In this document: positions 1 to 64,000 of the stretch, one piece after another
Position numbering within the stretch: position 1 is the stretch's first letter
Layout: each line of letters opens with the position of its first letter
Source: Balanoglossus misakiensis
Taxonomy: Eukaryota > Animalia > Hemichordata
Length of the DNA stretch: 64,000 nt
Reading direction: 5' to 3'
NCBI GenBank assembly: GCA_040954595.2
Contig: CM082580.2
Location: 1,850,783 to 1,914,782 of the forward strand
The notes under the pieces: generated by a model
The model's database searches: none
What the model was told of the DNA's origin: nothing
Seen by the model: only the letters and a program-made list of their open reading frames with translations
Position numbers and translations under genes: made by a program

Positions 1-1485
1 TGTGGCTTGCCACCACCATAATTTTGAAAGGGCGACTTCACTGTTTGATGGGAAAAGGTAGCATTTACAAACAAGCTATGGAGCATGTATACAGCAAGTT
101 GTGCTTACCGGAAAGCGGTCTTGGAAAAGGCCTAGGTATTCTCTTCCTCCTCCGGCATACGTTGAAATGCTGTGTTTAAGACTGTGAATCAAATATATGC
201 AAATATTAATTAGTAACCAATCAACTTTGTTTTAGAATTATGTGGGCCATACTAATTAGTGAAAATATGCAAAACATGGTATAATGTACGGTCAGACTGT
301 GCTGCGATAATGTACAACAGTGGAATACGTCGATCTTAAAACTCCATTTACATCAGTACTGCAGTAAAGTGGTCCACATGGGTATATACCCCAAACATTG
401 CAATTAGGTGACAACTGAAACTGACATGATATCAGATTCTGTAAATGACAGAAGGTGTACACGCACTTTGACATCTATGTAACACTGTACAATGATTTCT
501 TTGTTTGTTGTGAAAATGAAACTTGCATTTGATCCATCTCACTTTTCATACAACTGATTAGCATAAGAATGTACATTGTTGGCAATTATAAAACATTTAT
601 TTAAGTATAGAAAAGTAAGCCTTAAAATTTAAACTTTAAATATCAGTATACTAAAATGTTTCAAACGTGGCTGTCAGTATATCTCATGGCGTGGTGGCGG
701 AAGTAGATGTTGTTACCAGGGAAGACATATTGAACACAGACAAGCCCAATAGTCGCTTGGTGATTTTTTATCTTTATAAAGATTCTCAAAACTTTTTGTG
801 CATTTAGTAGCTTTGAGCAAGTTTCTGGTACTGATCAGATTTCCGAATTCAGGACTGCGCTTCTCTGGCTTTGGTCACCATCAGCCAATGTGATCCTACG
901 CACACATTTTTGAAGAAAAAAAATCCAGCCTGTTTGTGTCATGATTTATATTTTCTTTGCGGCCTAAGGTATTGTTTTATTTCACTCTAAACAACATTAC
1001 TTTCCTTCATGTGTCTATACATAATAATAGATCTCTTAGCCAGTTTGATTAAGCATGGTGTTGGACTAGCACACTTTCAGCCAAAGTTACGGTATCTCCC
1101 TGTGTATTGATATGGGAGTAATTTCTAGCTATATGGTAGGAAACGCATCCAAATTTAATTTATGCATCACATGAAGATTTGAACTTGACCATTTAATTCA
1201 TGTCATCACGATCATATCACAGGCAATCGAGGCCAGAATTCGAAGGGAAAAAAAAGTATTGATAACTGGAATGTGTAAATTAGTTCGTAGACATACAAAT
1301 TGCTTCCTATTGCTTCGGTTGCAAAGCCCGATAAAAGCAAATATATAGCAAGTCATGCTTACCATTGAGCGGTCTTAAACTCGCCCCAGACGAGGAAGAG
1401 AATCCTGAGTTGAAATGCAGGCAATCTCAGGCAGCATCTGAGAATCAAATAGACCTAGAAGTTAGTAACCAGTCATAGTAGCTCT
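1..1485. repeat. Older, diverged partial copy of the tandem-duplicated unit (matches about 4355-6360 and 9097-9964)
   Basis: It begins TGTGGCTTGCCACCACCATAATTTTGAAAGGGCG, as at 4355 and 9097, and ends CCAGTCATAGTAGCTCT. It has many substitutions, an extra segment of about 0.6 kb (approx. 298-915) and an empty TTAA site at 1049-1052. Confidence 0.9.
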
Positions 1486-1618
1486 AAGTTGGATGTAAAA
1501 GTCTAAGTTGGGTGTACCAACTCACCTTGTTAACAGTAACTTTCAAAGAAACTGGGCAATTGGTTCAAGAGAAGATTTGCTATCCAAAAACAAAGAATTT
1601 ACAACAAAACTACCTAAA

Positions 1619-4600
1619 TATTAAAAACCAGACTTTAATAAAAGTCGCACATACAGGTACATGTGTTATGAAATTGTAAACCAACTTCTAAAGCAATCAG
1701 AAAAAAAATTTGGGTTACCCCTAGGAATTTTCCTACCATATTTCAAAGCCATCAAAAAAGCAGTTTCAAAGAAAAACACATTTGTTCAAAAGTGGCAAAA
1801 ACACAAATATGCAAAAATCACTATAATTGTACACCATCTTACTTCAATGACTACAAGGAACATTCCTGCCAAAGTTCAAAGCAACCAGACAACGGTTTGA
1901 ACGTTTTCAGAGAAAACAGTTTTTGACAAAGATTGCATAAAATATCTCCAAATAAGACAAAGATGAAGTTTTAACCATTTTTAAGACATCTCACTTGGGT
2001 TACCCCTGGGAATCTGCCTACCAAATTGCAAAGCATTCTGACCAAAATTGGCATAATTGCTCAAAATTATAAATATGCCCATTTTACAACAATCTGAAAA
2101 AAAATATGGTAACTCGGACCACCTATAGGAAGCTTCATACTAAATTTCGAAGGAGTCGGACTATCGCTTTCAGAAGTGAAGATTTTTTTACCAATAATTT
2201 GGAAAAAGACAAAAAATTAATAAACATTAGAAAATTCATAATATTAGCTCAAAGCATACAGGACTGTATGGGGTTTATTGACATACAAGTTTTCAGATCA
2301 ATCTGACCAGTGGTTGCTGAGTTTCTGACTTTTGACCAATTTCACATTTTCACAGGTAATACTTTTGGCAATGGCAACCTCATTTGAACAAAATCCCATC
2401 TACAGCCCCGCCTTCATCTACACACTAAAAATGGAAGTGATATGCACAGCAGTTTTCATCCGTTCATCCATACATACAGATGCAAGTCATTCCATAGGGT
2501 CCCAATCGTATATATATATATACACAAACCAAATGCCATGGGACCTAAAAATTGCTACACAATTAAAATACACAAATTTTGCAACACTTTAATCAAAACT
2601 ATGGTAACTCAGATCACCTGCGAAGCTTCATACTAAATTTCAAACAAGTCAGCTGATCAATTCCAGAAAAGTAGATTTTTTACCGATAATGTGGAGACAA
2701 AAAATGTAAAACATTGGAAATTCACATAAGCTGACAACATAAAGGGCTGTGTGAGGTTACTATAAGGTACATGCATATCAATTTTCAATTTTTAAAGCAA
2801 TTTACCCAGTAGTTTTTGAGTTCCTCAGTTTTGACAAATTTGACACTTTCCCAGCTCACTTGCATATTTTGGCAATGACAACTTCATTTAGACAAACTCC
2901 CACCTACTGCCTTGCCTGCATCTCCACACTAAATATCAAGGTCACACGCCAGTAGTTTCCAAATGTTTGATGTTGATGGACATACAGACAAACAGCCATA
3001 CAGACATCCATACATACAGGTGCAACTGATCCTGTAAGGTCCCATGGTATAAATACATATACCAAACGGGACCTAATAATTTTAATAAAATGCCTTCATA
3101 GCTAGTGTAAAAACCACTTGTACCTTCAACGTGCTTGGACAACACATTTTTGTAACTTTCCCAGATCAATGGCTAATTTTTTTTGGGGGGGGAGGGGGCG
3201 ATGCAATTCTGATACATGTACTTCATGATTTAGAGATCTGGTGAAAATCCTGTCAACCGAATTACAGGGAAATCAGATTTTCCATGGAAAATCATTTTAC
3301 CAAAAAATTTCAAAAAGTGTAGAAAATAAATTTGAAACAGAAAGCCTACTCAAAATCATACCAAAATTTAAATTTTAATGCAGTTGGGCAAGCAATTTGA
3401 GAATGAAGAAACTTAGAAATAATTTATAAATTGAAAATAATTTACAAATGCTTCACACAAACTTACAATCACTACCATATTACTGTACAAGTTAAAAGGA
3501 CATTGTACCAGCAGAGACATTGCGATCGAGCAATCCCCAAGATATACATGACATGGTCTAATTACAAATATTGAATATGTAAAATAAGTACACAACACTT
3601 CCAGTCTTTCAGTACAGTCAGCTGCTTGTGAACAATTTGCAGGTAGGTATTTCATCAAATTTACAGACCAAGTCATGCCTATACAATTCTCCCCTGAAAT
3701 AAGTTTTAAGCTACCCTAAGTGAGTGATGAAAATCTCATACGGTCGACAATTTCAAGATGGCCGATTTTTGCCATGTTAAAGAAATGGGAGTTCATATGC
3801 TAAAGTGATGATGGGTAATTCTGGAACTTTTTAACAGAAAAAATAACAAAATGTGAAAAATAGTTTAATGGGTTTAATATGCTAACTACAGAGACAGACA
3901 TGTTTGACCAAAGGAAGTCATGAAATACAGTAAACATATCATTTCTTCTATCTCTTACTACAGTTGGTTATGGACTTTCCGCCTTGAATGCAATGAGATT
4001 TGACCCCCTAGCGCAAAGTGAAAACCTATTTAAAGCAGCCAGAATTTTCTGCATAGTATGACGGAAACATTTGTAAAGTCATGGGTAGCATGGGTTGGCA
4101 GGTTTATGGGACCCTGCTCATGTTCCCTCGAATAAAACATGATACATGTTTGGTGACTTATTATTCTGTATTTGTTGATTTTGTCATATTTTCAGATAAA
4201 TCCCTATCAATCAGTCATATTTGTTGGCCTTGCTATACAGCGAAATATAAATCTTGTTGACTGAAATTGTTGAGGATAGTGTTACATAAAGGTTACCCAT
4301 TGGAAAATATTAAAATGATTATTAGTGGTGTCCAACTCTTCATGATAACCAGTTGTGGCTTGCCACCACCATAATTTTGAAAGGGCGACTTCACTGTTTG
4401 ATGGGAAAAGGTAGCCTTTACAAACAAGTTATGGAGCATGTATACAGCAAGTTGTGCTTACCGGAAAGCGGTCTTGGATCAGGCCTAGGTATTCTCTCCC
4501 TCCTCCGGCATACGTTGAAATGCTGTGTTTAAGACTGTGAATCAAATATATGCATATTAATAAGTAACCAATCAACCTTGCTTTGGAATTATGTGGGCAA

Positions 4601-7600
4601 TACTAAATAGTGAAAATATGCAAAACATGGTATAATATAGGGTCAGAAAAAATATCCAGCCTGTTTGTGTCATGATTTACATTTTTCTTTCTGACCTAAA
4701 TTATTGTTTTTGTCACTTTAAACAACATTACTGTCCTTCATAAGTCTAATATGATAATAGACTTCTTAGCCAGTTTGATTAAAGTGGAACGACACCCTCA
4801 ATTTTGGGCTTCAAAGTACAAACCGGGTGTCAAAAACGGCAACGTTCCGATGGGTTAATTCACTTTCACTTCCTGCGCAAGCAGAAGACGCGCGTTGAAA
4901 ATACTACAGTGACGTCAGCAACTTACACGTTCGACGTGTCATTTCCAATAAACAGACACATTTTGCGCGGATCTGACATGGCGAAATGTCAAGTTCATGA
5001 TTTTAAAAACATATTCGGAAAATCGACGGGGATAAGTTTCTTTCAAAGGCAATGCTCTTCGTGTATTGTATTTGTCGATGCGTGCAGACATAGACCCTGC
5101 AATGTCCATGATGCCATGCATGTCGACGTTTATGAACAAACCGTAAGGCCTATACAAAGTTGTTCTAACTGCCGCTGATAATAATAAACGTACCGTTTTA
5201 AATCCTTCCCGCACGTTTTTTGGTACACGTATTTGGGTTTAATTTCCATTTATTGACGATCGCATAGTTATCAAATGAAAGCAACTAAAAAGGGCAGTTT
5301 TAATACATTTCAAGAGACGAAACATGCATACAATAACTATAGTATTGGCTTCCATTATACTACGGACGTACTACACCTGGAGAGCAGGACGATGCACCTG
5401 CGTTCTTTTCAACTCCATAAAAGGTGACTAAGTATTTTTGTAAGAAAAGTGGTTCGAAAAGGTGACAACGAGGGAGAGACAACGAGGGAGGGTATTGTTT
5501 AATATTGCAGCATTGTCTGTTTCACCATAGACTCTAGGGTCTATGGTTTCACTGAAACCACACCAAGTGTAAGCCTTGACAAACGGGACACATCGGAGAT
5601 CAGAACTGCATGAACTTTTGTCCTCTGTAAAATTCAGTCGCTTGGTCGTAGAAGGGAATCTCTGGTTCAAAATTGTAGCCTACTACCCGAGAATATGTTG
5701 CCATGCTAACGTCGTCGGTCGCGTGAGTGCAGGCGTGTATAAGCATAAGCTCACTCCAACGAGTTGCTGACGTCACTCACTTCCGGGTTCGCGCAGTTTT
5801 TGGCTGGCTGTAGCTCTGTTATGCGTAAGTGAAAGTGAATGAAACCAACGTTTTTCATAGTACTTTTTAATCGCATTTCGCAGAATTGGCTCAAAAACGG
5901 ATCACAACGTTCCACTTTAAGCATGGTGTTGGACTAGCGCATGTTCAGCCAAAGCTACAGTATCTCCCTGTGTATTGGTATGGGAGTAATTTTAGCTATA
6001 TGTTTAAAGAAATGCATCCAAATTTATTCTATGCTCCATGTGAAGATTTGAAATTGTGAGTTGTCCATTTAATTCATGTCATCACTACCATATCACAGGC
6101 AATCAAGGCCAGAATTCGAAGGGGAAAAAACAAGTATTGAAAGCTGGAATGTGTAAATTAGTTCGTAGACATACATTGCTTCCTATTGTACCGTTTGCAA
6201 CGCGTGATAAAAGCAAATATATAGCACGTCATGCTTACCATTGAGCGGTCTTAAACTCGCCTCGGACGAGGAAGAGAATCCCGAGTTGAAACGCAGACAT
6301 TTTCAGGCAGCATCTGTGAATCAAATAGACATAGAAGTTAGTAACCAGTCATAGTAGCTCTATTAAAAACCAGACTTTAATAAAAGTCGCACATACAGGT
6401 ACATGTGTTATGAAATTGTAAACCAACTTCTAAAGCAATCAGAAAAAAAATTTGGGTTACCCCTAGGAATTTTCCTACCATATTTCAAAGCCATCAAAAA
6501 AGCAGTTTCAAAGAAAAACACATTTGTTCAAAAGTGGCAAAAACACAAATATGCAAAAATCACTATAATTGTACACCATCTTACTTCAATGACTACAAGG
6601 AACATTCCTGCCAAAGTTCAAAGCAACCAGACAACGGTTTGAACGTTTTCAGAGAAAACAGTTTTTGACAAAGATTGCATAAAATATCTCCAAATAAGAC
6701 AAAGATGAAGTTTTAACCATTTTTAAGACATCTCACTTGGGTTACCCCTGGGAATCTGCCTACCAAATTGCAAAGCATTCTGACCAAAATTGGCATAATT
6801 GCTCAAAATTATAAATATGCCCATTTTACAACAATCTGAAAAAAAATATGGTAACTCGGACCACCTATAGGAAGCTTCATACTAAATTTCGAAGGAGTCG
6901 GACTATCGCTTTCAGAAGTGAAGATTTTTTTACCAATAATTTGGAAAAAGACAAAAAATTAATAAACATTAGAAAATTCATAATATTAGCTCAAAGCATA
7001 CAGGACTGTATGGGGTTTATTGACATACAAGTTTTCAGATCAATCTGACCAGTGGTTGCTGAGTTTCTGACTTTTGACCAATTTCACATTTTCACAGGTA
7101 ATACTTTTGGCAATGGCAACCTCATTTGAACAAAATCCCATCTACAGCCCCGCCTTCATCTACACACTAAAAATGGAAGTGATATGCACAGCAGTTTTCA
7201 TCCGTTCATCCATACATACAGATGCAAGTCATTCCATAGGGTCCCAATCGTATATATATATATACACAAACCAAATGCCATGGGACCTAAAAATTGCTAC
7301 ACAATTAAAATACACAAATTTTGCAACACTTTAATCAAAACTATGGTAACTCAGATCACCTGCGAAGCTTCATACTAAATTTCAAACAAGTCAGCTGATC
7401 AATTCCAGAAAAGTAGATTTTTTACCGATAATGTGGAGACAAAAAATGTAAAACATTGGAAATTCACATAAGCTGACAACATAAAGGGCTGTGTGAGGTT
7501 ACTATAAGGTACATGCATATCAATTTTCAATTTTTAAAGCAATTTACCCAGTAGTTTTTGAGTTCCTCAGTTTTGACAAATTTGACACTTTCCCAGCTCA

Positions 7601-9964
7601 CTTGCATATTTTGGCAATGACAACTTCATTTAGACAAACTCCCACCTACTGCCTTGCCTGCATCTCCACACTAAATATCAAGGTCACACGCCAGTAGTTT
7701 CCAAATGTTTGATGTTGATGGACATACAGACAAACAGCCATACAGACATCCATACATACAGGTGCAACTGATCCTGTAAGGTCCCATGGTATAAATACAT
7801 ATACCAAACGGGACCTAATAATTTTAATAAAATGCCTTCATAGCTAGTGTAAAAACCACTTGTACCTTCAACGTGCTTGGACAACACATTTTTGTAACTT
7901 TCCCAGATCAATGGCTAATTTTTTTTTGGGGGGGAGGGGGCGATGCAATTCTGATACATGTACTTCATGATTTAGAGATCTGGTGAAAATCCTGTCAACC
8001 GAATTACAGGGAAATCAGATTTTCCATGGAAAATCATTTTACCAAAAAATTTCAAAAAGTGTAGAAAATAAATTTGAAACAGAAAGCCTACTCAAAATCA
8101 TACCAAAATTTAAATTTTAATGCAGTTGGGCAAGCAATTTGAGAATGAAGAAACTTAGAAATAATTTATAAATTGAAAATAATTTACAAATGCTTCACAC
8201 AAACTTACAATCACTACCATATTACTGTACAAGTTAAAAGGACATTGTACCAGCAGAGACATTGCGATCGAGCAATCCCCAAGATATACATGACATGGTC
8301 TAATTACAAATATTGAATATGTAAAATAAGTACACAACACTTCCAGTCTTTCAGTACAGTCAGCTGCTTGTGAACAATTTGCAGGTAGGTATTTCATCAA
8401 ATTTACAGACCAAGTCATGCCTATACAATTCTCCCCTGAAATAAGTTTTAAGCTACCCTAAGTGAGTGATGAAAATCTCATACGGTCGACAATTTCAAGA
8501 TGGCCGATTTTTGCCATGTTAAAGAAATGGGAGTTCATATGCTAAAGTGATGATGGGTAATTCTGGAACTTTTTAACAGAAAAAATAACAAAATGTGAAA
8601 AACAGTTTAATGGGTTTAATATGCTAACTACAGAGACAGACATGTTTGACCAAAGGAAGTCATGAAATACAGTAAACATATCATTTCTTCTATCTCTTAC
8701 TACAGTTGGTTATGGACTTTCCGCCTTGAATGCAATGAGATTTGACCCCCTAGCGCAAAGTGAAAACCTATTTAAAGCAGCCAGAATTTTCTGCATAGTA
8801 TGACGGAAACATTTGTAAAGTCATGGGTAGCATGGGTTGGCAGGTTTATGGGACCCTGCTCATGTTCCCTCGAATAAAACATGATACATGTTTGGTGACT
8901 TATTATTCTGTATTTGTTGATTTTGTCATATTTTCAGATAAATCCCTATCAATCAGTCATATTTGTTGGCCTTGCTATACAGCGAAATATAAATCTTGTT
9001 GACTGAAATTGTTGAGGATAGTGTTACATAAAGGTTACCCATTGGAAAATATTAAAATGATTATTAGTGGTGTCCAACTCTTCATGATAACCAGTTGTGG
9101 CTTGCCACCACCATAATTTTGAAAGGGCGACTTCACTGTTTGATGGGAAAAGGTAGCCTTTACAAACAAGTTATGGAGCATGTATACAGCAAGTTGTGCT
9201 TACCGGAAAGCGGTCTTGGATCAGGCCTAGGTATTCTCTCCCTCCTCCGGCATACGTTGAAATGCTGTGTTTAAGACTGTGAATCAAATATATGCATATT
9301 AATAAGTAACCAATCAACCTTGCTTTGGAATTATGTGGGCAATACTAAATAGTGAAAATATGCAAAACATGGTATAATATAGGGTCAGAAAAAATATCCA
9401 GCCTGTTTGTGTCATGATTTACATTTTTCTTTCTGACCTAAATTATTGTTTTTGTCACTTTAAACAACATTACTGTCCTTCATAAGTCTAATATGATAAT
9501 AGACTTCTTAGCCAGTTTGATTAAGCATGGTGTTGGACTAGCGCATGTTCAGCCAAAGCTACAGTATCTCCCTGTGTATTGGTATGGGAGTAATTTTAGC
9601 TATATGTTTAAAGAAATGCATCCAAATTTATTCTATGCTCCATGTGAAGATTTGAAATTGTGAGTTGTCCATTTAATTCATGTCATCACTACCATATCAC
9701 AGGCAATCAAGGCCAGAATTCGAAGGGGAAAAAACAAGTATTGAAAGCTGGAATGTGTAAATTAGTTCGTAGACATACATTGCTTCCTATTGTACCGTTT
9801 GCAACGCGTGATAAAAGCAAATATATAGCACGTCATGCTTACCATTGAGCGGTCTTAAACTCGCCTCGGACGAGGAAGAGAATCCCGAGTTGAAACGCAG
9901 ACATTTTCAGGCAGCATCTGTGAATCAAATAGACATAGAAGTTAGTAACCAGTCATAGTAGCTC
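1619..9964. repeat. Near-identical tandem duplication: copy A 1619-6360 (with a 1138-bp insertion), copy B 6361-9964 (3604 bp)
   Basis: Identical ORFs are offset by 4742 (1661/6403, 2106/6848, 3413/8155) and by 3604 downstream of the insertion (6056/9660). The junction is TAGTAGCTC|TATTAAAAACC at 6360/6361. Confidence 0.97.
4783..5916. mobile_element. Non-autonomous TTAA-specific DNA transposon, Kolobok-like
   Basis: TTAA at 4779-4782 and 5917-5920 flanks the termini AGTGGAACG...CGTTCCACT. The paralogous sites (1049-1052, 9521-9524) hold a single TTAA. TTAA TSD with RR..YY ends is the Kolobok signature. No transposase ORF is present. Confidence 0.9.
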
Positions 9965-10120
9965 TGCGTAGCAGGGCTGCGTGTTAACAGCTATGCCATA
10001 GCTGACACTGGTAGCTTATAACAGTCTCGATGGTGCCAAAAATCTCCCCAACAACAAAACTAATTCTGGTCAGTTTATTCGCTATCGCTTTGCCTTAAAA
10101 GTTATACTGTAGTGTGTTTC

Positions 10121-10541
10121 CACAGGGGGCTCTCCCTCCGCGATTTTATTGTTTGTTTGTTTGTTTGTTGTTGTTGTTGTTGTTGATGATTGGCATTATA
10201 AACAAATACATATTTCTTTATTAATAAATATGGTTTGTTGACATGTAAGTGTTAGGGAATATTCAACGGTTAGCATTAGTGTTGGCACTTTTTTCGATCC
10301 ACGGCCCCGGGCATCACTAAGCCACGAAGAGAGGGTGATGCTGGCCGTGGATCGCAAAAATGCCAACACTAATACTAACAGTTGAATATACCATAACCTG
10401 TCAAATATACCCTAATAACCTAACCCTTACATGTCAACAAACCATATTTATTGACAAAGAAATATGTATTTGTTTATAATGCCAATCAACAACAACAACA
10501 AACAAACACACAATAAAATTGCGGAGGGAGAGCCCCCTGTG
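10121..10541. mobile_element. Palindromic MITE, possibly P-element superfamily
   Basis: CACAGGGGGCTCTCCCTCCGCGATTTTATTG ... CAATAAAATTGCGGAGGGAGAGCCCCCTGTG. Almost the whole element folds back. The flanks GTGTTTC / GTGTTAC resemble a 7-bp TSD with one mismatch. Confidence 0.7.
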
Positions 10542-10987
10542 GTGTTACGGTACCACCTGCCCCACAATGACAAAGCTGACTCGAGGCCACGAACGACGTA
10601 CAATTTACTCGCACGGTGTAAAACAACGCATGAATTCCATGCGACTGTGAGTTTACTGTTCGGCGCTGTAACGCTTCCCAAAGTCAGAATTTCGATGTTG
10701 GGAAGACACTGTCGCCCTACCACTACCAGTTTTTGCAAGAAGGAGTGTACATGTACTTGTAAAATAACATTAAATGCCATGCTTACCAGAGAAACGACAT
10801 CATCAAGCATGGAGGCGACCGGGACCTCCATGCTTGATGAACGTCGAAGCTGCAATGATTTTTCAAATGCAACGGTCAGCGGGACGAGAACGAGGCAGCA
10901 CCTGCTCGTCAATTATGCAAATTAGTTACTACTCAATCAGAATCTTGCTTTCGCATTCTAATTAGTCAAAGTATGCAGTGCAACGTT

Positions 10988-13900
10988 TGTGTGCGGGTGG
11001 AGAATGCGCCTCGCCAACTGATGAATTCTCTGTCACGGCGTTCTTTGGAAGTGCGATTATGTAACCGATTATCTCATTAGGGACATAGATAATATATTTT
11101 GTCTTCTTCAATTTGTTTGTACTACGAAAACAATTGCGAAACGAATAGCAAGCGCTTACGCTATGAAACGTAAATAAATATCAGTTATGGCCATGTAGAA
11201 ACGGAACGTCAATCCGCATTTGTCAAAAAATAATAGAAAAGACAAAGAAGCTGAGGGGAATGACCTCCGTTCTGACCTATCTGGGGAAGGCCTATTGCAA
11301 TACGCAATATGTCAGATCATGCTACCATCCGCCATTCTGATTGGACGAGAGCTCAATCCATCGATACGAAAGTACTCAATAGAGCACTGCTGAAACTGGC
11401 CCTGAACTAATCGCATGCAACAGGGAAAACGCGACCTTTCAAATCAAATAAATACAAAAAATACAGCCAATGAATTTACGGCCGGCCGGTTTATTTCTTA
11501 ACTGCTCTATAGGAATTGTTGTCACTGCCATGGACCACTTCGCGGATAGCATAACACAGGGTGTTGTGGGACAGTTTGCGTTCTGAGCGCGTGCATTAGC
11601 CATGCAGTAGACGCTATGTTGAACGCAAATTATACCATCATGCATTGCAGATACCCTATCCGCGTAGTGGTCTATGCACGATGCATGTCTTGTCAGTGCG
11701 CACTCGACAAATTGGACCGTTTCTATAAAAAATATGAACTGTGACTTTTGATTTTATTGAGAAATGTCTCTCGAATTAAACCATGTAACGTAAATCAAGG
11801 AAATGTATTCTGCTAAAGTTGCTCCTGACGGGTTCGCTGAAACATTGTGTTATTGGTAAAATACGTCAAGTGTAAAATATTGAGTTACCTAATATGATAA
11901 AATATCAGATTTATGTGTTTAATCAAGATAGGCCTCTCTTCATATGTTTCATTTATTTGGTTTGAATAAAAGTTATCTGATTCAGTTTCATGAAGTATAC
12001 ACGGATTAAATGTTTATCCACTGTAGTGCCACTGAAATGGCTTTCACGTTTGAGACTTCGGGCGGTAATCTTATATTTACTTTCTTCATTTCTATTGGAG
12101 TAGACTACACCGGGGTCGACCTAAAATATCTATAAGCAATGCGCAATGGGAGTATTTCAGCCGTGATGACCGGACGATGTCGGACAAAGTCTACAACTTA
12201 ATACACGATCCCCTCCAATTTGCATATGTCCATAAATGGCTAAACTTGCGTATCCTAGTGTTCTAAAGAACAAATGGTGGCGCTCTTATTGTCGCGTGTG
12301 CCACCTCCTGAATATCTGTGATTGGCTGTATCTCAATTTGCCATGGTAACAGTAGCTAAATTTGCATAGGTTACCGTATACCTTTAAGGCACGTCAAGCG
12401 TATGTCCTTGTTGGGCTGTCTGACAGGAACGAATCGAGACCCACCGCACAGTCACGCAATAATGAAATCCACATCGCCAAAAACGATGTTTCACTATACT
12501 CGGGTACATGCAACTATCTTATGGCATTTACAGAATTGAACACCCCAGGCAATGTTACGTGTTGCTCCATGACTGTTGCTCCATGACCAACCAAACAGCA
12601 AACAACAAACTCATGTCCAAACCAATTGTGTGCGGGTGGAGAATGCGCCTCGGCAACTGATGAATTCTGTCACGGCGTTCTTTGGAAGTGCGATTATGTA
12701 ACCCCGATTATCTCATTAGGGACATAGATAATATATTTCGTCTTCTTCAATTTGTTTGTACTACGAAAACAATTGCGAAACGAATAGCAAGCGCTTACGC
12801 AATGAAACGTAAATAAATATCAGTCATGGCCATGTAGAAACGGAACGTCAATCCGCATTTGTCAAAAAATAATAGAAAAGACAAAGAAGCTGAGGGGAAT
12901 GACCTCCGTTCTGACCTATCTGGGGAAGGCCTATTGCAATACGCAATATGTCAGATCATGCTACCATCCGCCATTCTGATTGGACGAGAGCTCAATCCAT
13001 CGATACGAAAGTACTCAATAGAGCACTGCTGAAACTGGCCCTGAACTAATCGCATGCAACAGGGAAAACGCGACCTTTCAAATCAAATAAATACAAAAAA
13101 TACAGCCAATGAATTTACGGCCGGCCGGTTTATTTCTTAACTGCTCTATAGGAATTGTTGTCACTGCCATGGACCACTTCGCGGATAGCATAACACAGGG
13201 TGTTGTGGGACAGTTTGCGTTCTGAGCGCGTGCATTAGCCATGCAGTAGACGCTATGTTGAACGCAAATTATACCATCATGCATTGCAGATACCCTATCC
13301 GCGTAGTGGTCTATGCACGATGCATGTCTTGTCAGTGCGCACTCGACAAATTGGACCGTTTCTATAAAAAATATGAACTGTGACTTTTGATTTTATTGAG
13401 AAATGTCTCTCGAATTAAACCATGTAACGTAAATCAAGGAAATGTATTCTGCTAAAGTTGCTCCTGACGGGTTCGCTGAAACATTGTGTTATTGGTAAAA
13501 TACGTCAAGTGTAAAATATTGAGTTACCTAATATGATAAAATATCAGATTTATGTGTTTAATCAAGATAGGCCTCTCTTCATATGTTTCATTTATTTGGT
13601 TTGAATAAAGGTTATCTGATTCAGTTTCATGAAGTATACACGGATTAAATGTTTATCCACTGTAGTGCCACTGAAATGGCTTTCACGTTTGAGACTTCGG
13701 GCGGTAATCTTATATTTACTTTCTTCATTTCTATTGGAGTAGACTACACCGGGGTCGACCTAAAATATCTATAAGCAATGCGCAATGGGAGTATTTCAGC
13801 CGTGATGACCGGACGATGTCGGACAAAGTCTACAACTTAATACACGATCCCCTCCAATTTGCATATGTCCATAAATGGCTAAACTTGCGTATCCTAGTGT

Positions 13901-14265
13901 TCTAAAGAACAAATGGTGGCGCTCTTATTGTCGCGTGTGCCACCTCCTGAATATCTGTGATTGGCTGTATCTCAATTTGCCATGGTAACAGTAGCTAAAT
14001 TTGCATAGGTTACCGTATACCTTTAAGGCACGTCAAGCGTATGTCCTTGTTGGGCTGTCTGACAGGAACGAATCGAGACCCACCGCACAGTCACGCAATA
14101 ATGAAATCCACATCGCCAAAAACGATGTTCCACTATACTCGGGTACATGCAACTATCTCATGGCATTTACAGAATTGAACACCCCAGGCAATGTTACGTG
14201 TTGCTCCATGACTGTTGCTCCATGACCAACCAAACAGCAAACAACAAACTCATGTCCAAACCAAT
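10988..14265. repeat. Near-identical tandem duplication with a 1639-bp unit (10988-12626 / 12627-14265)
   Basis: ORF pairs 11439/13078 and 12362/14001 are offset by 1639. The junction reads CCAAACCAAT|TGTGTGCGGGTGG. Only a few substitutions and small indels differ. Confidence 0.96.
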
Positions 14266-15332
14266 GACGGTCGCAACTCATTGCATTAAACAATATAGAT
14301 GGGGATCCCAAAGAATAATTCAAATATATTTGCAGAATTGCCACGCAAGTCGGGCATATTGTCCAAATTTAAGCACTCTGCAACTGAAACATAAAACCCA
14401 AGCTTTTTACAATACAGGAATTAAAAATTCTGATTGAATTAATGCCAACATAAAACGAAAAAAGACAACTCACAAAATGTATATGTAGTGTTTCATGTAG
14501 TGTTTTGATCTCAAGAAGACATGAAAAAATCGTCGGGGGAAAAGCAGGTGAGAACATCACCTCATTTTTGGGATATGAAATAAAAGTCTATTTTACGGAG
14601 ACACGTGGTAAAAAGTCCACCCTAGTCTCAATTTTCCAGACCCCTCTGGGATAGTCGAGTAGTCCATCCCCATGAAACTGCATATTTTAAAATAGCCAAA
14701 ATGAGTCAATGGGGCATTTTTTCATCCTACCTCAACCTTGCTAAGAGTTTCCGTGCCAGTCACCTGCAAAAATTAAATTTACCACGGACAAATTGAAATA
14801 CAGCCAATCGAAAAAAGTGCGCCACCACATGGTCATTTGAAGACTTTGATGCTCTCTTTTGGCCGTAACCGCATGTGATCCGGAATAAAATTGAGCCTTG
14901 ATCGCGTTTTTTATTTTATTTTCACCACCAACGAAAATCTACGACGGCCCAACCGCAGATTATTGCTGCTCCATACAACAACCGGCTTATACTGTACATA
15001 AGTTTTGTGTTCTGGTGGCATTTGCGGGTCTGAGACGTCATTTCTAGAAGGCCCTATTCGTTTTATACCAATAACTTTTACCACCCATGCTGGATTTTTT
15101 ACGTTTTCTTTGACGACGCTTGACCCTTTTCTTGCTTTGTTGTAGTCTTGGTTACCCAGATGCCTTTGCAAAGGCGAATGGGTAACAGAGACCAGCTTTG
15201 TTGTTGGTAGTTTGTTTGTTCGTAACGTCTGTAACTGGGATTCTTCACTTGTGGAATATACTGCTTATTTCTTGTGTATCTGCATTTTGTTGATGCTGTC
15301 GCTCCTCTGGCAGTGAAGCAAGGGTGCTAGCT

Positions 15333-15589
15333 GGGACTGTTCAGGATTTACTTCCGGGGGGCGGAGGATTTTCAGGAGGGACCGCCCATTTTCTCCAAGA
15401 ACAATTTAGGGAGGAATAGACATAAAAATCACAATCCTTTTGGGGGGACCATGGAAAAACCCCAGGAAATTTAAGGGGTACAACAGATTTCCTCCACAAT
15501 TTACTGGGGGTACGTCCATGGAAAAAACAATCACCAGGAAAATAAAAAATCCTCCGGCCCCACCCTGGAAGTAAAATCTGAACAGTCCC
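15333..15589. mobile_element. PIF/Harbinger-like MITE
   Basis: TIRs GGGACTGTTCAGGATTTACTTCC ... GGAAGTAAAATCTGAACAGTCCC, with TAA on the right. The left TSD does not match. Confidence 0.7.
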
Positions 15590-16583
15590 TAACTTTTGTT
15601 TGTTTGTTTGCTTGTTTATTTGTCTGTCTGTTTGTGTATTCTATATTATGTTATATGAAGCTTCTGCTACATTTTGCATTTCCTTTTGCATAAACTATGA
15701 CTAAACCGACTGGAGCGCGTTTGGGCGCAGGATAGATTTGAGAGTTAATCCATCTGTGTTTACCGGCTAAAACCGTTCGATTTTTGCAACAAGTGAGACC
15801 GTAGTAGTAATCCGAAGGCCAGTCAGTGCATGTTTGCATGACTGGCGTGTAGTGATACCTACCACAAAATGGTATCGCCCAAATAATGTTTGCCGGAATT
15901 TATAAGCCTGGCGCTCTCCTAACAAGTCGTCATGTTCGCCCTCGTAGTCATGCTGCCAGTCGGGGAAAATGACGTACTTCATGTAAAAGTTTATAAAAAA
16001 TAAACCAAATTTCACTGCCATGTATCCCAAAACAATTTATGTGACAGATTTTTAAAAAGAACACTAACTTCGGCTAAGGAATGTCAAGTCATAGCTCCGC
16101 GTTCAGGTCTGTGTGTTCCCCACGCACCACAGCCCTGCATAAGGCCCCATAGACAAAACTGGTGCGCCTGCGGTCCGGACCCGGACGCCCGACCGCAGCT
16201 TTTTCTGTCGAAATTCGATTTTATCGAAGCAAAATCCTTTCCCTTATTACTTCAACCGACCCCAAATATGATGCGTTTAACTTCTTCTAACGTCCGTGTA
16301 ACGCCGGGAACACACAGACCTGCACGCAGAGCTAGTCAAATCAGTGCACTGTGCAGTCGGTCGGTACACTCTGCTGGTGTATACAAACGATCGTGGCGAC
16401 AGAATCTCTCCCTGGGACGGCCTTACACAAATTTAATCGATTGTCTAACAATTTTACTGCGACTTGTTGCCACGTCTTATACATTTCGTTGACCGGTGGA
16501 ATATAGAGGTTCAGTCGTCACGCTGAACTGGCTCGAAACCATTCCCCACGCTGATTCGACTCTCGCGCCCGGGATATATGTCT

Positions 16584-17003
16584 GTGGTAGCTCCATGGTA
16601 ACAACCGTAAGGGGCCAGGTCATGTGATTGTGGGTTGCCTATCATTTGCTATAAGGCGCCTTCTGATTGGTTTATATTCCCACTAAATCTCGTAGAGTTC
16701 AGCGGGATCTCCATTGAGAGTTGGTCAGATGTAGTGTGAGGCGACAGCATAAAAAACAAGTCGCCGTTCCCTACATCTGATTTTAATCAGATTGTGGTGG
16801 CTCCATGGTAACAACCCAAGGGGCTAGGTCATGTGATTGTGGGATGCCTATCGTTTGCTATAAGGCGCCTTCTGATTGGTTTATTCGCCCAGTAAATCCC
16901 GTCGATTTCAACGGGAGCTCCAGTGAGAGTTGGTCAGATGTAGTGTGAGGCGACAGCATAAAAAAACCACGTCGCCGTTCCCTACATCTGATTTTAATCA
17001 GAT
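16584..17003. repeat. Two diverged tandem copies of a unit of about 209 bp containing X-box-like and CCAAT motifs
   Basis: TGTGGT(A/G)GCTCCATGGTAACAACC...TTCTGATTGG...CTACATCTGATTTTAATCAGATT occurs starting at 16584 and at about 16793. Confidence 0.85.
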
Positions 17004-20000
17004 TGGGGACACCCCCTCCCGAACCCACCCCCTTCATTCTTCGCCACATTTCATTTATTGGCTGGTTTGTCTAGTGTACCAGGGCAGACTACTTGCCACC
17101 CCACCCCACCGATGCTTACTTTGAGTGGAGTGTCAACATTAAAATTTGTCCTCGCCAACATTGAGTTAATATGCCTTTGAGTTCGTTAAAATGCAACTTT
17201 GATCACCGTATTTTACAAAAAAAATTCTTATGTGGGAGGGGGACACCCCCTCCATTCTTCACCACGTTGCATTTATTCGCTGGTTTGTCTAGTGTACCAG
17301 GGCACGCTTCTTGCCACCCCATCCCCGATGCTTACTTTGAGTGCAGTGGCAAAATTAAAAAAAAATTCCTCCCTAACATTGAGTTAATTTGATTTTGAGT
17401 TCATTAAAATGCAACTTTGAGCACCGTATTTTACAACATTTTCTTATGTGGGAGGGGGACACCCCCTCCCACGCCCAACCCCGACACTTTTCTTGTTTTA
17501 CCAATCCTACCAACTATTGTATTGACTTGTCATTTTAATTTATTCATAGATTTCTTTATTGCAATGATATACTATTATATACTTCAATTACTTTAAGAAA
17601 ATTATAATTGACGTGTTGAGGAGCCTCATTCCCTTTATTGCATACAGTGTACATAGGATCATGACGGCGAATGTTTTCGGAGAGGGGGGGGGGGTCATCA
17701 TATTGTTAGGCCTGTCAAGGGGGGGGGTCGTCGTTTTTTTGGTCCTGGGTGAAGGGGGGGGTTGGCCTGATTTTGAAAACCGATGACACAAACTTGCCAA
17801 CCCCCCCCCCCCAGCCGTAAAAACTGAACGGTCCCTTATTGGATTGGTTACAAAATTGCTGTACGAGCTTTCTATGATTTGACCGCCGAAACCGCGATCA
17901 GCGAATTGCGTTGTGCTATACGATTCGAGGATAGTCATTCTGAGTAATTGAATTCAATTAGCCTTACATTCCATGCCTGCCTAGCTGCAATAATTGTAGC
18001 CTTGTTGGGCTGGTTGGGTGGCTGGATGGCCCACCATCTACCCACCCAACTAGGCCACCAATGCTTCAATTATTGCATATAATGCCAACCTAGGCCTACT
18101 TGATTGGTGATGTGCGACAAGCATGCTAATAATATATTGCGCTGCACATAGGGTAAGGCTTGCATGCCCAGAGACAGAGTAAAATTTTAACGTTAAACAA
18201 TATAAACAATAAAATGTTTTTTCACCAAAAAATTAATTTTCCGGTCAGTAGCTGACTTGTTGGAACGTAGGGACAGTATGACAGGTCATACATCTGCCGC
18301 CATATCACGTAAAAACATCGGTGTAACATGGCCAGAAATATACATCGTTGTGATTGGTTGGGATCCTGTTTTGGCGTGCTTCATTGACGCATCCATGAAT
18401 AGATTTTTGTTTGTGTTTGATAGAAAAAAAATGCCCGACCGGGTTGCACAGTTAAGTGGTTTTGGCTAATGACGGGCACTGGGTAGATATATAGAAACCA
18501 TGTATAGAGACAACCATGCTTTTTTTCCGAATTGTGATTGATACTTAGAACTTCGAAAATCTATACGATTTAACTAAATGCATTTTCTGGTAAAGGTGAA
18601 GTCTGTCAGAACATGATGTACAGTTTTTAAAGAGCAGATTACGAATAAAAATTTAAATGCAACTGAGAACCACGTGATTCTTGTCGTAGATTGTCGCATC
18701 ATACAGCCAGGTCTGTTGTGACTTCACAAATGACACGTCGAAATTTCGTGTGGCAAACGGTATTCGCCATCAACAAAAAGGTACCGGGAAAGTTTCGACT
18801 GGCATGCCGGAATTCTGCATCATGTACACCGGCAGGTTTTTTTGAGATGGCAAAGTCTGTTTTTCACAACTTTGCCTTGTCACGTTTATCATGGTAATGC
18901 ACGACGGCCAAATGTCGGACTTGTGTCGGGCAGATTTTGCAGTCCCGACAAAACATATTTCTACAGAGCAGGCTTCGATGGCATACCGCTGTTATCAAAA
19001 TCCATTATTCGACTATGTTCCCAATACCAAGATCGGCTATTCTCGACAGCGACTTTCTCCAGGGAATACCAACTCCGCCGTATGATCTACAAATCCGAAT
19101 GCCAGTGCCGTTTTCATTGACGATGGCATGGAAAAGCTTATGAATATCGGTGAGAATTAGTAGTTCGTTGTTACACAATCAATGTTATTGTAACAGCCGA
19201 CTTTAACGCCACAGCAATACATGAAGCGATGTGGACGCTCGAAAAGAGAGACAAAAGTTCTGTTCTCCTGTGTCTCTGCTCTGCTCTCACTAGAGAATGT
19301 AATTTCATAAAGACAGTACTGAATAAAAGAGATTAAATGCACCAAAAAGTTGAATTTCCTTAATGATATTTTATTTCTTAGATTTGCACATTTTTACTTT
19401 TTCAGGGGTGCAGGAAGCAATTTCTTGTACGGGGACAAAGTTACATATTTTCTGGACACAATTGATTTATGATAAAAATTGAATAGCTGAATAAATTGAT
19501 TAATGATTAAATGCAAATAATAAAATGAGAGAAATAGCAAGAAATAAAGTGAACAAATATTATTGTAAAAGCTCCAGTATCTGTTATGATTGACAATTTT
19601 CTCAGTATTGTTCCAAAAATTGAATTCGACTGTGTATTCATGTCACACACATTGCTACAAATGTACTTTCTTCGATCAGCGACTTTCGTTAAAGATTAGT
19701 TTGATTGGCGTCAAATTACTGATACATGAAGCCTCCCAGCCAATTACACTGTATGTTCCAAAAACAACAACATGTGCGCTTCTATTATGTTTGATTTTTA
19801 TACTTTCAGTTATTCACAGTGATTGCGCCATTCTTTAAATCCATATCCCCATTGGTGTAAAATATGATCATTGGCGGGGGTGGGGGAGGGGGTAAGCGGG
19901 GATTTTGTGCATGGTGGGGGGGGGGGGGGTTAAGTATGGTTTTACCCTGCCCCCGAAACTTAGTTAGGGGCGGAGATACACTCCCGGTTTCAAAGCCAAT

Positions 20001-20397
20001 ATGGGGGGGGGGGGGTAATTGCTATTACCGGTATATCAACTCGATTTCATAACCTTTTTAAAGATTAAAATTGATAAGAATGGGATGCATTCAATTCTGG
20101 AGAATGTTGTTTGCAACCAATCTCTGTATCAACTTAAATTTAAAGTAAATAAGAATTAAAGTAGCGACGACAAATAAGATGACGAACATGTTTTGGTCTT
20201 TCATTCCAAATAGACTCATCACAGGCATCAGAAAATTTAAACCTTTGGAGTTTCACTCTTTCTTCTGACATTTTGCTTGCTCTTGATGAAAAAAGAGAGG
20301 TTTTCTTGGCATTACTCGATCTTTCCGCAGCATTTGATACTGTGAACCATACCATTTTATATGGAAAGCCATGACTGTCTTATGATGTGTGACAACT

Positions 20398-20745
20398 TTA
20401 TGTGGTGAGGTTATTACTTGACGTGATGGGGAAATGCAACGACGTGGGGAGGTTATTGCTTTACGTGATGAGGACATGCAACGACGTGGGGAGGTTATTT
20501 CTTGACGTGATGGGGAAATGCAACGACGTGGGGAGGTTATTATTTTGGCGTGATGGGGACATGCAACGACGTGGGGAGGTTAATTCTTGACGTGATGGGG
20601 ACATGCAAAGACGTGGGGAGGTTATTTCTTGACGTGATGGGGAAATGCAACGATGTGGTGAGGTTATTTCTTGACGTGATGAGGACATGCAACGACGTGG
20701 GGAGGTTATTGCTTTACGTGATGAGGACATGCCATTATGATGTGA
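20398..20745. repeat. Left subterminal 42-bp tandem array (about 8 units)
   Basis: Unit GACGTGGGGAGGTTATTTCTTGACGTGATGGGGAAATGCAAC. It produces 14-aa periodicity in the spurious ORFs here. Confidence 0.92.
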
Positions 20746-20794
20746 CGAGGGCGCTGTTACGGAGGGCGCTCTTTTTCTATTGATAAAAGTCAAA

Positions 20795-23700
20795 ATGGAG
20801 GACTTGCTGAGGAGAGGGGGGCTCATACGACTCCTCCCAAGATTTCAGGAGGAAAGAATCGATATTACAACAGTATTGTCCTTAACCAATGAAGAATTGG
20901 CTCGATTGGGAGTTACCAAAGTAGGTGATCGTTCTAGACTGAGGGATTTATGCAGACCCCACCACATCAAATGAGTTTTCTCGAAGTGACCAAGCTGGCG
21001 TCGCCAGCACTAGTGGCACTGCAAGTTCAAGTCACGTACAAAGGGAGCGGTCACTTTTGTTTACGCCTAATCAAAGCAGAGCACAACACAGTTACGGCCG
21101 AAGAAGTCGTGCAAAGAAATGTAAGCGGACATGGACTGGACAGTTTGTTTGTCTTGCTGATCGTAACACCAGTAGCGTCCCATCGTCTGAAATCAAGCAG
21201 ATACTAACTCGTGCTGGACTTGGACTGAAACGGCTAACTCTTGACAACGAATGTAATAGCAGAGACTTGATGGATACTTTGATGTCTGATGCTGGATTTC
21301 CACAAATACGTGATTGTGGGGGTGTAGAACTGCTATATTATGCTCATGCTAAGAAACTAAATGTAATCACATGCAGTTGGTCAGTTCCTGATTTGAAAGC
21401 TAATTTAGGGGCTCAGAGTAAGATATACATAAGACCTGTGCAGAAAAACTTGTCTACTAAACCCATCAATCCAGAGACTGCTGAAGATCCAATAACCCAG
21501 ATGTGTATGGGCTGTTTAAATGAATATGATATTCGTGAATTACGTGAACACATGATGACCTGCACAGCACCTTTTGATTCTGATGAAGAAGAGGTTACAT
21601 ATTGTGACAGGAATGAAGAACAGGATGATAATACTATTATTATTGATCCAGTAGAAAACACAAGGTGAGTTAATCTGCCAATGCTCTCTTTGTTGATAAG
21701 TATAGTTTATCTTATTCTGATGTAATACATGTCAAACAATGCAAAATGTTTTAATTTAATGAAAGCTTCTTTGTATACCTGTATGTACATGTATTTTTGT
21801 AACGCATTTTGTACCTTAATGGTAAATAACAACAAAGCATGTCCGACAGTCATAACAATAGTGCCATTTCCCAATGTGTGAATAGTGGTTTTTCTCCCTG
21901 GTGATGGCAGTAATTGCAAGAATTGTGTGTGGTTTACCTGCCAAACACGGACACTATCTAGTATATCATACAATGTATCTGTGCACAATGTCAGTGTATT
22001 AAATGCAGGGCAGCAAGGTCAAAGGATGGAATTTCTCTGAGTTTTAATGTATGCATTGCTTGTTTTCCCCCAGTGACACCACTAGTGGTACCACAATTGT
22101 AACACCAAATGAGAGTGTTGGCCAGTCTGCTGCTGCTTCAGATCCAGAAATCACTGTAAGTTATCATTGATGGCAATTTGATGTAACTGCTTGTATCAGT
22201 ATGTGTGAAATGCTGGATTCATAGACAGCAGTGTTTCATCCAGGATGGCATCAATGGGGTGGGGCATCATGCCATGCCCCCTTTGCTAGAATATTTGAGG
22301 GGGATTTCACTCTGGCTAGGGGGTATGTAACATCTCCAACATGTGAGTGACCAATTTGTAAGGGGCACTACCCCCATAACAAATTACTAAGGGGTGAAAC
22401 CCATCACCCCTCCCCCGATCTACATGAAACACTGGGGACATAGTAACCTATCCATATCACTTTGATATTTGCAAGTAAACATTGTACAAATCAATTGTGA
22501 AACTTGTAAAATAGACACATTAGATATAACAGATCTAAAGTCCCAGTCAATGTCACTATTGATTATTTTTTCACAGGTTATGTTTTGTGTGTCAATTGCA
22601 AACTCTTGTTTTACTCCTGAAAGCATGGTAAAATTGACCTGTAAATGTGTAAACAGCATGGGTATTGTTGACAAGTACATTCTAGTCTGGACTGAAATTA
22701 AAACCGCAGCAATATCAGTGAAGCTTTGTCTCTGTTTTAACAAGCTGAACATTGGGTATTTCAACATTCTATCAGAAGTAGAACAAGAATGAGCAATTGA
22801 CGCACACACAAAAAAAGTAAAAAAACATCAAAGTGACAATTTGATTTACTGGGGCTTAACCCTTTCACCCCAGTTCCCACTTTCGAGGTCCAACTTTACC
22901 ATAGGGTGAAACATTGGGGTTGGACAGAACCATGGTGGTGAAAGGGACATTTGGCACCATGTGGAACTGAAATCTTAAAATCCAATTCTGCATTAATTGT
23001 GTTAATTCACACAAAGTAATGTGAATGATTTTTCATTTTTTGTAGCCATACCACACCAGTGAGATGTGTACAGTGGATGATGTTGTGAATACAACTTATG
23101 AATACTGCAACGACAACAATGTATCCGATCCTGTTGAAATTTTGAGAATTTTTCAAAGTAAAATGGTAACTGGTCGGAAATTGGACATCGAAGATTCAGG
23201 TGATGTTGTCGAAGGTGAAACCAATTTCATTATGGTCAACAGATCTGAAGTCTTACGCACAGCATTTGATGAGATTGGTTTGATCAACGACCCAAGACTG
23301 ACTTTGGAAGTGGAATTCTATGGAGAGGTATGTATTTTGCAAGTTTTCTATATATATACATTCCTCATCGAATTGAAAATGGATAAACTTGGCATGTACT
23401 GCACTCAAGACGTAAGAAGTGATTAAGCAACAAATCTTTACAAATTACAGGAGGCCAGGGACTTTGGTGGCCCCAGGAAAGAATTTTTTACTGAAGTACT
23501 GAGGGAAATAAATGACAAGTACTTTGAAACTGGTTTAAAACCACATCTTGAGGAAGACTATAAAATTATTGGCACCATAATGGGTAAGTTGTACAATACT
23601 TATTTAAGAGCCATGCACAGCAATTTGAACATTTTGTTTGTTTCTCAATGAATTATAATAAACATGGTTGTCCATTATTCATATTGACATTTCAATATTC

Positions 23701-24891
23701 TTTGCTAATCAATGTATAGGACTAAGCACACTACAGAATGGAAGAATTCCACAGTTCATGAGTGAAGAAGTGCGACAAGAGCTATTTGAAAAGCCTTCTC
23801 CATCCCCATGCATTGAGAAACTGAGACAAGGGTTTGACAAACTTGGCATTTGCAAGGTATGTCGTTATTCAGTCAACAAGTTGGTATGATAAAAGTATAA
23901 TTTGTAATAAATTCCCTTGTCAACCTCACAAGCTACATTGATTAGCTCATAGTCCTTATAGCAATCTTCTTGTAACTAGAACAATTTAATGTTAAATCAT
24001 TGCTATTTAAAGGGGAAATCTGGCCTAGCTGATTTCTACATAATTTGGTAGCTTTGAGGTCACTCTTTCAGAATAAAACATATTTGACATGTATAAGTCG
24101 CGCAATTTTTTACAAAATCGAGGGAAAGTTGGCAGAATTTCCAATATGGCATTTACTGTAATTTGAATCATGGAAAAAAGCGCCAGGACCAACTTCCGCC
24201 CACCATGGTGTGGGTGATACCATTCTCCGATTGGTGTCACTTGGCGACAGACTAGGTGTATTTGCATAGCTATTGTTTGTACTTTGCGTCAGTTGATAAA
24301 TAATCATCAGCAAAGTTGAAAATCTATTGACAGCTTTCATGAGCTATAACCCGTGAAAAAATATGCAAATACGCCTAGCCTGTCACGCAGTGACACCAAT
24401 CGGAAAATGGTATCACCCACACCAAGGTGGGCGGAAGTTGGTTCTGGCGCTTTTTTCCATGATTCAAATTACAGTAAATGCCATATTGGAAATTCTGCCA
24501 ACTTTCCCTCGATTTTGTAAAAAATCGCGCGACTTATACATGGCGAATATGTTTTATTCTGAAAGAGTGACCTCAAAGCTACCAAATTATGTAGAAATCA
24601 GCTAGACCGGATTTCCCCTTTAAGTAGTCTTACAGTTGTTTGTTTCATTGCAGCTTGTTAAGAAACTACCCCTGCTTGTGCATTTATTTGTGCCAAATGC
24701 CAACAGTGCCTTGACATTCAGAAAGCTGAAGACCCAATTAAAACCCAAGTTCAGTCCCGATGGATCTAATAATCGCAGAGAAGAGAACAACGTGTACGCG
24801 AGCTTCATTTCGTACATGACAGAAGCTGCAGGCAAGTATTTTTGCAGACATAAAACACAAAAGGGGGATTCTGTCTGTCTGTATGCATGCA

Positions 24892-24929
<38 letters not shown>

Positions 24930-25582
24930 TTTGTTTGTATACTTACCATTTTTATTGACAAATCCGATCCTCTAAACCACTTGTCACATTGCTTTCAAAT
25001 TTGAATGGCATGTTACTATGATTTGTTGAGTGAAACTGCTTCTTATATTTGTGTTTGTATGGACACTTTTTGCCATTTTTGGTCCCCAAAAAAACAAAAA
25101 CATTTCTCTAGAACCGCATGTCAGATTGCCATGATACTTGATAGGCAAGTTAATTTTCTCTACATTTCTGTATTTATAATATTTGCTTAGATCATGTCTG
25201 CTAACAAATTTCATGTGCATGTTATTTTTATTCCAGTGTACACATATTTCTGTGCAATCCCTAAATGGGACAAAAGTGTTATTGACGGTGTTTTTATACT
25301 TCTCTCTTCAATTTAGGTGGTAGGAGATGCGATGGTGACATCACCCTCAATCATATACTGAAATTTGTCACATGTGATCTTGAGGAACCAGTTCTTGGCT
25401 ATACAGAAGCTCCTGCTATTGATTTTTATGAAGCAGGATCTTCTTTCATTCCGACAGCCAACACCTGTATTAATATGTTGAAGCTGCCCAGAGGTACCCA
25501 GGACAATCCACTTCCAGACAGAGACATTCTGTTTAAACTATATGATTATGCGTTTTCAAATAACTATTTTGGTGCGGTATAA
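20795..25582 (+). CDS. 7-exon SAM / UBZ-like zinc finger / HECT E3 ubiquitin ligase (about 648 aa after correcting one frameshift near 20957-20960)
   Basis: Exons 20795-21664, 22074-22155, 23046-23327, 23451-23583, 23720-23856, 24654-24831 and 25317-25582 join with consistent phases (five GT-AG introns, one GC-AG). The N-terminal SAM reads LLPRFQEERIDITTVLSLTNEELARLGVTKVGDR. A CxxC-x11-H-x3-C motif lies at 21504-21563. HECT motifs are LEVEFYGEEARDFGGPRKEFF, ILKFVT, PTANTCINMLKLP (Cys codon 25466-25468) and the terminal YFGAV*. Confidence 0.88.
22860..22946. mobile_element. Tiny piggyBac-like MITE in intron 2
   Basis: TTAA|CCCTTTCACC ... GGTGAAAGGG. The right-hand TTAA is missing. Confidence 0.45.
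24011..24619. mobile_element. Fold-back Kolobok-like MITE in intron 5 of the HECT gene
   Basis: TTAA at 24007-24010 and 24620-24623 flanks AGGGGAAATC...GATTTCCCCT. The arms are about 260 bp and near-perfect, as shown by the mirror ORFs 24025-24267(-) and 24363-24605(+). Confidence 0.92.
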
Positions 25583-25667
25583 CTTTTTATACCACTCCAG
25601 GTCATGTGACCTATTGTTCTTGCCATCCATTTTTTCTAGGCAAATTAGTAATCAGCTACCGTATACT

Positions 25668-26095
25668 TTTATTAGCTCTGCTCTCACTTGTGTCAGCCGA
25701 GCTATAGCAGTAGGTTGATAAGTGTCCGTCCGGCGTCCGTCAACTTTTGGTATTTCAATCTTCTTCTTTAAAACAACTTGACATATTTAGCTGAAATTTG
25801 GTTGGAATATGTTTTATGGTGTCCTTAACTGATTTTGTTAATTTGGATTTGATAGGGTCATGAATATGCAAATTAGAACCTTGGTGCTTCCTTTTGTTGT
25901 TCTTTAGGATTCAATTCTTTCTTTCTTTAGCACAATGAATCAAGCTGAATTTGGATAAATACTTGTGATGTCTATGTTTGGTTTTGTTCAATAGAATACA
26001 ATTGTTATGAATTAAAACCTAGGGTATTCATATCATTGCCCAGGTTACACTGTTAAAGTCAGCAGAGCTCTTTTGACCGACAGGTCACGTGTTTC
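25668..26095. mobile_element. Possible non-autonomous Helentron/DINE-like element
   Basis: It starts in a T-run with TTATTAGCTCTGCT, has a GTCC-type microsatellite near the 5' end, an inverted AGCAGAGCT and a short terminal stem (TGACC-GAC-AGGTCA) before TTT. The call rests on architecture only. Confidence 0.45.
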
Positions 26096-27008
26096 ATTAT
26101 ATGTCCTAGGATATATAATACAGTTTAAGCATTTAAAAAATCCAGTTGGTGTGTTCATTGAAAGCAATCTAGTAAGTCTCTCAAAAGTTACATGTTGTAT
26201 GTATTGGTAGTGATTTTTCTAAGATAGTTTTTCTGGGGTCACTGATCAAGAATTACTTTGGTTAATACTTGGCCAGGATGCTCTCTGTTAAGATTGTTGT
26301 GTTCAGTGTAGCTTGCAACTTTTACAAAGTTGAATAAAAAAGAGTTATCTTGAAAAAAAGTTGTTTCTATTGTGATATTTTGAGGCTCATGCTATAGAGT
26401 CAGTTGGTCAATGAGTAGTCGTGCACCCGACTGATATTGCAAATAGTCATGTGACCTGGTGGTCATACTGGGTTTTCTGAAAAAAGTAAAAATGGCATTT
26501 TATCCTTAACTAAAGTACAAATCAAGTTTTATTTTGGTGTGCGATATACATGTCTTCTGCCCTTCAAAGTTTGCCAATAAATCAAGAGTAATCACATGAC
26601 TTTTGCCGCCATATTGAATTTAAAAATATCCCAGAACCAGTTATTACTGAGTTGTACGATTATGTGTATGTGTTCCCCTAATTGAGGTCTTGAAAGATTA
26701 TCAGATTTCAGAGCGGTGTACTGAGGGTGGCCATATTGTTTTTCCCAAAAAATACAAAACGACTTGCATTCCAAAACCAGACTGCTATTTTAATAATTAT
26801 GATTGAGAAATACAAATGTGTGGTTCGTTCATGTTCAAGCATGGCAAATGTACACATTCTTATTTCTCCAGTAGTTCTAGGCCATGCTTGAATTCCAGAC
26901 ATATCATGAAGCAAATTTGAATGTTAGTTGCAGGAATATACTACTATACACTGCAACTCATGTGGTAACCGTATTCAGAATGATTGGTTGCCTTGCATAA
27001 CAATTATA

Positions 27009-28379
27009 TCAAGGATTTCCTGTAAAGTTTTGAATAATTGATAATGCATTCCTGTCTATGTCAATACCATGATTTTCTGATTGCCATGTTGGTGATATTG
27101 ATCGTGAAAGTAGAGCCAAGCATTCATCAGTTGGTTGCATGGAAGGGCCATCCAAGATTGGTCTGGAGTGATTTGTGGGTTCAAAGTCAACGTCTCCTTC
27201 GACTCCATACTCGTCAATATCACTGTCAGACAGGTCGATCCCAATGGGATTTTGTAACTGACCTGCAACCCATAAACGAAGTGGTGATGAACCCACTGTC
27301 CTCAATCTGTGACAAATCCAGGCATTTCGCCAGAGTTCTAATTTGTGATTGATCCTTTCCAGAAACACATAATGAAGGGCTGCAATGTGAACAGGATTTA
27401 ATGGATCCAGAATGGAATTGTCCTCCAAAAAGTAAAATACCTCATAGTACAGAGCAAGCACTCCTTCATAAGCATCACGCCATAACCTTTCAATTCTCTG
27501 GTTATGCACACTGCTACCTGTGATCATACTGCCACAGTTAACTCCTCGCTTTTCTATCATAAAATCCGCAATATAGACATTTTCCATGCCTTTGTCAGAT
27601 CAAACCCTGCTTGGAATGCCATAGGTTCTAACAGCTGATTTAAAGCATGCCAATAAGGTATCTGCTCTGTTGTTATCCCTGCATTGTAGCATTACAGGAA
27701 GTCGGCTGAATCCATCAATGCCACCAATGATAACTATTCCCCAACGTATGAGTTTGTGGTTTGTATCAATATGCCAGAGTTGATTTGGGCCTTTAACATT
27801 GTACACACGCCTCAGTAATCTACCACGTTTCCTTGCTTCAACTCCATTTCCATCAATGCGGTGTACACTATCCCTAAGTCTCTGGTGTTGTACTTTAATT
27901 CCAGTCTTTTCCATGAGCAAGTGCGTCAACATGTTATGCCCACAATAGGGGAACTCTTTTGTTAGTTCCTCCATATGAACATCAAGTTCTTCATCTAAAA
28001 TATCACTAAACATCATTTTGCTGAGCCCATACTGTCTCATTCTACGGTATATTGTACTTCCTGACACAATGAGCATTGAGGCTATTTCTGAGATCTTGAA
28101 TCCTTGGTCCAAATGGGTTTCCAAAATGTGTCTAGGTATGAGAAATTGAGGAGCACCAGAAGAACTTTGCACTTGTGGAGGAGTTCCACTGCCAAATGTT
28201 ACACATGCTGTACGCAAAGCCATTTGATCAGCAGGGTTTTTCAAATTAACAGATTCCAGTTCATACCTTGACAAGTTACACACAATGTCAGGTGTTATGT
28301 TCTCCATGTCAAATGTCCTGGATAGATGCCCAAGGTTTCGTTGAAGCAGTAAAGCTGACATATTTGTCACTGAATCCAT
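27009..28379 (-). pseudogene. IS3/IS481-like DDE transposase (integrase core) with N-terminal SAM and HTH domains, about 456 aa, one in-frame stop
   Basis: ORFs 27600-28403 and 27009-27587 share a frame and are separated by TGA at 27602-27600 (PSRV*SDKGMEN). Catalytic motifs are WHIDTNHKL...GGIDGFSR, SDKG and GSSVHNQRIERLWRD. The HTH reads GFKISEIASMLIVSGSTIYRRM. Confidence 0.93.
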
Positions 28380-28539
28380 TTTTGCAAAATCTGCAAACTC
28401 CAATTCAATATGGCAGACTGAATATGAAGCTACGCATCATGGGATATCCATAAAATATCAACCATTAGATACAAAATAATCAACATATAAGAACTAGCTG
28501 TCATCCCACATAATATATATTCTCAACACATAAGGAAAA

Positions 28540-29182
28540 AACCTCACCACATCATACCATTACGTCATCACATAAGGAGATAACCTCACCACATCGTTAC
28601 ATTACATCATCACATAAGGAAATAACCTCACCACATCATGACATTACATCATCACATAAGGAAAAAACCTCACCACATCATGACATTACGTCATCACATA
28701 AGGAAAAAAACCTCACCAAAACATGCCATTACGTCATCACATAAGGAAATAACCTCACCACATCATTACATTACGTCATCACATAAGGAAAAAACCTCAC
28801 CACATCATGACATTACGTCATCACATAAGGAAAAAACCTCACCACATCATGCCATTACGTCATCACATAAGGAAATAACCTCACCACATCATTACATTAC
28901 GTCATCACATAAGGAAAAAACCTCACCACATCATGCTATTACGTCATCACATAAGGAAATAACCTCACCACATCATTACATTACGTCATCACATAAGGAA
29001 AAAACCTCACCACATCATGACATTACGTCATCACATAAGGAAAAAACCTCACCACATCATGCCATTACGTCATCACATAAGGAAATAACCTCACCACATC
29101 ATTACATTACGTCATCACGTCAAGAAATAACCTCCCCACATCGTTGCATTTCCCCATCACGTCAAGTAATAACCTCACCACA
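28540..29182. repeat. Right subterminal 42-bp tandem array (about 15 units), inverted relative to the left array
   Basis: Unit ACCTCACCACATCATGACATTACGTCATCACATAAGGAAAAA. ORF 28638-29285 shows the 14-aa period. Confidence 0.93.
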
Positions 29183-30506
29183 TAAAGTTGTCACACATCA
29201 TAAGACAGTCATGGCTTTCCATAATTTTACTCAATCGCTTAAGAGACTGCTTTGGTCTTTCAGATACTGTTCTCATGTGGTTTAAATCATACCTTTCCAA
29301 TCGTAGTCAGTGTGTACTTGTAAATTCCACCCAATCACCTTTCTATCCACTCGACACTGGGGTACCACAGGGATCAGTTCTTGGTCCCATACTTTTCAAT
29401 ATGTACACGTCTCCATTAGGTGAATTAGTTCCTTTTTCAATGTCGAATTTTATGTTTTGACTGAACTTGCGTGTCACCTGACAGGTCTTCGCATTCATCA
29501 GAAGCTATCGTGCGTCGCTGAGATTTGATTCTTCATAAAAGAAAATTATTTCATAACCATACCAAATAAAACATTTCCAGAAATTTAGAAGTTTGCAGAC
29601 TTTTCTGCTAGTTGTCTATTTAGTGTTGAAGTCACGCTGAACTGCCAAATTTAACACAGACTCGCCGTCAACACTCAAACAGTGTACTTCTTCTACGAGT
29701 GTGTCCTGTAACTGCCTTCCTTCAATAACCATACAACAACAAATAGACGGTAAACGTTTATGCAATACCAATGGATTTATGTTTTTAAACTGGTCGACAG
29801 TCGGGAAGTATGCATGAACAATCGATTGATTGGATTCCCCAGCGATACTATTGTATCTTGTGATTTTTTGTAGTAAAACTGTGGAAATCGGCAGGCTGCA
29901 TTGCCAGTTGTTCTGCACATGCGCAGTTCCTCTGTCTTGAAAGAAAAGTCAAATTTCACCAACTTATAAATGTGCATTCGGAAAATAAACCCCAAATGTT
30001 TTCTTTGTGACCAAAAATACTGCCAGTGTGATTTTGTGCTCAAATCCAAGCTATTATTATTTAAATTGACTTGTGATACCCTCTCTTAGCACAAAAAGCA
30101 TAATTTCAGCCCCAAAATGGTTGCCATAGAAACATGTGATCACTAAACGGATATCAATTTTTTGTGGAAATCGGACCAATTATTATTAAAATTATTATTT
30201 TTATATAATTCTTTATTTAATTAAAATCTGACTTTGAGGCACATATTACCTTAATTTTGATCAAAATTTAATTAGCCAACCAAGGAACATGCATACTGGT
30301 ACCTTCCTTCTAGTATTTAAGAGGGAACCAGTTTTGGCCAAATCATTGGGAATTATAGCAACATTCTGCTGGTCAATGCATGTACAATGGTGACAACACC
30401 AGTCTTCAGGTACTACTATTCCCTGAAAGCCTCATGAAATGCCAAATTTCACATTTTTTTCCAAAAATCAAATCTTCTACCTTTTATATAAAATCTTCAT
30501 CATTAA

Positions 30507-30796
30507 AGGGACAAAGTCTCTCTCTCGCAGCACTTTTTCCATTAATTATGTTTGATACATGATGCCGTTGATGTTATTCTACATGTGGATATATGGTGAA
30601 TCAACATTCGACCACACACAACTTCCATCTCGTTAGTTGGATAGGAGAGTAAAAACTCTCCTGTGTATAAGAGGGATGGAAGTTGTGTGTGGTTGAATGT
30701 TCGTTCACTATATATCCACATGTAGAATAACAAACATTGTCTCTTATGTAATATAATTAATGGAAAAAAGGGCAGCAAGAGAGAGACTTTGTCCCT
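30507..30796. mobile_element. Palindromic Kolobok-like MITE
   Basis: TTAA at 30503-30506 and 30797-30800 flanks AGGGACAAAGTCTCTCTCT...AGAGAGAGACTTTGTCCCT, and the interior also folds back. Confidence 0.88.
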
Positions 30797-31912
30797 TTAA
30801 TCTAGATTACTTGTATTTGCATTTGATTCTGTTTATTAACTCTTGGCGATGCATACCACAATAGTTGTGAACTCTTTTTATAGAGGCTGATTTAACAGGT
30901 GTGGCGCCTATTTAATATATCACTTGTTCAAATTGCAACATACAGCCACAATCGGGCGTCGGTAACATATTCATGTATGCCTATCAGTAAGCTTATTTAG
31001 ATGGACCAATCTATGTTGGAAGTCAAATCATGAAAATAATGCAACAAGTGGCAGCTCCTAGTCTTAGGGCTTCAATGACATTATATTTGGGGCTTGTATA
31101 GATCCAGAAGTTGCATAATGTGCTCACTGTACACGTGGGATCCTGTGTTAAAGAAGCACACAAATTCTCCAACATTTTGGCAATATAGCCCAGTTGATCA
31201 GGAAAGGGCAACAAAAGTTTAGTCAAACAAGATACTAGTACCGGTATTGACAAACAGTGGCCATCTATGGTAGATATCCATATGTTATCAATTTCACTGC
31301 TCTATTAGCAAAAGGCAAACCATTAAAATTTAAAACTGCATGTGGAGATTTTAGATAAATTAACTCTGTAACTGGGCCTGATCATGCGCCTTGAAATGGC
31401 AGGGGTCTGACATTCTGTGTTGATTTCAGAGCATACAACATGTTCCAGTACATACACAATGAATTGTATGTTTTCTCAAAATTTTATGTATAAGGCTACG
31501 GAATATAATAACCATGCAATGCATATTGGCTGGCTGTCTCCTGCCTTTTAATGTTTCACTATTCAGAGGTGTACAGAGGCTTGATTGATTGATTGTTTGA
31601 AGTCACAGTGCAGTTGTTGTTTTGTAGTATCCGCTTAGTTGTTGTTCTTAGGGAGCATTCGTTTTTTACAGGGAGGGGGGGGGGTGCGGTGGAATTTGAG
31701 TCGCCGACTAAATGTAAAAGGCAACCCCCCCTCGAAATTACTTTTCTAAAATGTGTCCCCCCCCCTAAATTCTTCAATTGTAAAATGTGACCCCCCCAAA
31801 AAAAAAAAGTTTATCCACCGGATTAAACTTATCAAACTTTGTCAGATATTGGTGTATGTTCGACATACCACATAATCAACCATGAAACCTAGTCTACATA
31901 GTTCCTTGATTT

Positions 31913-32238
31913 CTAAGTAGTGCATTGTCTGCCTGATCTTGTTACGTGAAAGAGTTCATTTTCAATGTCGCTGCTATCACTTTCTGAGTCACTTTCCTCT
32001 GAATCACCTAGTTCACCTATCACTACATGTTCATCTTCTTGTTCACTGTCCTCATCCAAGTCATCCTCTTCATCCTCCTGCTCATCCTCCTCTTTGTCCC
32101 TCTCATGGTTTACTCTGAGACTTTCCAGAGTTGTTTGACACAGTTTCCGGCCTATGTGCGCTTCAACTATTTTCAGTTTGTCTTTTTTCAGCATCTTTTT
32201 CTCTGTTGTCAATTTATGTCTGTTCATGTACATGTCTA
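31913..32238 (-). pseudogene. Captured C-terminal coding fragment (basic helical region, acidic tail, TRSGR motif)
   Basis: LDMYMNRHKLTTEKKMLKKDKLKIVEAHIGR...EEDEQEDEEDDLDEDSEQ...HVTRSGRQCTT*. The composition is protein-like and the 5' end is cut by a MITE terminus. The origin is unknown. Confidence 0.5.
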
Positions 32239-33000
32239 GGGCTGCATTCACAAACACCTCAGGAGGGGGGGGGGGGCGGGAGAATTCAATTTTTTTTTAC
32301 CGCTAATTTTCACATGCCCCCGTACACAACCCAAAATATTTTCAAATCCCCCTTTCCGAACTGCCAAAATTTTGAAATCCCCCCCCCCCATTTTCTTTCA
32401 CAGAGCAAAACACATCACCTCTATATCTTGTAAAAAAGAAAAACAGCGCTCCCATGAAAAGAATTTGAAACCGATGTTTCCCCTCATCAGTGGGTAGTAA
32501 AACTGAACGTTGTTTTTATTTTTTAAGTATTTGTATTCTGTGTTGGGAGACATTGTAAACCGAGAATTGAAGGGGGTGGGTTTGGGAGGGGGTGTCCCCC
32601 TCCCACGTAAGAAAATGTTATAAAATACAGAGCTCAAAGCTGCATGTTAATGAACCCAGCAAAAGCAAATTAACATCGCCGCTCAAAGTTATCATGGGGT
32701 GGGGGCAAGTCCCCTGACCTGGGACACTAGATAAACCAGTCAATGAGTGAAATGTGTTGATGAATGGAGGGGGTGGGTGTGGGAGGGGGTGTCCCCCTCC
32801 CAGATTAGAAAATTTATAAAATAAAGGGCGCGAAACTGCATTTTTGTGGACTCAAAATAAATATTTAGCCGTCAAAGTTTTCAAGTCCCCCCCTTTCAGT
32901 CCCTAAATTATTTGTAATCCCCCCCTTACATACCCTCAATTTTTTCAAATCCCCCCTCAATTCTCCTGCCTCCCTCCAGAGGTGTTTGTGAATGCAGCCC
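32239..33000. mobile_element. Nested Harbinger-like MITE
   Basis: TIRs GGGCTGCATTCACAAACACCTC ... GAGGTGTTTGTGAATGCAGCCC. The TSD does not match. Confidence 0.75.
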
Positions 33001-33043
33001 AGGTCAGAAACTTTTAAAAGTGATATATGTCATATTATATTTA

Positions 33044-33184
33044 GAGAATAATGAACGCCCACAAGACCCATAATGGACGAAAGCACACATTGTGCGTCAT
33101 AATATACGAGGCAAAGCCGAGTATATTATGGAGCACAATGTGTGCTTGAGTCCATTATGGGTCTTTGGGGCGTTCATTATTCTC
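33044..33184 (+). repeat. 140-bp imperfect palindrome with tandem GA/GA mismatches
   Basis: GAGAATAATGAACGCCC...TATAC-GA-GGC AAA GCC-GA-GTATA...GGGCGTTCATTATTCTC. Confidence 0.85.
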
Positions 33185-33327
33185 ATTATTTTATAGTTTT
33201 GTCAATGCCAGTGAATTTGCAGACTTCAAAAAGTATAGGTGCGAACAATTCAGACTCGGACACGGAGATCGAGAACAGAGCAATGGCGTACGCGAAAACA
33301 AAAGGTCACCTGATCGCGGTGTATCAG

Positions 33328-34050
33328 TGTACTGTACATTTCTAGTATCATATTCAAACATCAGGAAATAAATAATGAAGGTTTATTAACGCATGTGAAA
33401 ATTCATTTAAGGCTTCTGCTGAAATATATCTGAAAAAGTTTCGATTTTTGTGTAATCTTGGTGAGGACTCGGGGAATATCTGAATTTGTTTGCGTTCTCA
33501 GGAAAGTTCACGTATACGGGCGCTCGGAAGGTTGCAATACATAAACAAACTCGCCCTCGATCGACCCTTCGTACCGCGTAGACAACATGACAGTGACACT
33601 TGCGGCATAATTTTTTTTACGTATAGCTTCGTTGACATGACTGCTTGGTACATGGTACACGGTATGTATGGTGAACGAATGTCAAATCCAGCATCATCGA
33701 GAGGTTTGCTTTACGTGCGTGAGCGAGCCATGTTGACTGCGCGTGATTCAACAGCAGACGACATGTACTTACTGCAGCCGTAGGAAGACAAAATATTAAA
33801 ACAAAACGCCAGTAGAGGACAGATTTGGAAATTAATAAATATCACCGTATTTATTCTGTGTACGTTTGCATTTCTTTTTTTAGCCCTCTAAATGTTCGCA
33901 TTGTCTGAAAACTTCCGTTATTCAGTCGGAAATTGTACACGTCCACTGGTTCTTGGGTGCGTCGCGCGTCCATCGAATAACACGATACATTATCAGTAAT
34001 AATGTATAGCTATGACGTCACAAAATTCACTGGTATTGATAAAGCTATCA
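33328..34050. repeat. Dispersed repeat of about 0.72 kb with a second direct copy at about 47403-48120
   Basis: GTACTGTACATTTCTAGTATCATATTCAAACATCAGGAAATAAATAATGAAGG... is colinear in both places through ...TATGACGTCACAAAATTCACT. Confidence 0.9.
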
Positions 34051-34217
34051 TATAATATACCAGTATATTGATGGTGTAAATCACGCAATTTTATTGGTCG
34101 ATACACGACACGTGACTGTGATATATTAGTCATATATCACAGTCATATATCATAGTCAAAGAAAATGCCTTTTTAAAATGTTTTATGCAAAGTTTCAATA
34201 TACTGGCATAATATAAT

Positions 34218-34360
34218 AGCAATAAAACACCCCCAGCCATGGTATACCACTCGATTTTGACCAGTTCAACTCCATATACGCACTCGCTATCGCTCGTGCG
34301 TATATGTCGTGAACTGGTCAAAATCTCGTGGTATACCATGGGTGGGGGTGTTTTATTGCT
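34218..34360 (-). repeat. 143-bp imperfect palindrome with TC/TC mismatches (GA/GA on the - strand)
   Basis: AGCAATAAAACACCCCCA...GCAC-TC-GC TATC GC-TC-GTGC...TGGGGGTGTTTTATTGCT. Confidence 0.88.
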
Positions 34361-37300
34361 TAAATATTGCCATGATACAGCCTGAAAATGTTATATTTGT
34401 GATCAAAAGTGTACTTGTTGTCACCTGATCACACAGAATAAAGACATGTTCGTATTCTAATTTATACACTTTACGGTCAATACTGTTGTTTTTTGCTATA
34501 ATTCCATACAAATCTGTTGTAAAAATTGTCCCCCCCCCCAAACCATTGATTATAAAATTTGTCCCCCCCTAAAAACTGCTTTGTAAAAGTAAACCCCCCC
34601 CCCTGATTTCCACCGCCTCCCCCCCCCCCTCCCTGTAAAAAAACGAATGCTCCCTTATGTCATGAAATGCTAGTCATGATTCAGAGAACTGTTGGCACCG
34701 ACAGATGAGGTTAGCAACAATCCTTTTATTTACAAAACAAGATACATGAAATTTATTCTTGTAGTTAAGGACCAAACCAAAACATTGTCAAAACTGTCAT
34801 CCTCAGACAGCGGGAGGATATTCCATAGCCCCATCCCAAACTTGCCAAGAGCCCTCTCATTCAAGAAACCCCGCCCACATTTCTTTGTTATGGACTCAGT
34901 CTTTGACAGTGTAATAAATCTTTTAAAACTTTGAGGCTGACTTCTGCTCATTTGAAGTCTATACAATACATTCCCAGATCTCAATATCTTCCTTCAAATT
35001 CAAGATTCACCTAATGTTAACCTTTTTTATGCTCTTATTCATGTAGATATTGAAATGCAACAGAGGTTATTGGCAGGTACAGAATTTATTGGCTTTTAAT
35101 TAAGAAATTGAAATGTTTGGTCTGTAAATTTGGGAAGCAAACATCTATTAATTGTATATAATGATCATAAATGTCTATACCTGTAGATAAAGTGAGTACA
35201 TGTGTGGTTGTAATCATACTGCAGGTGTGCATCTATTAACGAATTTGTGTATGGCTGTTCTATCATGCAATGGTGATGTTATTTTGAATGAGTTGTACAT
35301 GCACGTACAGGACCTAGCTTTTTAAAACCTTGGGCTGAAAACTTTGCAAGCAAGTAGTTTCTGGATATGATTGCTATAATTAAAACTGACCAGAATGGTT
35401 GTGTCATGAATATGGAAGGATTCATATAAACACTGAAGTGGGGGGGGGGGGGTTGGCATCCTTTCTACTCATAGTTATATTCATTTTGTTGACGTCCTCT
35501 TTCATGCTGCATCTCCTGACATTGTTACAATGATCGGGTACCTCAACAGTGAACTATGAATGAGCACTGAAACTCACACAAGTTGGATCCAACGTCAACA
35601 TTTTCATGTATTTTGTACACGGTATTAGTGCAGTTTGGCCTTATGGTTGATGAAATTTATTTTCACGATTATAAAATTCAAGGATTTGGCATTTGGCAGG
35701 TGGTTGTATGTGATTTTTCATTGCCAGGTGGTTGCTATAGCATGGCAACAAAATGCAATGCATTGATGATCTACCCAAAGCAAAGAATTAAATTTAAACA
35801 TTTGTTCAGGTGTATGGAGGAATCTTTTCCCCACCTCTCTCCTTTAGATTGTGCAATTTATGCTCAAGAAATGCCCCCCCCCTCCCATACTCTGTTAGTC
35901 CATGCCAGTGAACAGTGTGATATGGCATGGAATGTCCAAATTTCACTTAAACTCTTTTCTTGAAATCAAATATACATGCACCTCATACATAATTGGTGAT
36001 CCATTCATGCATAACAGGTCTATTGCCTATCTCATGGTCACTCCACCAGAAATCCATGACAATGATACATGGACATTTTCTCTATAGTCAGATCCACTGT
36101 CAGGGCATTACTGATTAAACTGCCAATTTAATTAAGCACAATTTTATATGGGGGTTACACAGGGACCATTAATACGTTTCTAAAATGTCTCAGATCAAAT
36201 ACTTGCATAAATAATTATTTGTTATCAGTTCAAGTGGTGCTGAAACGTCTCAGATTCGAGACGGCTTTGACGACCTGCGCCGGTGTAAGGATTAATACCT
36301 CTAAACAACCCATTGTCTATGGGGCCAAGTCATAGTGCCTATACATAAATGTTGTATGTGGACAAGAGGCGAATCAAAGGATTAATCCTCTGTATTTACC
36401 ATAGGCAAGTAATGTCTCTCAAACACTGAGAATTTTGCCCTGTGTGAATCTGGTATTAATTTAAAAATATTTTCATGATTTTACTTTTGAGTGGTCCAAT
36501 TAAGTTAAAGTTTACTGGTCGGTGTACACAAACAAATCAGTAAACTCGATTGTGGCTAAGTATGTAAATACCGGTATGTACAATAAAGAATAAAAAGGTG
36601 CCACACTCATTTCTTCAACTGTCTATTGCAAGAGTAGATAACTACTGTAGTATGCGCATATTGCTATTAATACCTCCAGAAAGTCAAACACTGGTATGTT
36701 AGAAAATCTGGATAGTGTGAATTTTAACACACTGCCAGGTAAAAAAACGAACACACATTGGAGGCAGTTTCTGGACATCCAAGTTTTTTAACAAAATTCA
36801 CTCACAAAAAAAAACCTTCATATTTATTTACTTTCCAGCTGACAGAATTAAAAGCCTTTCCAAGATTATTGGAGAGATTGAAAGCATGACAAATTTTTAT
36901 TGAGTTGCAGCTCATGGGGCCTTAATGTGATATTAAGTTCTGTTTTTTTTTCTGTGAGTGGCCAAGCTTTCATGCAACTCCTGTTACTGTCCCATTTATT
37001 GTGTTGGAGATTTCTCAAATTGGCTTGTGTGCCAATTTTTTTACTATAGGAGTTGAGTAGTGGAGTACGTTTTGAATCTTGTAAATACAAACCGACTTTC
37101 TATTTTCAGATGTAACACTGCTAGTGGACAGTGTTGTACCCAAAGTTTTCTGAAGCTCAGATGAGCAATGGAATCATTGCACTGAATGAGCTTTCATGTA
37201 CCAGAATACTGTTTATTTTTAGCTACTGTTTATGTGTGCGCAGGTTTGAAACATTACAAGGAAACACTGCACTGTACCAGAATACACTCACTTAAAACTA

Positions 37301-38272
37301 TTGAAGGTAGGGATTTTGTTATGTGGCATAAATTAAAACAGGCTTGCTTGCAAAATGAATTTGTGCAGTTAGACTGCTTACAATCTAACCCCACGGTGTG
37401 CTTTGATTGGACGTTAACATATACAAGTATATAGAGGCCAAGCAGATCAGATGATGTACATGTCTCTTTGCACACATTCTGAATTTATCCAGCAATCTAC
37501 TGGCACCTAGACCCATGTCTAACCAAGGGAGTGTTCAGCTAATGCATGGGGGGGGGGGGGGATGGACCAATTGTGGGGGAGGCATTTTTTCAAAATAATA
37601 GAAGGTGAAGGTCACATTTCATAAAGCTATATTCTTGTCGATTGAGTGTTCCATTATACAGCTGGTATTCCATTACATAGTATGTACTTGTAAATGATTA
37701 TGTTTGCCAATGATACCCAGTTGTGGTCAGGGATAATGGTATTTGTGCAGTTAGATGCACACAGTATCTGATTTCTTATATGACCTCCCCATTTGTGTAG
37801 TATTCCATCTGATAATTAGATTAGAATCAGTGACAAGAACATTGTTCGGAAAGTAAAATTAGTTTCAGTCTGGTTGGCATAAATGTTTTGAAGCTGTTAA
37901 AACTTTTAGATACCAGGTACATATGTAGATACCACAGACAACTGCATGAGGTTGGAAGGGGTAATTTCCAGTCATCTTTCTCAGATTTAAACAGAAGAAA
38001 TTAAACAGTCTCTACATATCCAATGATTATCATTTTCAAAGGAAGAAAACACAGTAAGGGAAAACAATAGTTTTGATTATGGCCGAGTCAGTACTTCTGC
38101 TGTGAACCCAACCGAAAACATTACCGGTTATTGTGTGCTATAAAATGAGACTATCCCCCATCAGGGCTCCAGACACAACTATGGTGGGAGGAAGGGGAGA
38201 GGAGCAGGAGGGGGTAAGGTCAAATGCCATGCCATTTCGATCACTGCATGAGCGGAAAATTTAACACTTTGA

Positions 38273-38495
38273 GGGAGCATTCGTTTTTTACAGGGAGGGG
38301 GGGGGGGCCGGTGGAATTTGAGTCGCCGACTAAATGTAAAAGGCAACCCCCCCTGGAAATTACTTTTCTAAAATGTGACCCCCCCCCCCCCAAAAAAAAA
38401 GTTTATCCACCGGATTAAACTTATCATGGACACAGCGCTCCCATGAAAAGAATTTGAAACCGATATTTCCCCTCATCAGTGGGTATTAAAACACG
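38273..38495. mobile_element. Truncated left end of the same Harbinger-type family as 31651
   Basis: GGGAGCATTCGTTTTTTACAGGGAGG...GGAATTTGAGTCGCCGACTAAATGTAAAAGGCAACC matches 31651-31835. Confidence 0.85.
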
Positions 38496-38748
38496 TTACA
38501 CATAAAACCGAGTAAAAAGGTAAGTTTTCAAATTACGCTTAAAAATATTGACACTTCTGGCGGTTTTGATATCAAGGGGTAAATTGTTCCATAAAATGGG
38601 TGCACAAACTGAAAAAGCTCTCTGTCCGTAGGTTTTGTTAAATTTAGCATGAGGATGAGTTAAAAAGAATTGAACACTCGAGCGCAGTTCTCGAGCTGGT
38701 ACATATAAATGTAAAAGATCAGTCAAATAGGCAGGTGCCTTACCACTG
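38496..38748 (-). pseudogene. 3' end of an L2/CR1-group LINE ORF2
   Basis: GKAPAYLTDLLHLYVPARELRSS...TYGQRAFSVCAPILWNNLPLDIK...FKRNLKTYLF is the typical C-terminus of L2/CR1-like ORF2. Confidence 0.85.
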
Positions 38749-38869
38749 ATACGTCGTGCGCCCAATGAGGAAAGCTTTTCAGTATTTGAAAAAAGATGTG
38801 TGGTCAAATCAGTGTACAACGAGTTTTATCTTCTTCAGATTCATAATCATTGGCTTCTGATATTAACAT

Positions 38870-40330
38870 ATTTTATACAAGGTTTTGACAAGCAAGACTT
38901 CTCTGAGGAGTGTGACATGAGGCTGTCCTCCTGTCCACCCCCATGCCAGAATGATGTAGTCATCACTGTGGGTGATGTAGTACGACAACTCAAGTACCGT
39001 ATATGAAACCTTGGACAGCCCGGCCTGGCCCAGATGGTATAACTGGCAGTGTGCTGAAGGCGTGCGTGGATGGACTAGAGGCCTTGTTTCAGAATTTCTT
39101 TCAGCGCTCTATTGATACAGGCACTACACCCAAAATTTGGAGGACTTCAAAAATTTTCCAAGTTCCTAAAATTACTTTTTCTTCAGAGCTAAAGCAACAT
39201 CCTTCATAATGAAATGTTTGATATTGTCTCATCTACTCCCCTATGTTCAGTCAAAAGTAGATCCTAAAGGTACGGATGACGCAGCTGCTTGTCTCCTTCA
39301 TAAATTGTTAAAACACCTTGATAAAGCCGGGCACTATGCCAGGATTATATTCATCGACTTCAGTTCTTCTTTCAACACCACTTAGCGTCACATTATGATA
39401 GACATATCATTGCAGGTAGGTGCACCATGCACCTGCAATAGTTTATTGGGTTTATAACTTCCTAACTGACAGACCACATTGTGAGAGAGTAGGGGAGGCC
39501 TATCTACTGTGGTCTTCACCAATACCAGTGCCCCCAAGGCTGTATCTTCAGGCTTAGCCCATTTACGTTCATTTTCTATACAAATGATTGCCAGAGTAAT
39601 TGTTCAACTAGTTCATTTCTTTCCAATTCTCTGATAGTGCAGCTGTACTTGTTCTTTTAAATGACACAAACTCGGAAACGGAATATGTAAACTTGGTAAA
39701 GTATTATTCTAATAGCTGTAATTCAAATTTTCTACAGCTTAATGTTTCAAAGACAAAAGAACTTAACGTTAACTTTCGTCGGGTATCAGGACCAAATGTC
39801 CCAATTTGTATTGATGGTGAACCCAATGAACAGGTGGTCTTTTTTAAGTATCTTGGTGATATTCTTAACAATTAACTCTCCTTTAGTCAGCACACAACAG
39901 CTATTCAAAAGAAATGACAGCAAAGATTGCACATGCTCAAGAGGTTGTGTTCCTTTCATGTTAATTCACATCTGCTACTTTTGTTGTACTGGAGTATTGT
40001 TGAACCACTCTGGACTTACTGCAATGTGTGTTATTGCTTTCCATTGTTAAAAGCGACAAGCATCTTTTGGGAGACCCACACCGGTTCTCTCAGAGCTTGT
40101 GCAATCACTGCTGATGTAAACCATCCATTGTATTTCTCCTTTGAAATGTTACCCTCAAGTCATAGACGTTGTTGCCTTAAGTGGTCTAAGTTGAGGTTCA
40201 GCAACAGCTTTGTGCCAATGGCCACCAGGAAAGTTAATCCCTGATATGTATAATGTTTTTGTCCTTTTTGTGGTGACGTGATTTTGTTGTGTTTACTATT
40301 AATTTACTATTGAGCCATAATAAGATTATT
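38870..40330 (+). pseudogene. Decayed, 5'-truncated Rex1/Babar-like LINE reverse transcriptase
   Basis: Frameshifted motifs occur in the expected order: GPDGITGSVLKAC, PKIWRTSKI..VPK, GTDDA, HLDKAGHYARIIFIDFSSSFNT, APQGC, YTNDC, LQLNVSKTKEL, FKYLG, RFSNSFVP. Confidence 0.85.
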
Positions 40331-41342
40331 CTTTTTAGTACAATACAATACAAAAGTTGTTTTTGTTGAAAACATAAGTCAATTCTCATCAAATCATGTA
40401 GATGTAAAGAAGAGACATTGAGCTTATTTTTTCAAGGGTATCACTGAAAATTATGGTATATTTAACAAACACTAGAAAAAGTAGAACTAAACATTTTTGA
40501 TCTTGCAACCTATACTAAGTTGCCAGCCGCCACAGTCCTGCATTGATCATCTCACTGAGTCATAATGTGGTGATGTTCAAAGGCAATAATGGTTCATCAG
40601 ACCTTTAACTTTACAACATTAATTGCTCTGACATTGATTTCAAATGTTGAAGTTTATTTGTAATGGCAACGGTTGAATTAGGATCTTGTTTTTCACTGGG
40701 TTGGTTGATTGACAAACTTAGACATAGAATGCCATGGTGCTATTCTCTGGTACTGTTGATAGAGAAAGAATAGGTGACCTGTTCTGCAAAGTAGCTGACC
40801 AGATGTCTTGATGGCCCGGCGCCTGCTTAGTGAGAACTCAGAATTTTATAATTATACAATTATGATTTAAGTCCGAATTGTATTGTTTGGTCAATTACCT
40901 CTGTATTCCTGATTCTTGATGTTGGTGAAACCATAAACAACCTTGTTTATTTGGATAGATTTTATGGGACCAAGAAGGTGGAAACTTAACATGGTCCTTT
41001 GTGGTAGACGCACATTATACAAATGAGGACTAGAGAGAGGGTCACATTGAAGCACTGTGGGTACAGTTTGATATGACCAAGCTGAGGTGTCATACTTGCA
41101 TCTAAATTTAACATACCCCTTTATGCGAGGGTTACGTCATTATACAAATTTAGACTAATATAGAGGGAGGGTAACACTTATTAAATTTTCTGCTGCTGGG
41201 AGAGATCTTCATTTAACACGACTGATTGACCCCAATTTCTCGTGCCTCCGCCCCTCAGAATAAATCAAAGCTTTGTTACAGCATGGAGGTACTCTCTAGT
41301 ACTTCCACGGTTACAGCAACCAATCCTCCCAACCTTAAATAG

Positions 41343-41685
41343 GTTTTAAGCTACCTAAGTGAGTGATGAAAATCTCATATGGTCAACACAATTTCAAGAT
41401 GGCCGATTTTTGCCATGTTTAAAAAATGGGAGTTCATGAGCCCAAGTGATGATGGGTCATTCTGAAACTTTTTAACATAAAAAATAACAAAATGTGAAAA
41501 AAGTTAAAATGAGTTGCTAACTACAAAAACGGACATGTTTGACCAAAGGAAGTCATGAAATACAGTAAACATATCATTTCTTCTATCTCTTACTACAGTG
41601 GGTTGTCGACTTTTTGCCCAGAATGCAATGTGATTTGACCCCCCTAGCACAAAGTGAAATCCTATTTAAGGCAGCCAGAATTCAT
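41343..41685. repeat. Dispersed copy of a segment of the 3.6-kb tandem unit (about 3704-4045 / 8446-8787)
   Basis: TTTTAAGCTACC(C)TAAGTGAGTGATGAAAATCTCATA ... CCTATTTAA(G/A)GCAGCCAGAATT. Confidence 0.88.
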
Positions 41686-41779
41686 ATTACCCCTCCAGTC
41701 AGTGCAGATATAAGACCACACATTTAAAATATATATATATATATTTTTTAATAATAAGTGTACACATCTGCATTGAACT

Positions 41780-42080
41780 AAATAAATAAAATAAATAAAT
41801 ATATACACTGAGTAAATAAACTAAGTAAATAAATGTATGCTAACTAAACCTATGCTACCTAAACTAATAAACCTAATTAACTAAATACTAAACTTATACT
41901 AACTAACTAACTAACTAATTTACTTACTAACTAACTAACTATATACTAACTAACTAACTAACTAAACTATTCAATAGTTTGGACAAATACATGTGTACAC
42001 TCACTCACTCACTCAGACAGACAGACGGACGGACGGACGGAAGGACGGATGGACGGACGGACAGACAGACAGACAGACAG
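41780..42080. repeat. Compound microsatellite (TAAA, CTAA, CACT, GACG/GACA)
   Basis: Tetranucleotide runs are directly visible. Confidence 0.9.
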
Positions 42081-42520
42081 GTGTATCAAAATGGGTATTA
42101 CTGAGGAGGGGGGGGGCAGTTTGGGCCAAGACTGGTTGGGGCATTTCAGAGGACATTTCAAAATCTAATTTACTTGAGGCACCCCGAGAAAAATTTTAAG
42201 ACATGTTCTCATGTGCCATGGTTAGGGCGGTTCTTTTTTTTATTATCATAAGTGGGTAAACATTTCTTATCAGGGACTTCAAAATCTTGTGTCCACACAT
42301 TTTACTTGAGTTTCAAATAGGTCAGAGATCAACAGGCATTTGCATGATCTGCTACCGATTCATTGTAACTTTTCATTGGAGGTTGCACTTGAAAGACAAA
42401 AATAATGTAGTTGTTTTTTTTTGGTTATGAAACAAAAGTTACATGAAAAACTTGCTTGATTTCCGATCCATACATTGTATTGCAGCAATCGAGTGAACAA
42501 GCTACGCCAGTATTCTAGTC

Positions 42521-42555
<35 letters not shown>

Positions 42556-43824
42556 CGCTTTTCAAACTGTCACTCGTATCTTCTTGAGAAAACTCACAAC
42601 TTGGGTTTTAAACAAAAACAATGTTGTGGAATAAACAACTACAAACACTAAGTAAAGGTCAGAAAAATTGCATCAAAACTAAAAAAAAGTATTCAAACAA
42701 GATAAATGATTACAATCAAAGATAAAATAAAAGATTTCAAACAATTTGCAGATTTGCCATTCAGGCAAATACAGCCAAAGCAAGAGATGTCAAGCAAATC
42801 GAGCAACTCTTACAACAAGGTGGAAAGTACACAAGTCATGCAGACTGAATGTTTAACAGTGACTGATTGAATGTTGATGCCATAGCATATTGGATGGTAT
42901 TGTGAAATGTGTCTGTCTACAGTGTGTTTCAATGTAGCTCCCAGCAGTATTCACTTTGCGTGAATTTCTCCAGGTCTTCAACCAATTTGTCAGTCTTGTG
43001 GATCATTTGTGAGGTGCTATGATTAACCCCTGCAACTGTCAATCCAGCAGAGGCAATGTTATTAACAATGAATTGCACATGCATAACTGACTTAGAGGGC
43101 CCAGAGGGAAAACCAGCTTCATTCAAAAACAAAGAATAGCCGGTGCCTTGGGGGTCTAAACCATGGGATTTGCAACAATAACACTGTTGTCCCCTGATAT
43201 CAATGCATCCGTAGAAGAATTTGAAAAGCTTGGTGATAAAAATGCAGCAAATATGCAACATGCAAATGAGAGTAGTCCCTATAATGACAGGAAGCCTTTT
43301 AATGGTCTCATAAAATAAACTAGCAGAAAAGTCGTAAAAAATTTCCCTGTGATGCATCGTTGGAGATCATACATTTTAAGAAATTTTTTCTATGGATATG
43401 AAAATAGTGGTACTTAAAGAGTGTGACAACCTATGAACAAGGATTAATCCGCACTACTTCAGCCTTGAAACAGAAATGCATTAAATTTTTGATAAAAACT
43501 ATACTACGGTTCTTACAAAATATGTGCTGTCTTTTACCTGGCTACATGTTCCCTTTTGTTGAAAGAAGTTTGACACATCAAAGTCCAGCCAGCTTTTGAA
43601 AGCATGGGAACATTGTGACCCGCAGCAGGTTAGAAAGGGGGACAGATCACATTTTCGGGGGACAATATATCAGGACAGTGTTCTCCCTGGGAAAAATCAT
43701 AGAGTCAGGGCTAATTCCCATAAAATTTACATAATCATAGCTTCTTTTGGACAAATTTTACCACGGCAGTTACTTATCAAGTATGCTGACATTGGCACAT
43801 CGTACTTACTAAGAAAGAATATTT

Positions 43825-43968
43825 TAGCAATAAGCCCCGCCGCAGGCGGGTATACACGAGATTTGGGTACAATTCGAGACATATAGCACGAGCTGTCAGG
43901 CGAGTGCTATATGGAGCGAATTGTACCCAAATCGAGTGTATACCCGACTGAGGCGGGGGTTATTGCTA
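43825..43968 (+). repeat. 144-bp imperfect palindrome with tandem GA/GA mismatches
   Basis: TAGCAATAAGCCCCGCC...TACAC-GA-GATTTGGGTACAATTCG...TAGCAC-GA-GC TGTCAG GC-GA-GTGCTA...CGAATTGTACCCAAATC-GA-GTGTA...GGCGGGGGTTATTGCTA. Confidence 0.88.
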
Positions 43969-45330
43969 TTATATTAACAATTGTTTTCGTGGCATATCAG
44001 TGTCATTTTCTTACCGAAACGGCGTCAGAAAGAGAAATTACGATCATGAAACATGGCGACGATGAATGTAAACACGAGCGGCCGGGATTGAGCATTAAAC
44101 ATGAAGCAGACGACAAAAAGTGACAAGATGGGCATCGCGCGTGGCAAAGTGACAAATATTTCCACAGAGCAGTTCCAAAATAAAATGTCCGTTAATTCAA
44201 CAGTATTTTTGTTTTATTTATTTGGTTTAAACACGCGCGACTGTGGTTTAACCGCACATTTTGGCTGCCGTATGCTAGTTCAGGGGCCTGTTTTAGCACT
44301 GCTAGCAGTGCATTATTGAGTATTTTAGCATCGCTGGATTGAGCTCTCGTCCAATCAGAATTGTGGACGGTAGCATGATATAAAATAATGTCGTTTTTAT
44401 ATCCAGTGTAAAGTAGGCCTAGTGAAATACTATTACTAGTGAAAGTATTTGAAATTGACCTGGGGTTACGAAGTCCGCTCCAATAAAACACCCTGATGTT
44501 CCCACGACTTGCTATGCCCCTCAAAAACTGTGATGTTGTCATATTTTTTACGCGCTAGCAACAACCAGTAGTAAAAGAGACTGATAAATGGATGCTGATA
44601 TGATAGCCTGTTTATTGATGTTTTAAAATGGGGTAGAAATTTTATAGATGTCAGACATTTAGAGGCTAAAAAATGGCAAATATTCAACAGTGTCGAGCAG
44701 TTTTCAAGTGGGAGTTGGACACCTTCCCACTATATGACAATTTACTGGCATACGGACGGGACCTTTGACACAAGCCACTTCTTGTGTCAGCTGCTCGATC
44801 GCGCGAATGGGTGGTTCAATTCAAGACACTGCGTTGTTTATCCTGATGGTGGTTGTTGTTTCTTTTTTGTTTGTTTGTTTGTTTGTTTATTTATTTGATT
44901 GTTTGTTTCCCCGAACAGAACGCCTAATTCACCTGTGTCCTGGATGAAACACTGCCTTGCCCATGCCAAGTTCACAAGTTTTCAGTGCCGGTTGTCTTTT
45001 ACATCCTACTACATGTATCTGTTTTTTTTAGAAATTGGACATATCCTAAGACAAGACATCTCAGATTTTGTGTTAATTATGATTTACTGCCATTGGCGAA
45101 GAAATGTTATCGTGCATTGTTTTGTGTTGTTTTTTTGTTGTTGTTTTTTTTTGGGGGGGGGAGATCAACATTCAGGATCAGATTAATTACTTTGATAATA
45201 TTTTTTTTGCAATCATACCCCACCCTATTCTAAACAAAATCAAATAGTGCAAAGTAATTCAAAGTTTACCTTATCAAGTAGGCATAAATCAGGGCAGGTG
45301 GCAATGAAATTTATCTGCCCTTCGCAATTA

Positions 45331-46870
45331 TTACCGGCCCTGGGCCGCTGTTAATTTTATAAGCCTGTGCAGACGCGCAGAAACTTGGCATGACCTCCAA
45401 CAAAAGTTGCTTCATCATTTGTCATGTTTAGCTGATTTGTTACAATGCGCGCACGCGTTCAGTGCATTGCTTGTGTTACTGGGCTATTGATGCTATTTAT
45501 AGGACGCCTGTCTAAAGATAACTTGTTCACTGAATGAAATGGCAGCGCACTGCTCTTGACAGCGTGCACAGCTGCGTTGCTTCTAGGGTGATTCAAGCCG
45601 TGGAAGGTGTGAAATCACTCAGTTGTGTTCACTAAATTATCAAAAATTGAAAGGGAGTAGTAAGTTCCAGTGAAAGCAAAGGTGGACGCAAAGCAAAGTG
45701 CAGGGGTGACAATCAGTCACATTGTTGCTCACTCAGGAAGAATGCATCACAGTGACCCATGAAGATTATTCCGTTGCGATAATCCAACATTTATTGCGTC
45801 AAATGTCGCAAGGCCGCACGCTAGCTGAAACACTGAAAGAGAGAGCATATTTGGTAGGCAGTCATACAACATTGGCACTTTTGTTTAAGTGTAAAGACAA
45901 TCTGACTTTTGCCAAATATTCAGAGGGTATCAACTTCAAGGACAGAAAACGTGGACATTCCTGCCTGCTATTAAGGTTAGTGGTTAGAGGTTAATGTTAG
46001 AGGTTAGATTGGGGTTAAAGATTAAGGTGCAATTGCAATAGAAGGCTGCAATGTTCAAGTGTAACTGTCCTGAAAGCAGTCATCCGAATATCTGAAGGCC
46101 TACAAGGTCCTAACCAGTAGACTGTGATAATTTGTGATTTCTAGACACAAGCAAGACATTCCTTCACTTGGTAACAGTATAATTTTATCATACAAGTAGC
46201 TTTTGTCTGTCTATCAGAACTATCCGCTTTGCTTTGTAAAATTTCAGATAATCAGTTGGAAAAACAAATTTGTGGCTAAGAATCCTAAATAGGTGCTCTC
46301 TCTGTGTTTAAAACACTATTAATACTATCTAAAATCACAAATTATAGAAATAAATCAATATACAGTGTTTCAGCTTGCATGCGGCCTTGCGACATTTGAT
46401 GCAATAAATATTGGATTGTCACAACAAAATAAATCTTCATGGGTCACTGTGACACATTCTTACTGAGTGAACAACAATATGACAGATTGTCACCTCCCAT
46501 ACTTTTGCTGTGCATCCACCTTTGCTTTCACTGTAACTTGCTACTTCCTTTCAATTCTTGACAATTAGTGAACACAACTGAGTGATTTCACGCCTTCAAC
46601 GGCTTGAATCACCCAAGAAGCAACGCAGCTCTGCACGCTGTCAAGAGCAGTGTGCTGCCATTTCATTCAGTGCACAAGTTATCTTTAGACAGGCGTCCTG
46701 TAAATAGCATCAATAGCCTAGTAACACAAGCAACGCACTGAGCGCGTGCGCGCATTGTTAACAAATCAGCTAAACATGACAAAAGATGAAGCAACTTTTG
46801 TTGGAGGTCATGCCATGTGTCTGCGCGTCTGCACAGGCTTATAAAATTAACAGCAGCCCAGGGCCAGTAA
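45331..46870. repeat. Long inverted repeat: arms about 45331-45716 and 46485-46870 around a spacer of about 770 bp
   Basis: GGCCCTGGGCCGCTGTTAATTTTATAAGCCTGTGCAGACGCGCAGA... is the near reverse complement of ...TCTGCGCGTCTGCACAGGCTTATAAAATTAACAGCAGCCCAGGGCC. Confidence 0.9.
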
Positions 46871-48741
46871 ACTGCAAATGAACATGGTCACCACCATGAA
46901 AAAATGCTAGTTTTCTAGTGTTTTTTTTGCCAGTTTTTTTCTTATAACTAATATCTATGGACGGTTGTGTCTGAAATAAAGATTAATAATAATAATAAAA
47001 CGTTGCATTTCCCACTATATAATTTCATAAACGAAGCATGATCTCATCCACTACAACTGTGGAAGTAAATGTACTCCGCTGGGACATTACATTTTCATTT
47101 TTGATCGCAATATTGCAGGAATTTTCGATTTTCTTTAATTTTTGGCCATTTTGTCCAAAATAAGTGATCTTGATATATACTATTATGAAATATCATTTAA
47201 TAGACATAATTCAAAGGATATATGGGATTATTTAAAACTTAAATTTTTTATCCAGTTGCAGCTCATGTACCTTTAATCTAATCCTGAATGTTGATCTTTC
47301 CCCCCCCCCAAAAAAAAAAAAAATCACAGAAAAACTCGGTCACAGATATCAAAAACAGAGGAATTGCGTAAACATCAGATCAGCTGATTGCAGTCAATCC
47401 ATGTACTGTACATTTCTAGTATCATATTCAAACATCAGGAAATAAATAATGAAGGTTTATTAACGCATGCAAAAATTCATTTAAGGGTTCTGCTGAAATA
47501 TATTTGAAAAAGTTTTGATTTTTGTGAAATCTTGGTGAGGACTCAGGCAATATTTGCATTCATTGGCGTTCTCAGGAAAGTTCACGTATACGAGTGCTCG
47601 AAAGGTTGCATTACATAAACAATCTCGCCCTCGATCGACCCTCCATACCGCGTAGACAACATAACAGTGACAATTGCGGCATCACTTTTTACGTATAACT
47701 TTGTTGACATGACTGCTTGGTACATGGTACACGGTATGTATGGTGAACGAATGTCAATTCCAGTATCATCGAGAGGTTTGCTTTACGTGTGGGACCGAGT
47801 CATGTTGAAAACTGCGCGTGATTCAAGAGCAGATGACATGTAGTGCCGCATTAGGAAGAAAAAAATAAACAAATCGCTAGTCAAGGTCAGATTTAAAATT
47901 AATAAATATCGCAGTACATTGTATTTATTCTGTGAATGTTTGCATTTCTTTTTTAGCCCTTAATATGTTCGCATTGTTTGAAAGCTCCGTTATTCAGTCA
48001 GAAATTGTCCACGTCTGGCTGGTTCTTGAGTGTGTCGCGCGTCCACGTCATAACACGATACATTATCTGTAATAATTTACAGTTATGACGTCACAAAATT
48101 CACTTGATAAAGCTATAATATTAAATATTTTATATCGATGTTGAGGGGCCTTAGTGATGTCCAAAAGAAGCTATGATTATGTAAATTTTATGGAAATTAG
48201 CCCTGAATCTATGATTACTCCCAGGGAGAACCCTGTCCTGATATATTGTCCCCCGAAAATATGATTTGTCCCCCTTTATAACCTGCTGCAGGTCACAATG
48301 TTCCCAAGCTTCACAGTACAATATTTTACCCACAATTCTCCGTGATTTGTATCATTGAACGTTGCCCATTTAATAACTTTTTCTTTTTCACATGCTAACA
48401 ATGATATGAAGTACATAGAAATATATTTATTTTTATCTAGGAAAAGTATGTTAAGCAATTAGAGTGAAAATTTCAGAATCAAAATTAGAAGCCATAGGAA
48501 TCTAGATATTCATGTACTGCAAATGTCACACTTTAGGGGAAACAAGCAATGACTAACTGGGGTGGCCAGTCTCTGTTGAAAGTTAACATGTAAATTTCCT
48601 TTGTTCTGTCAATAGAAAAATCATTTTTTGTTTGATTGAACGGGTATTTCAAGTGTCCCTGTGTTACTTCAAACTTCTTTGTATAGCTGGCTATGCAATT
48701 GCTTGATTATTTTATAAAATTAGTATCTCCTCTCTCAATAA

Positions 48742-49261
48742 GGGTGACGCTTTTTTTTTATTTGTTTCTCATCTCCAGAGGAATAGTCAGGCAGGGCGGG
48801 CGGGCGAAATAAAAAAAAAACGTGTACAAAAAAAAAACCTGTTTCAGTTCCATGTTTTATCCATTACAAACAAATGTGTAGGCCTATTTGTTTCTGATCA
48901 ATGTTCTGGCTGTTCAGTCATTGCAATTTCTTATCTTTCAGTCCAGTGTCTTGTGCTCTCTGTCCTTTTAGTCACTATAATTTCTTGTCTTTCACTTTAA
49001 TGCTCTGTCCTTTCATTATCTACAATTTCTTCCCTTTCCTCCGGCCTCGATGGCTTCAGCCATGGTCCGACACGACCGCCATGATGAATATGACGTCATA
49101 TTTGCAAAATCTCACAATTAGCCGTTGGGGGCGCTGTTGCTAGGATGATCGCCTCAGGCTCAGAGTCGGCGCAAATAAAACAGTTTCTTTTATTTTCATG
49201 TCGGAGCTGAAATTTACGGTCGGTCGGGAGATGAGAAACATAGAAAATAAAAACGTCACCC
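48742..49261. mobile_element. PIF/Harbinger-like MITE
   Basis: TSD TAA at 48739-48741 and 49262-49264. TIRs GGGTGACG...TGTTTCTCATCTCC / GGAGATGAGAAACA...CGTCACCC. Confidence 0.85.
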
Positions 49262-50348
49262 TAATGCATAATTTTAAAAATAATTTGAAATGGTTATTCA
49301 CAGTAAGATTTGCCTTAAAAGTATGATCTCGAACTTGGTATTAGTGATCTACAATTCTCTGTTCACATGTGAACTATGCCTGGTTTGACTGAGGATTATC
49401 TGTTGGTACAAATCAGAATGAATCATGAGATATTTCTAGTACTGTGTGCTTTCAAAAGCTGGCTGAAACACTGATAATATACCAATTTGCTTGTAAATTT
49501 GAGGAATTTTACCTGATGAAATAACAATTTGTATTTTTATCTGTCTAGCTGAATTTTGGTGATTATCATTATGCTCCATATTTGCCTTTGTACTTTTACA
49601 AATATTTTTAATCGAGGTTGAAGATATGTAACACCACTAATATGTAGATTTGAATGTATTTGATAATAAACAGAGGTCGCGATAACATTTTTTTTGAGTG
49701 TGTATTTTTGATGCATTCATAAAAAAATGTGTCAAACTCCTTTTATTTAGCCTGCGTCGTACACATGTCTAATTCAAAATTCATCAAACAAAATTAGCTA
49801 CATTTTGAGTACAAAAGGTCGGGCACGCAAGTGATTATTTTGATCCCAGGGGTAGTGAGCGGTATGCGTATGGTTTACGTTGACCATTGTGCAAATAGAG
49901 AGGCCATTCCTATGTGTCAATATTGATGCACTTATTAAGATTTTCACGTCAAATGAGTATTTTGGCGTCAAAAATACATAATTTTTGCGTAAACGCAACC
50001 TCTGATAAATGCACAATTTTTTTAATAAACAGCGAAAATGGATGCATGGGCTGTTGAATTTCAGTCACCATGACGATGCATGTAGTCTGTGACAAACGTA
50101 ACATTCCATACAAAGCGTATGATTTCATTTTATGAGTGTCTAGCTATTACATTATATTTTCAGCGAATTTACTTGCAACACATTGCAGGATGCTACAATC
50201 TCTAGTGCAAATTTGTTTGCGAAATTATGTTTGGCTTTACATTATATGACAAAAGTGAACATGTGTGCATGACTGCCAGATGCTGTTATTTTTCATTTGT
50301 CAAGTATACCAGGTCTCATTCACTGGCTTTAGAGAGGCTTTATATATA

Positions 50349-51866
50349 CAGACCCGCCAATAAGTATTTCGGCACCTTGACCATGAACGTTTGCTATAAA
50401 AAATTATTCACAAAATCGATCGTCTGTAACTTATTTCCGAAAATAAATAACCTACGGAAGGTTTAACCCATTTTAGTCAACACAGATGTGTTGCCGCGCC
50501 GAATATGACTGCATACGCGGTGTGTTTTTCGGCCAGTGAAATTTCCTATGATTATTGCAATGGTGGTATACTCATTTTCATTAACTTTTCGCGCCATTGT
50601 GTCTGTGGCTAATTTCCCTCTATTCATATTTTAATCTCCACCAATCAGACCTTTTAAATATAATTCTGATTAAATTTTGGGGCGGGAAAATCTGCCAGAT
50701 TTGCTTATGAATATTCTGATCGAGGTCGTCGGAGGTTGCTGCATAATTTTTGTTTGTAAACATTGAATAAGTGAAATCATGCTTAAAGTTCGCAAACTTC
50801 CTGAATTTGTGAAAGGTCAAATTGAGTCACTGCATAGGCAAGGTTTGAGGAACAGGGAAATCGCAAGGAAGTATGGAATCACCGAAGGCAGCGTCAGGTA
50901 TAACATTCGGAAACTTGTTCAAAATGGTAGCATGGACAATTTACATCGATCTGGACGGCGAAGGCGAACAACTGAACGGGAAGACTGAATGTTGATTAGA
51001 TCAAGTCTGACGGACAGATTCAAGACGGCCCGTGACCTCCGCGCTAAATTTCATGAGAACACCGGGAAACTTTTGAGTATGAGCACAATCAAATCCCGAT
51101 TGTATAAAAGAGTCAGACTCTGTGGATGTATGGCCAAGAAAACGCCGAAATTACAACCCCAGTACAATGCAGCGTGACTACGTTTTGCCCCGTGTTACGT
51201 CAACTGGACACCTGTTCAGTGGTCCCAGGTTGTTTGTGATTTTGTGTTCCAACAGGATAATGCCGCCGAACATACTGCCTTGGATGTGAAATCATTTCTG
51301 CAAAATCCCCAGGATTACGGCTATCCGTTCAACAATTTTACAACGTTGGAGTGACCAGCCTAGTCTCCTGATTTGAGCCCCATCGCGAACCTGTGGGAGT
51401 TAATCGACTTGGACGTTCATTCCCGTCCAATACACAGTATCAACGACCTATTTATCCGCATAGTAACATCTTGGGAACAATTCCTGCAAAATATGTGTCG
51501 GAAACTCGTCGATACTATGCTGAAGCACCAGCGAGAGGTCATTAGGCGAAGGGGTGGACATATCCATTATTGACATTTGGTTCGTTCGATTTCACCTCAT
51601 GAATATTCATGATGTTCTTTGCATTGTTGTTCCCATAGAGAATGGAATGTTTCGCTGACTCTGTCGCACATCTATTTTTACGTCGATATTTCTCGCTCAA
51701 ATTTAATCGCAGATGAAAGATTTTTGTTGTATGACTGTTATTTCTCGTGAATTTATGAAATATATTTGAATTTTTGCTAAAAACTGTCTGCAAGGTGTGT
51801 TATTTCATGTTTCTGAAATGTTTTCACTGCAGAACGTGGGTGCGTAAATACTTATTGGTGGGTCTG
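50349..51866 (+). mobile_element. Defective Tc1-family transposon
   Basis: TIRs CAGACCCGCCAATAAGTATTT / AAATACTTATTGGTGGGTCTG, with TA on the left and AT on the right (TSD not intact). It encloses a Tc1 transposase remnant. Confidence 0.9.
50779..51573 (+). pseudogene. Tc1-like transposase pseudogene
   Basis: Paired-like HTH (NREIARKYGITEGSVR, RSGRRRRTTERED), then FVFQQDNA..HT and *PA*SPDLSPIANLW, ending RGGHIHY. It has several stops, an internal deletion removing the first catalytic Asp region, and the catalytic Glu changed to Ala. Confidence 0.9.
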
Positions 51867-52329
51867 ATACATGTACGTGTCTGTACATATTTTTCTTGAT
51901 GTTGTTGTAAACATTTCTTTTGTGTCTGTTTCAAAGTCAGATGAGGTGGGTTATAACGCCTTGATTCATAGGTTGTGTGACTTTTGAAAACCATCACTCA
52001 CATTCATGGAAGAGTTTTATCCTAAAAACAGTATACTTCAGTTGTCCCTAATAATAGCCTTTGTGTAAATTTCCCCTCTCTAAAGTGAGACAGAAGTAAA
52101 GAAATCATCCTTATAATGAAGATGTATGGGATAGCTGGTGAAGTGCTCAATACATTCCCTTCAGTGTGTGTTCCACTAGATGAAACTGTCCAAGATGTGG
52201 AGGCAGTACGGATGAGGTGCGTTCAGTTGGCATCCTTCAGTCTTGAGAGATCAATTGGATCTTCATGCTGGGATGCTGGTCTAGATCTGGAACAGCATCA
52301 GGTGTGACTAGTCAATCCAATGTGAGAAT

Positions 52330-52860
52330 GACTGTCTCTCTGATACTTTAAACAGGTGAAGGCTTAGGAGGAGCTGTTTGCCTGGCTTGATGCCTTCCTT
52401 CTCTGTCTCTTGACTCCGCACGTTTTGGCGAGTGTCTCTTCAAAGTTGGAGAGCCGTTGCCAACCACTTCAAGACTTGTCTTCAGGTCATTCGGTCTGAG
52501 GCTAATTTTTAGACTCCCAAGAGTTTGTGTTGATGTCCAGGGACTTCGTGTCTCTTTTGCAAACATCCCTGTGGTGTAATGTCAGGTCTGTTTGCCATTA
52601 AGTATCAGTTTGCGCCGTACAGGAGGTCTTTTAGGATCCACCCATCATCTATGAGCACATTGCCAAGCCAGTGTATTGTGTCTCTGCTTCAGCAGACTGT
52701 ACCAGGTACATGCTAGAAATTCCAACTCTCTTCAGGACAGTGGTGTTAGTACCTTTGTCTTGATATTTCACATCCAGGATACGTCACAGGCAGAACATGT
52801 GAAAGGGTATTGAGCTTATGTTCCTCATAGGTGCTCCAAGATCCACTGCTGTACTGTACA
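52330..52860 (-). pseudogene. Decayed 3' part of an RTE-like LINE
   Basis: Minus-strand remnants resemble an RTE ORF C-terminus (LYSSGSWSTY, FHMFCL.RIL, KQR..HWLG). The region is heavily frameshifted. Confidence 0.6.
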
Positions 52861-52866
52861 AATTAA

Positions 52867-53852
52867 GGTAGTTGGAAAGGCTATTTTTGAAGCAAATTCT
52901 CTCAATGTTTGTGAATTTATTTTCACAAGTTAGAATAAAGATAATGACTTGAAATTTGCAGCATGTGTTCTTAACAAACTAAAAAGTGAGGGAAAAATAT
53001 GACTGTAAAAATATCTGCTAAAATTATGAAATTTGATACGCCTAAATATAAATATTCATAATTTTACAAAATATTGATTGAATCTTGACATGTTTTCACA
53101 AATTATTGAATAATTTGTATTCATTTTAATATGAAGCAACCCCTCCAGCAATGTATGGGACACTTTCAGCAAAAACTTATTTTTTTCAAAGTTATCACTC
53201 AGGAAAACACAGTTTTTGTTGATATTTTGTATACAACTTTAACGTGCTGCCAAAACACAACGGGAAAACTTATGAAAAAACTGTCCCGTAAAATTGTTCT
53301 TTGGGATGTCCCGAGCCTTTCCTGAAAGTTTCATGATAAAAAAAATATCTGGCATACCTATTCAATCACAAATAAAAACCATTACATTATGGCGAAGGGC
53401 AGAAAAGTAGCGAAATACGCAAAGTTTAGCGGCAGTTCACGGCGAAGGATCGCATTTATCTGGGTCAAACGCTTTTCCGCTGGCTTTTCGGGTTCCCTAG
53501 AAATGCAAAAATGTCCATAATTTGGCAGCCTTTAATAAACAAGCAAGGTTATCTATCGTTGAAAATTGCAAGAATCAGTGTTTGCAAGTTACATTTAAAT
53601 GCCCTTGGCTAGGGGAACCCGTCCTTGTGCGCATAGCCTAGGAGAAGTCTTCCCCTAGAGGGCGCTCAAATAAGGCTCCCTAGCTTCCTTGCCAGATGAA
53701 TGAAATTAGGTATCATAAAACCAGCCATATCTTGTTACACGTTTATTGCCCCGAATTTTTTATGAGTTTAATTTTTCTCTAATACATTTCTAGATATAAA
53801 TTCAGTGTTTTTAAATAAAATTTTAACTGACGCCCTAGCCTTTCCAACTACC
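52867..53852. mobile_element. Non-autonomous Kolobok-like element
   Basis: TTAA at 52863-52866 and 53853-53856 flanks GGTAGTTGGAAAGG...CCTTTCCAACTACC. Confidence 0.88.
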
Positions 53853-56800
53853 TTAAGGTACAAACACACACAAACCACACAAACACTGCATGTAGATGTG
53901 GACATCAGTGTCATACTTAGTAATATCCTGCATCCAGTAGTCCCAAAGTAGGAGGGCTTTGTGATTAAGAAGAACAAAGATCTGAGCCTAACAAACTGCA
54001 TAAAGCAAATTGGTCTCCTGGTGAGATATATACCATCCACCTCAGCTGGCATGATCTCCAGTATATGCCTTGGTGAAGTACAATGCACTCTCCACTGCAC
54101 TCTTGCTATAATGGCCTGACTATTCATAATTCCTGAGGAGCAATGATTCATGGCTGGACAAATATTCATCACATGGTGAGAAACAAGTGGATCTGGGAGC
54201 CTGCTATAAGATAGCATAGGGTTGAAAGCATGAGTTGAAGGTCTAGCTCAAAGTAGTTTTGAGGAATAGAGTGTTCTGACCTGACCCATCCTCCCGGCAA
54301 AGTATTTTTCTTGGCTCCCTTGACATTATTTCAAATTGTGTGTATCATGAAAATGCCAATCAGCCAGACGGGCCTCCGCCAATAGAGATAAGTCACAGCT
54401 GTTAAAACCATCTCAACACATACCAAGCACCATAGACAATAGTAAAGAGAAAAGAAAACTAATACATATGTAGATTACAAACTGCGAATGGATTGGCTGA
54501 GGGAACAGGATCCAGTGAGTACATGAGTAATAAAAGGATTTGAGAGAATAATTAAACAGAGCTCGTGCCTGGTCGGTTGATGTGGTATTGGCTGTTCTTG
54601 TCTACTAACACTACTTGAATGGATAAGGCTATGTGCTTTCTGGTGATATAGTAAAAGACAGAACTGCATGAAGCTCAGTTTTATGTGCAGGGGTTAATTC
54701 CCACGACACTGGACTGCCAGGCATGCAGAAAAAATGGTCTGATGCAAATCAAGACTTGTAGTGAAGCACAAAGGTTGTCAGGTGATTGTCACCATACATT
54801 TCACTGCATTTTGAGGCATGTCCCCAATGTGTAACGTCTTTGATGGAAACTGTTTTACACTTGAGTGATTTGGCCTGAGCAATATCCATAAGATCCCATT
54901 GAAACTGACAGATTTAGGTAAAAAAGTTGTCATCAAGTTCAGATGACCAGAGGTCTCAGAAAGATGAAGCTGCCCACAACTTGACAGAGCTGACAATATC
55001 AGAGATATCAATGACAACACCGGTAAATGACACAAGGAAGAGGATCACTATGATCAGAGGCAATACTAGCTGAGAGATGTATCTTAGTGATCACAGGTGG
55101 ATGTATACCCCACAGGTGTTGCCTGCATCTCGATAATATCATATGTACACGCACATGTACATGTATACCGGTAACCTATAAAATGATAGTTCGTAATGTG
55201 GAAAGAATAGTATGCCACTGGCGGCGAGGAGGAAGGAATTCTGACAACTGCTAAAAATTAAAGTGACATGGCATATTGGCAGCCAATGGGAAACCCATTT
55301 GCTATAAGTACACATTTCTGCCTTGTGAGCTGAATGCCAAGTTGAACTGTCCTCCAGGGTGGGACCCTGTGGTGATCCATGATTGCTGCATCCCCAAATG
55401 GCATGCTAGACACTTGCCTCCGATGAATAGGGGTATATATGTGACATAGCTGTATCCCAGAAGCCCCGGTGCAGAAGTCAGCAGTGTGATAGAGCATGTC
55501 TGTTACAGATCGTCAGCCATTCACTTCCATATTCGGTAAAATCAGTGATGGGATAAATACCCTTTTTGCCTGTTGGAGTGGGAAATCTGCTGAAATATTC
55601 CACTATAGGAGCAAAATAATTCACTATATAGACTCCAAGAGTTACTGAACAAGTGTTCTCAGCACAATGCTACTAACCTCCCTCAAGTGATACTGCTAGA
55701 TTTCAAGACAGCAGTTATAATATGTAAATACGAACCAATGCTAAGTGGACAAGGTTGCAAATACAACAGCTGGGCCGGTGGCTCCATGCTTCATAAATCT
55801 GCATTTCCAATACAAGATTCTGCAATATTGAAGTCAGGACACACATGGGCCATAGGAGTATGAAAGTAGAAGTAGCACCCAAACCATACACCCACTATGA
55901 GTGTGGGTGTAGCAAAAAGTTTGACACAAGTATTAGAAGCAAGAGCCTGTAATTTACACAAAGGCTAACAAGGCAATACAAAGCAGTATACTCTGTGTAT
56001 ATGTTCTCCAAAGATGTTGTTCAACATACTCTCTTACGTATGTTCTATAATTAGCACATGTTTTTTTAACGTGAAAGAAGACTTCCAATCATTTTAGGGA
56101 CGAACTCTCAACGTCATGGTCCACATTTTCTGAATTTTTATCTCAAAGCGACTCCAAATTCTTTACAGACACCTTGTATCAAAGGGTCAATGGTTATCAT
56201 TACAAATTCTATGATGTAGTCTTCCAAGGCTCCAACTAATCTAGTTCTTGAATAAAACTGACTTTCCATGGACTCTCCTCGTCAAGTTATGCATGGTAAT
56301 CCATTGTTAATGACACTGTCTCTACTGGATCGACAGTTAAAGGGGCGAAATCATAACACCAAACAAATAACCCACAAAACTGACAAATTGGCGATGACGT
56401 GAAGAAATTCACACAAAGTGGCGTCTGCTGGGAGCTGTATCAAACCTCACTGCAAACAACACGTCACAGTACCATTCAATGTGGACCAACAGCCACATTA
56501 GATTATACTGTGAAACAAATCAATGAAAATGTGTATCTTAAAACTCACAGTCATGGAACCATGTGTAAACAAATGAGATATATTCAAAATCAAAATTGAA
56601 TGACAGAGAAAAAAAATTTCTGAATGCAGAGATTTTTTTTCTGAATGCTCAAGGATTCCTACTCCAAGCTCGGTAGTGGACATTTGCACATGGTACCCCT
56701 GACGTCAAGTGTACTATTTTATCGTAAAGCACACAGTCAGGGAAGTGTAAACAAAACTAGATATATTCAAAATCAAAGAAAATAAATGGCTGAATGATTA

Positions 56801-57509
56801 AGTGATCCAATGTAAACTTTTCTGTACATTATAAAAACAATAATTGTAACTCATAGAAAATTGACATCTTTTCTGAATATTGAAGGTTTGATGTCAAATG
56901 GGCAATTTGAATCACTGGTTATCAATTTTGAGACGGTTTTGGCAACCAGACCTGATGTAAGAATTAACACCTCATGCAACCCATTGTCTATGGGGCCGAG
57001 CCTCAGCGCCTATACATAAACTTTGTGTGTGTGGACACAAGCGACTCAAAGGATTAATTCTCTGTGTTTACAAAAGGCAAATAGTGTCTCCGAAACGTTT
57101 CAAATTTTTACCAGTGTGACCGTGGTATTATAAACATGTACCCCACACGTTGAATGACACACACACTTACACCACACAAACAAACAAACAAACATAAATA
57201 CCCTATAACTATACTATATTATAACTAACTATAACTACAAGTAACAACTGACAAAATAACTTAATATACCTATATAAATAAACTGTTCAAATACAGATGT
57301 GTACACTGAAATTAACTAAATTTACAAAAATATATAAAAATGCATTGCAGGGATGCCCCCAAAACTACCGTAAGCACTGCAAGCTGGGAGTCCATGCGTC
57401 TACGGACCTCTGTTGACAGATGAGGCATCATGGAGACTGCATGGTAATGGGACTTCTGGTCCAAATCATCTGGCCGCATTCCTCTGCTATGGTGGCATAC
57501 AATTCAATC

Positions 57510-60500
57510 TCCGCCATCCTGCAACGCAGCATCTAGTTTCTGCATGGTACCATTGGTAGTCGGACTTCAATCTGCCAGTTGGCACACAGATCAGTGTTCT
57601 CCATCCTGCAAACCAGCATCTAGTCTCTGCATGGTACTATTGGTAGTCGGACTTCAATCTGCCAGTTGGCACACGGATCAGTGTTCTCCATCCTGCAAAC
57701 CAGCATCTAGTCTCTGCATGGTACTATTGGTAGTCGGACTCCAATCTGCCAGTTGGCACACGGATCAGTGTTCTCCATCCTGCAAACCAGCATCTAGTCT
57801 CTGCATGGTGCTATTGGTAGTCGGACTCCAATCTGCCAGTTGGCACACGGATCAGTGTTCTCCATCCTGCAAACCAGCATCTAGTCTCTGCATGGTGCTA
57901 TTGGTAGTCGGACTCCAATCTGCCAGTTGGCACACGGATCAGTGTTCTCCATCCTGCAAACCAGCATCTAGTCTCTGCATGGTACTATTGGTAGTCGGAC
58001 TCCAATCTGCCAGTTGGCACACGGATCAGTGTTCTCCATCCTGCAAACCAGCATCTAGTCTCTGCATGGTACTATTGGTAGTCGGACTTCAATCTGCCAG
58101 TTGGCACACGGATCAGTGTTCTCCATCCTGCAAACCAGCCTCTAGTCTCTGCATGGTACTATTGGTAGTCGGACTTCAATCTGCCAGTTGGCACACGGAT
58201 CAGTGTTCTCCATCCTGCAAACCAGCCTCTAGTCTCTGCATGGTACTATTGGTAGTCGGACTTCAATCTGCCAGTTGGCACACGGATCAGTGTTCTCCAT
58301 CCTGCAAACCAGCCTCTAGTCTCTGCATGGTACTATTGGTAGTCGGACTTCAATCTGCCAGTTGGCACACGGATCAGTGTTCTCCATCCTGCAAACCAGC
58401 CTCTAGTCTCTGCATGGTACTATTGGTAGTCGGACTTCAATCTGCCAGTTGGCACACGGATCAGTGTTCTCCATCCTGCAAACCAGCCTCTAGTCTCTGC
58501 ATGGTACTATTGGTAGTCGGACTTCAATCTGCCAGTTGGCACACGGATCAGTGTTCTCCATCCTGCAAACCAGCCTCTAGTCTCTGCATGGTACTATTGG
58601 TAGTCGGACTTCAATCTGCCAGTTGGCACACGGATCAGTGTTCTCCATCCTGCAAACCAGCCTCTAGTCTCTGCATGGTACTATTGGTAGTCGGACTTCA
58701 ATCTGCCAGTTGGCACACGGATCAGTGTTCTCCATCCTGCAAACCAGCCTCTAGTCTCTGCATGGAACTATTGGTAGTCGGACTTCAATCTGCCAGTTGG
58801 CACACGGATCAGTGTTCTCCATCCTGCAAACCAGCCTCTAGTCTCTGCATGGTACTATTGGTAGTCGGACTTCAATCTGCCAGTTGGCACACGGATCAGT
58901 GTTCTCCATCCTGCAAACCAGCATCTAGTCTCTGCATGGTACTATTGGTAGTCGGACTTCAATCTGCCAGTTGGCACACGGATCAGTGTTCTCCATCCTG
59001 CAAACCAGCATCTAGTCTCTGCATGGTACTATTGGTAGTCGGACTTCAATCTGCCAGTTGGCACACGGATCAGTGTTCTCCATCCTGCAAACCAGCATCT
59101 AGTCTCTGCATGGTACTATTGGTAGTCGGACTTCAATCTGCCAGTTGGCACACGGATCAGTGTTCTCCATCCTGCAAACCAGCATCTAGTCTCTGCATGG
59201 TACTATTGGTAGTCGGACTTCAATCTGCCAGTTGGCACACGGATCAGTGTTCTCCATCCTGCAAACCAGCATCTAGTCTCTGCATGGTACTATTGGTAGT
59301 CGGACTTCAATCTGCCAGTTGGCACACGGATCAGTGTTCTCCATCCTGCAAACCAGCATCTAGTCTCTGCATGGTACTATTGGTAGTCGGACTTCAATCT
59401 GCCAGTTGGCACACGGATCAGTGTTCTCCATCCTGCAAACCAGCATCTAGTCTCTGCATGGTACTATTGGTAGTCGGACTTCAATCTGCCAGTTGGCACA
59501 CGGATCAGTGTTCTCCATCCTGCAAACCAGCATCTAGTCTCTGCATGGTACTATTGGTAGTCGGACTTCAATCTGCCAGTTGGCACACGGATCAGTGTTC
59601 TCCATCCTGCAAACCAGCATCTAGTCTCTGCATGGTACTATTGGTAGTCGGACTTCAATCTGCCAGTTGGCACACGGATCAGTGTTCTCCATCCTGCAAA
59701 CCAGCATCTAGTCTCTGCATGGTACTATTGGTAGTCGGACTTCAATCTGCCAGTTGGCACACGGATCAGTGTTCTCCATCCTGCAAACCAGCATCTAGTC
59801 TCTGCATGGTACTATTGGTAGTCGGACTTCAATCTGCCAGTTGGCACACGGATCAGTGTTCTCCATCCTGCAAACCAGCATCTAGTCTCTGCATGGTACT
59901 ATTGGTAGTCGGACTTCAATCTGCCAGTTGGCACACGGATCAGTGTTCTCCATCCTGCAAACCAGCATCTAGTCTCTGCATGGTACTATTGGTAGTCGGA
60001 CTTCAATCTGCCAGTTGGCACACGGATCAGTGTTCTCCATCCTGCAAACCAGCATCTAGTCTCTGCATGGTACTATTGGTAGTCGGACTTCAATCTGCCA
60101 GTTGGCACACGGATCAGTGTTCTCCATCCTGCAAACCAGCATCTAGTCTCTGCATGGTACTATTGGTAGTCGGACTTCAATCTGCCAGTTGGCACACGGA
60201 TCAGTGTTCTCCATCCTGCAAACCAGCATCTAGTCTCTGCATGGTACTATTGGTAGTCGGACTTCAATCTGCCAGTTGGCACACGGATCAGTGTTCTCCA
60301 TCCTGCAAACCAGCATCTAGTCTCTGCATGGTACTATTGGTAGTCGGACTTCAATCTGCCAGTTGGCACACGGATCAGTGTTCTCCATCCTGCAAACCAG
60401 CATCTAGTCTCTGCATGGTACTATTGGTAGTCGGACTTCAATCTGCCAGTTGGCACACGGATCAGTGATCTCCATCCTGCAAACCAGCCTCTAGTCTCTG

Positions 60501-62760
60501 CATGGTACTATTGGTAGTCGGACTTCAATCTGCCAGTTGGCACACGGATCAGTGTTCTCCATCCTGCAAACCAGCCTCTAGTCTCTGCATGGTACTATTG
60601 GTAGTCGGACTTCAATCTGCCAGTTGGCACACGGATCAGTGTTCTCCATCCTGCAAACCAGCCTCTAGTCTCTGCATGGTACTATTGGTAGTCGGACTTC
60701 AATCTGCCAGTTGGCACACGGATCAGTGTTCTCCATCCTGCAAACCAGCCTCTAGTCTCTGCATGGTACTATTGGTAGTCGGACTTCAATCTGCCAGTCG
60801 GCACACGGATCAGTGTTCTCCATCCTGCAAACCAGCCTCTAGTCTCTGCATGGTACTATTGGTAGTCGGACTTCAATCTGCCAGTCGGCACACGGATCAG
60901 TGTTCTCCATCCTGCAAACCAGCCTCTAGTCTCTGCATGGTACTATTGGTAGTCGGACTTCAATCTGCCAGTCGGCACACGGATCAGTGTTCTCCATCCT
61001 GCAAACCAGCCTCTAGTCTCTGCATGGTACTATTGGTAGTCGGACTTCAATCTGCCAGTCGGCACACGGATCAGTGTTCTCCATCCTGCAAACCAGCCTC
61101 TAGTCTCTGCATGGTACTATTGGTAGTCGGACTTCAATCTGCCAGTCGGCACACGGATCAGTGTTCTCCATCCTGCAAACCAGCCTCTAGTCTCTGCATG
61201 GTACTATTGGTAGTCGGACTTCAATCTGCCAGTCGGCACACGGATCAGTGTTCTCCATCCTGCAAACCAGCCTCTAGTCTCTGCATGGTACTATTGGTAG
61301 TCGGACTTCAATCTGCCAGTCGGCACACGGATCAGTGTTCTCCATCCTGCAAACCAGCCTCTAGTCTCTGCATGGTACTATTGGTAGTCGGACTTCAATC
61401 TGCCAGTCGGCACACGGATCAGTGTTCTCCATCCTGCAAACCAGCCTCTAGTCTCTGCATGGTACTATTGGTAGTCGGACTTCAATCTGCCAGTCGGCAC
61501 ACGGATCAGTGTTCTCCATCCTGCAAACCAGCCTCTAGTCTCTGCATGGTACTATTGGTAGTCGGACTTCAATCTGCCAGTCGGCACACGGATCAGTGTT
61601 CTCCATCCTGCAAACCAGCCTCTAGTCTCTGCATGGTACTATTGGTAGTCGGACTTCAATCTGCCAGTCGGCACACGGATCAGTGTTCTCCATCCTGCAA
61701 ACCAGCCTCTAGTCTCTGCATGGTACTATTGGTAGTCGGACTTCAATCTGCCAGTTGGCACACGGATCAGTGTTCTCCATCCTGCAAACCAGCCTCTAGT
61801 CTCTGCATGGTACTATTGGTAGTCGGACTTCAATCTGCCAGTTGGCACACGGATCAGTGTTCTCCATCCTGCAAACCAGCATCTAGTCTCTGCATGGTAC
61901 TATTGGTAGTCGGACTTCAATCTGCCAGTTGGCACACGGATCAGTGTTATCCATCCTGCAAACCAGCATCTAGTCTCTGCATGGTACTATTGGTAGTCGG
62001 ACTTCAATCTGCCAGTTGGCACACGGATCAGTGTTATCCATCCTGCAAACCAGCATCTAGTCTCTGCATGGTACTATTGGTAGTCGGACTTCAATCTGCC
62101 AGTTGGCACACGGATCAGTGTTCTCCATCCTGCAAACCAGCATCTAGTCTCTGCATGGTACTATTGGTAGTCGGACTTCAATCTGCCAGTTGGCACACAG
62201 ATCAGTGTTCTCCATCCTGCAAACCAGCATCTAGTCTCTGCATGGTACTATTGGTAGTCGGACTTCAATCTGCCAGTTGGCACACAGATCAGTGTTCTCC
62301 ATCCTGCAAACCAGCATCTAGTCTCTGCATGGTACTATTGGTAGTCGGACTTCAATCTGCCAGTTGGCACACAGATCAGTGTTCTCCATCCTGCAAACCA
62401 GCATCTAGTCTCTGCATGGTACTATTGGTAGTCGGACTTCAATCTGCCAGTTGGCACACAGATCAGTGTTCTCCATCCTGCAAACCAGCATCTAGTCTCT
62501 GCATGGTACTATTGGTAGTCGGACTTCAATCTGCCAGTTGGCACACAGATCAGTGTTCTCCATCCTGCAAACCAGCATCTAGTCTCTGCATGGTACTATT
62601 GGTAGTCGGACTTCAATCTGCCAGTTGGCACACAGATCAGTGTTCTCCATCCTGCAAACCAGCATCTAGTCTCTGCATGGTACTATTGGTAGTCGGACTT
62701 CAATCTGCCAGTTGGCACACAGATCAGTGTTCTCCATCCTGCAAACCAGCCTCTAGTTTC
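57510..62760. repeat. 87-bp minisatellite/satellite array of about 60 near-identical units
   Basis: Unit ATGGTACTATTGGTAGTCGGACTTCAATCTGCCAGTTGGCACACGGATCAGTGTTCTCCATCCTGCAAACCAGCATCTAGTCTCTGC. ORFs 57544 and 60502 show the 29-aa period. Confidence 0.98.
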
Positions 62761-64000
62761 CCGTGTCTGAAAAAAAGCAAACAGATGTAGTTCAGGAAAA
62801 TGAGGAGTAATTCAACTGCATGTGACACAAAAGACAGCTTCCCGCGATACAAACACCCTCTATAACTCCAGGCTTTGTCTTTGCAGTACACAGGCCATGT
62901 AATGCAAATTGTGTAAGAATCCATCAAGTTTTACTTTATGCAGGCTACATGACAATGATTCATGCTCAGTTTTTATGGACTTGTTATTTTGTGCCATTCT
63001 AAATGACTTCTGGGTGTTTGTAAAACTTGTAACGAGCAGTAATGAGCAGAAATTTGCAGTAATGACCAATAACATCCTAGAAATTGACAGAATGGGTAAT
63101 CACAAATACTGTGGAAATGACGATCGTTTCCAATTTCATAATAGTCATCTGAAGTTATGCAATCAGTGTCAATTATCATGACCATTTTCATGGAACTAAA
63201 CAGTTGTTTAATTTCATATCATTGCTGGAAAAAAGTCATCGTCAATGACTTCGTTCACGCTGGTTTGATCTTCTTGGTATTTGTGCTCAAGTGTTGGTTA
63301 GTTTTTGCATAACTTGAAATGTTGTGCGTTGACTTAGATGTTTTCATCTATGTTAACTGACATACCGTATATTCTCGCAATTAAGCGCCACCCATGATTA
63401 GGCGCCAGTGATACCTGACTTTGCTACTTTTTACTTAAAATTAAGCGCCAGGATTTTTTTTTTTTTGAGGTGTGTGGACGTACGTGAATCATGGCAAGTA
63501 CTACCAGGGTTTAGGGATCTTGTCAAAATCAATGGGGGCTTGCTGCGTGAATAATAATTGACCTGAGCAGACAATGCATGCTTTGGGCTGATGTGCTATT
63601 TATTTACAAATTACAAGATGAAATCGGGCACATGTCAACCTCCTAATTTATGTAAATTATTATTCACTGCAAAAGACACAGGTGCCGGGCGTCTAGACAC
63701 TTGTCTTTTTCCTGTCGATCGATCGGCACCCGCTTACGTTACCGGCACTACCACCCAAGTTTGACCATATGGCCAGGGCTTTGAAATAATAGGACTAGTT
63801 TCAAGTTGTGAATGTTTGCGGTATTAATTTTCTCATGAATATTCACACAAAGTGAGTATTCACGCAACCTTGCTTGACCTTACATGTGTGAGAGCATGTG
63901 ATTACAAAGACGCATTTGGACTAAACCACTATACGTCAGTAGATTTTGTTGATGGTTCAGCCAGCATACTGTAATGCTGCTCGTAGTATTCACTTCGTTG

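Follow-up and report, generated by a model that had tools for sequence, protein, structure and literature searches.

An IS3EU transposon lineage of animals pairs its transposase with a HECT-fold protein predicted to lack the E2-binding subdomain

The IS3EU and GingerRoot transposons, as presented in the available parts of PMC10045372 and PMC6839031, have TA..TA ends of the form TAYGG..CCRTA, a 6-bp target-site duplication (TSD) and an rva_4 transposase core, and the element described here shares these features, with IS3EU-1_SK as its nearest listed entry. Neither 'HECT' nor 'ubiquitin' is mentioned in the main text of these two papers, as far as it was available, and the structure and function of IS3EU have been termed largely unexplored (PMC11934779, excerpt). 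The IS3EU elements of rust fungi have the same termini and carry an alpha-kinase opposite the transposase, some with a TET/JBP gene (PMC12730594, excerpt), whereas the partner in our element is a HECT protein. Helitrons likewise are eukaryotic transposons that encode an enzyme of the ubiquitin system, but their VTD/OTU deubiquitinases are erasers fused within the rolling-circle ORF (PMC9741609, in the part available), while here we find a separate spliced gene for a putative writer. No description of an IS3EU-HECT element was found in the literature searched; Repbase entries lie outside that scope and may hold one. PMC5718144 gave no matches in the literature check, and an apparent co-mention of IS3EU and 'hect' came from the letters of 'trophectoderm'.

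The window analysed is a stretch of 64,000 nt from Balanoglossus misakiensis (CM082580.2 of GCA_040954595.2, positions 1,850,783-1,914,782, forward strand), and all coordinates below are positions in it. The element and its surroundings are as follows.

20360..29223, no strand assigned: IS3EU DNA transposon, 8864 bp, ends TATGG..CCATA
20360..20442, + strand: left terminal inverted repeat (TIR), 83 bp, perfect
29141..29223, - strand: right TIR, 83 bp, perfect
20354..20359, + strand: left TSD, ATTTTA
29224..29229, + strand: right TSD, ATTTTA
20183..20359, + strand: 5' part of a LINE reverse transcriptase (RT) fragment, the insertion target
29230..29457, + strand: 3' part of the LINE RT fragment, in frame with the 5' part after element removal
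20402..20732, + strand: left subterminal array, 7.9 copies of a 42-bp unit
28523..29183, - strand: right subterminal array, 15.7 copies of a 42-bp unit
24011..24619, no strand assigned: palindromic MITE with a TTAA duplication, nested in intron 5 of the ligase gene

The boundaries are exact, as the preliminary description had claimed. A 6-bp TSD match at a given fixed place has a chance of 7.6e-4, and excision in silico of the element with one TSD gives a single open RT frame, both halves of which match RVT_1 (E 0.074 and 2e-5). In the contigs of two of three runs position 20353 is joined to 29224, which shows that the site also occurs empty, with a single ATTTTA; the TIR ends are joined to at least 3-4 other flanks in the runs' contigs. 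The left 42-bp array likely provides binding sites for the transposase, and 21/42-bp arrays resembling those of the window are also present in two related loci (L014 and L019). The MITE has ends that we take to be Kolobok-like.

The transposase lies on the minus strand, and its features are listed here.

27009..28379, - strand: transposase, 456 codons, with a SAM domain, HTH and a DD34E core (rva_4)
27765-27767 (D), 27594-27596 (D) and 27489-27491 (E), - strand: codons of the DD34E catalytic triad
28170..28365, - strand: N-terminal SAM domain, homologous to the ligase SAM

The rva_4 profile matches the transposase with E 7e-29 and 1e-38, and 78 of 107 core residues are identical to IS3EU-1_SK1p in a by-eye count. 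Together with TAYGG..CCRTA ends, a TIR longer than 30 bp, the 6-bp TSD and a first catalytic D at residue 205, inside the range of 100-300 residues from the start set for IS3EU, this DDE core bears out the earlier assignment to IS3EU. No HHCC finger was found on the transposase by profile search, which detected only HTH/rve families upstream of the core. A premature in-frame TGA at 27600-27602 interrupts the gene, so that the window copy does not have the open transposase frame of an autonomous IS3EU; a frameshift was considered for this lesion and excluded.

The second gene runs on the plus strand, tail to tail with the transposase, and consists of seven exons; the introns between them are GT-AG in five cases and GC-AG in one.

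20795..21664, + strand: exon 1, with SAM (20795-20953), ubiquitin-like domain (about 21117-21446) and C2HC finger (21504-21563)
22074..22155, + strand: exon 2, variable linker; the least certain exon, placed from splice signals and phase, with a similar stretch in relative P0001
23046..23327, + strand: exon 3, with the first part of the HECT N-lobe after a conserved helical pre-HECT segment
23451..23583, + strand: exon 4, N-lobe with the GGPRKEFF motif
23720..23856, + strand: exon 5, N-lobe; about 75 residues (the E2-binding small subdomain) predicted missing here
24654..24831, + strand: exon 6 (GC donor), hinge and first part of the C-lobe
25317..25582, + strand: exon 7, C-lobe, with the catalytic Cys codon at 25466-25468 (PTANTC) and Phe four residues from the end

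The spliced coding sequence has 1948 nt (649 codons plus one base), with a 1-bp frameshift near 20962 directly after the SAM domain. A programmed frameshift at this place is excluded because the contigs of both runs do not have the extra base. The window copy is thus damaged in both genes, by the ligase frameshift and the transposase stop. Profile matches on the spliced product to SAM_1 (E 7.5e-7) and, in the last exon, to HECT (E 2.7e-6) agree with the order of SAM, finger and HECT read from the DNA in the preliminary description. We also predict a ubiquitin-like domain between the SAM and the finger; no Foldseek match at E 0.001 gives it a closer name, its top Z values being tied at 6-7.7 with TBK1 the best (7.7). 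The C2HC finger scores below the cut-off on zf_C2HC_14, and therefore ubiquitin binding by the finger is only a guess.

The HECT fold of the ligase was modelled on P0136, a relative 46% identical to the window product. The model matches the HECT domain of HUWE1 (6xz1_A) with Z 22.2 and rmsd 3.2 over 272 aligned residues. Like the canonical HECT E3s (HUWE1, UBR5, Smurf1, E6AP and AREL1), the family has, as modelled, the two-lobed fold and a PTxxTC motif, intact here as PTANTC, whose catalytic Cys is retained in 66 of 67 relatives. It also shares with them the aromatic residue four from the C-terminus, a canonical feature of HECT E3s, which is F in the window product and F or Y in 61 of 64 relatives, and the N-lobe motif E.A.D.GGPR.E is retained in the family. 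Unlike the canonical enzymes, it is multicopy and mobile, has a SAM-Ubl-C2HC N-terminus and is about 75-90 residues shorter. The canonical E2 site is located on the N-lobe's small subdomain, i.e. helices 6-8 and strands 5-6 (PMC3077247, excerpt), and our model predicts that the shortening falls where this subdomain should lie: 307 residues of the model correspond to a stretch of 383 in HUWE1, a strand is absent between model residues 443 and 565, and the distance from anchor to anchor is 110 profile positions in the family vs 179 residues in E6AP. The segment at the E2 site has 21-25 residues in all 38 matched members vs 97 in L002, and the loss is predicted to extend across the SAM-bearing lineage. 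The earlier name 'HECT E3 ligase' is therefore right for the fold and the catalytic motif but not for a canonical HECT E3, since the E2-binding small subdomain is predicted to be missing; we keep 'ligase' as a label.

The pairing of transposase and ligase is a trait of the lineage. Two further complete elements, L025 (2313-8268, TSD CTTTAG) and L002 (9244-16550, TSD CTACAC), have the same ends and the same tail-to-tail layout as the window element, each with a different TSD. Among 20 loci found with the gene as query, of which only one was long enough to reveal a transposase, five (L014, L017, L019, L025 and L030, with L014 and L030 sharing one insertion site) have the terminus TATGGAA[AC]GCC about 300-530 bp upstream of the gene. 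Six contigs of at least 8 kb, matched by size, are common to 49 transposase and 73 ligase matches against 0.003 expected, where equal size is no proof of adjacency and the contigs include ones of 11.8 and 30 kb as well as a 74-Mb chromosome. Six transposase loci have about 10 kb of downstream sequence; one has a ligase on the opposite strand, one a same-strand fragment and four no profile match, so that not every IS3EU has the partner. The intron positions of the HECT part recur in L028, L014 and L015, and L022 has an uninterrupted frame of 590 codons through the HECT. An identical 648-aa protein is encoded on four Hydractinia contigs, with two near-identical copies, a dispersal pattern as for a recently mobile gene; an intact natural copy of the ligase gene is represented by XP_057290583.1 of Hydractinia. 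Of 68 and 21 pattern matches on viral contigs, none was confirmed as related to the two proteins.

The ligase gene is almost certainly a selected part of the element. We found pN<pS in all 206 ligase pairs, and dN/dS is mostly 0.23-0.35 at dS 0.17-0.31, which is the purifying selection on which the preliminary description had made its case depend. The other two grounds for refutation named there also fall away, as further elements have the gene and its product is predicted to adopt a HECT fold. Across nine presumed pairs, the pairwise identities of one protein correlate with those of the other (Mantel 0.84, p 5e-5), and likewise across seven pairs after dropping an outlier and a near-duplicate (0.79, p 0.004). 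Host ancestry can also produce such co-divergence, and the middle part of both 9-taxon trees has poor resolution.

The two proteins start with homologous SAM domains (probability 97%, E 5e-11, in a profile alignment over the whole length of the ligase SAM). Pfam SAM was detected on the transposases of the L025 orthologue, P0025 and P0085, and 94 of 120 transposase matches have a SAM region. L002 has a SAM on neither protein. Elements of this type keep the ligase without any SAM, and therefore the SAMs cannot be the ancestral link; joint loss or gain of the two SAMs rests on this one SAM-less complete element. A complex prediction for the two window SAMs, run without alignments and controls, scored 0.23 vs a mark of 0.34, which does not speak for or against their binding. 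No N-terminal SAM on an IS3EU transposase was found in the literature, and the homologous SAM starts on both proteins and the HECT predicted to be shortened at its E2-binding subdomain are new anatomy.

Our tentative first choice, which we rate a little short of an even chance, is an IS3EU lineage whose HECT-fold second gene would transfer ubiquitin through its Cys, chiefly to its own transposase, with the SAMs as a tether. Both genes would be transcribed inwards from the element ends, and the transposase would bind the TIRs and the arrays of 42-bp units. The ligase would dock on it SAM-to-SAM and might receive its ubiquitin in a non-standard way, i.e. through the ubiquitin-like domain, the zinc finger or extra pre-HECT helices. 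Ubiquitin attached by the ligase may then lead to the turnover or disassembly of the transposase or the transposition complex. Taken separately, Cys-dependent transfer is probable, and the transposase or its complex as main target is plausible at just under even. A conserved, selected HECT partner gives a testable job to the second gene of a large animal IS3EU lineage, and it bears on the older idea of transposition being regulated by captured host proteins (PMC3520738, in the part available).

The ligase could instead be an anti-silencing or host-manipulating enzyme, a reading that we consider possible though doubtful, in which the SAM, the ubiquitin-like domain and the finger recruit host proteins, e.g. 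SAM-bearing chromatin repressors or DNA-repair factors, and the transposase SAM only brings the ligase to the element. The evidence of selection and family membership fits it equally, and the TET/JBP gene of rust-fungus IS3EU has been suggested to help the element evade silencing (PMC12730594, excerpt). Foldseek places the C-terminal ubiquitin-like domain of Ring1B among its best matches to the middle domain, weakly (E 0.009), but many ubiquitin-like matches are tied with it. The transposase profile aligning to the whole ligase SAM points inside the element, in a comparison of the element's own SAMs.

An unlikely alternative is that the trimmed HECT is not charged by an E2 and shields the transposase from degradation, as a ubiquitin-binding scaffold or through another Cys reaction, such as deubiquitination or the acceptance of ubiquitin passed on by a host E3. 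The predicted absence of the E2-binding subdomain across the SAM-bearing lineage fits this, and Helitron deubiquitinases have been proposed to protect transposition proteins (PMC9741609, excerpt); a scaffold alone, however, would not need the Cys, terminal aromatic and E.A.D.GGPR.E motif that are kept. A natural HECT family with the Cys but predicted to be without this subdomain offers a test of alternative HECT charging. That a HECT gene of the host was captured only once, or that a resident gene of the host lies between TIRs by chance, might be suggested by the host-like spliceosomal introns and by the gene fragments acquired by GingerRoot elements of Selaginella (PMC6839031, excerpt), but it has next to no chance given the LINE interrupted with a TSD, the recurring HECT introns and the dispersed Hydractinia copies, and is ruled out by L025 and L002, which with the window make three complete elements with the gene and different TSDs.

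The family may be compared with G2E3 and GL-Metazoa, which are also highly divergent animal HECTs (PMC3673628, a source available in part, without mention of transposons in that part). The earlier proposal that 'G2E3-like' annotations are this transposon gene was not borne out by the named matches. In G2E3 the fingers are of the RING/PHD type and the HECT is non-functional, and the transposon family has neither trait, PHD/RING fingers being found in 0 of 20 members. The names among the listed NCBI/UniRef matches are uncharacterized, hypothetical, HECT-type E3, SAM domain-containing and one leucine-rich repeat, none of them G2E3-like. A bolder version of our preferred reading, which we hold to be rather doubtful, would see a ubiquitin switch of a widespread animal transposon, with a minimal HECT without an E2-docking subdomain, a new charging route and a twin-SAM clip, and hundreds of 'uncharacterized HECT' genes of cnidarians, molluscs and deuterostomes as transposon genes. 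In invertebrate genomes the number of HECT genes counted is inflated by the transposon ligase genes, with 481 clusters at 50% identity scoring below 1e-30 with the family profile.

The element at 20360-29223 is confirmed to hold two genes between perfect terminal inverted repeats (TIRs) of 83 bp, with termini TATGG...CCATA. The 6-bp target-site duplication (TSD) ATTTTA flanks both ends, and shifting the boundary by up to 3 bp yields no longer duplication. A single reverse transcriptase (RT) frame is regained once the element and one ATTTTA are excised in silico. Position 20353 is joined to 29224 in contigs of the sequencing runs X1 and X3, so an insert-free form of the LINE family exists. The boundaries in the preliminary description, drawn from the TIRs, the TSD and a split LINE RT, are thus borne out. 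Tandem arrays of a 42-bp unit lie inside both ends, the left one holding 7.9 units and the right one 15.7. No second copy of the element was found across the 64-kb window. On closer alignment the TIR end continues into different flanks in two contigs of X1 and two of X2 (agreement 0.57), runs that come from one sample, which points to further insertion sites. The two genes are:

20795-25582, plus strand: ligase gene, 7 exons, 649 codons plus 1 base when spliced
28379-27009, minus strand: transposase, 456 codons, in-frame TGA at 27600-27602

Both genes of the window copy are damaged, the transposase by its stop, at a position that is Arg in nearly every aligned relative, and the ligase by a frameshift. 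One base at 20962 is absent at full depth from contigs of both aligned runs, which leaves their frame open and confines the break to the window copy or its assembly. Sister copies decay in different ways. Contigs of X1 and X2 omit 281 bp that cover the start of the transposase and its SAM domain (28209-28491) as well as 514 bp within the right array (28686-29201), and an insertion in an X2 contig falls exactly where the ligase SAM ends (20927-20931).

Judged by its sequence, the transposase is of the IS3EU type, with an HTH and an rva_4 core of DD34E spacing. Kojima and Bao, in the sections consulted, characterise IS3EU by TA..TA ends, TSDs that are mostly 6 bp long, the absence of an HHCC finger and an initial catalytic D at 100-300 residues from the start (PMC10045372), and our element agrees in its ends, 6-bp TSD, lack of an HHCC finger and position of the first D. 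The termini of IS3EU elements in rust fungi are TAYGG..CCRTA (PMC12730594, in excerpt), a pattern to which TATGG..CCATA conforms. The closest entry in the consulted part of the supplement alignment of PMC10045372 is IS3EU-1_SK1p, with 78 of 107 residues identical as counted by eye. The element is a variant within the known IS3EU superfamily.

The ligase gene is a trait of a lineage within IS3EU as our data indicate. A profile search returned 200 ligase relatives, and 481 clusters among 1.84 billion representatives score below 1e-30 against the ligase profile. Twenty loci from other DNA were retrieved with the ligase gene as query, and only L025 has more than 1.5 kb behind the complete gene; it has a convergent transposase within TATGG..CCATA ends and the TSD CTTTAG. 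A TATGGAA[AC]GCC terminus lies 300-530 bp upstream of the ligase gene in five of the 20, two being one site. The transposase as query gave 13 loci, on contigs binned in microbial genomes yet microsatellite-rich with split genes, and hence likely host DNA. Six of the 13 have ~10 kb of downstream sequence. L002 is a complete element flanked by the TSD CTACAC, in which a Ubl-HECT gene (Ubl, ubiquitin-like domain) converges on the transposase, L010 has a ligase fragment on the same strand as the transposase, and the ligase profile has no match in the ~10 kb downstream of the transposase in four of the six. Since L025 and L002 carry the partner and these four give no profile match, the ligase gene is a lineage trait that, on these loci, need not be universal to IS3EU. 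The claim that the gene belongs to the element therefore stands, as these further complete copies hold both genes at TSDs differing from ATTTTA. The pairing is solid, and a one-off capture of the HECT gene, now extremely improbable, is refuted by the same two elements.

Six contigs of at least 8 kb have equal size in both match lists (49 and 73 entries) versus 0.003 expected, which implies shared contigs and not adjacency of the genes. Transposase and ligase identities co-vary (Mantel 0.84 over nine presumed pairs, 0.79 on seven), to which host ancestry could contribute. Hydractinia has one identical ligase-family protein under four RefSeq accessions on four contigs, plus two near-identical copies. 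A second structure at 7657-18029 of L002, with 626-bp inverted arms holding TACGG-type ends, encloses the complete IS3EU element. L006, L007, L012 and L013 carry IS3EU-type transposases, some split intron-like, with SAM and ligase undetected within 10 kb.

Purifying selection on the HECT gene was also found: pN is below pS in all 206 pairs, which are non-independent, in a codon comparison of 21 sequences. The dN/dS is 0.23-0.35 for most ligase pairs, at dS 0.17-0.31, and 0.37-0.86 in the six youngest, a pattern expected if selection acts between families and recent copies decay.

The ligase product, read across the break with X, is 648 residues long and can be aligned over its full length to P0136 of Ptychodera flava (46%); residues 92-561 align to P0001 of the same species (77%). 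Relatives with a named species are all animals, which makes an acorn worm or a similar animal the probable source of the window. The HECT intron positions reappear in L028, L014 and L015. The annotated N-terminus of P0001 is a translated subterminal array of the same kind as the element's. Intron 6 has a GC donor (24831-24833) and the P0001 gene model stops at the equivalent position; such genes may therefore be annotated too short at this point.

The shortened HECT and the twin SAMs are the surprising parts of the element. In the structure model of P0136 (148 sequences, mean pLDDT 83), the SAM is followed by a beta-grasp domain and then a small finger, after which a disordered linker leads into the HECT. 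The middle domain, folded from window exon 1 (pLDDT 91.5), matches ubiquitin-like folds almost throughout the 50 best structure rows (best Z 7.7, rmsd 2.3, 78 aligned), and its predicted fold is clearly ubiquitin-like, without assignment to one family. The earlier naming of the product as a HECT E3 ligase holds for the fold (Z 22.2 of the model to HUWE1) and for the catalytic Cys, retained in 66 of the 67 relatives reaching that site; the terminal aromatic residue is retained in 61 of 64. The E2-binding part fares differently. The GGP-to-Cys span is 194 residues in the window product (median 192 in 47 relatives) and 282 in L002, whose HECT is full-length, and the inter-anchor span is 110 profile positions versus 179 residues in E6AP. 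The segment just behind the QNG..P.F motif has 21-25 residues in all 38 matched members versus 97 in L002, and the P0136 model has no strand there. The small HECT subdomain hosting the E2 site contains a two-strand hairpin, according to the part of PMC3077247 consulted. From the short segment and the strandless model we conclude that the E2-binding subdomain is predicted to be missing. The modelled ligase is HECT-like in fold and catalytic motif and set apart from canonical HECT E3s.

The SAM of the ligase has a homologue at the N-terminus of the transposase (probability 97%, E 5e-11, 65 columns). The L025 transposase passes the SAM_2 cut-off of Pfam, and 94 of 120 transposase matches cover the SAM region. 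No SAM was seen on either protein of L002, another branch, and the co-occurrence of SAMs on both proteins rests on this one SAM-less complete element. Head-to-tail SAM-SAM binding is common among SAM domains, and with homologous SAMs on both proteins the most economical view is that the ligase and the transposase would meet through them.

The transposase would bind the ends and arrays, cut, and insert with a 6-bp stagger, as known for the family. We tentatively propose, at somewhat under even chances, that the ligase docks on it, is charged by a non-standard route and ubiquitinates the transposase or its complex, by which transposition would be limited or finished. Action on host targets such as silencing factors is a less likely alternative, and a non-ligase use of the catalytic cysteine is less likely still.

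No description of HECT within IS3EU, or of SAM on a transposase, was found in the literature searched, and Repbase entries may already name the second protein; the labels 1p and 2p mark two annotated proteins for some IS3EU entries in the consulted part of the PMC10045372 supplement. Precedents in kind are fungal IS3EU elements that carry kinase or TET genes (PMC12730594) and Helitrons that encode deubiquitinases (PMC9741609), and a 2012 meeting note mentions captured host proteins as regulators of transposition (PMC3520738), all three as excerpted.

Other repeats were observed in the window. Intron 5 of the ligase gene holds a palindromic MITE (24011-24619; 266-bp arms, 95%; TTAA duplication) with many related contigs in the aligned runs. 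Two further short repeats with piled related contigs and loose ends are nested in the transposon, at ~22856-22950 (intron 2) and ~25670-26050 (intergenic spacer). A satellite at ~57400-62800 has ~60 copies of an 87-bp unit at 94-95% identity. Nested inverted-repeat pairs (154, 112 and 194 bp; 94-96%) at 43600-48311 and 45331-46870 are possibly a TIR element within a TIR element.

Follow-up and report, generated by a model that had tools for sequence, protein, structure and literature searches.

The IS3EU/GingerRoot DNA transposons are defined, in the sections of the source papers drawn on here, by TA..TA termini (TAYGG..CCRTA), a 6-bp target duplication, and a transposase with an integrase/IS3-like DDE domain whose first Asp lies 100–300 residues from the start and which has no HHCC motif (PMC10045372, PMC12730594); an excerpt of another paper describes IS3EU elements as largely unstudied (PMC11934779). 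The element analyzed here resembles them in its TA..TA termini, its 6-bp duplication and its integrase-like DDE domain lacking HHCC, as well as in the HTH-like N-terminal region of its transposase and the presence of a second, oppositely oriented gene, so far as these features are given in the corresponding parts of PMC10045372, PMC12730594 and PMC6839031; in the rust-fungus families treated in those parts the second gene is an alpha-kinase. It differs from the described elements in that its second gene is a predicted SAM-HECT ligase gene and its transposase starts with a SAM domain. The words "HECT" and "ubiquitin" have no occurrence in the main texts of PMC10045372, PMC12730594 and PMC6839031, nor has "sterile alpha" in those of PMC10045372 and PMC12730594. 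In the wider literature that we searched we found neither a HECT gene in an IS3EU element nor a SAM domain in a transposase (Repbase reports and supplements, which lay outside the search, may note these domains).

Several other eukaryotic transposons carry two genes: PIF/Harbinger elements encode a transposase and a Myb/SANT protein, CACTA elements encode TnpA and TnpD, and Zisupton elements occur with a Ulp1-type protease and an F-box. The present element is like these in that a second element protein is thought to aid the transposase and in that ubiquitin-system domains are carried on a transposon; to our knowledge none of them has homologous N-terminal SAM domains on both proteins, or a HECT ligase. 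The other relevant systems are the hetero SAM pairs and cappers (ANKS3/ANKS6/BICC1, EphA2/SHIP2, EphA8/SASH1, CNK/HYP), which share the five-helix SAM fold with the domains described below. In such pairs one partner gives an end-helix with a Gly and basic residues and the other an acidic mid-loop. They are host signalling proteins whose binding has been measured, whereas here the pair belongs to a mobile element and its binding is predicted from surface conservation.

A complete IS3EU/GingerRoot transposon in an acorn worm

The window, 64,000 nucleotides of Balanoglossus misakiensis DNA (assembly GCA_040954595.2, contig CM082580.2, positions 1,850,783 to 1,914,782), contains at positions 20360–29223 a complete 8,864-bp element whose ends, target duplication and transposase features assign it to the IS3EU/GingerRoot DNA transposons. 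It has TATGG..CCATA ends and terminal inverted repeats whose first 83 bases are identical, and it is bordered on the left (20354–20359) and right (29224–29229) by the 6-bp duplication ATTTTA. Its transposase matches rva_4 with an E value of 3e-75, has the conserved residues D205, D262 and E297, and is predicted to have an integrase/IstA-like fold. Sibling copies were viewed through the Logan contigs of one sample, and one of these DNA contigs runs directly from 20353 to 29224 and so represents the empty site. Inside the ends are tandem arrays of a 42-bp unit; the left terminal repeat and its array (7.9 copies, 20402–20732) occupy 20360–20732 (+ strand), and the right array (15.7 copies, 28523–29183) and terminal repeat occupy 28523–29223 (– strand). 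The insertion splits what we take to be a LINE-type reverse-transcriptase fragment (+ strand, 29224–29460, with its other part at about 20252–20359), an identity judged from sequence motifs.

This copy of the element is decayed, with a stop codon in the transposase gene and a frameshift in the ligase gene (both described below). It has also aged, since high-copy repeats, recognized by a contig depth far above that of the rest, have been inserted in the ligase introns and between the two genes (22570–23200, 24003–24627 and 25460–26100); the one at 24003–24627, inside a ligase intron, is a MITE-like inverted-repeat element. Elsewhere in the window, an 87-bp unit is repeated about 60 times at 57407–62790; the repeats are about 95% identical to one another, and the array, which includes two long repetitive open frames, is likely a minisatellite. 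Long inverted-repeat pairs at 45331–46870 and 43600–48311 (194 and 154 nt, 94–96%) are probably other non-autonomous elements.

The transposase gene

The transposase gene is intronless and occupies 456 codons on the minus strand (27009–28379), as judged from its open reading frame, domain searches and a predicted model. Its protein is organized in the order SAM domain (residues 7–59; 28203–28361), linker, helix-turn-helix (28014–28145, from a domain search), second helical domain, rva_4/integrase-like DDE core (27255–27794, from the family alignment and Pfam, with D205, D262 and E297 in D-35-E spacing) and C-terminal helices, all on the minus strand. The full-length predicted model has a pTM of 0.81, and in a fold search its neighbours were integrases and IstA. 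Codon 260 is an in-frame TGA (27600–27602) at a position where 98% of the family has Arg, and an Arg codon is present there in a sibling or allelic copy from the same sample (contig depth 57/157). The SAM domain of the window copy also deviates at two conserved sites, with Arg14 where the family has Leu or another hydrophobic residue and Asn45 where it has Gly; DNA contigs of the same sample contain the family residues at both codons. A further form, found in DNA contigs from two runs of one sample, has a 281-bp deletion at 28210–28490 that removes the start codon and residues 1–57 but leaves, within a few codons upstream of the joint, an ATG in frame with the remaining transposase. It is either a naturally occurring variant without a SAM domain or simply a dead derivative. 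An intron as the source of this joint was rejected, as its ends are not GT-AG on the strand of the gene.

Transposase relatives numbered 2,487 among 7,993 candidates, and most of the best 120 cover 95–100% of the query; those with named sources come from corals, molluscs and others. We aligned 103 of 121 sequences and drew the SAM statistics below from the 100 with a SAM region of at least 50 residues; since the query used to choose these relatives itself has a SAM domain, they tell how well the domain is conserved and not how prevalent it is. Mean pairwise identity over the 103 is 48% in the SAM domain, 34% in the linker, 55–57% in the HTH regions, 67% in the DDE core and 36% in the C-terminus. 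An Atlas look-up, useful as a lead only, placed the transposase in a mollusc-rich cluster with rva_4 in 24%, SAM_2 in 13% and SAM_1 in 10% at 0.92. No longer fused form of the transposase N-terminus was present among the 109 candidates of a weak search, and the 68 pattern matches of a viral_contigs search included no relative.

The ligase gene

Facing the transposase gene is a spliced gene of about seven exons (20795–25582, + strand; recognized by exon homology and splice sites) which is predicted to encode a HECT E3 ubiquitin ligase with the catalytic Cys motif. Its product has the order SAM domain, conserved middle domain, C2HC-like finger, HECT domain. The SAM domain (20795–20953), identified by Pfam SAM_1, has a canonical end-helix motif, T/K-I/V-G-D-R-x-R. 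A one-base frameshift at 20954–20962 separates it from the rest of exon 1; homologous ligases have the SAM and middle domains in a single frame, and an 827-base contig that aligns over 828 bases of the exon 1 region with one gap, somewhere in the alignment, suggests another copy of the element without the frameshift. The middle domain (21123–21464) and the zinc-finger-like motif (21492–21569) were defined by homology. The middle domain has no Pfam name and is conserved whether or not an element has SAM domains; our impression is that it may be ubiquitin-like, and it is another candidate for transposase binding. Homology also locates HECT exons at about 23451–23583, 23721–23856, 24654–24831 and 25319–25582, the last of which matches Pfam HECT above the cut-off (E 2.1e-6) and includes the catalytic Cys (25466–25468) of P-T-A-N-T-C. 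The family profile matches AREL1, E6AP and Rsp5. The splice sites look canonical, and there is probably a GC-AG intron donor at 24832–24833, after the fifth or sixth exon. The closest named relative is from another hemichordate, Ptychodera flava (75% identity over 68% of the query). The ligase SAM comparisons below use the 38 full-length, non-duplicate sequences kept of 50 that match SAM among 161 ligase proteins.

Both proteins begin with a SAM domain

The initial annotation had described the two N-termini as matching SAM domains that could form a built-in docking pair. The peptides encoded at 28203–28361 (– strand) and 20795–20953 (+ strand) indeed align without gaps, with 16 of 53 residues identical. 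Chance similarity was rejected, since in 20,000 shuffles neither this identity nor the local score of 48 was ever attained. At the DNA level 63 of 159 bases are identical, so the relationship must be old; that the DNA was recently duplicated, or that the terminal repeats extend over the SAM regions, was rejected on the same 40% identity.

The ligase peptide matches Pfam SAM_1 above the cut-off (E 3.4e-7), which together with the catalytic Cys motif bears out the proposal that this protein is a HECT ligase beginning with a SAM domain. The window transposase peptide alone matches no Pfam family, and in the transposase family 33 of 103 members match SAM_1 and 33 of 103 match SAM_2 at E≤0.05 (best 5.2e-6). 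A profile of 13 transposase N-termini finds the tankyrase-1 SAM domain at an E value of 7.2e-5, and also CNK2, BICC1, SHANK, neurabin and ANKS6; of the 21 PDB entries that it matches at E≤1, 19 belong to SAM-bearing proteins. The AlphaFold2 model of this region has five helices (mean pLDDT 90.6), and with Foldseek the 32 rows among the matches listed have TMq values of 0.60–0.77, none at E≤0.001, as expected for only 60 residues; all 32 are SAM structures or proteins that bear a SAM domain. The tankyrase SAM domain (PDB 5kni), which polymerises with both faces, is the best match of the transposase domain among solved sequences and nearly the best by fold (TM about 0.74), with the differences that the transposase domain has lost the end-helix Gly and that the sequence match stops before helix 5. 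Finally, the transposase and ligase SAM profiles match each other end to end (probability 97.6, E 3.9e-12). The N-termini are thus almost certainly real and homologous SAM domains, and the two genes that encode them lie in a single transposon, as had been thought.

They are not "matching" in any closer sense. The two window domains are 29% identical, against a mean of 28% over all transposase–ligase SAM pairs, and each has closer matches in other elements than in its partner; pair-specific co-evolution of the two was rejected on these figures. From such comparisons, their likeness is to be read as a reflection of ancestry and not as that of a tuned pair.

SAM domains in related elements

Among metagenome loci, six carry complete SAM-less IS3EU elements of five families with the same TATGG ends and with target duplications (L018 9369–16812, L058 9375–15353, L060 83–7550, L063 9354–15947, L069 and L076). 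Three of these loci (L063, L069 and L076) have IS3EU elements nested in or beside others, and L069 and L076 each have a second transposase. At nine loci where a SAM-less transposase accompanies a partner with the conserved middle domain, neither gene has a SAM domain (eight were also searched leniently, with a best score of 1.8 bits). By eye, the SAM-less transposases of these nine loci and of the complete elements start with a long helical-looking region, of roughly 80–100 residues in the complete elements, and the partner ligases of L051, L058, L060 and L076 seem to start with one short amphipathic helix; these N-termini may represent an earlier helix-into-bundle dock, since replaced by the SAM domains.

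At L048 (8074–19300), and also at L040, L046, L049 and L053, there is an IS3EU-like family of several copies whose transposase is SAM-less and whose partner is HECT-like but divergent. In its L048, L049 and L053 members the facing partner gene has a SAM domain at its start, split by introns over three exons (one exon matches Pfam SAM_1 at E 2.5e-4), and the transposase has none. The match of this partner to the HECT family is weak, with three exons in the right order at E values of 0.0013, 0.053 and 0.12; the left TATGG end of the family occurs next to three distinct flanking sequences, and the right end is out of view. The ligase SAM domain is therefore more widely spread than that of the transposase and has a job without it.

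For SAM transposases both 5' ends are visible only in the window; at six other loci with such a transposase, only 3' parts of the HECT gene are in view. In a tree of HECT C-lobes, those encoded next to SAM transposases fall with those of SAM-bearing ligases, with weak support (SH-aLRT 80), and one protein nested among the SAM ligases there, P0137, has no SAM domain at its annotated start. The idea that the two SAM domains are gained and lost together thus holds for the window, which has both, and for the nine loci that have neither; it does not hold for L048, L049 and L053, where only the ligase has one, and since the transposase SAM domain lies on a single branch of the tree described next, the correlation comes down to one event.

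Origin of the transposase SAM domain

We built a DDE tree of 75 rows from the window and metagenome loci (the best 80 of 496), leaving out 6 of the 81 sources that had no DDE piece of >150 profile positions; L020 is on a long branch, and alignment A4 excludes L013 and L020 for stop codons. Every one of the 53 SAM-less transposases lies on one side of a branch with 100/100 support; the 14 with a SAM domain, plus two of unknown state, lie together on the other. We read this unrooted tree as one gain of the transposase SAM domain, given the much greater diversity of the SAM-less side and the longer helical-looking region that occupies the same position there.

The source of the domain was probably the element itself. 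Against the transposase-SAM profile the 38 ligase SAM domains score up to 52.3 bits (median 28.2), and 27 of them exceed the best PDB match (25.5 bits), solved structures being the comparison set from outside the element; the domain is thus nearer to the element's own ligase SAM domains than to solved ones, and is likely to have been copied from the partner gene. Both SAM domains start at the initiator Met, and both genes start 63–162 bases inside similar inverted arrays. The motif F-x-x-E/Q-K/R-I/V is found in 81 of 100 transposase and 30 of 38 ligase SAM domains, and a closing Cys in 97 of 100 and 20 of 38, respectively. The simplest explanation is a one-time copy out of the ligase gene of the same element.

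Surface asymmetry of the two domains

SAM domains usually bind mid-loop to end-helix (PMC6328559, in part), and a Gly where helix 5 begins is given, in the portion of PMC11820823 used here, as typical of those that bind through the end-helix face. This Gly is present in all 38 ligase SAM domains and in only 2 of the 100 from transposases. In the ligases it is followed by Arg at two surface positions (34/38 and 32/38), the first of which is Met or Ile in 93 of 100 transposases, and the ligase mid-loop is acidic, with a mean net charge of –2.5. In the helix-5 Gly and the acidic mid-loop the ligase domain agrees with SAM domains of the canonical two-faced polymerising kind; in the Gly the transposase domain departs from them. 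The transposases have instead kept an E-K-I-T-P-D family motif in the helix 2–3 region (T29 82%, P30 91%, D31 95%), and T-P-D presumably lies in the mid-loop. This motif is more conserved than the corresponding part of the ligase. In the transposases the altered helix-5 face, too, is strongly conserved (M53 90%, R56 100%, C59 97%, G63 92%). To judge from these residues, the ligase SAM domain looks two-faced and able to polymerise, and that of the transposase looks one-faced.

Possible roles of the SAM domains

Because the ligase keeps the end-helix Gly, and the transposase has lost it while keeping its mid-loop motif, one-way docking is predicted: with one usable face the transposase SAM domain would form no head-to-tail self-polymer, yet could accept the end-helix of another SAM domain. 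Under the reading that we favour, the ligase SAM domain would have been copied once onto the transposase, whose mid-loop would then accept the ligase end-helix, and docking would bring the HECT domain to the transposase; what is ubiquitinated might be the transposase itself, the transpososome once it is spent, or target-site chromatin. The direct SAM–SAM docking of the initial annotation stays tentative, at somewhat less than an even chance, and its specific form, the transposase mid-loop face on the ligase end-helix face, is possible to about the same degree. A complex prediction of transposase residues 5–190 with the 55-residue ligase SAM domain, run without alignments or controls, gave 0.16 twice against a mark of 0.34 and counts neither in favour of docking nor against it. 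In a fuller scheme, which is rather unlikely, one clade would have re-established the connection of its two proteins by copying the ligase SAM domain onto the transposase and reducing it to a single face; the transposase would then nucleate or cap a polymer of the element's own HECT ligase at the transpososome, and cut-and-paste transposition would involve SAM-recruited ubiquitination encoded by the element.

The conserved but non-canonical helix-5 face would also fit a new role within the transposase. The two domains may share ancestry and have independent roles, that of the ligase polymerising head to tail and that of the transposase serving as a structural or self-association module in place of the older helical N-terminal domain; we consider this the main rival, a real possibility if well below an even chance. 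The acidic mid-loop (–2.5) and canonical basic end-helix of the ligase SAM domains would be enough for self-polymerisation, a SAM ligase gene occurs beside the SAM-less transposase of L048, L049 and L053, the full-length transposase model (pTM 0.81) is compatible with a packed SAM domain, and the part of PMC6328559 used here includes SAM homodimers through non-EH/ML faces. Independent roles leave unexplained why the mid-loop is more conserved in the transposase than in the ligase, and why SAM is absent from both genes of the nine SAM-less loci. A free, conserved mid-loop can take any end-helix partner (PMC6328559, in part), and SAM proteins on chromatin are known (PMC11969672, PMC9973501), which would suit binding of the transposase SAM domain to a host SAM protein (a chromatin polymer, for example) or to nucleic acid, so as to steer the element to targets or away from silencing. 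This is improbable, and the greater nearness of the domain to the element's ligase SAM domains than to solved host ones argues against it. The position of the two gene starts, 63–162 bases inside similar inverted arrays, would ease a rearrangement between the element ends, and the domain might be a relic of one, dispensable for transposition, as the deletion form with its upstream in-frame ATG and the lack of SAM in 53 of 67 scored transposases might suggest. That it is a mere relic is nevertheless very improbable, since core and surface positions are nearly invariant in about 100 transposases of about 50% overall identity, and the domain is more conserved than the linker and the C-terminus (48% versus 34% and 36%).

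Significance

The IS3EU/GingerRoot superfamily is already known; what is new here is the transposase SAM domain, its single origin and the surface asymmetry. In the searchable literature eukaryotic transposases are not known to carry a SAM domain or to bring their own HECT ligase. If the one-way docking is true, it would offer a concrete and mutable interface, made of one ligase glycine and one acidic transposase motif, and it would provide a handle on the regulation or post-integration disassembly of eukaryotic transpososomes. If the intra-element copy is true, a domain has passed from one gene of an element to the other, and selection has kept it across invertebrate phyla, a conclusion that would stand even without docking.
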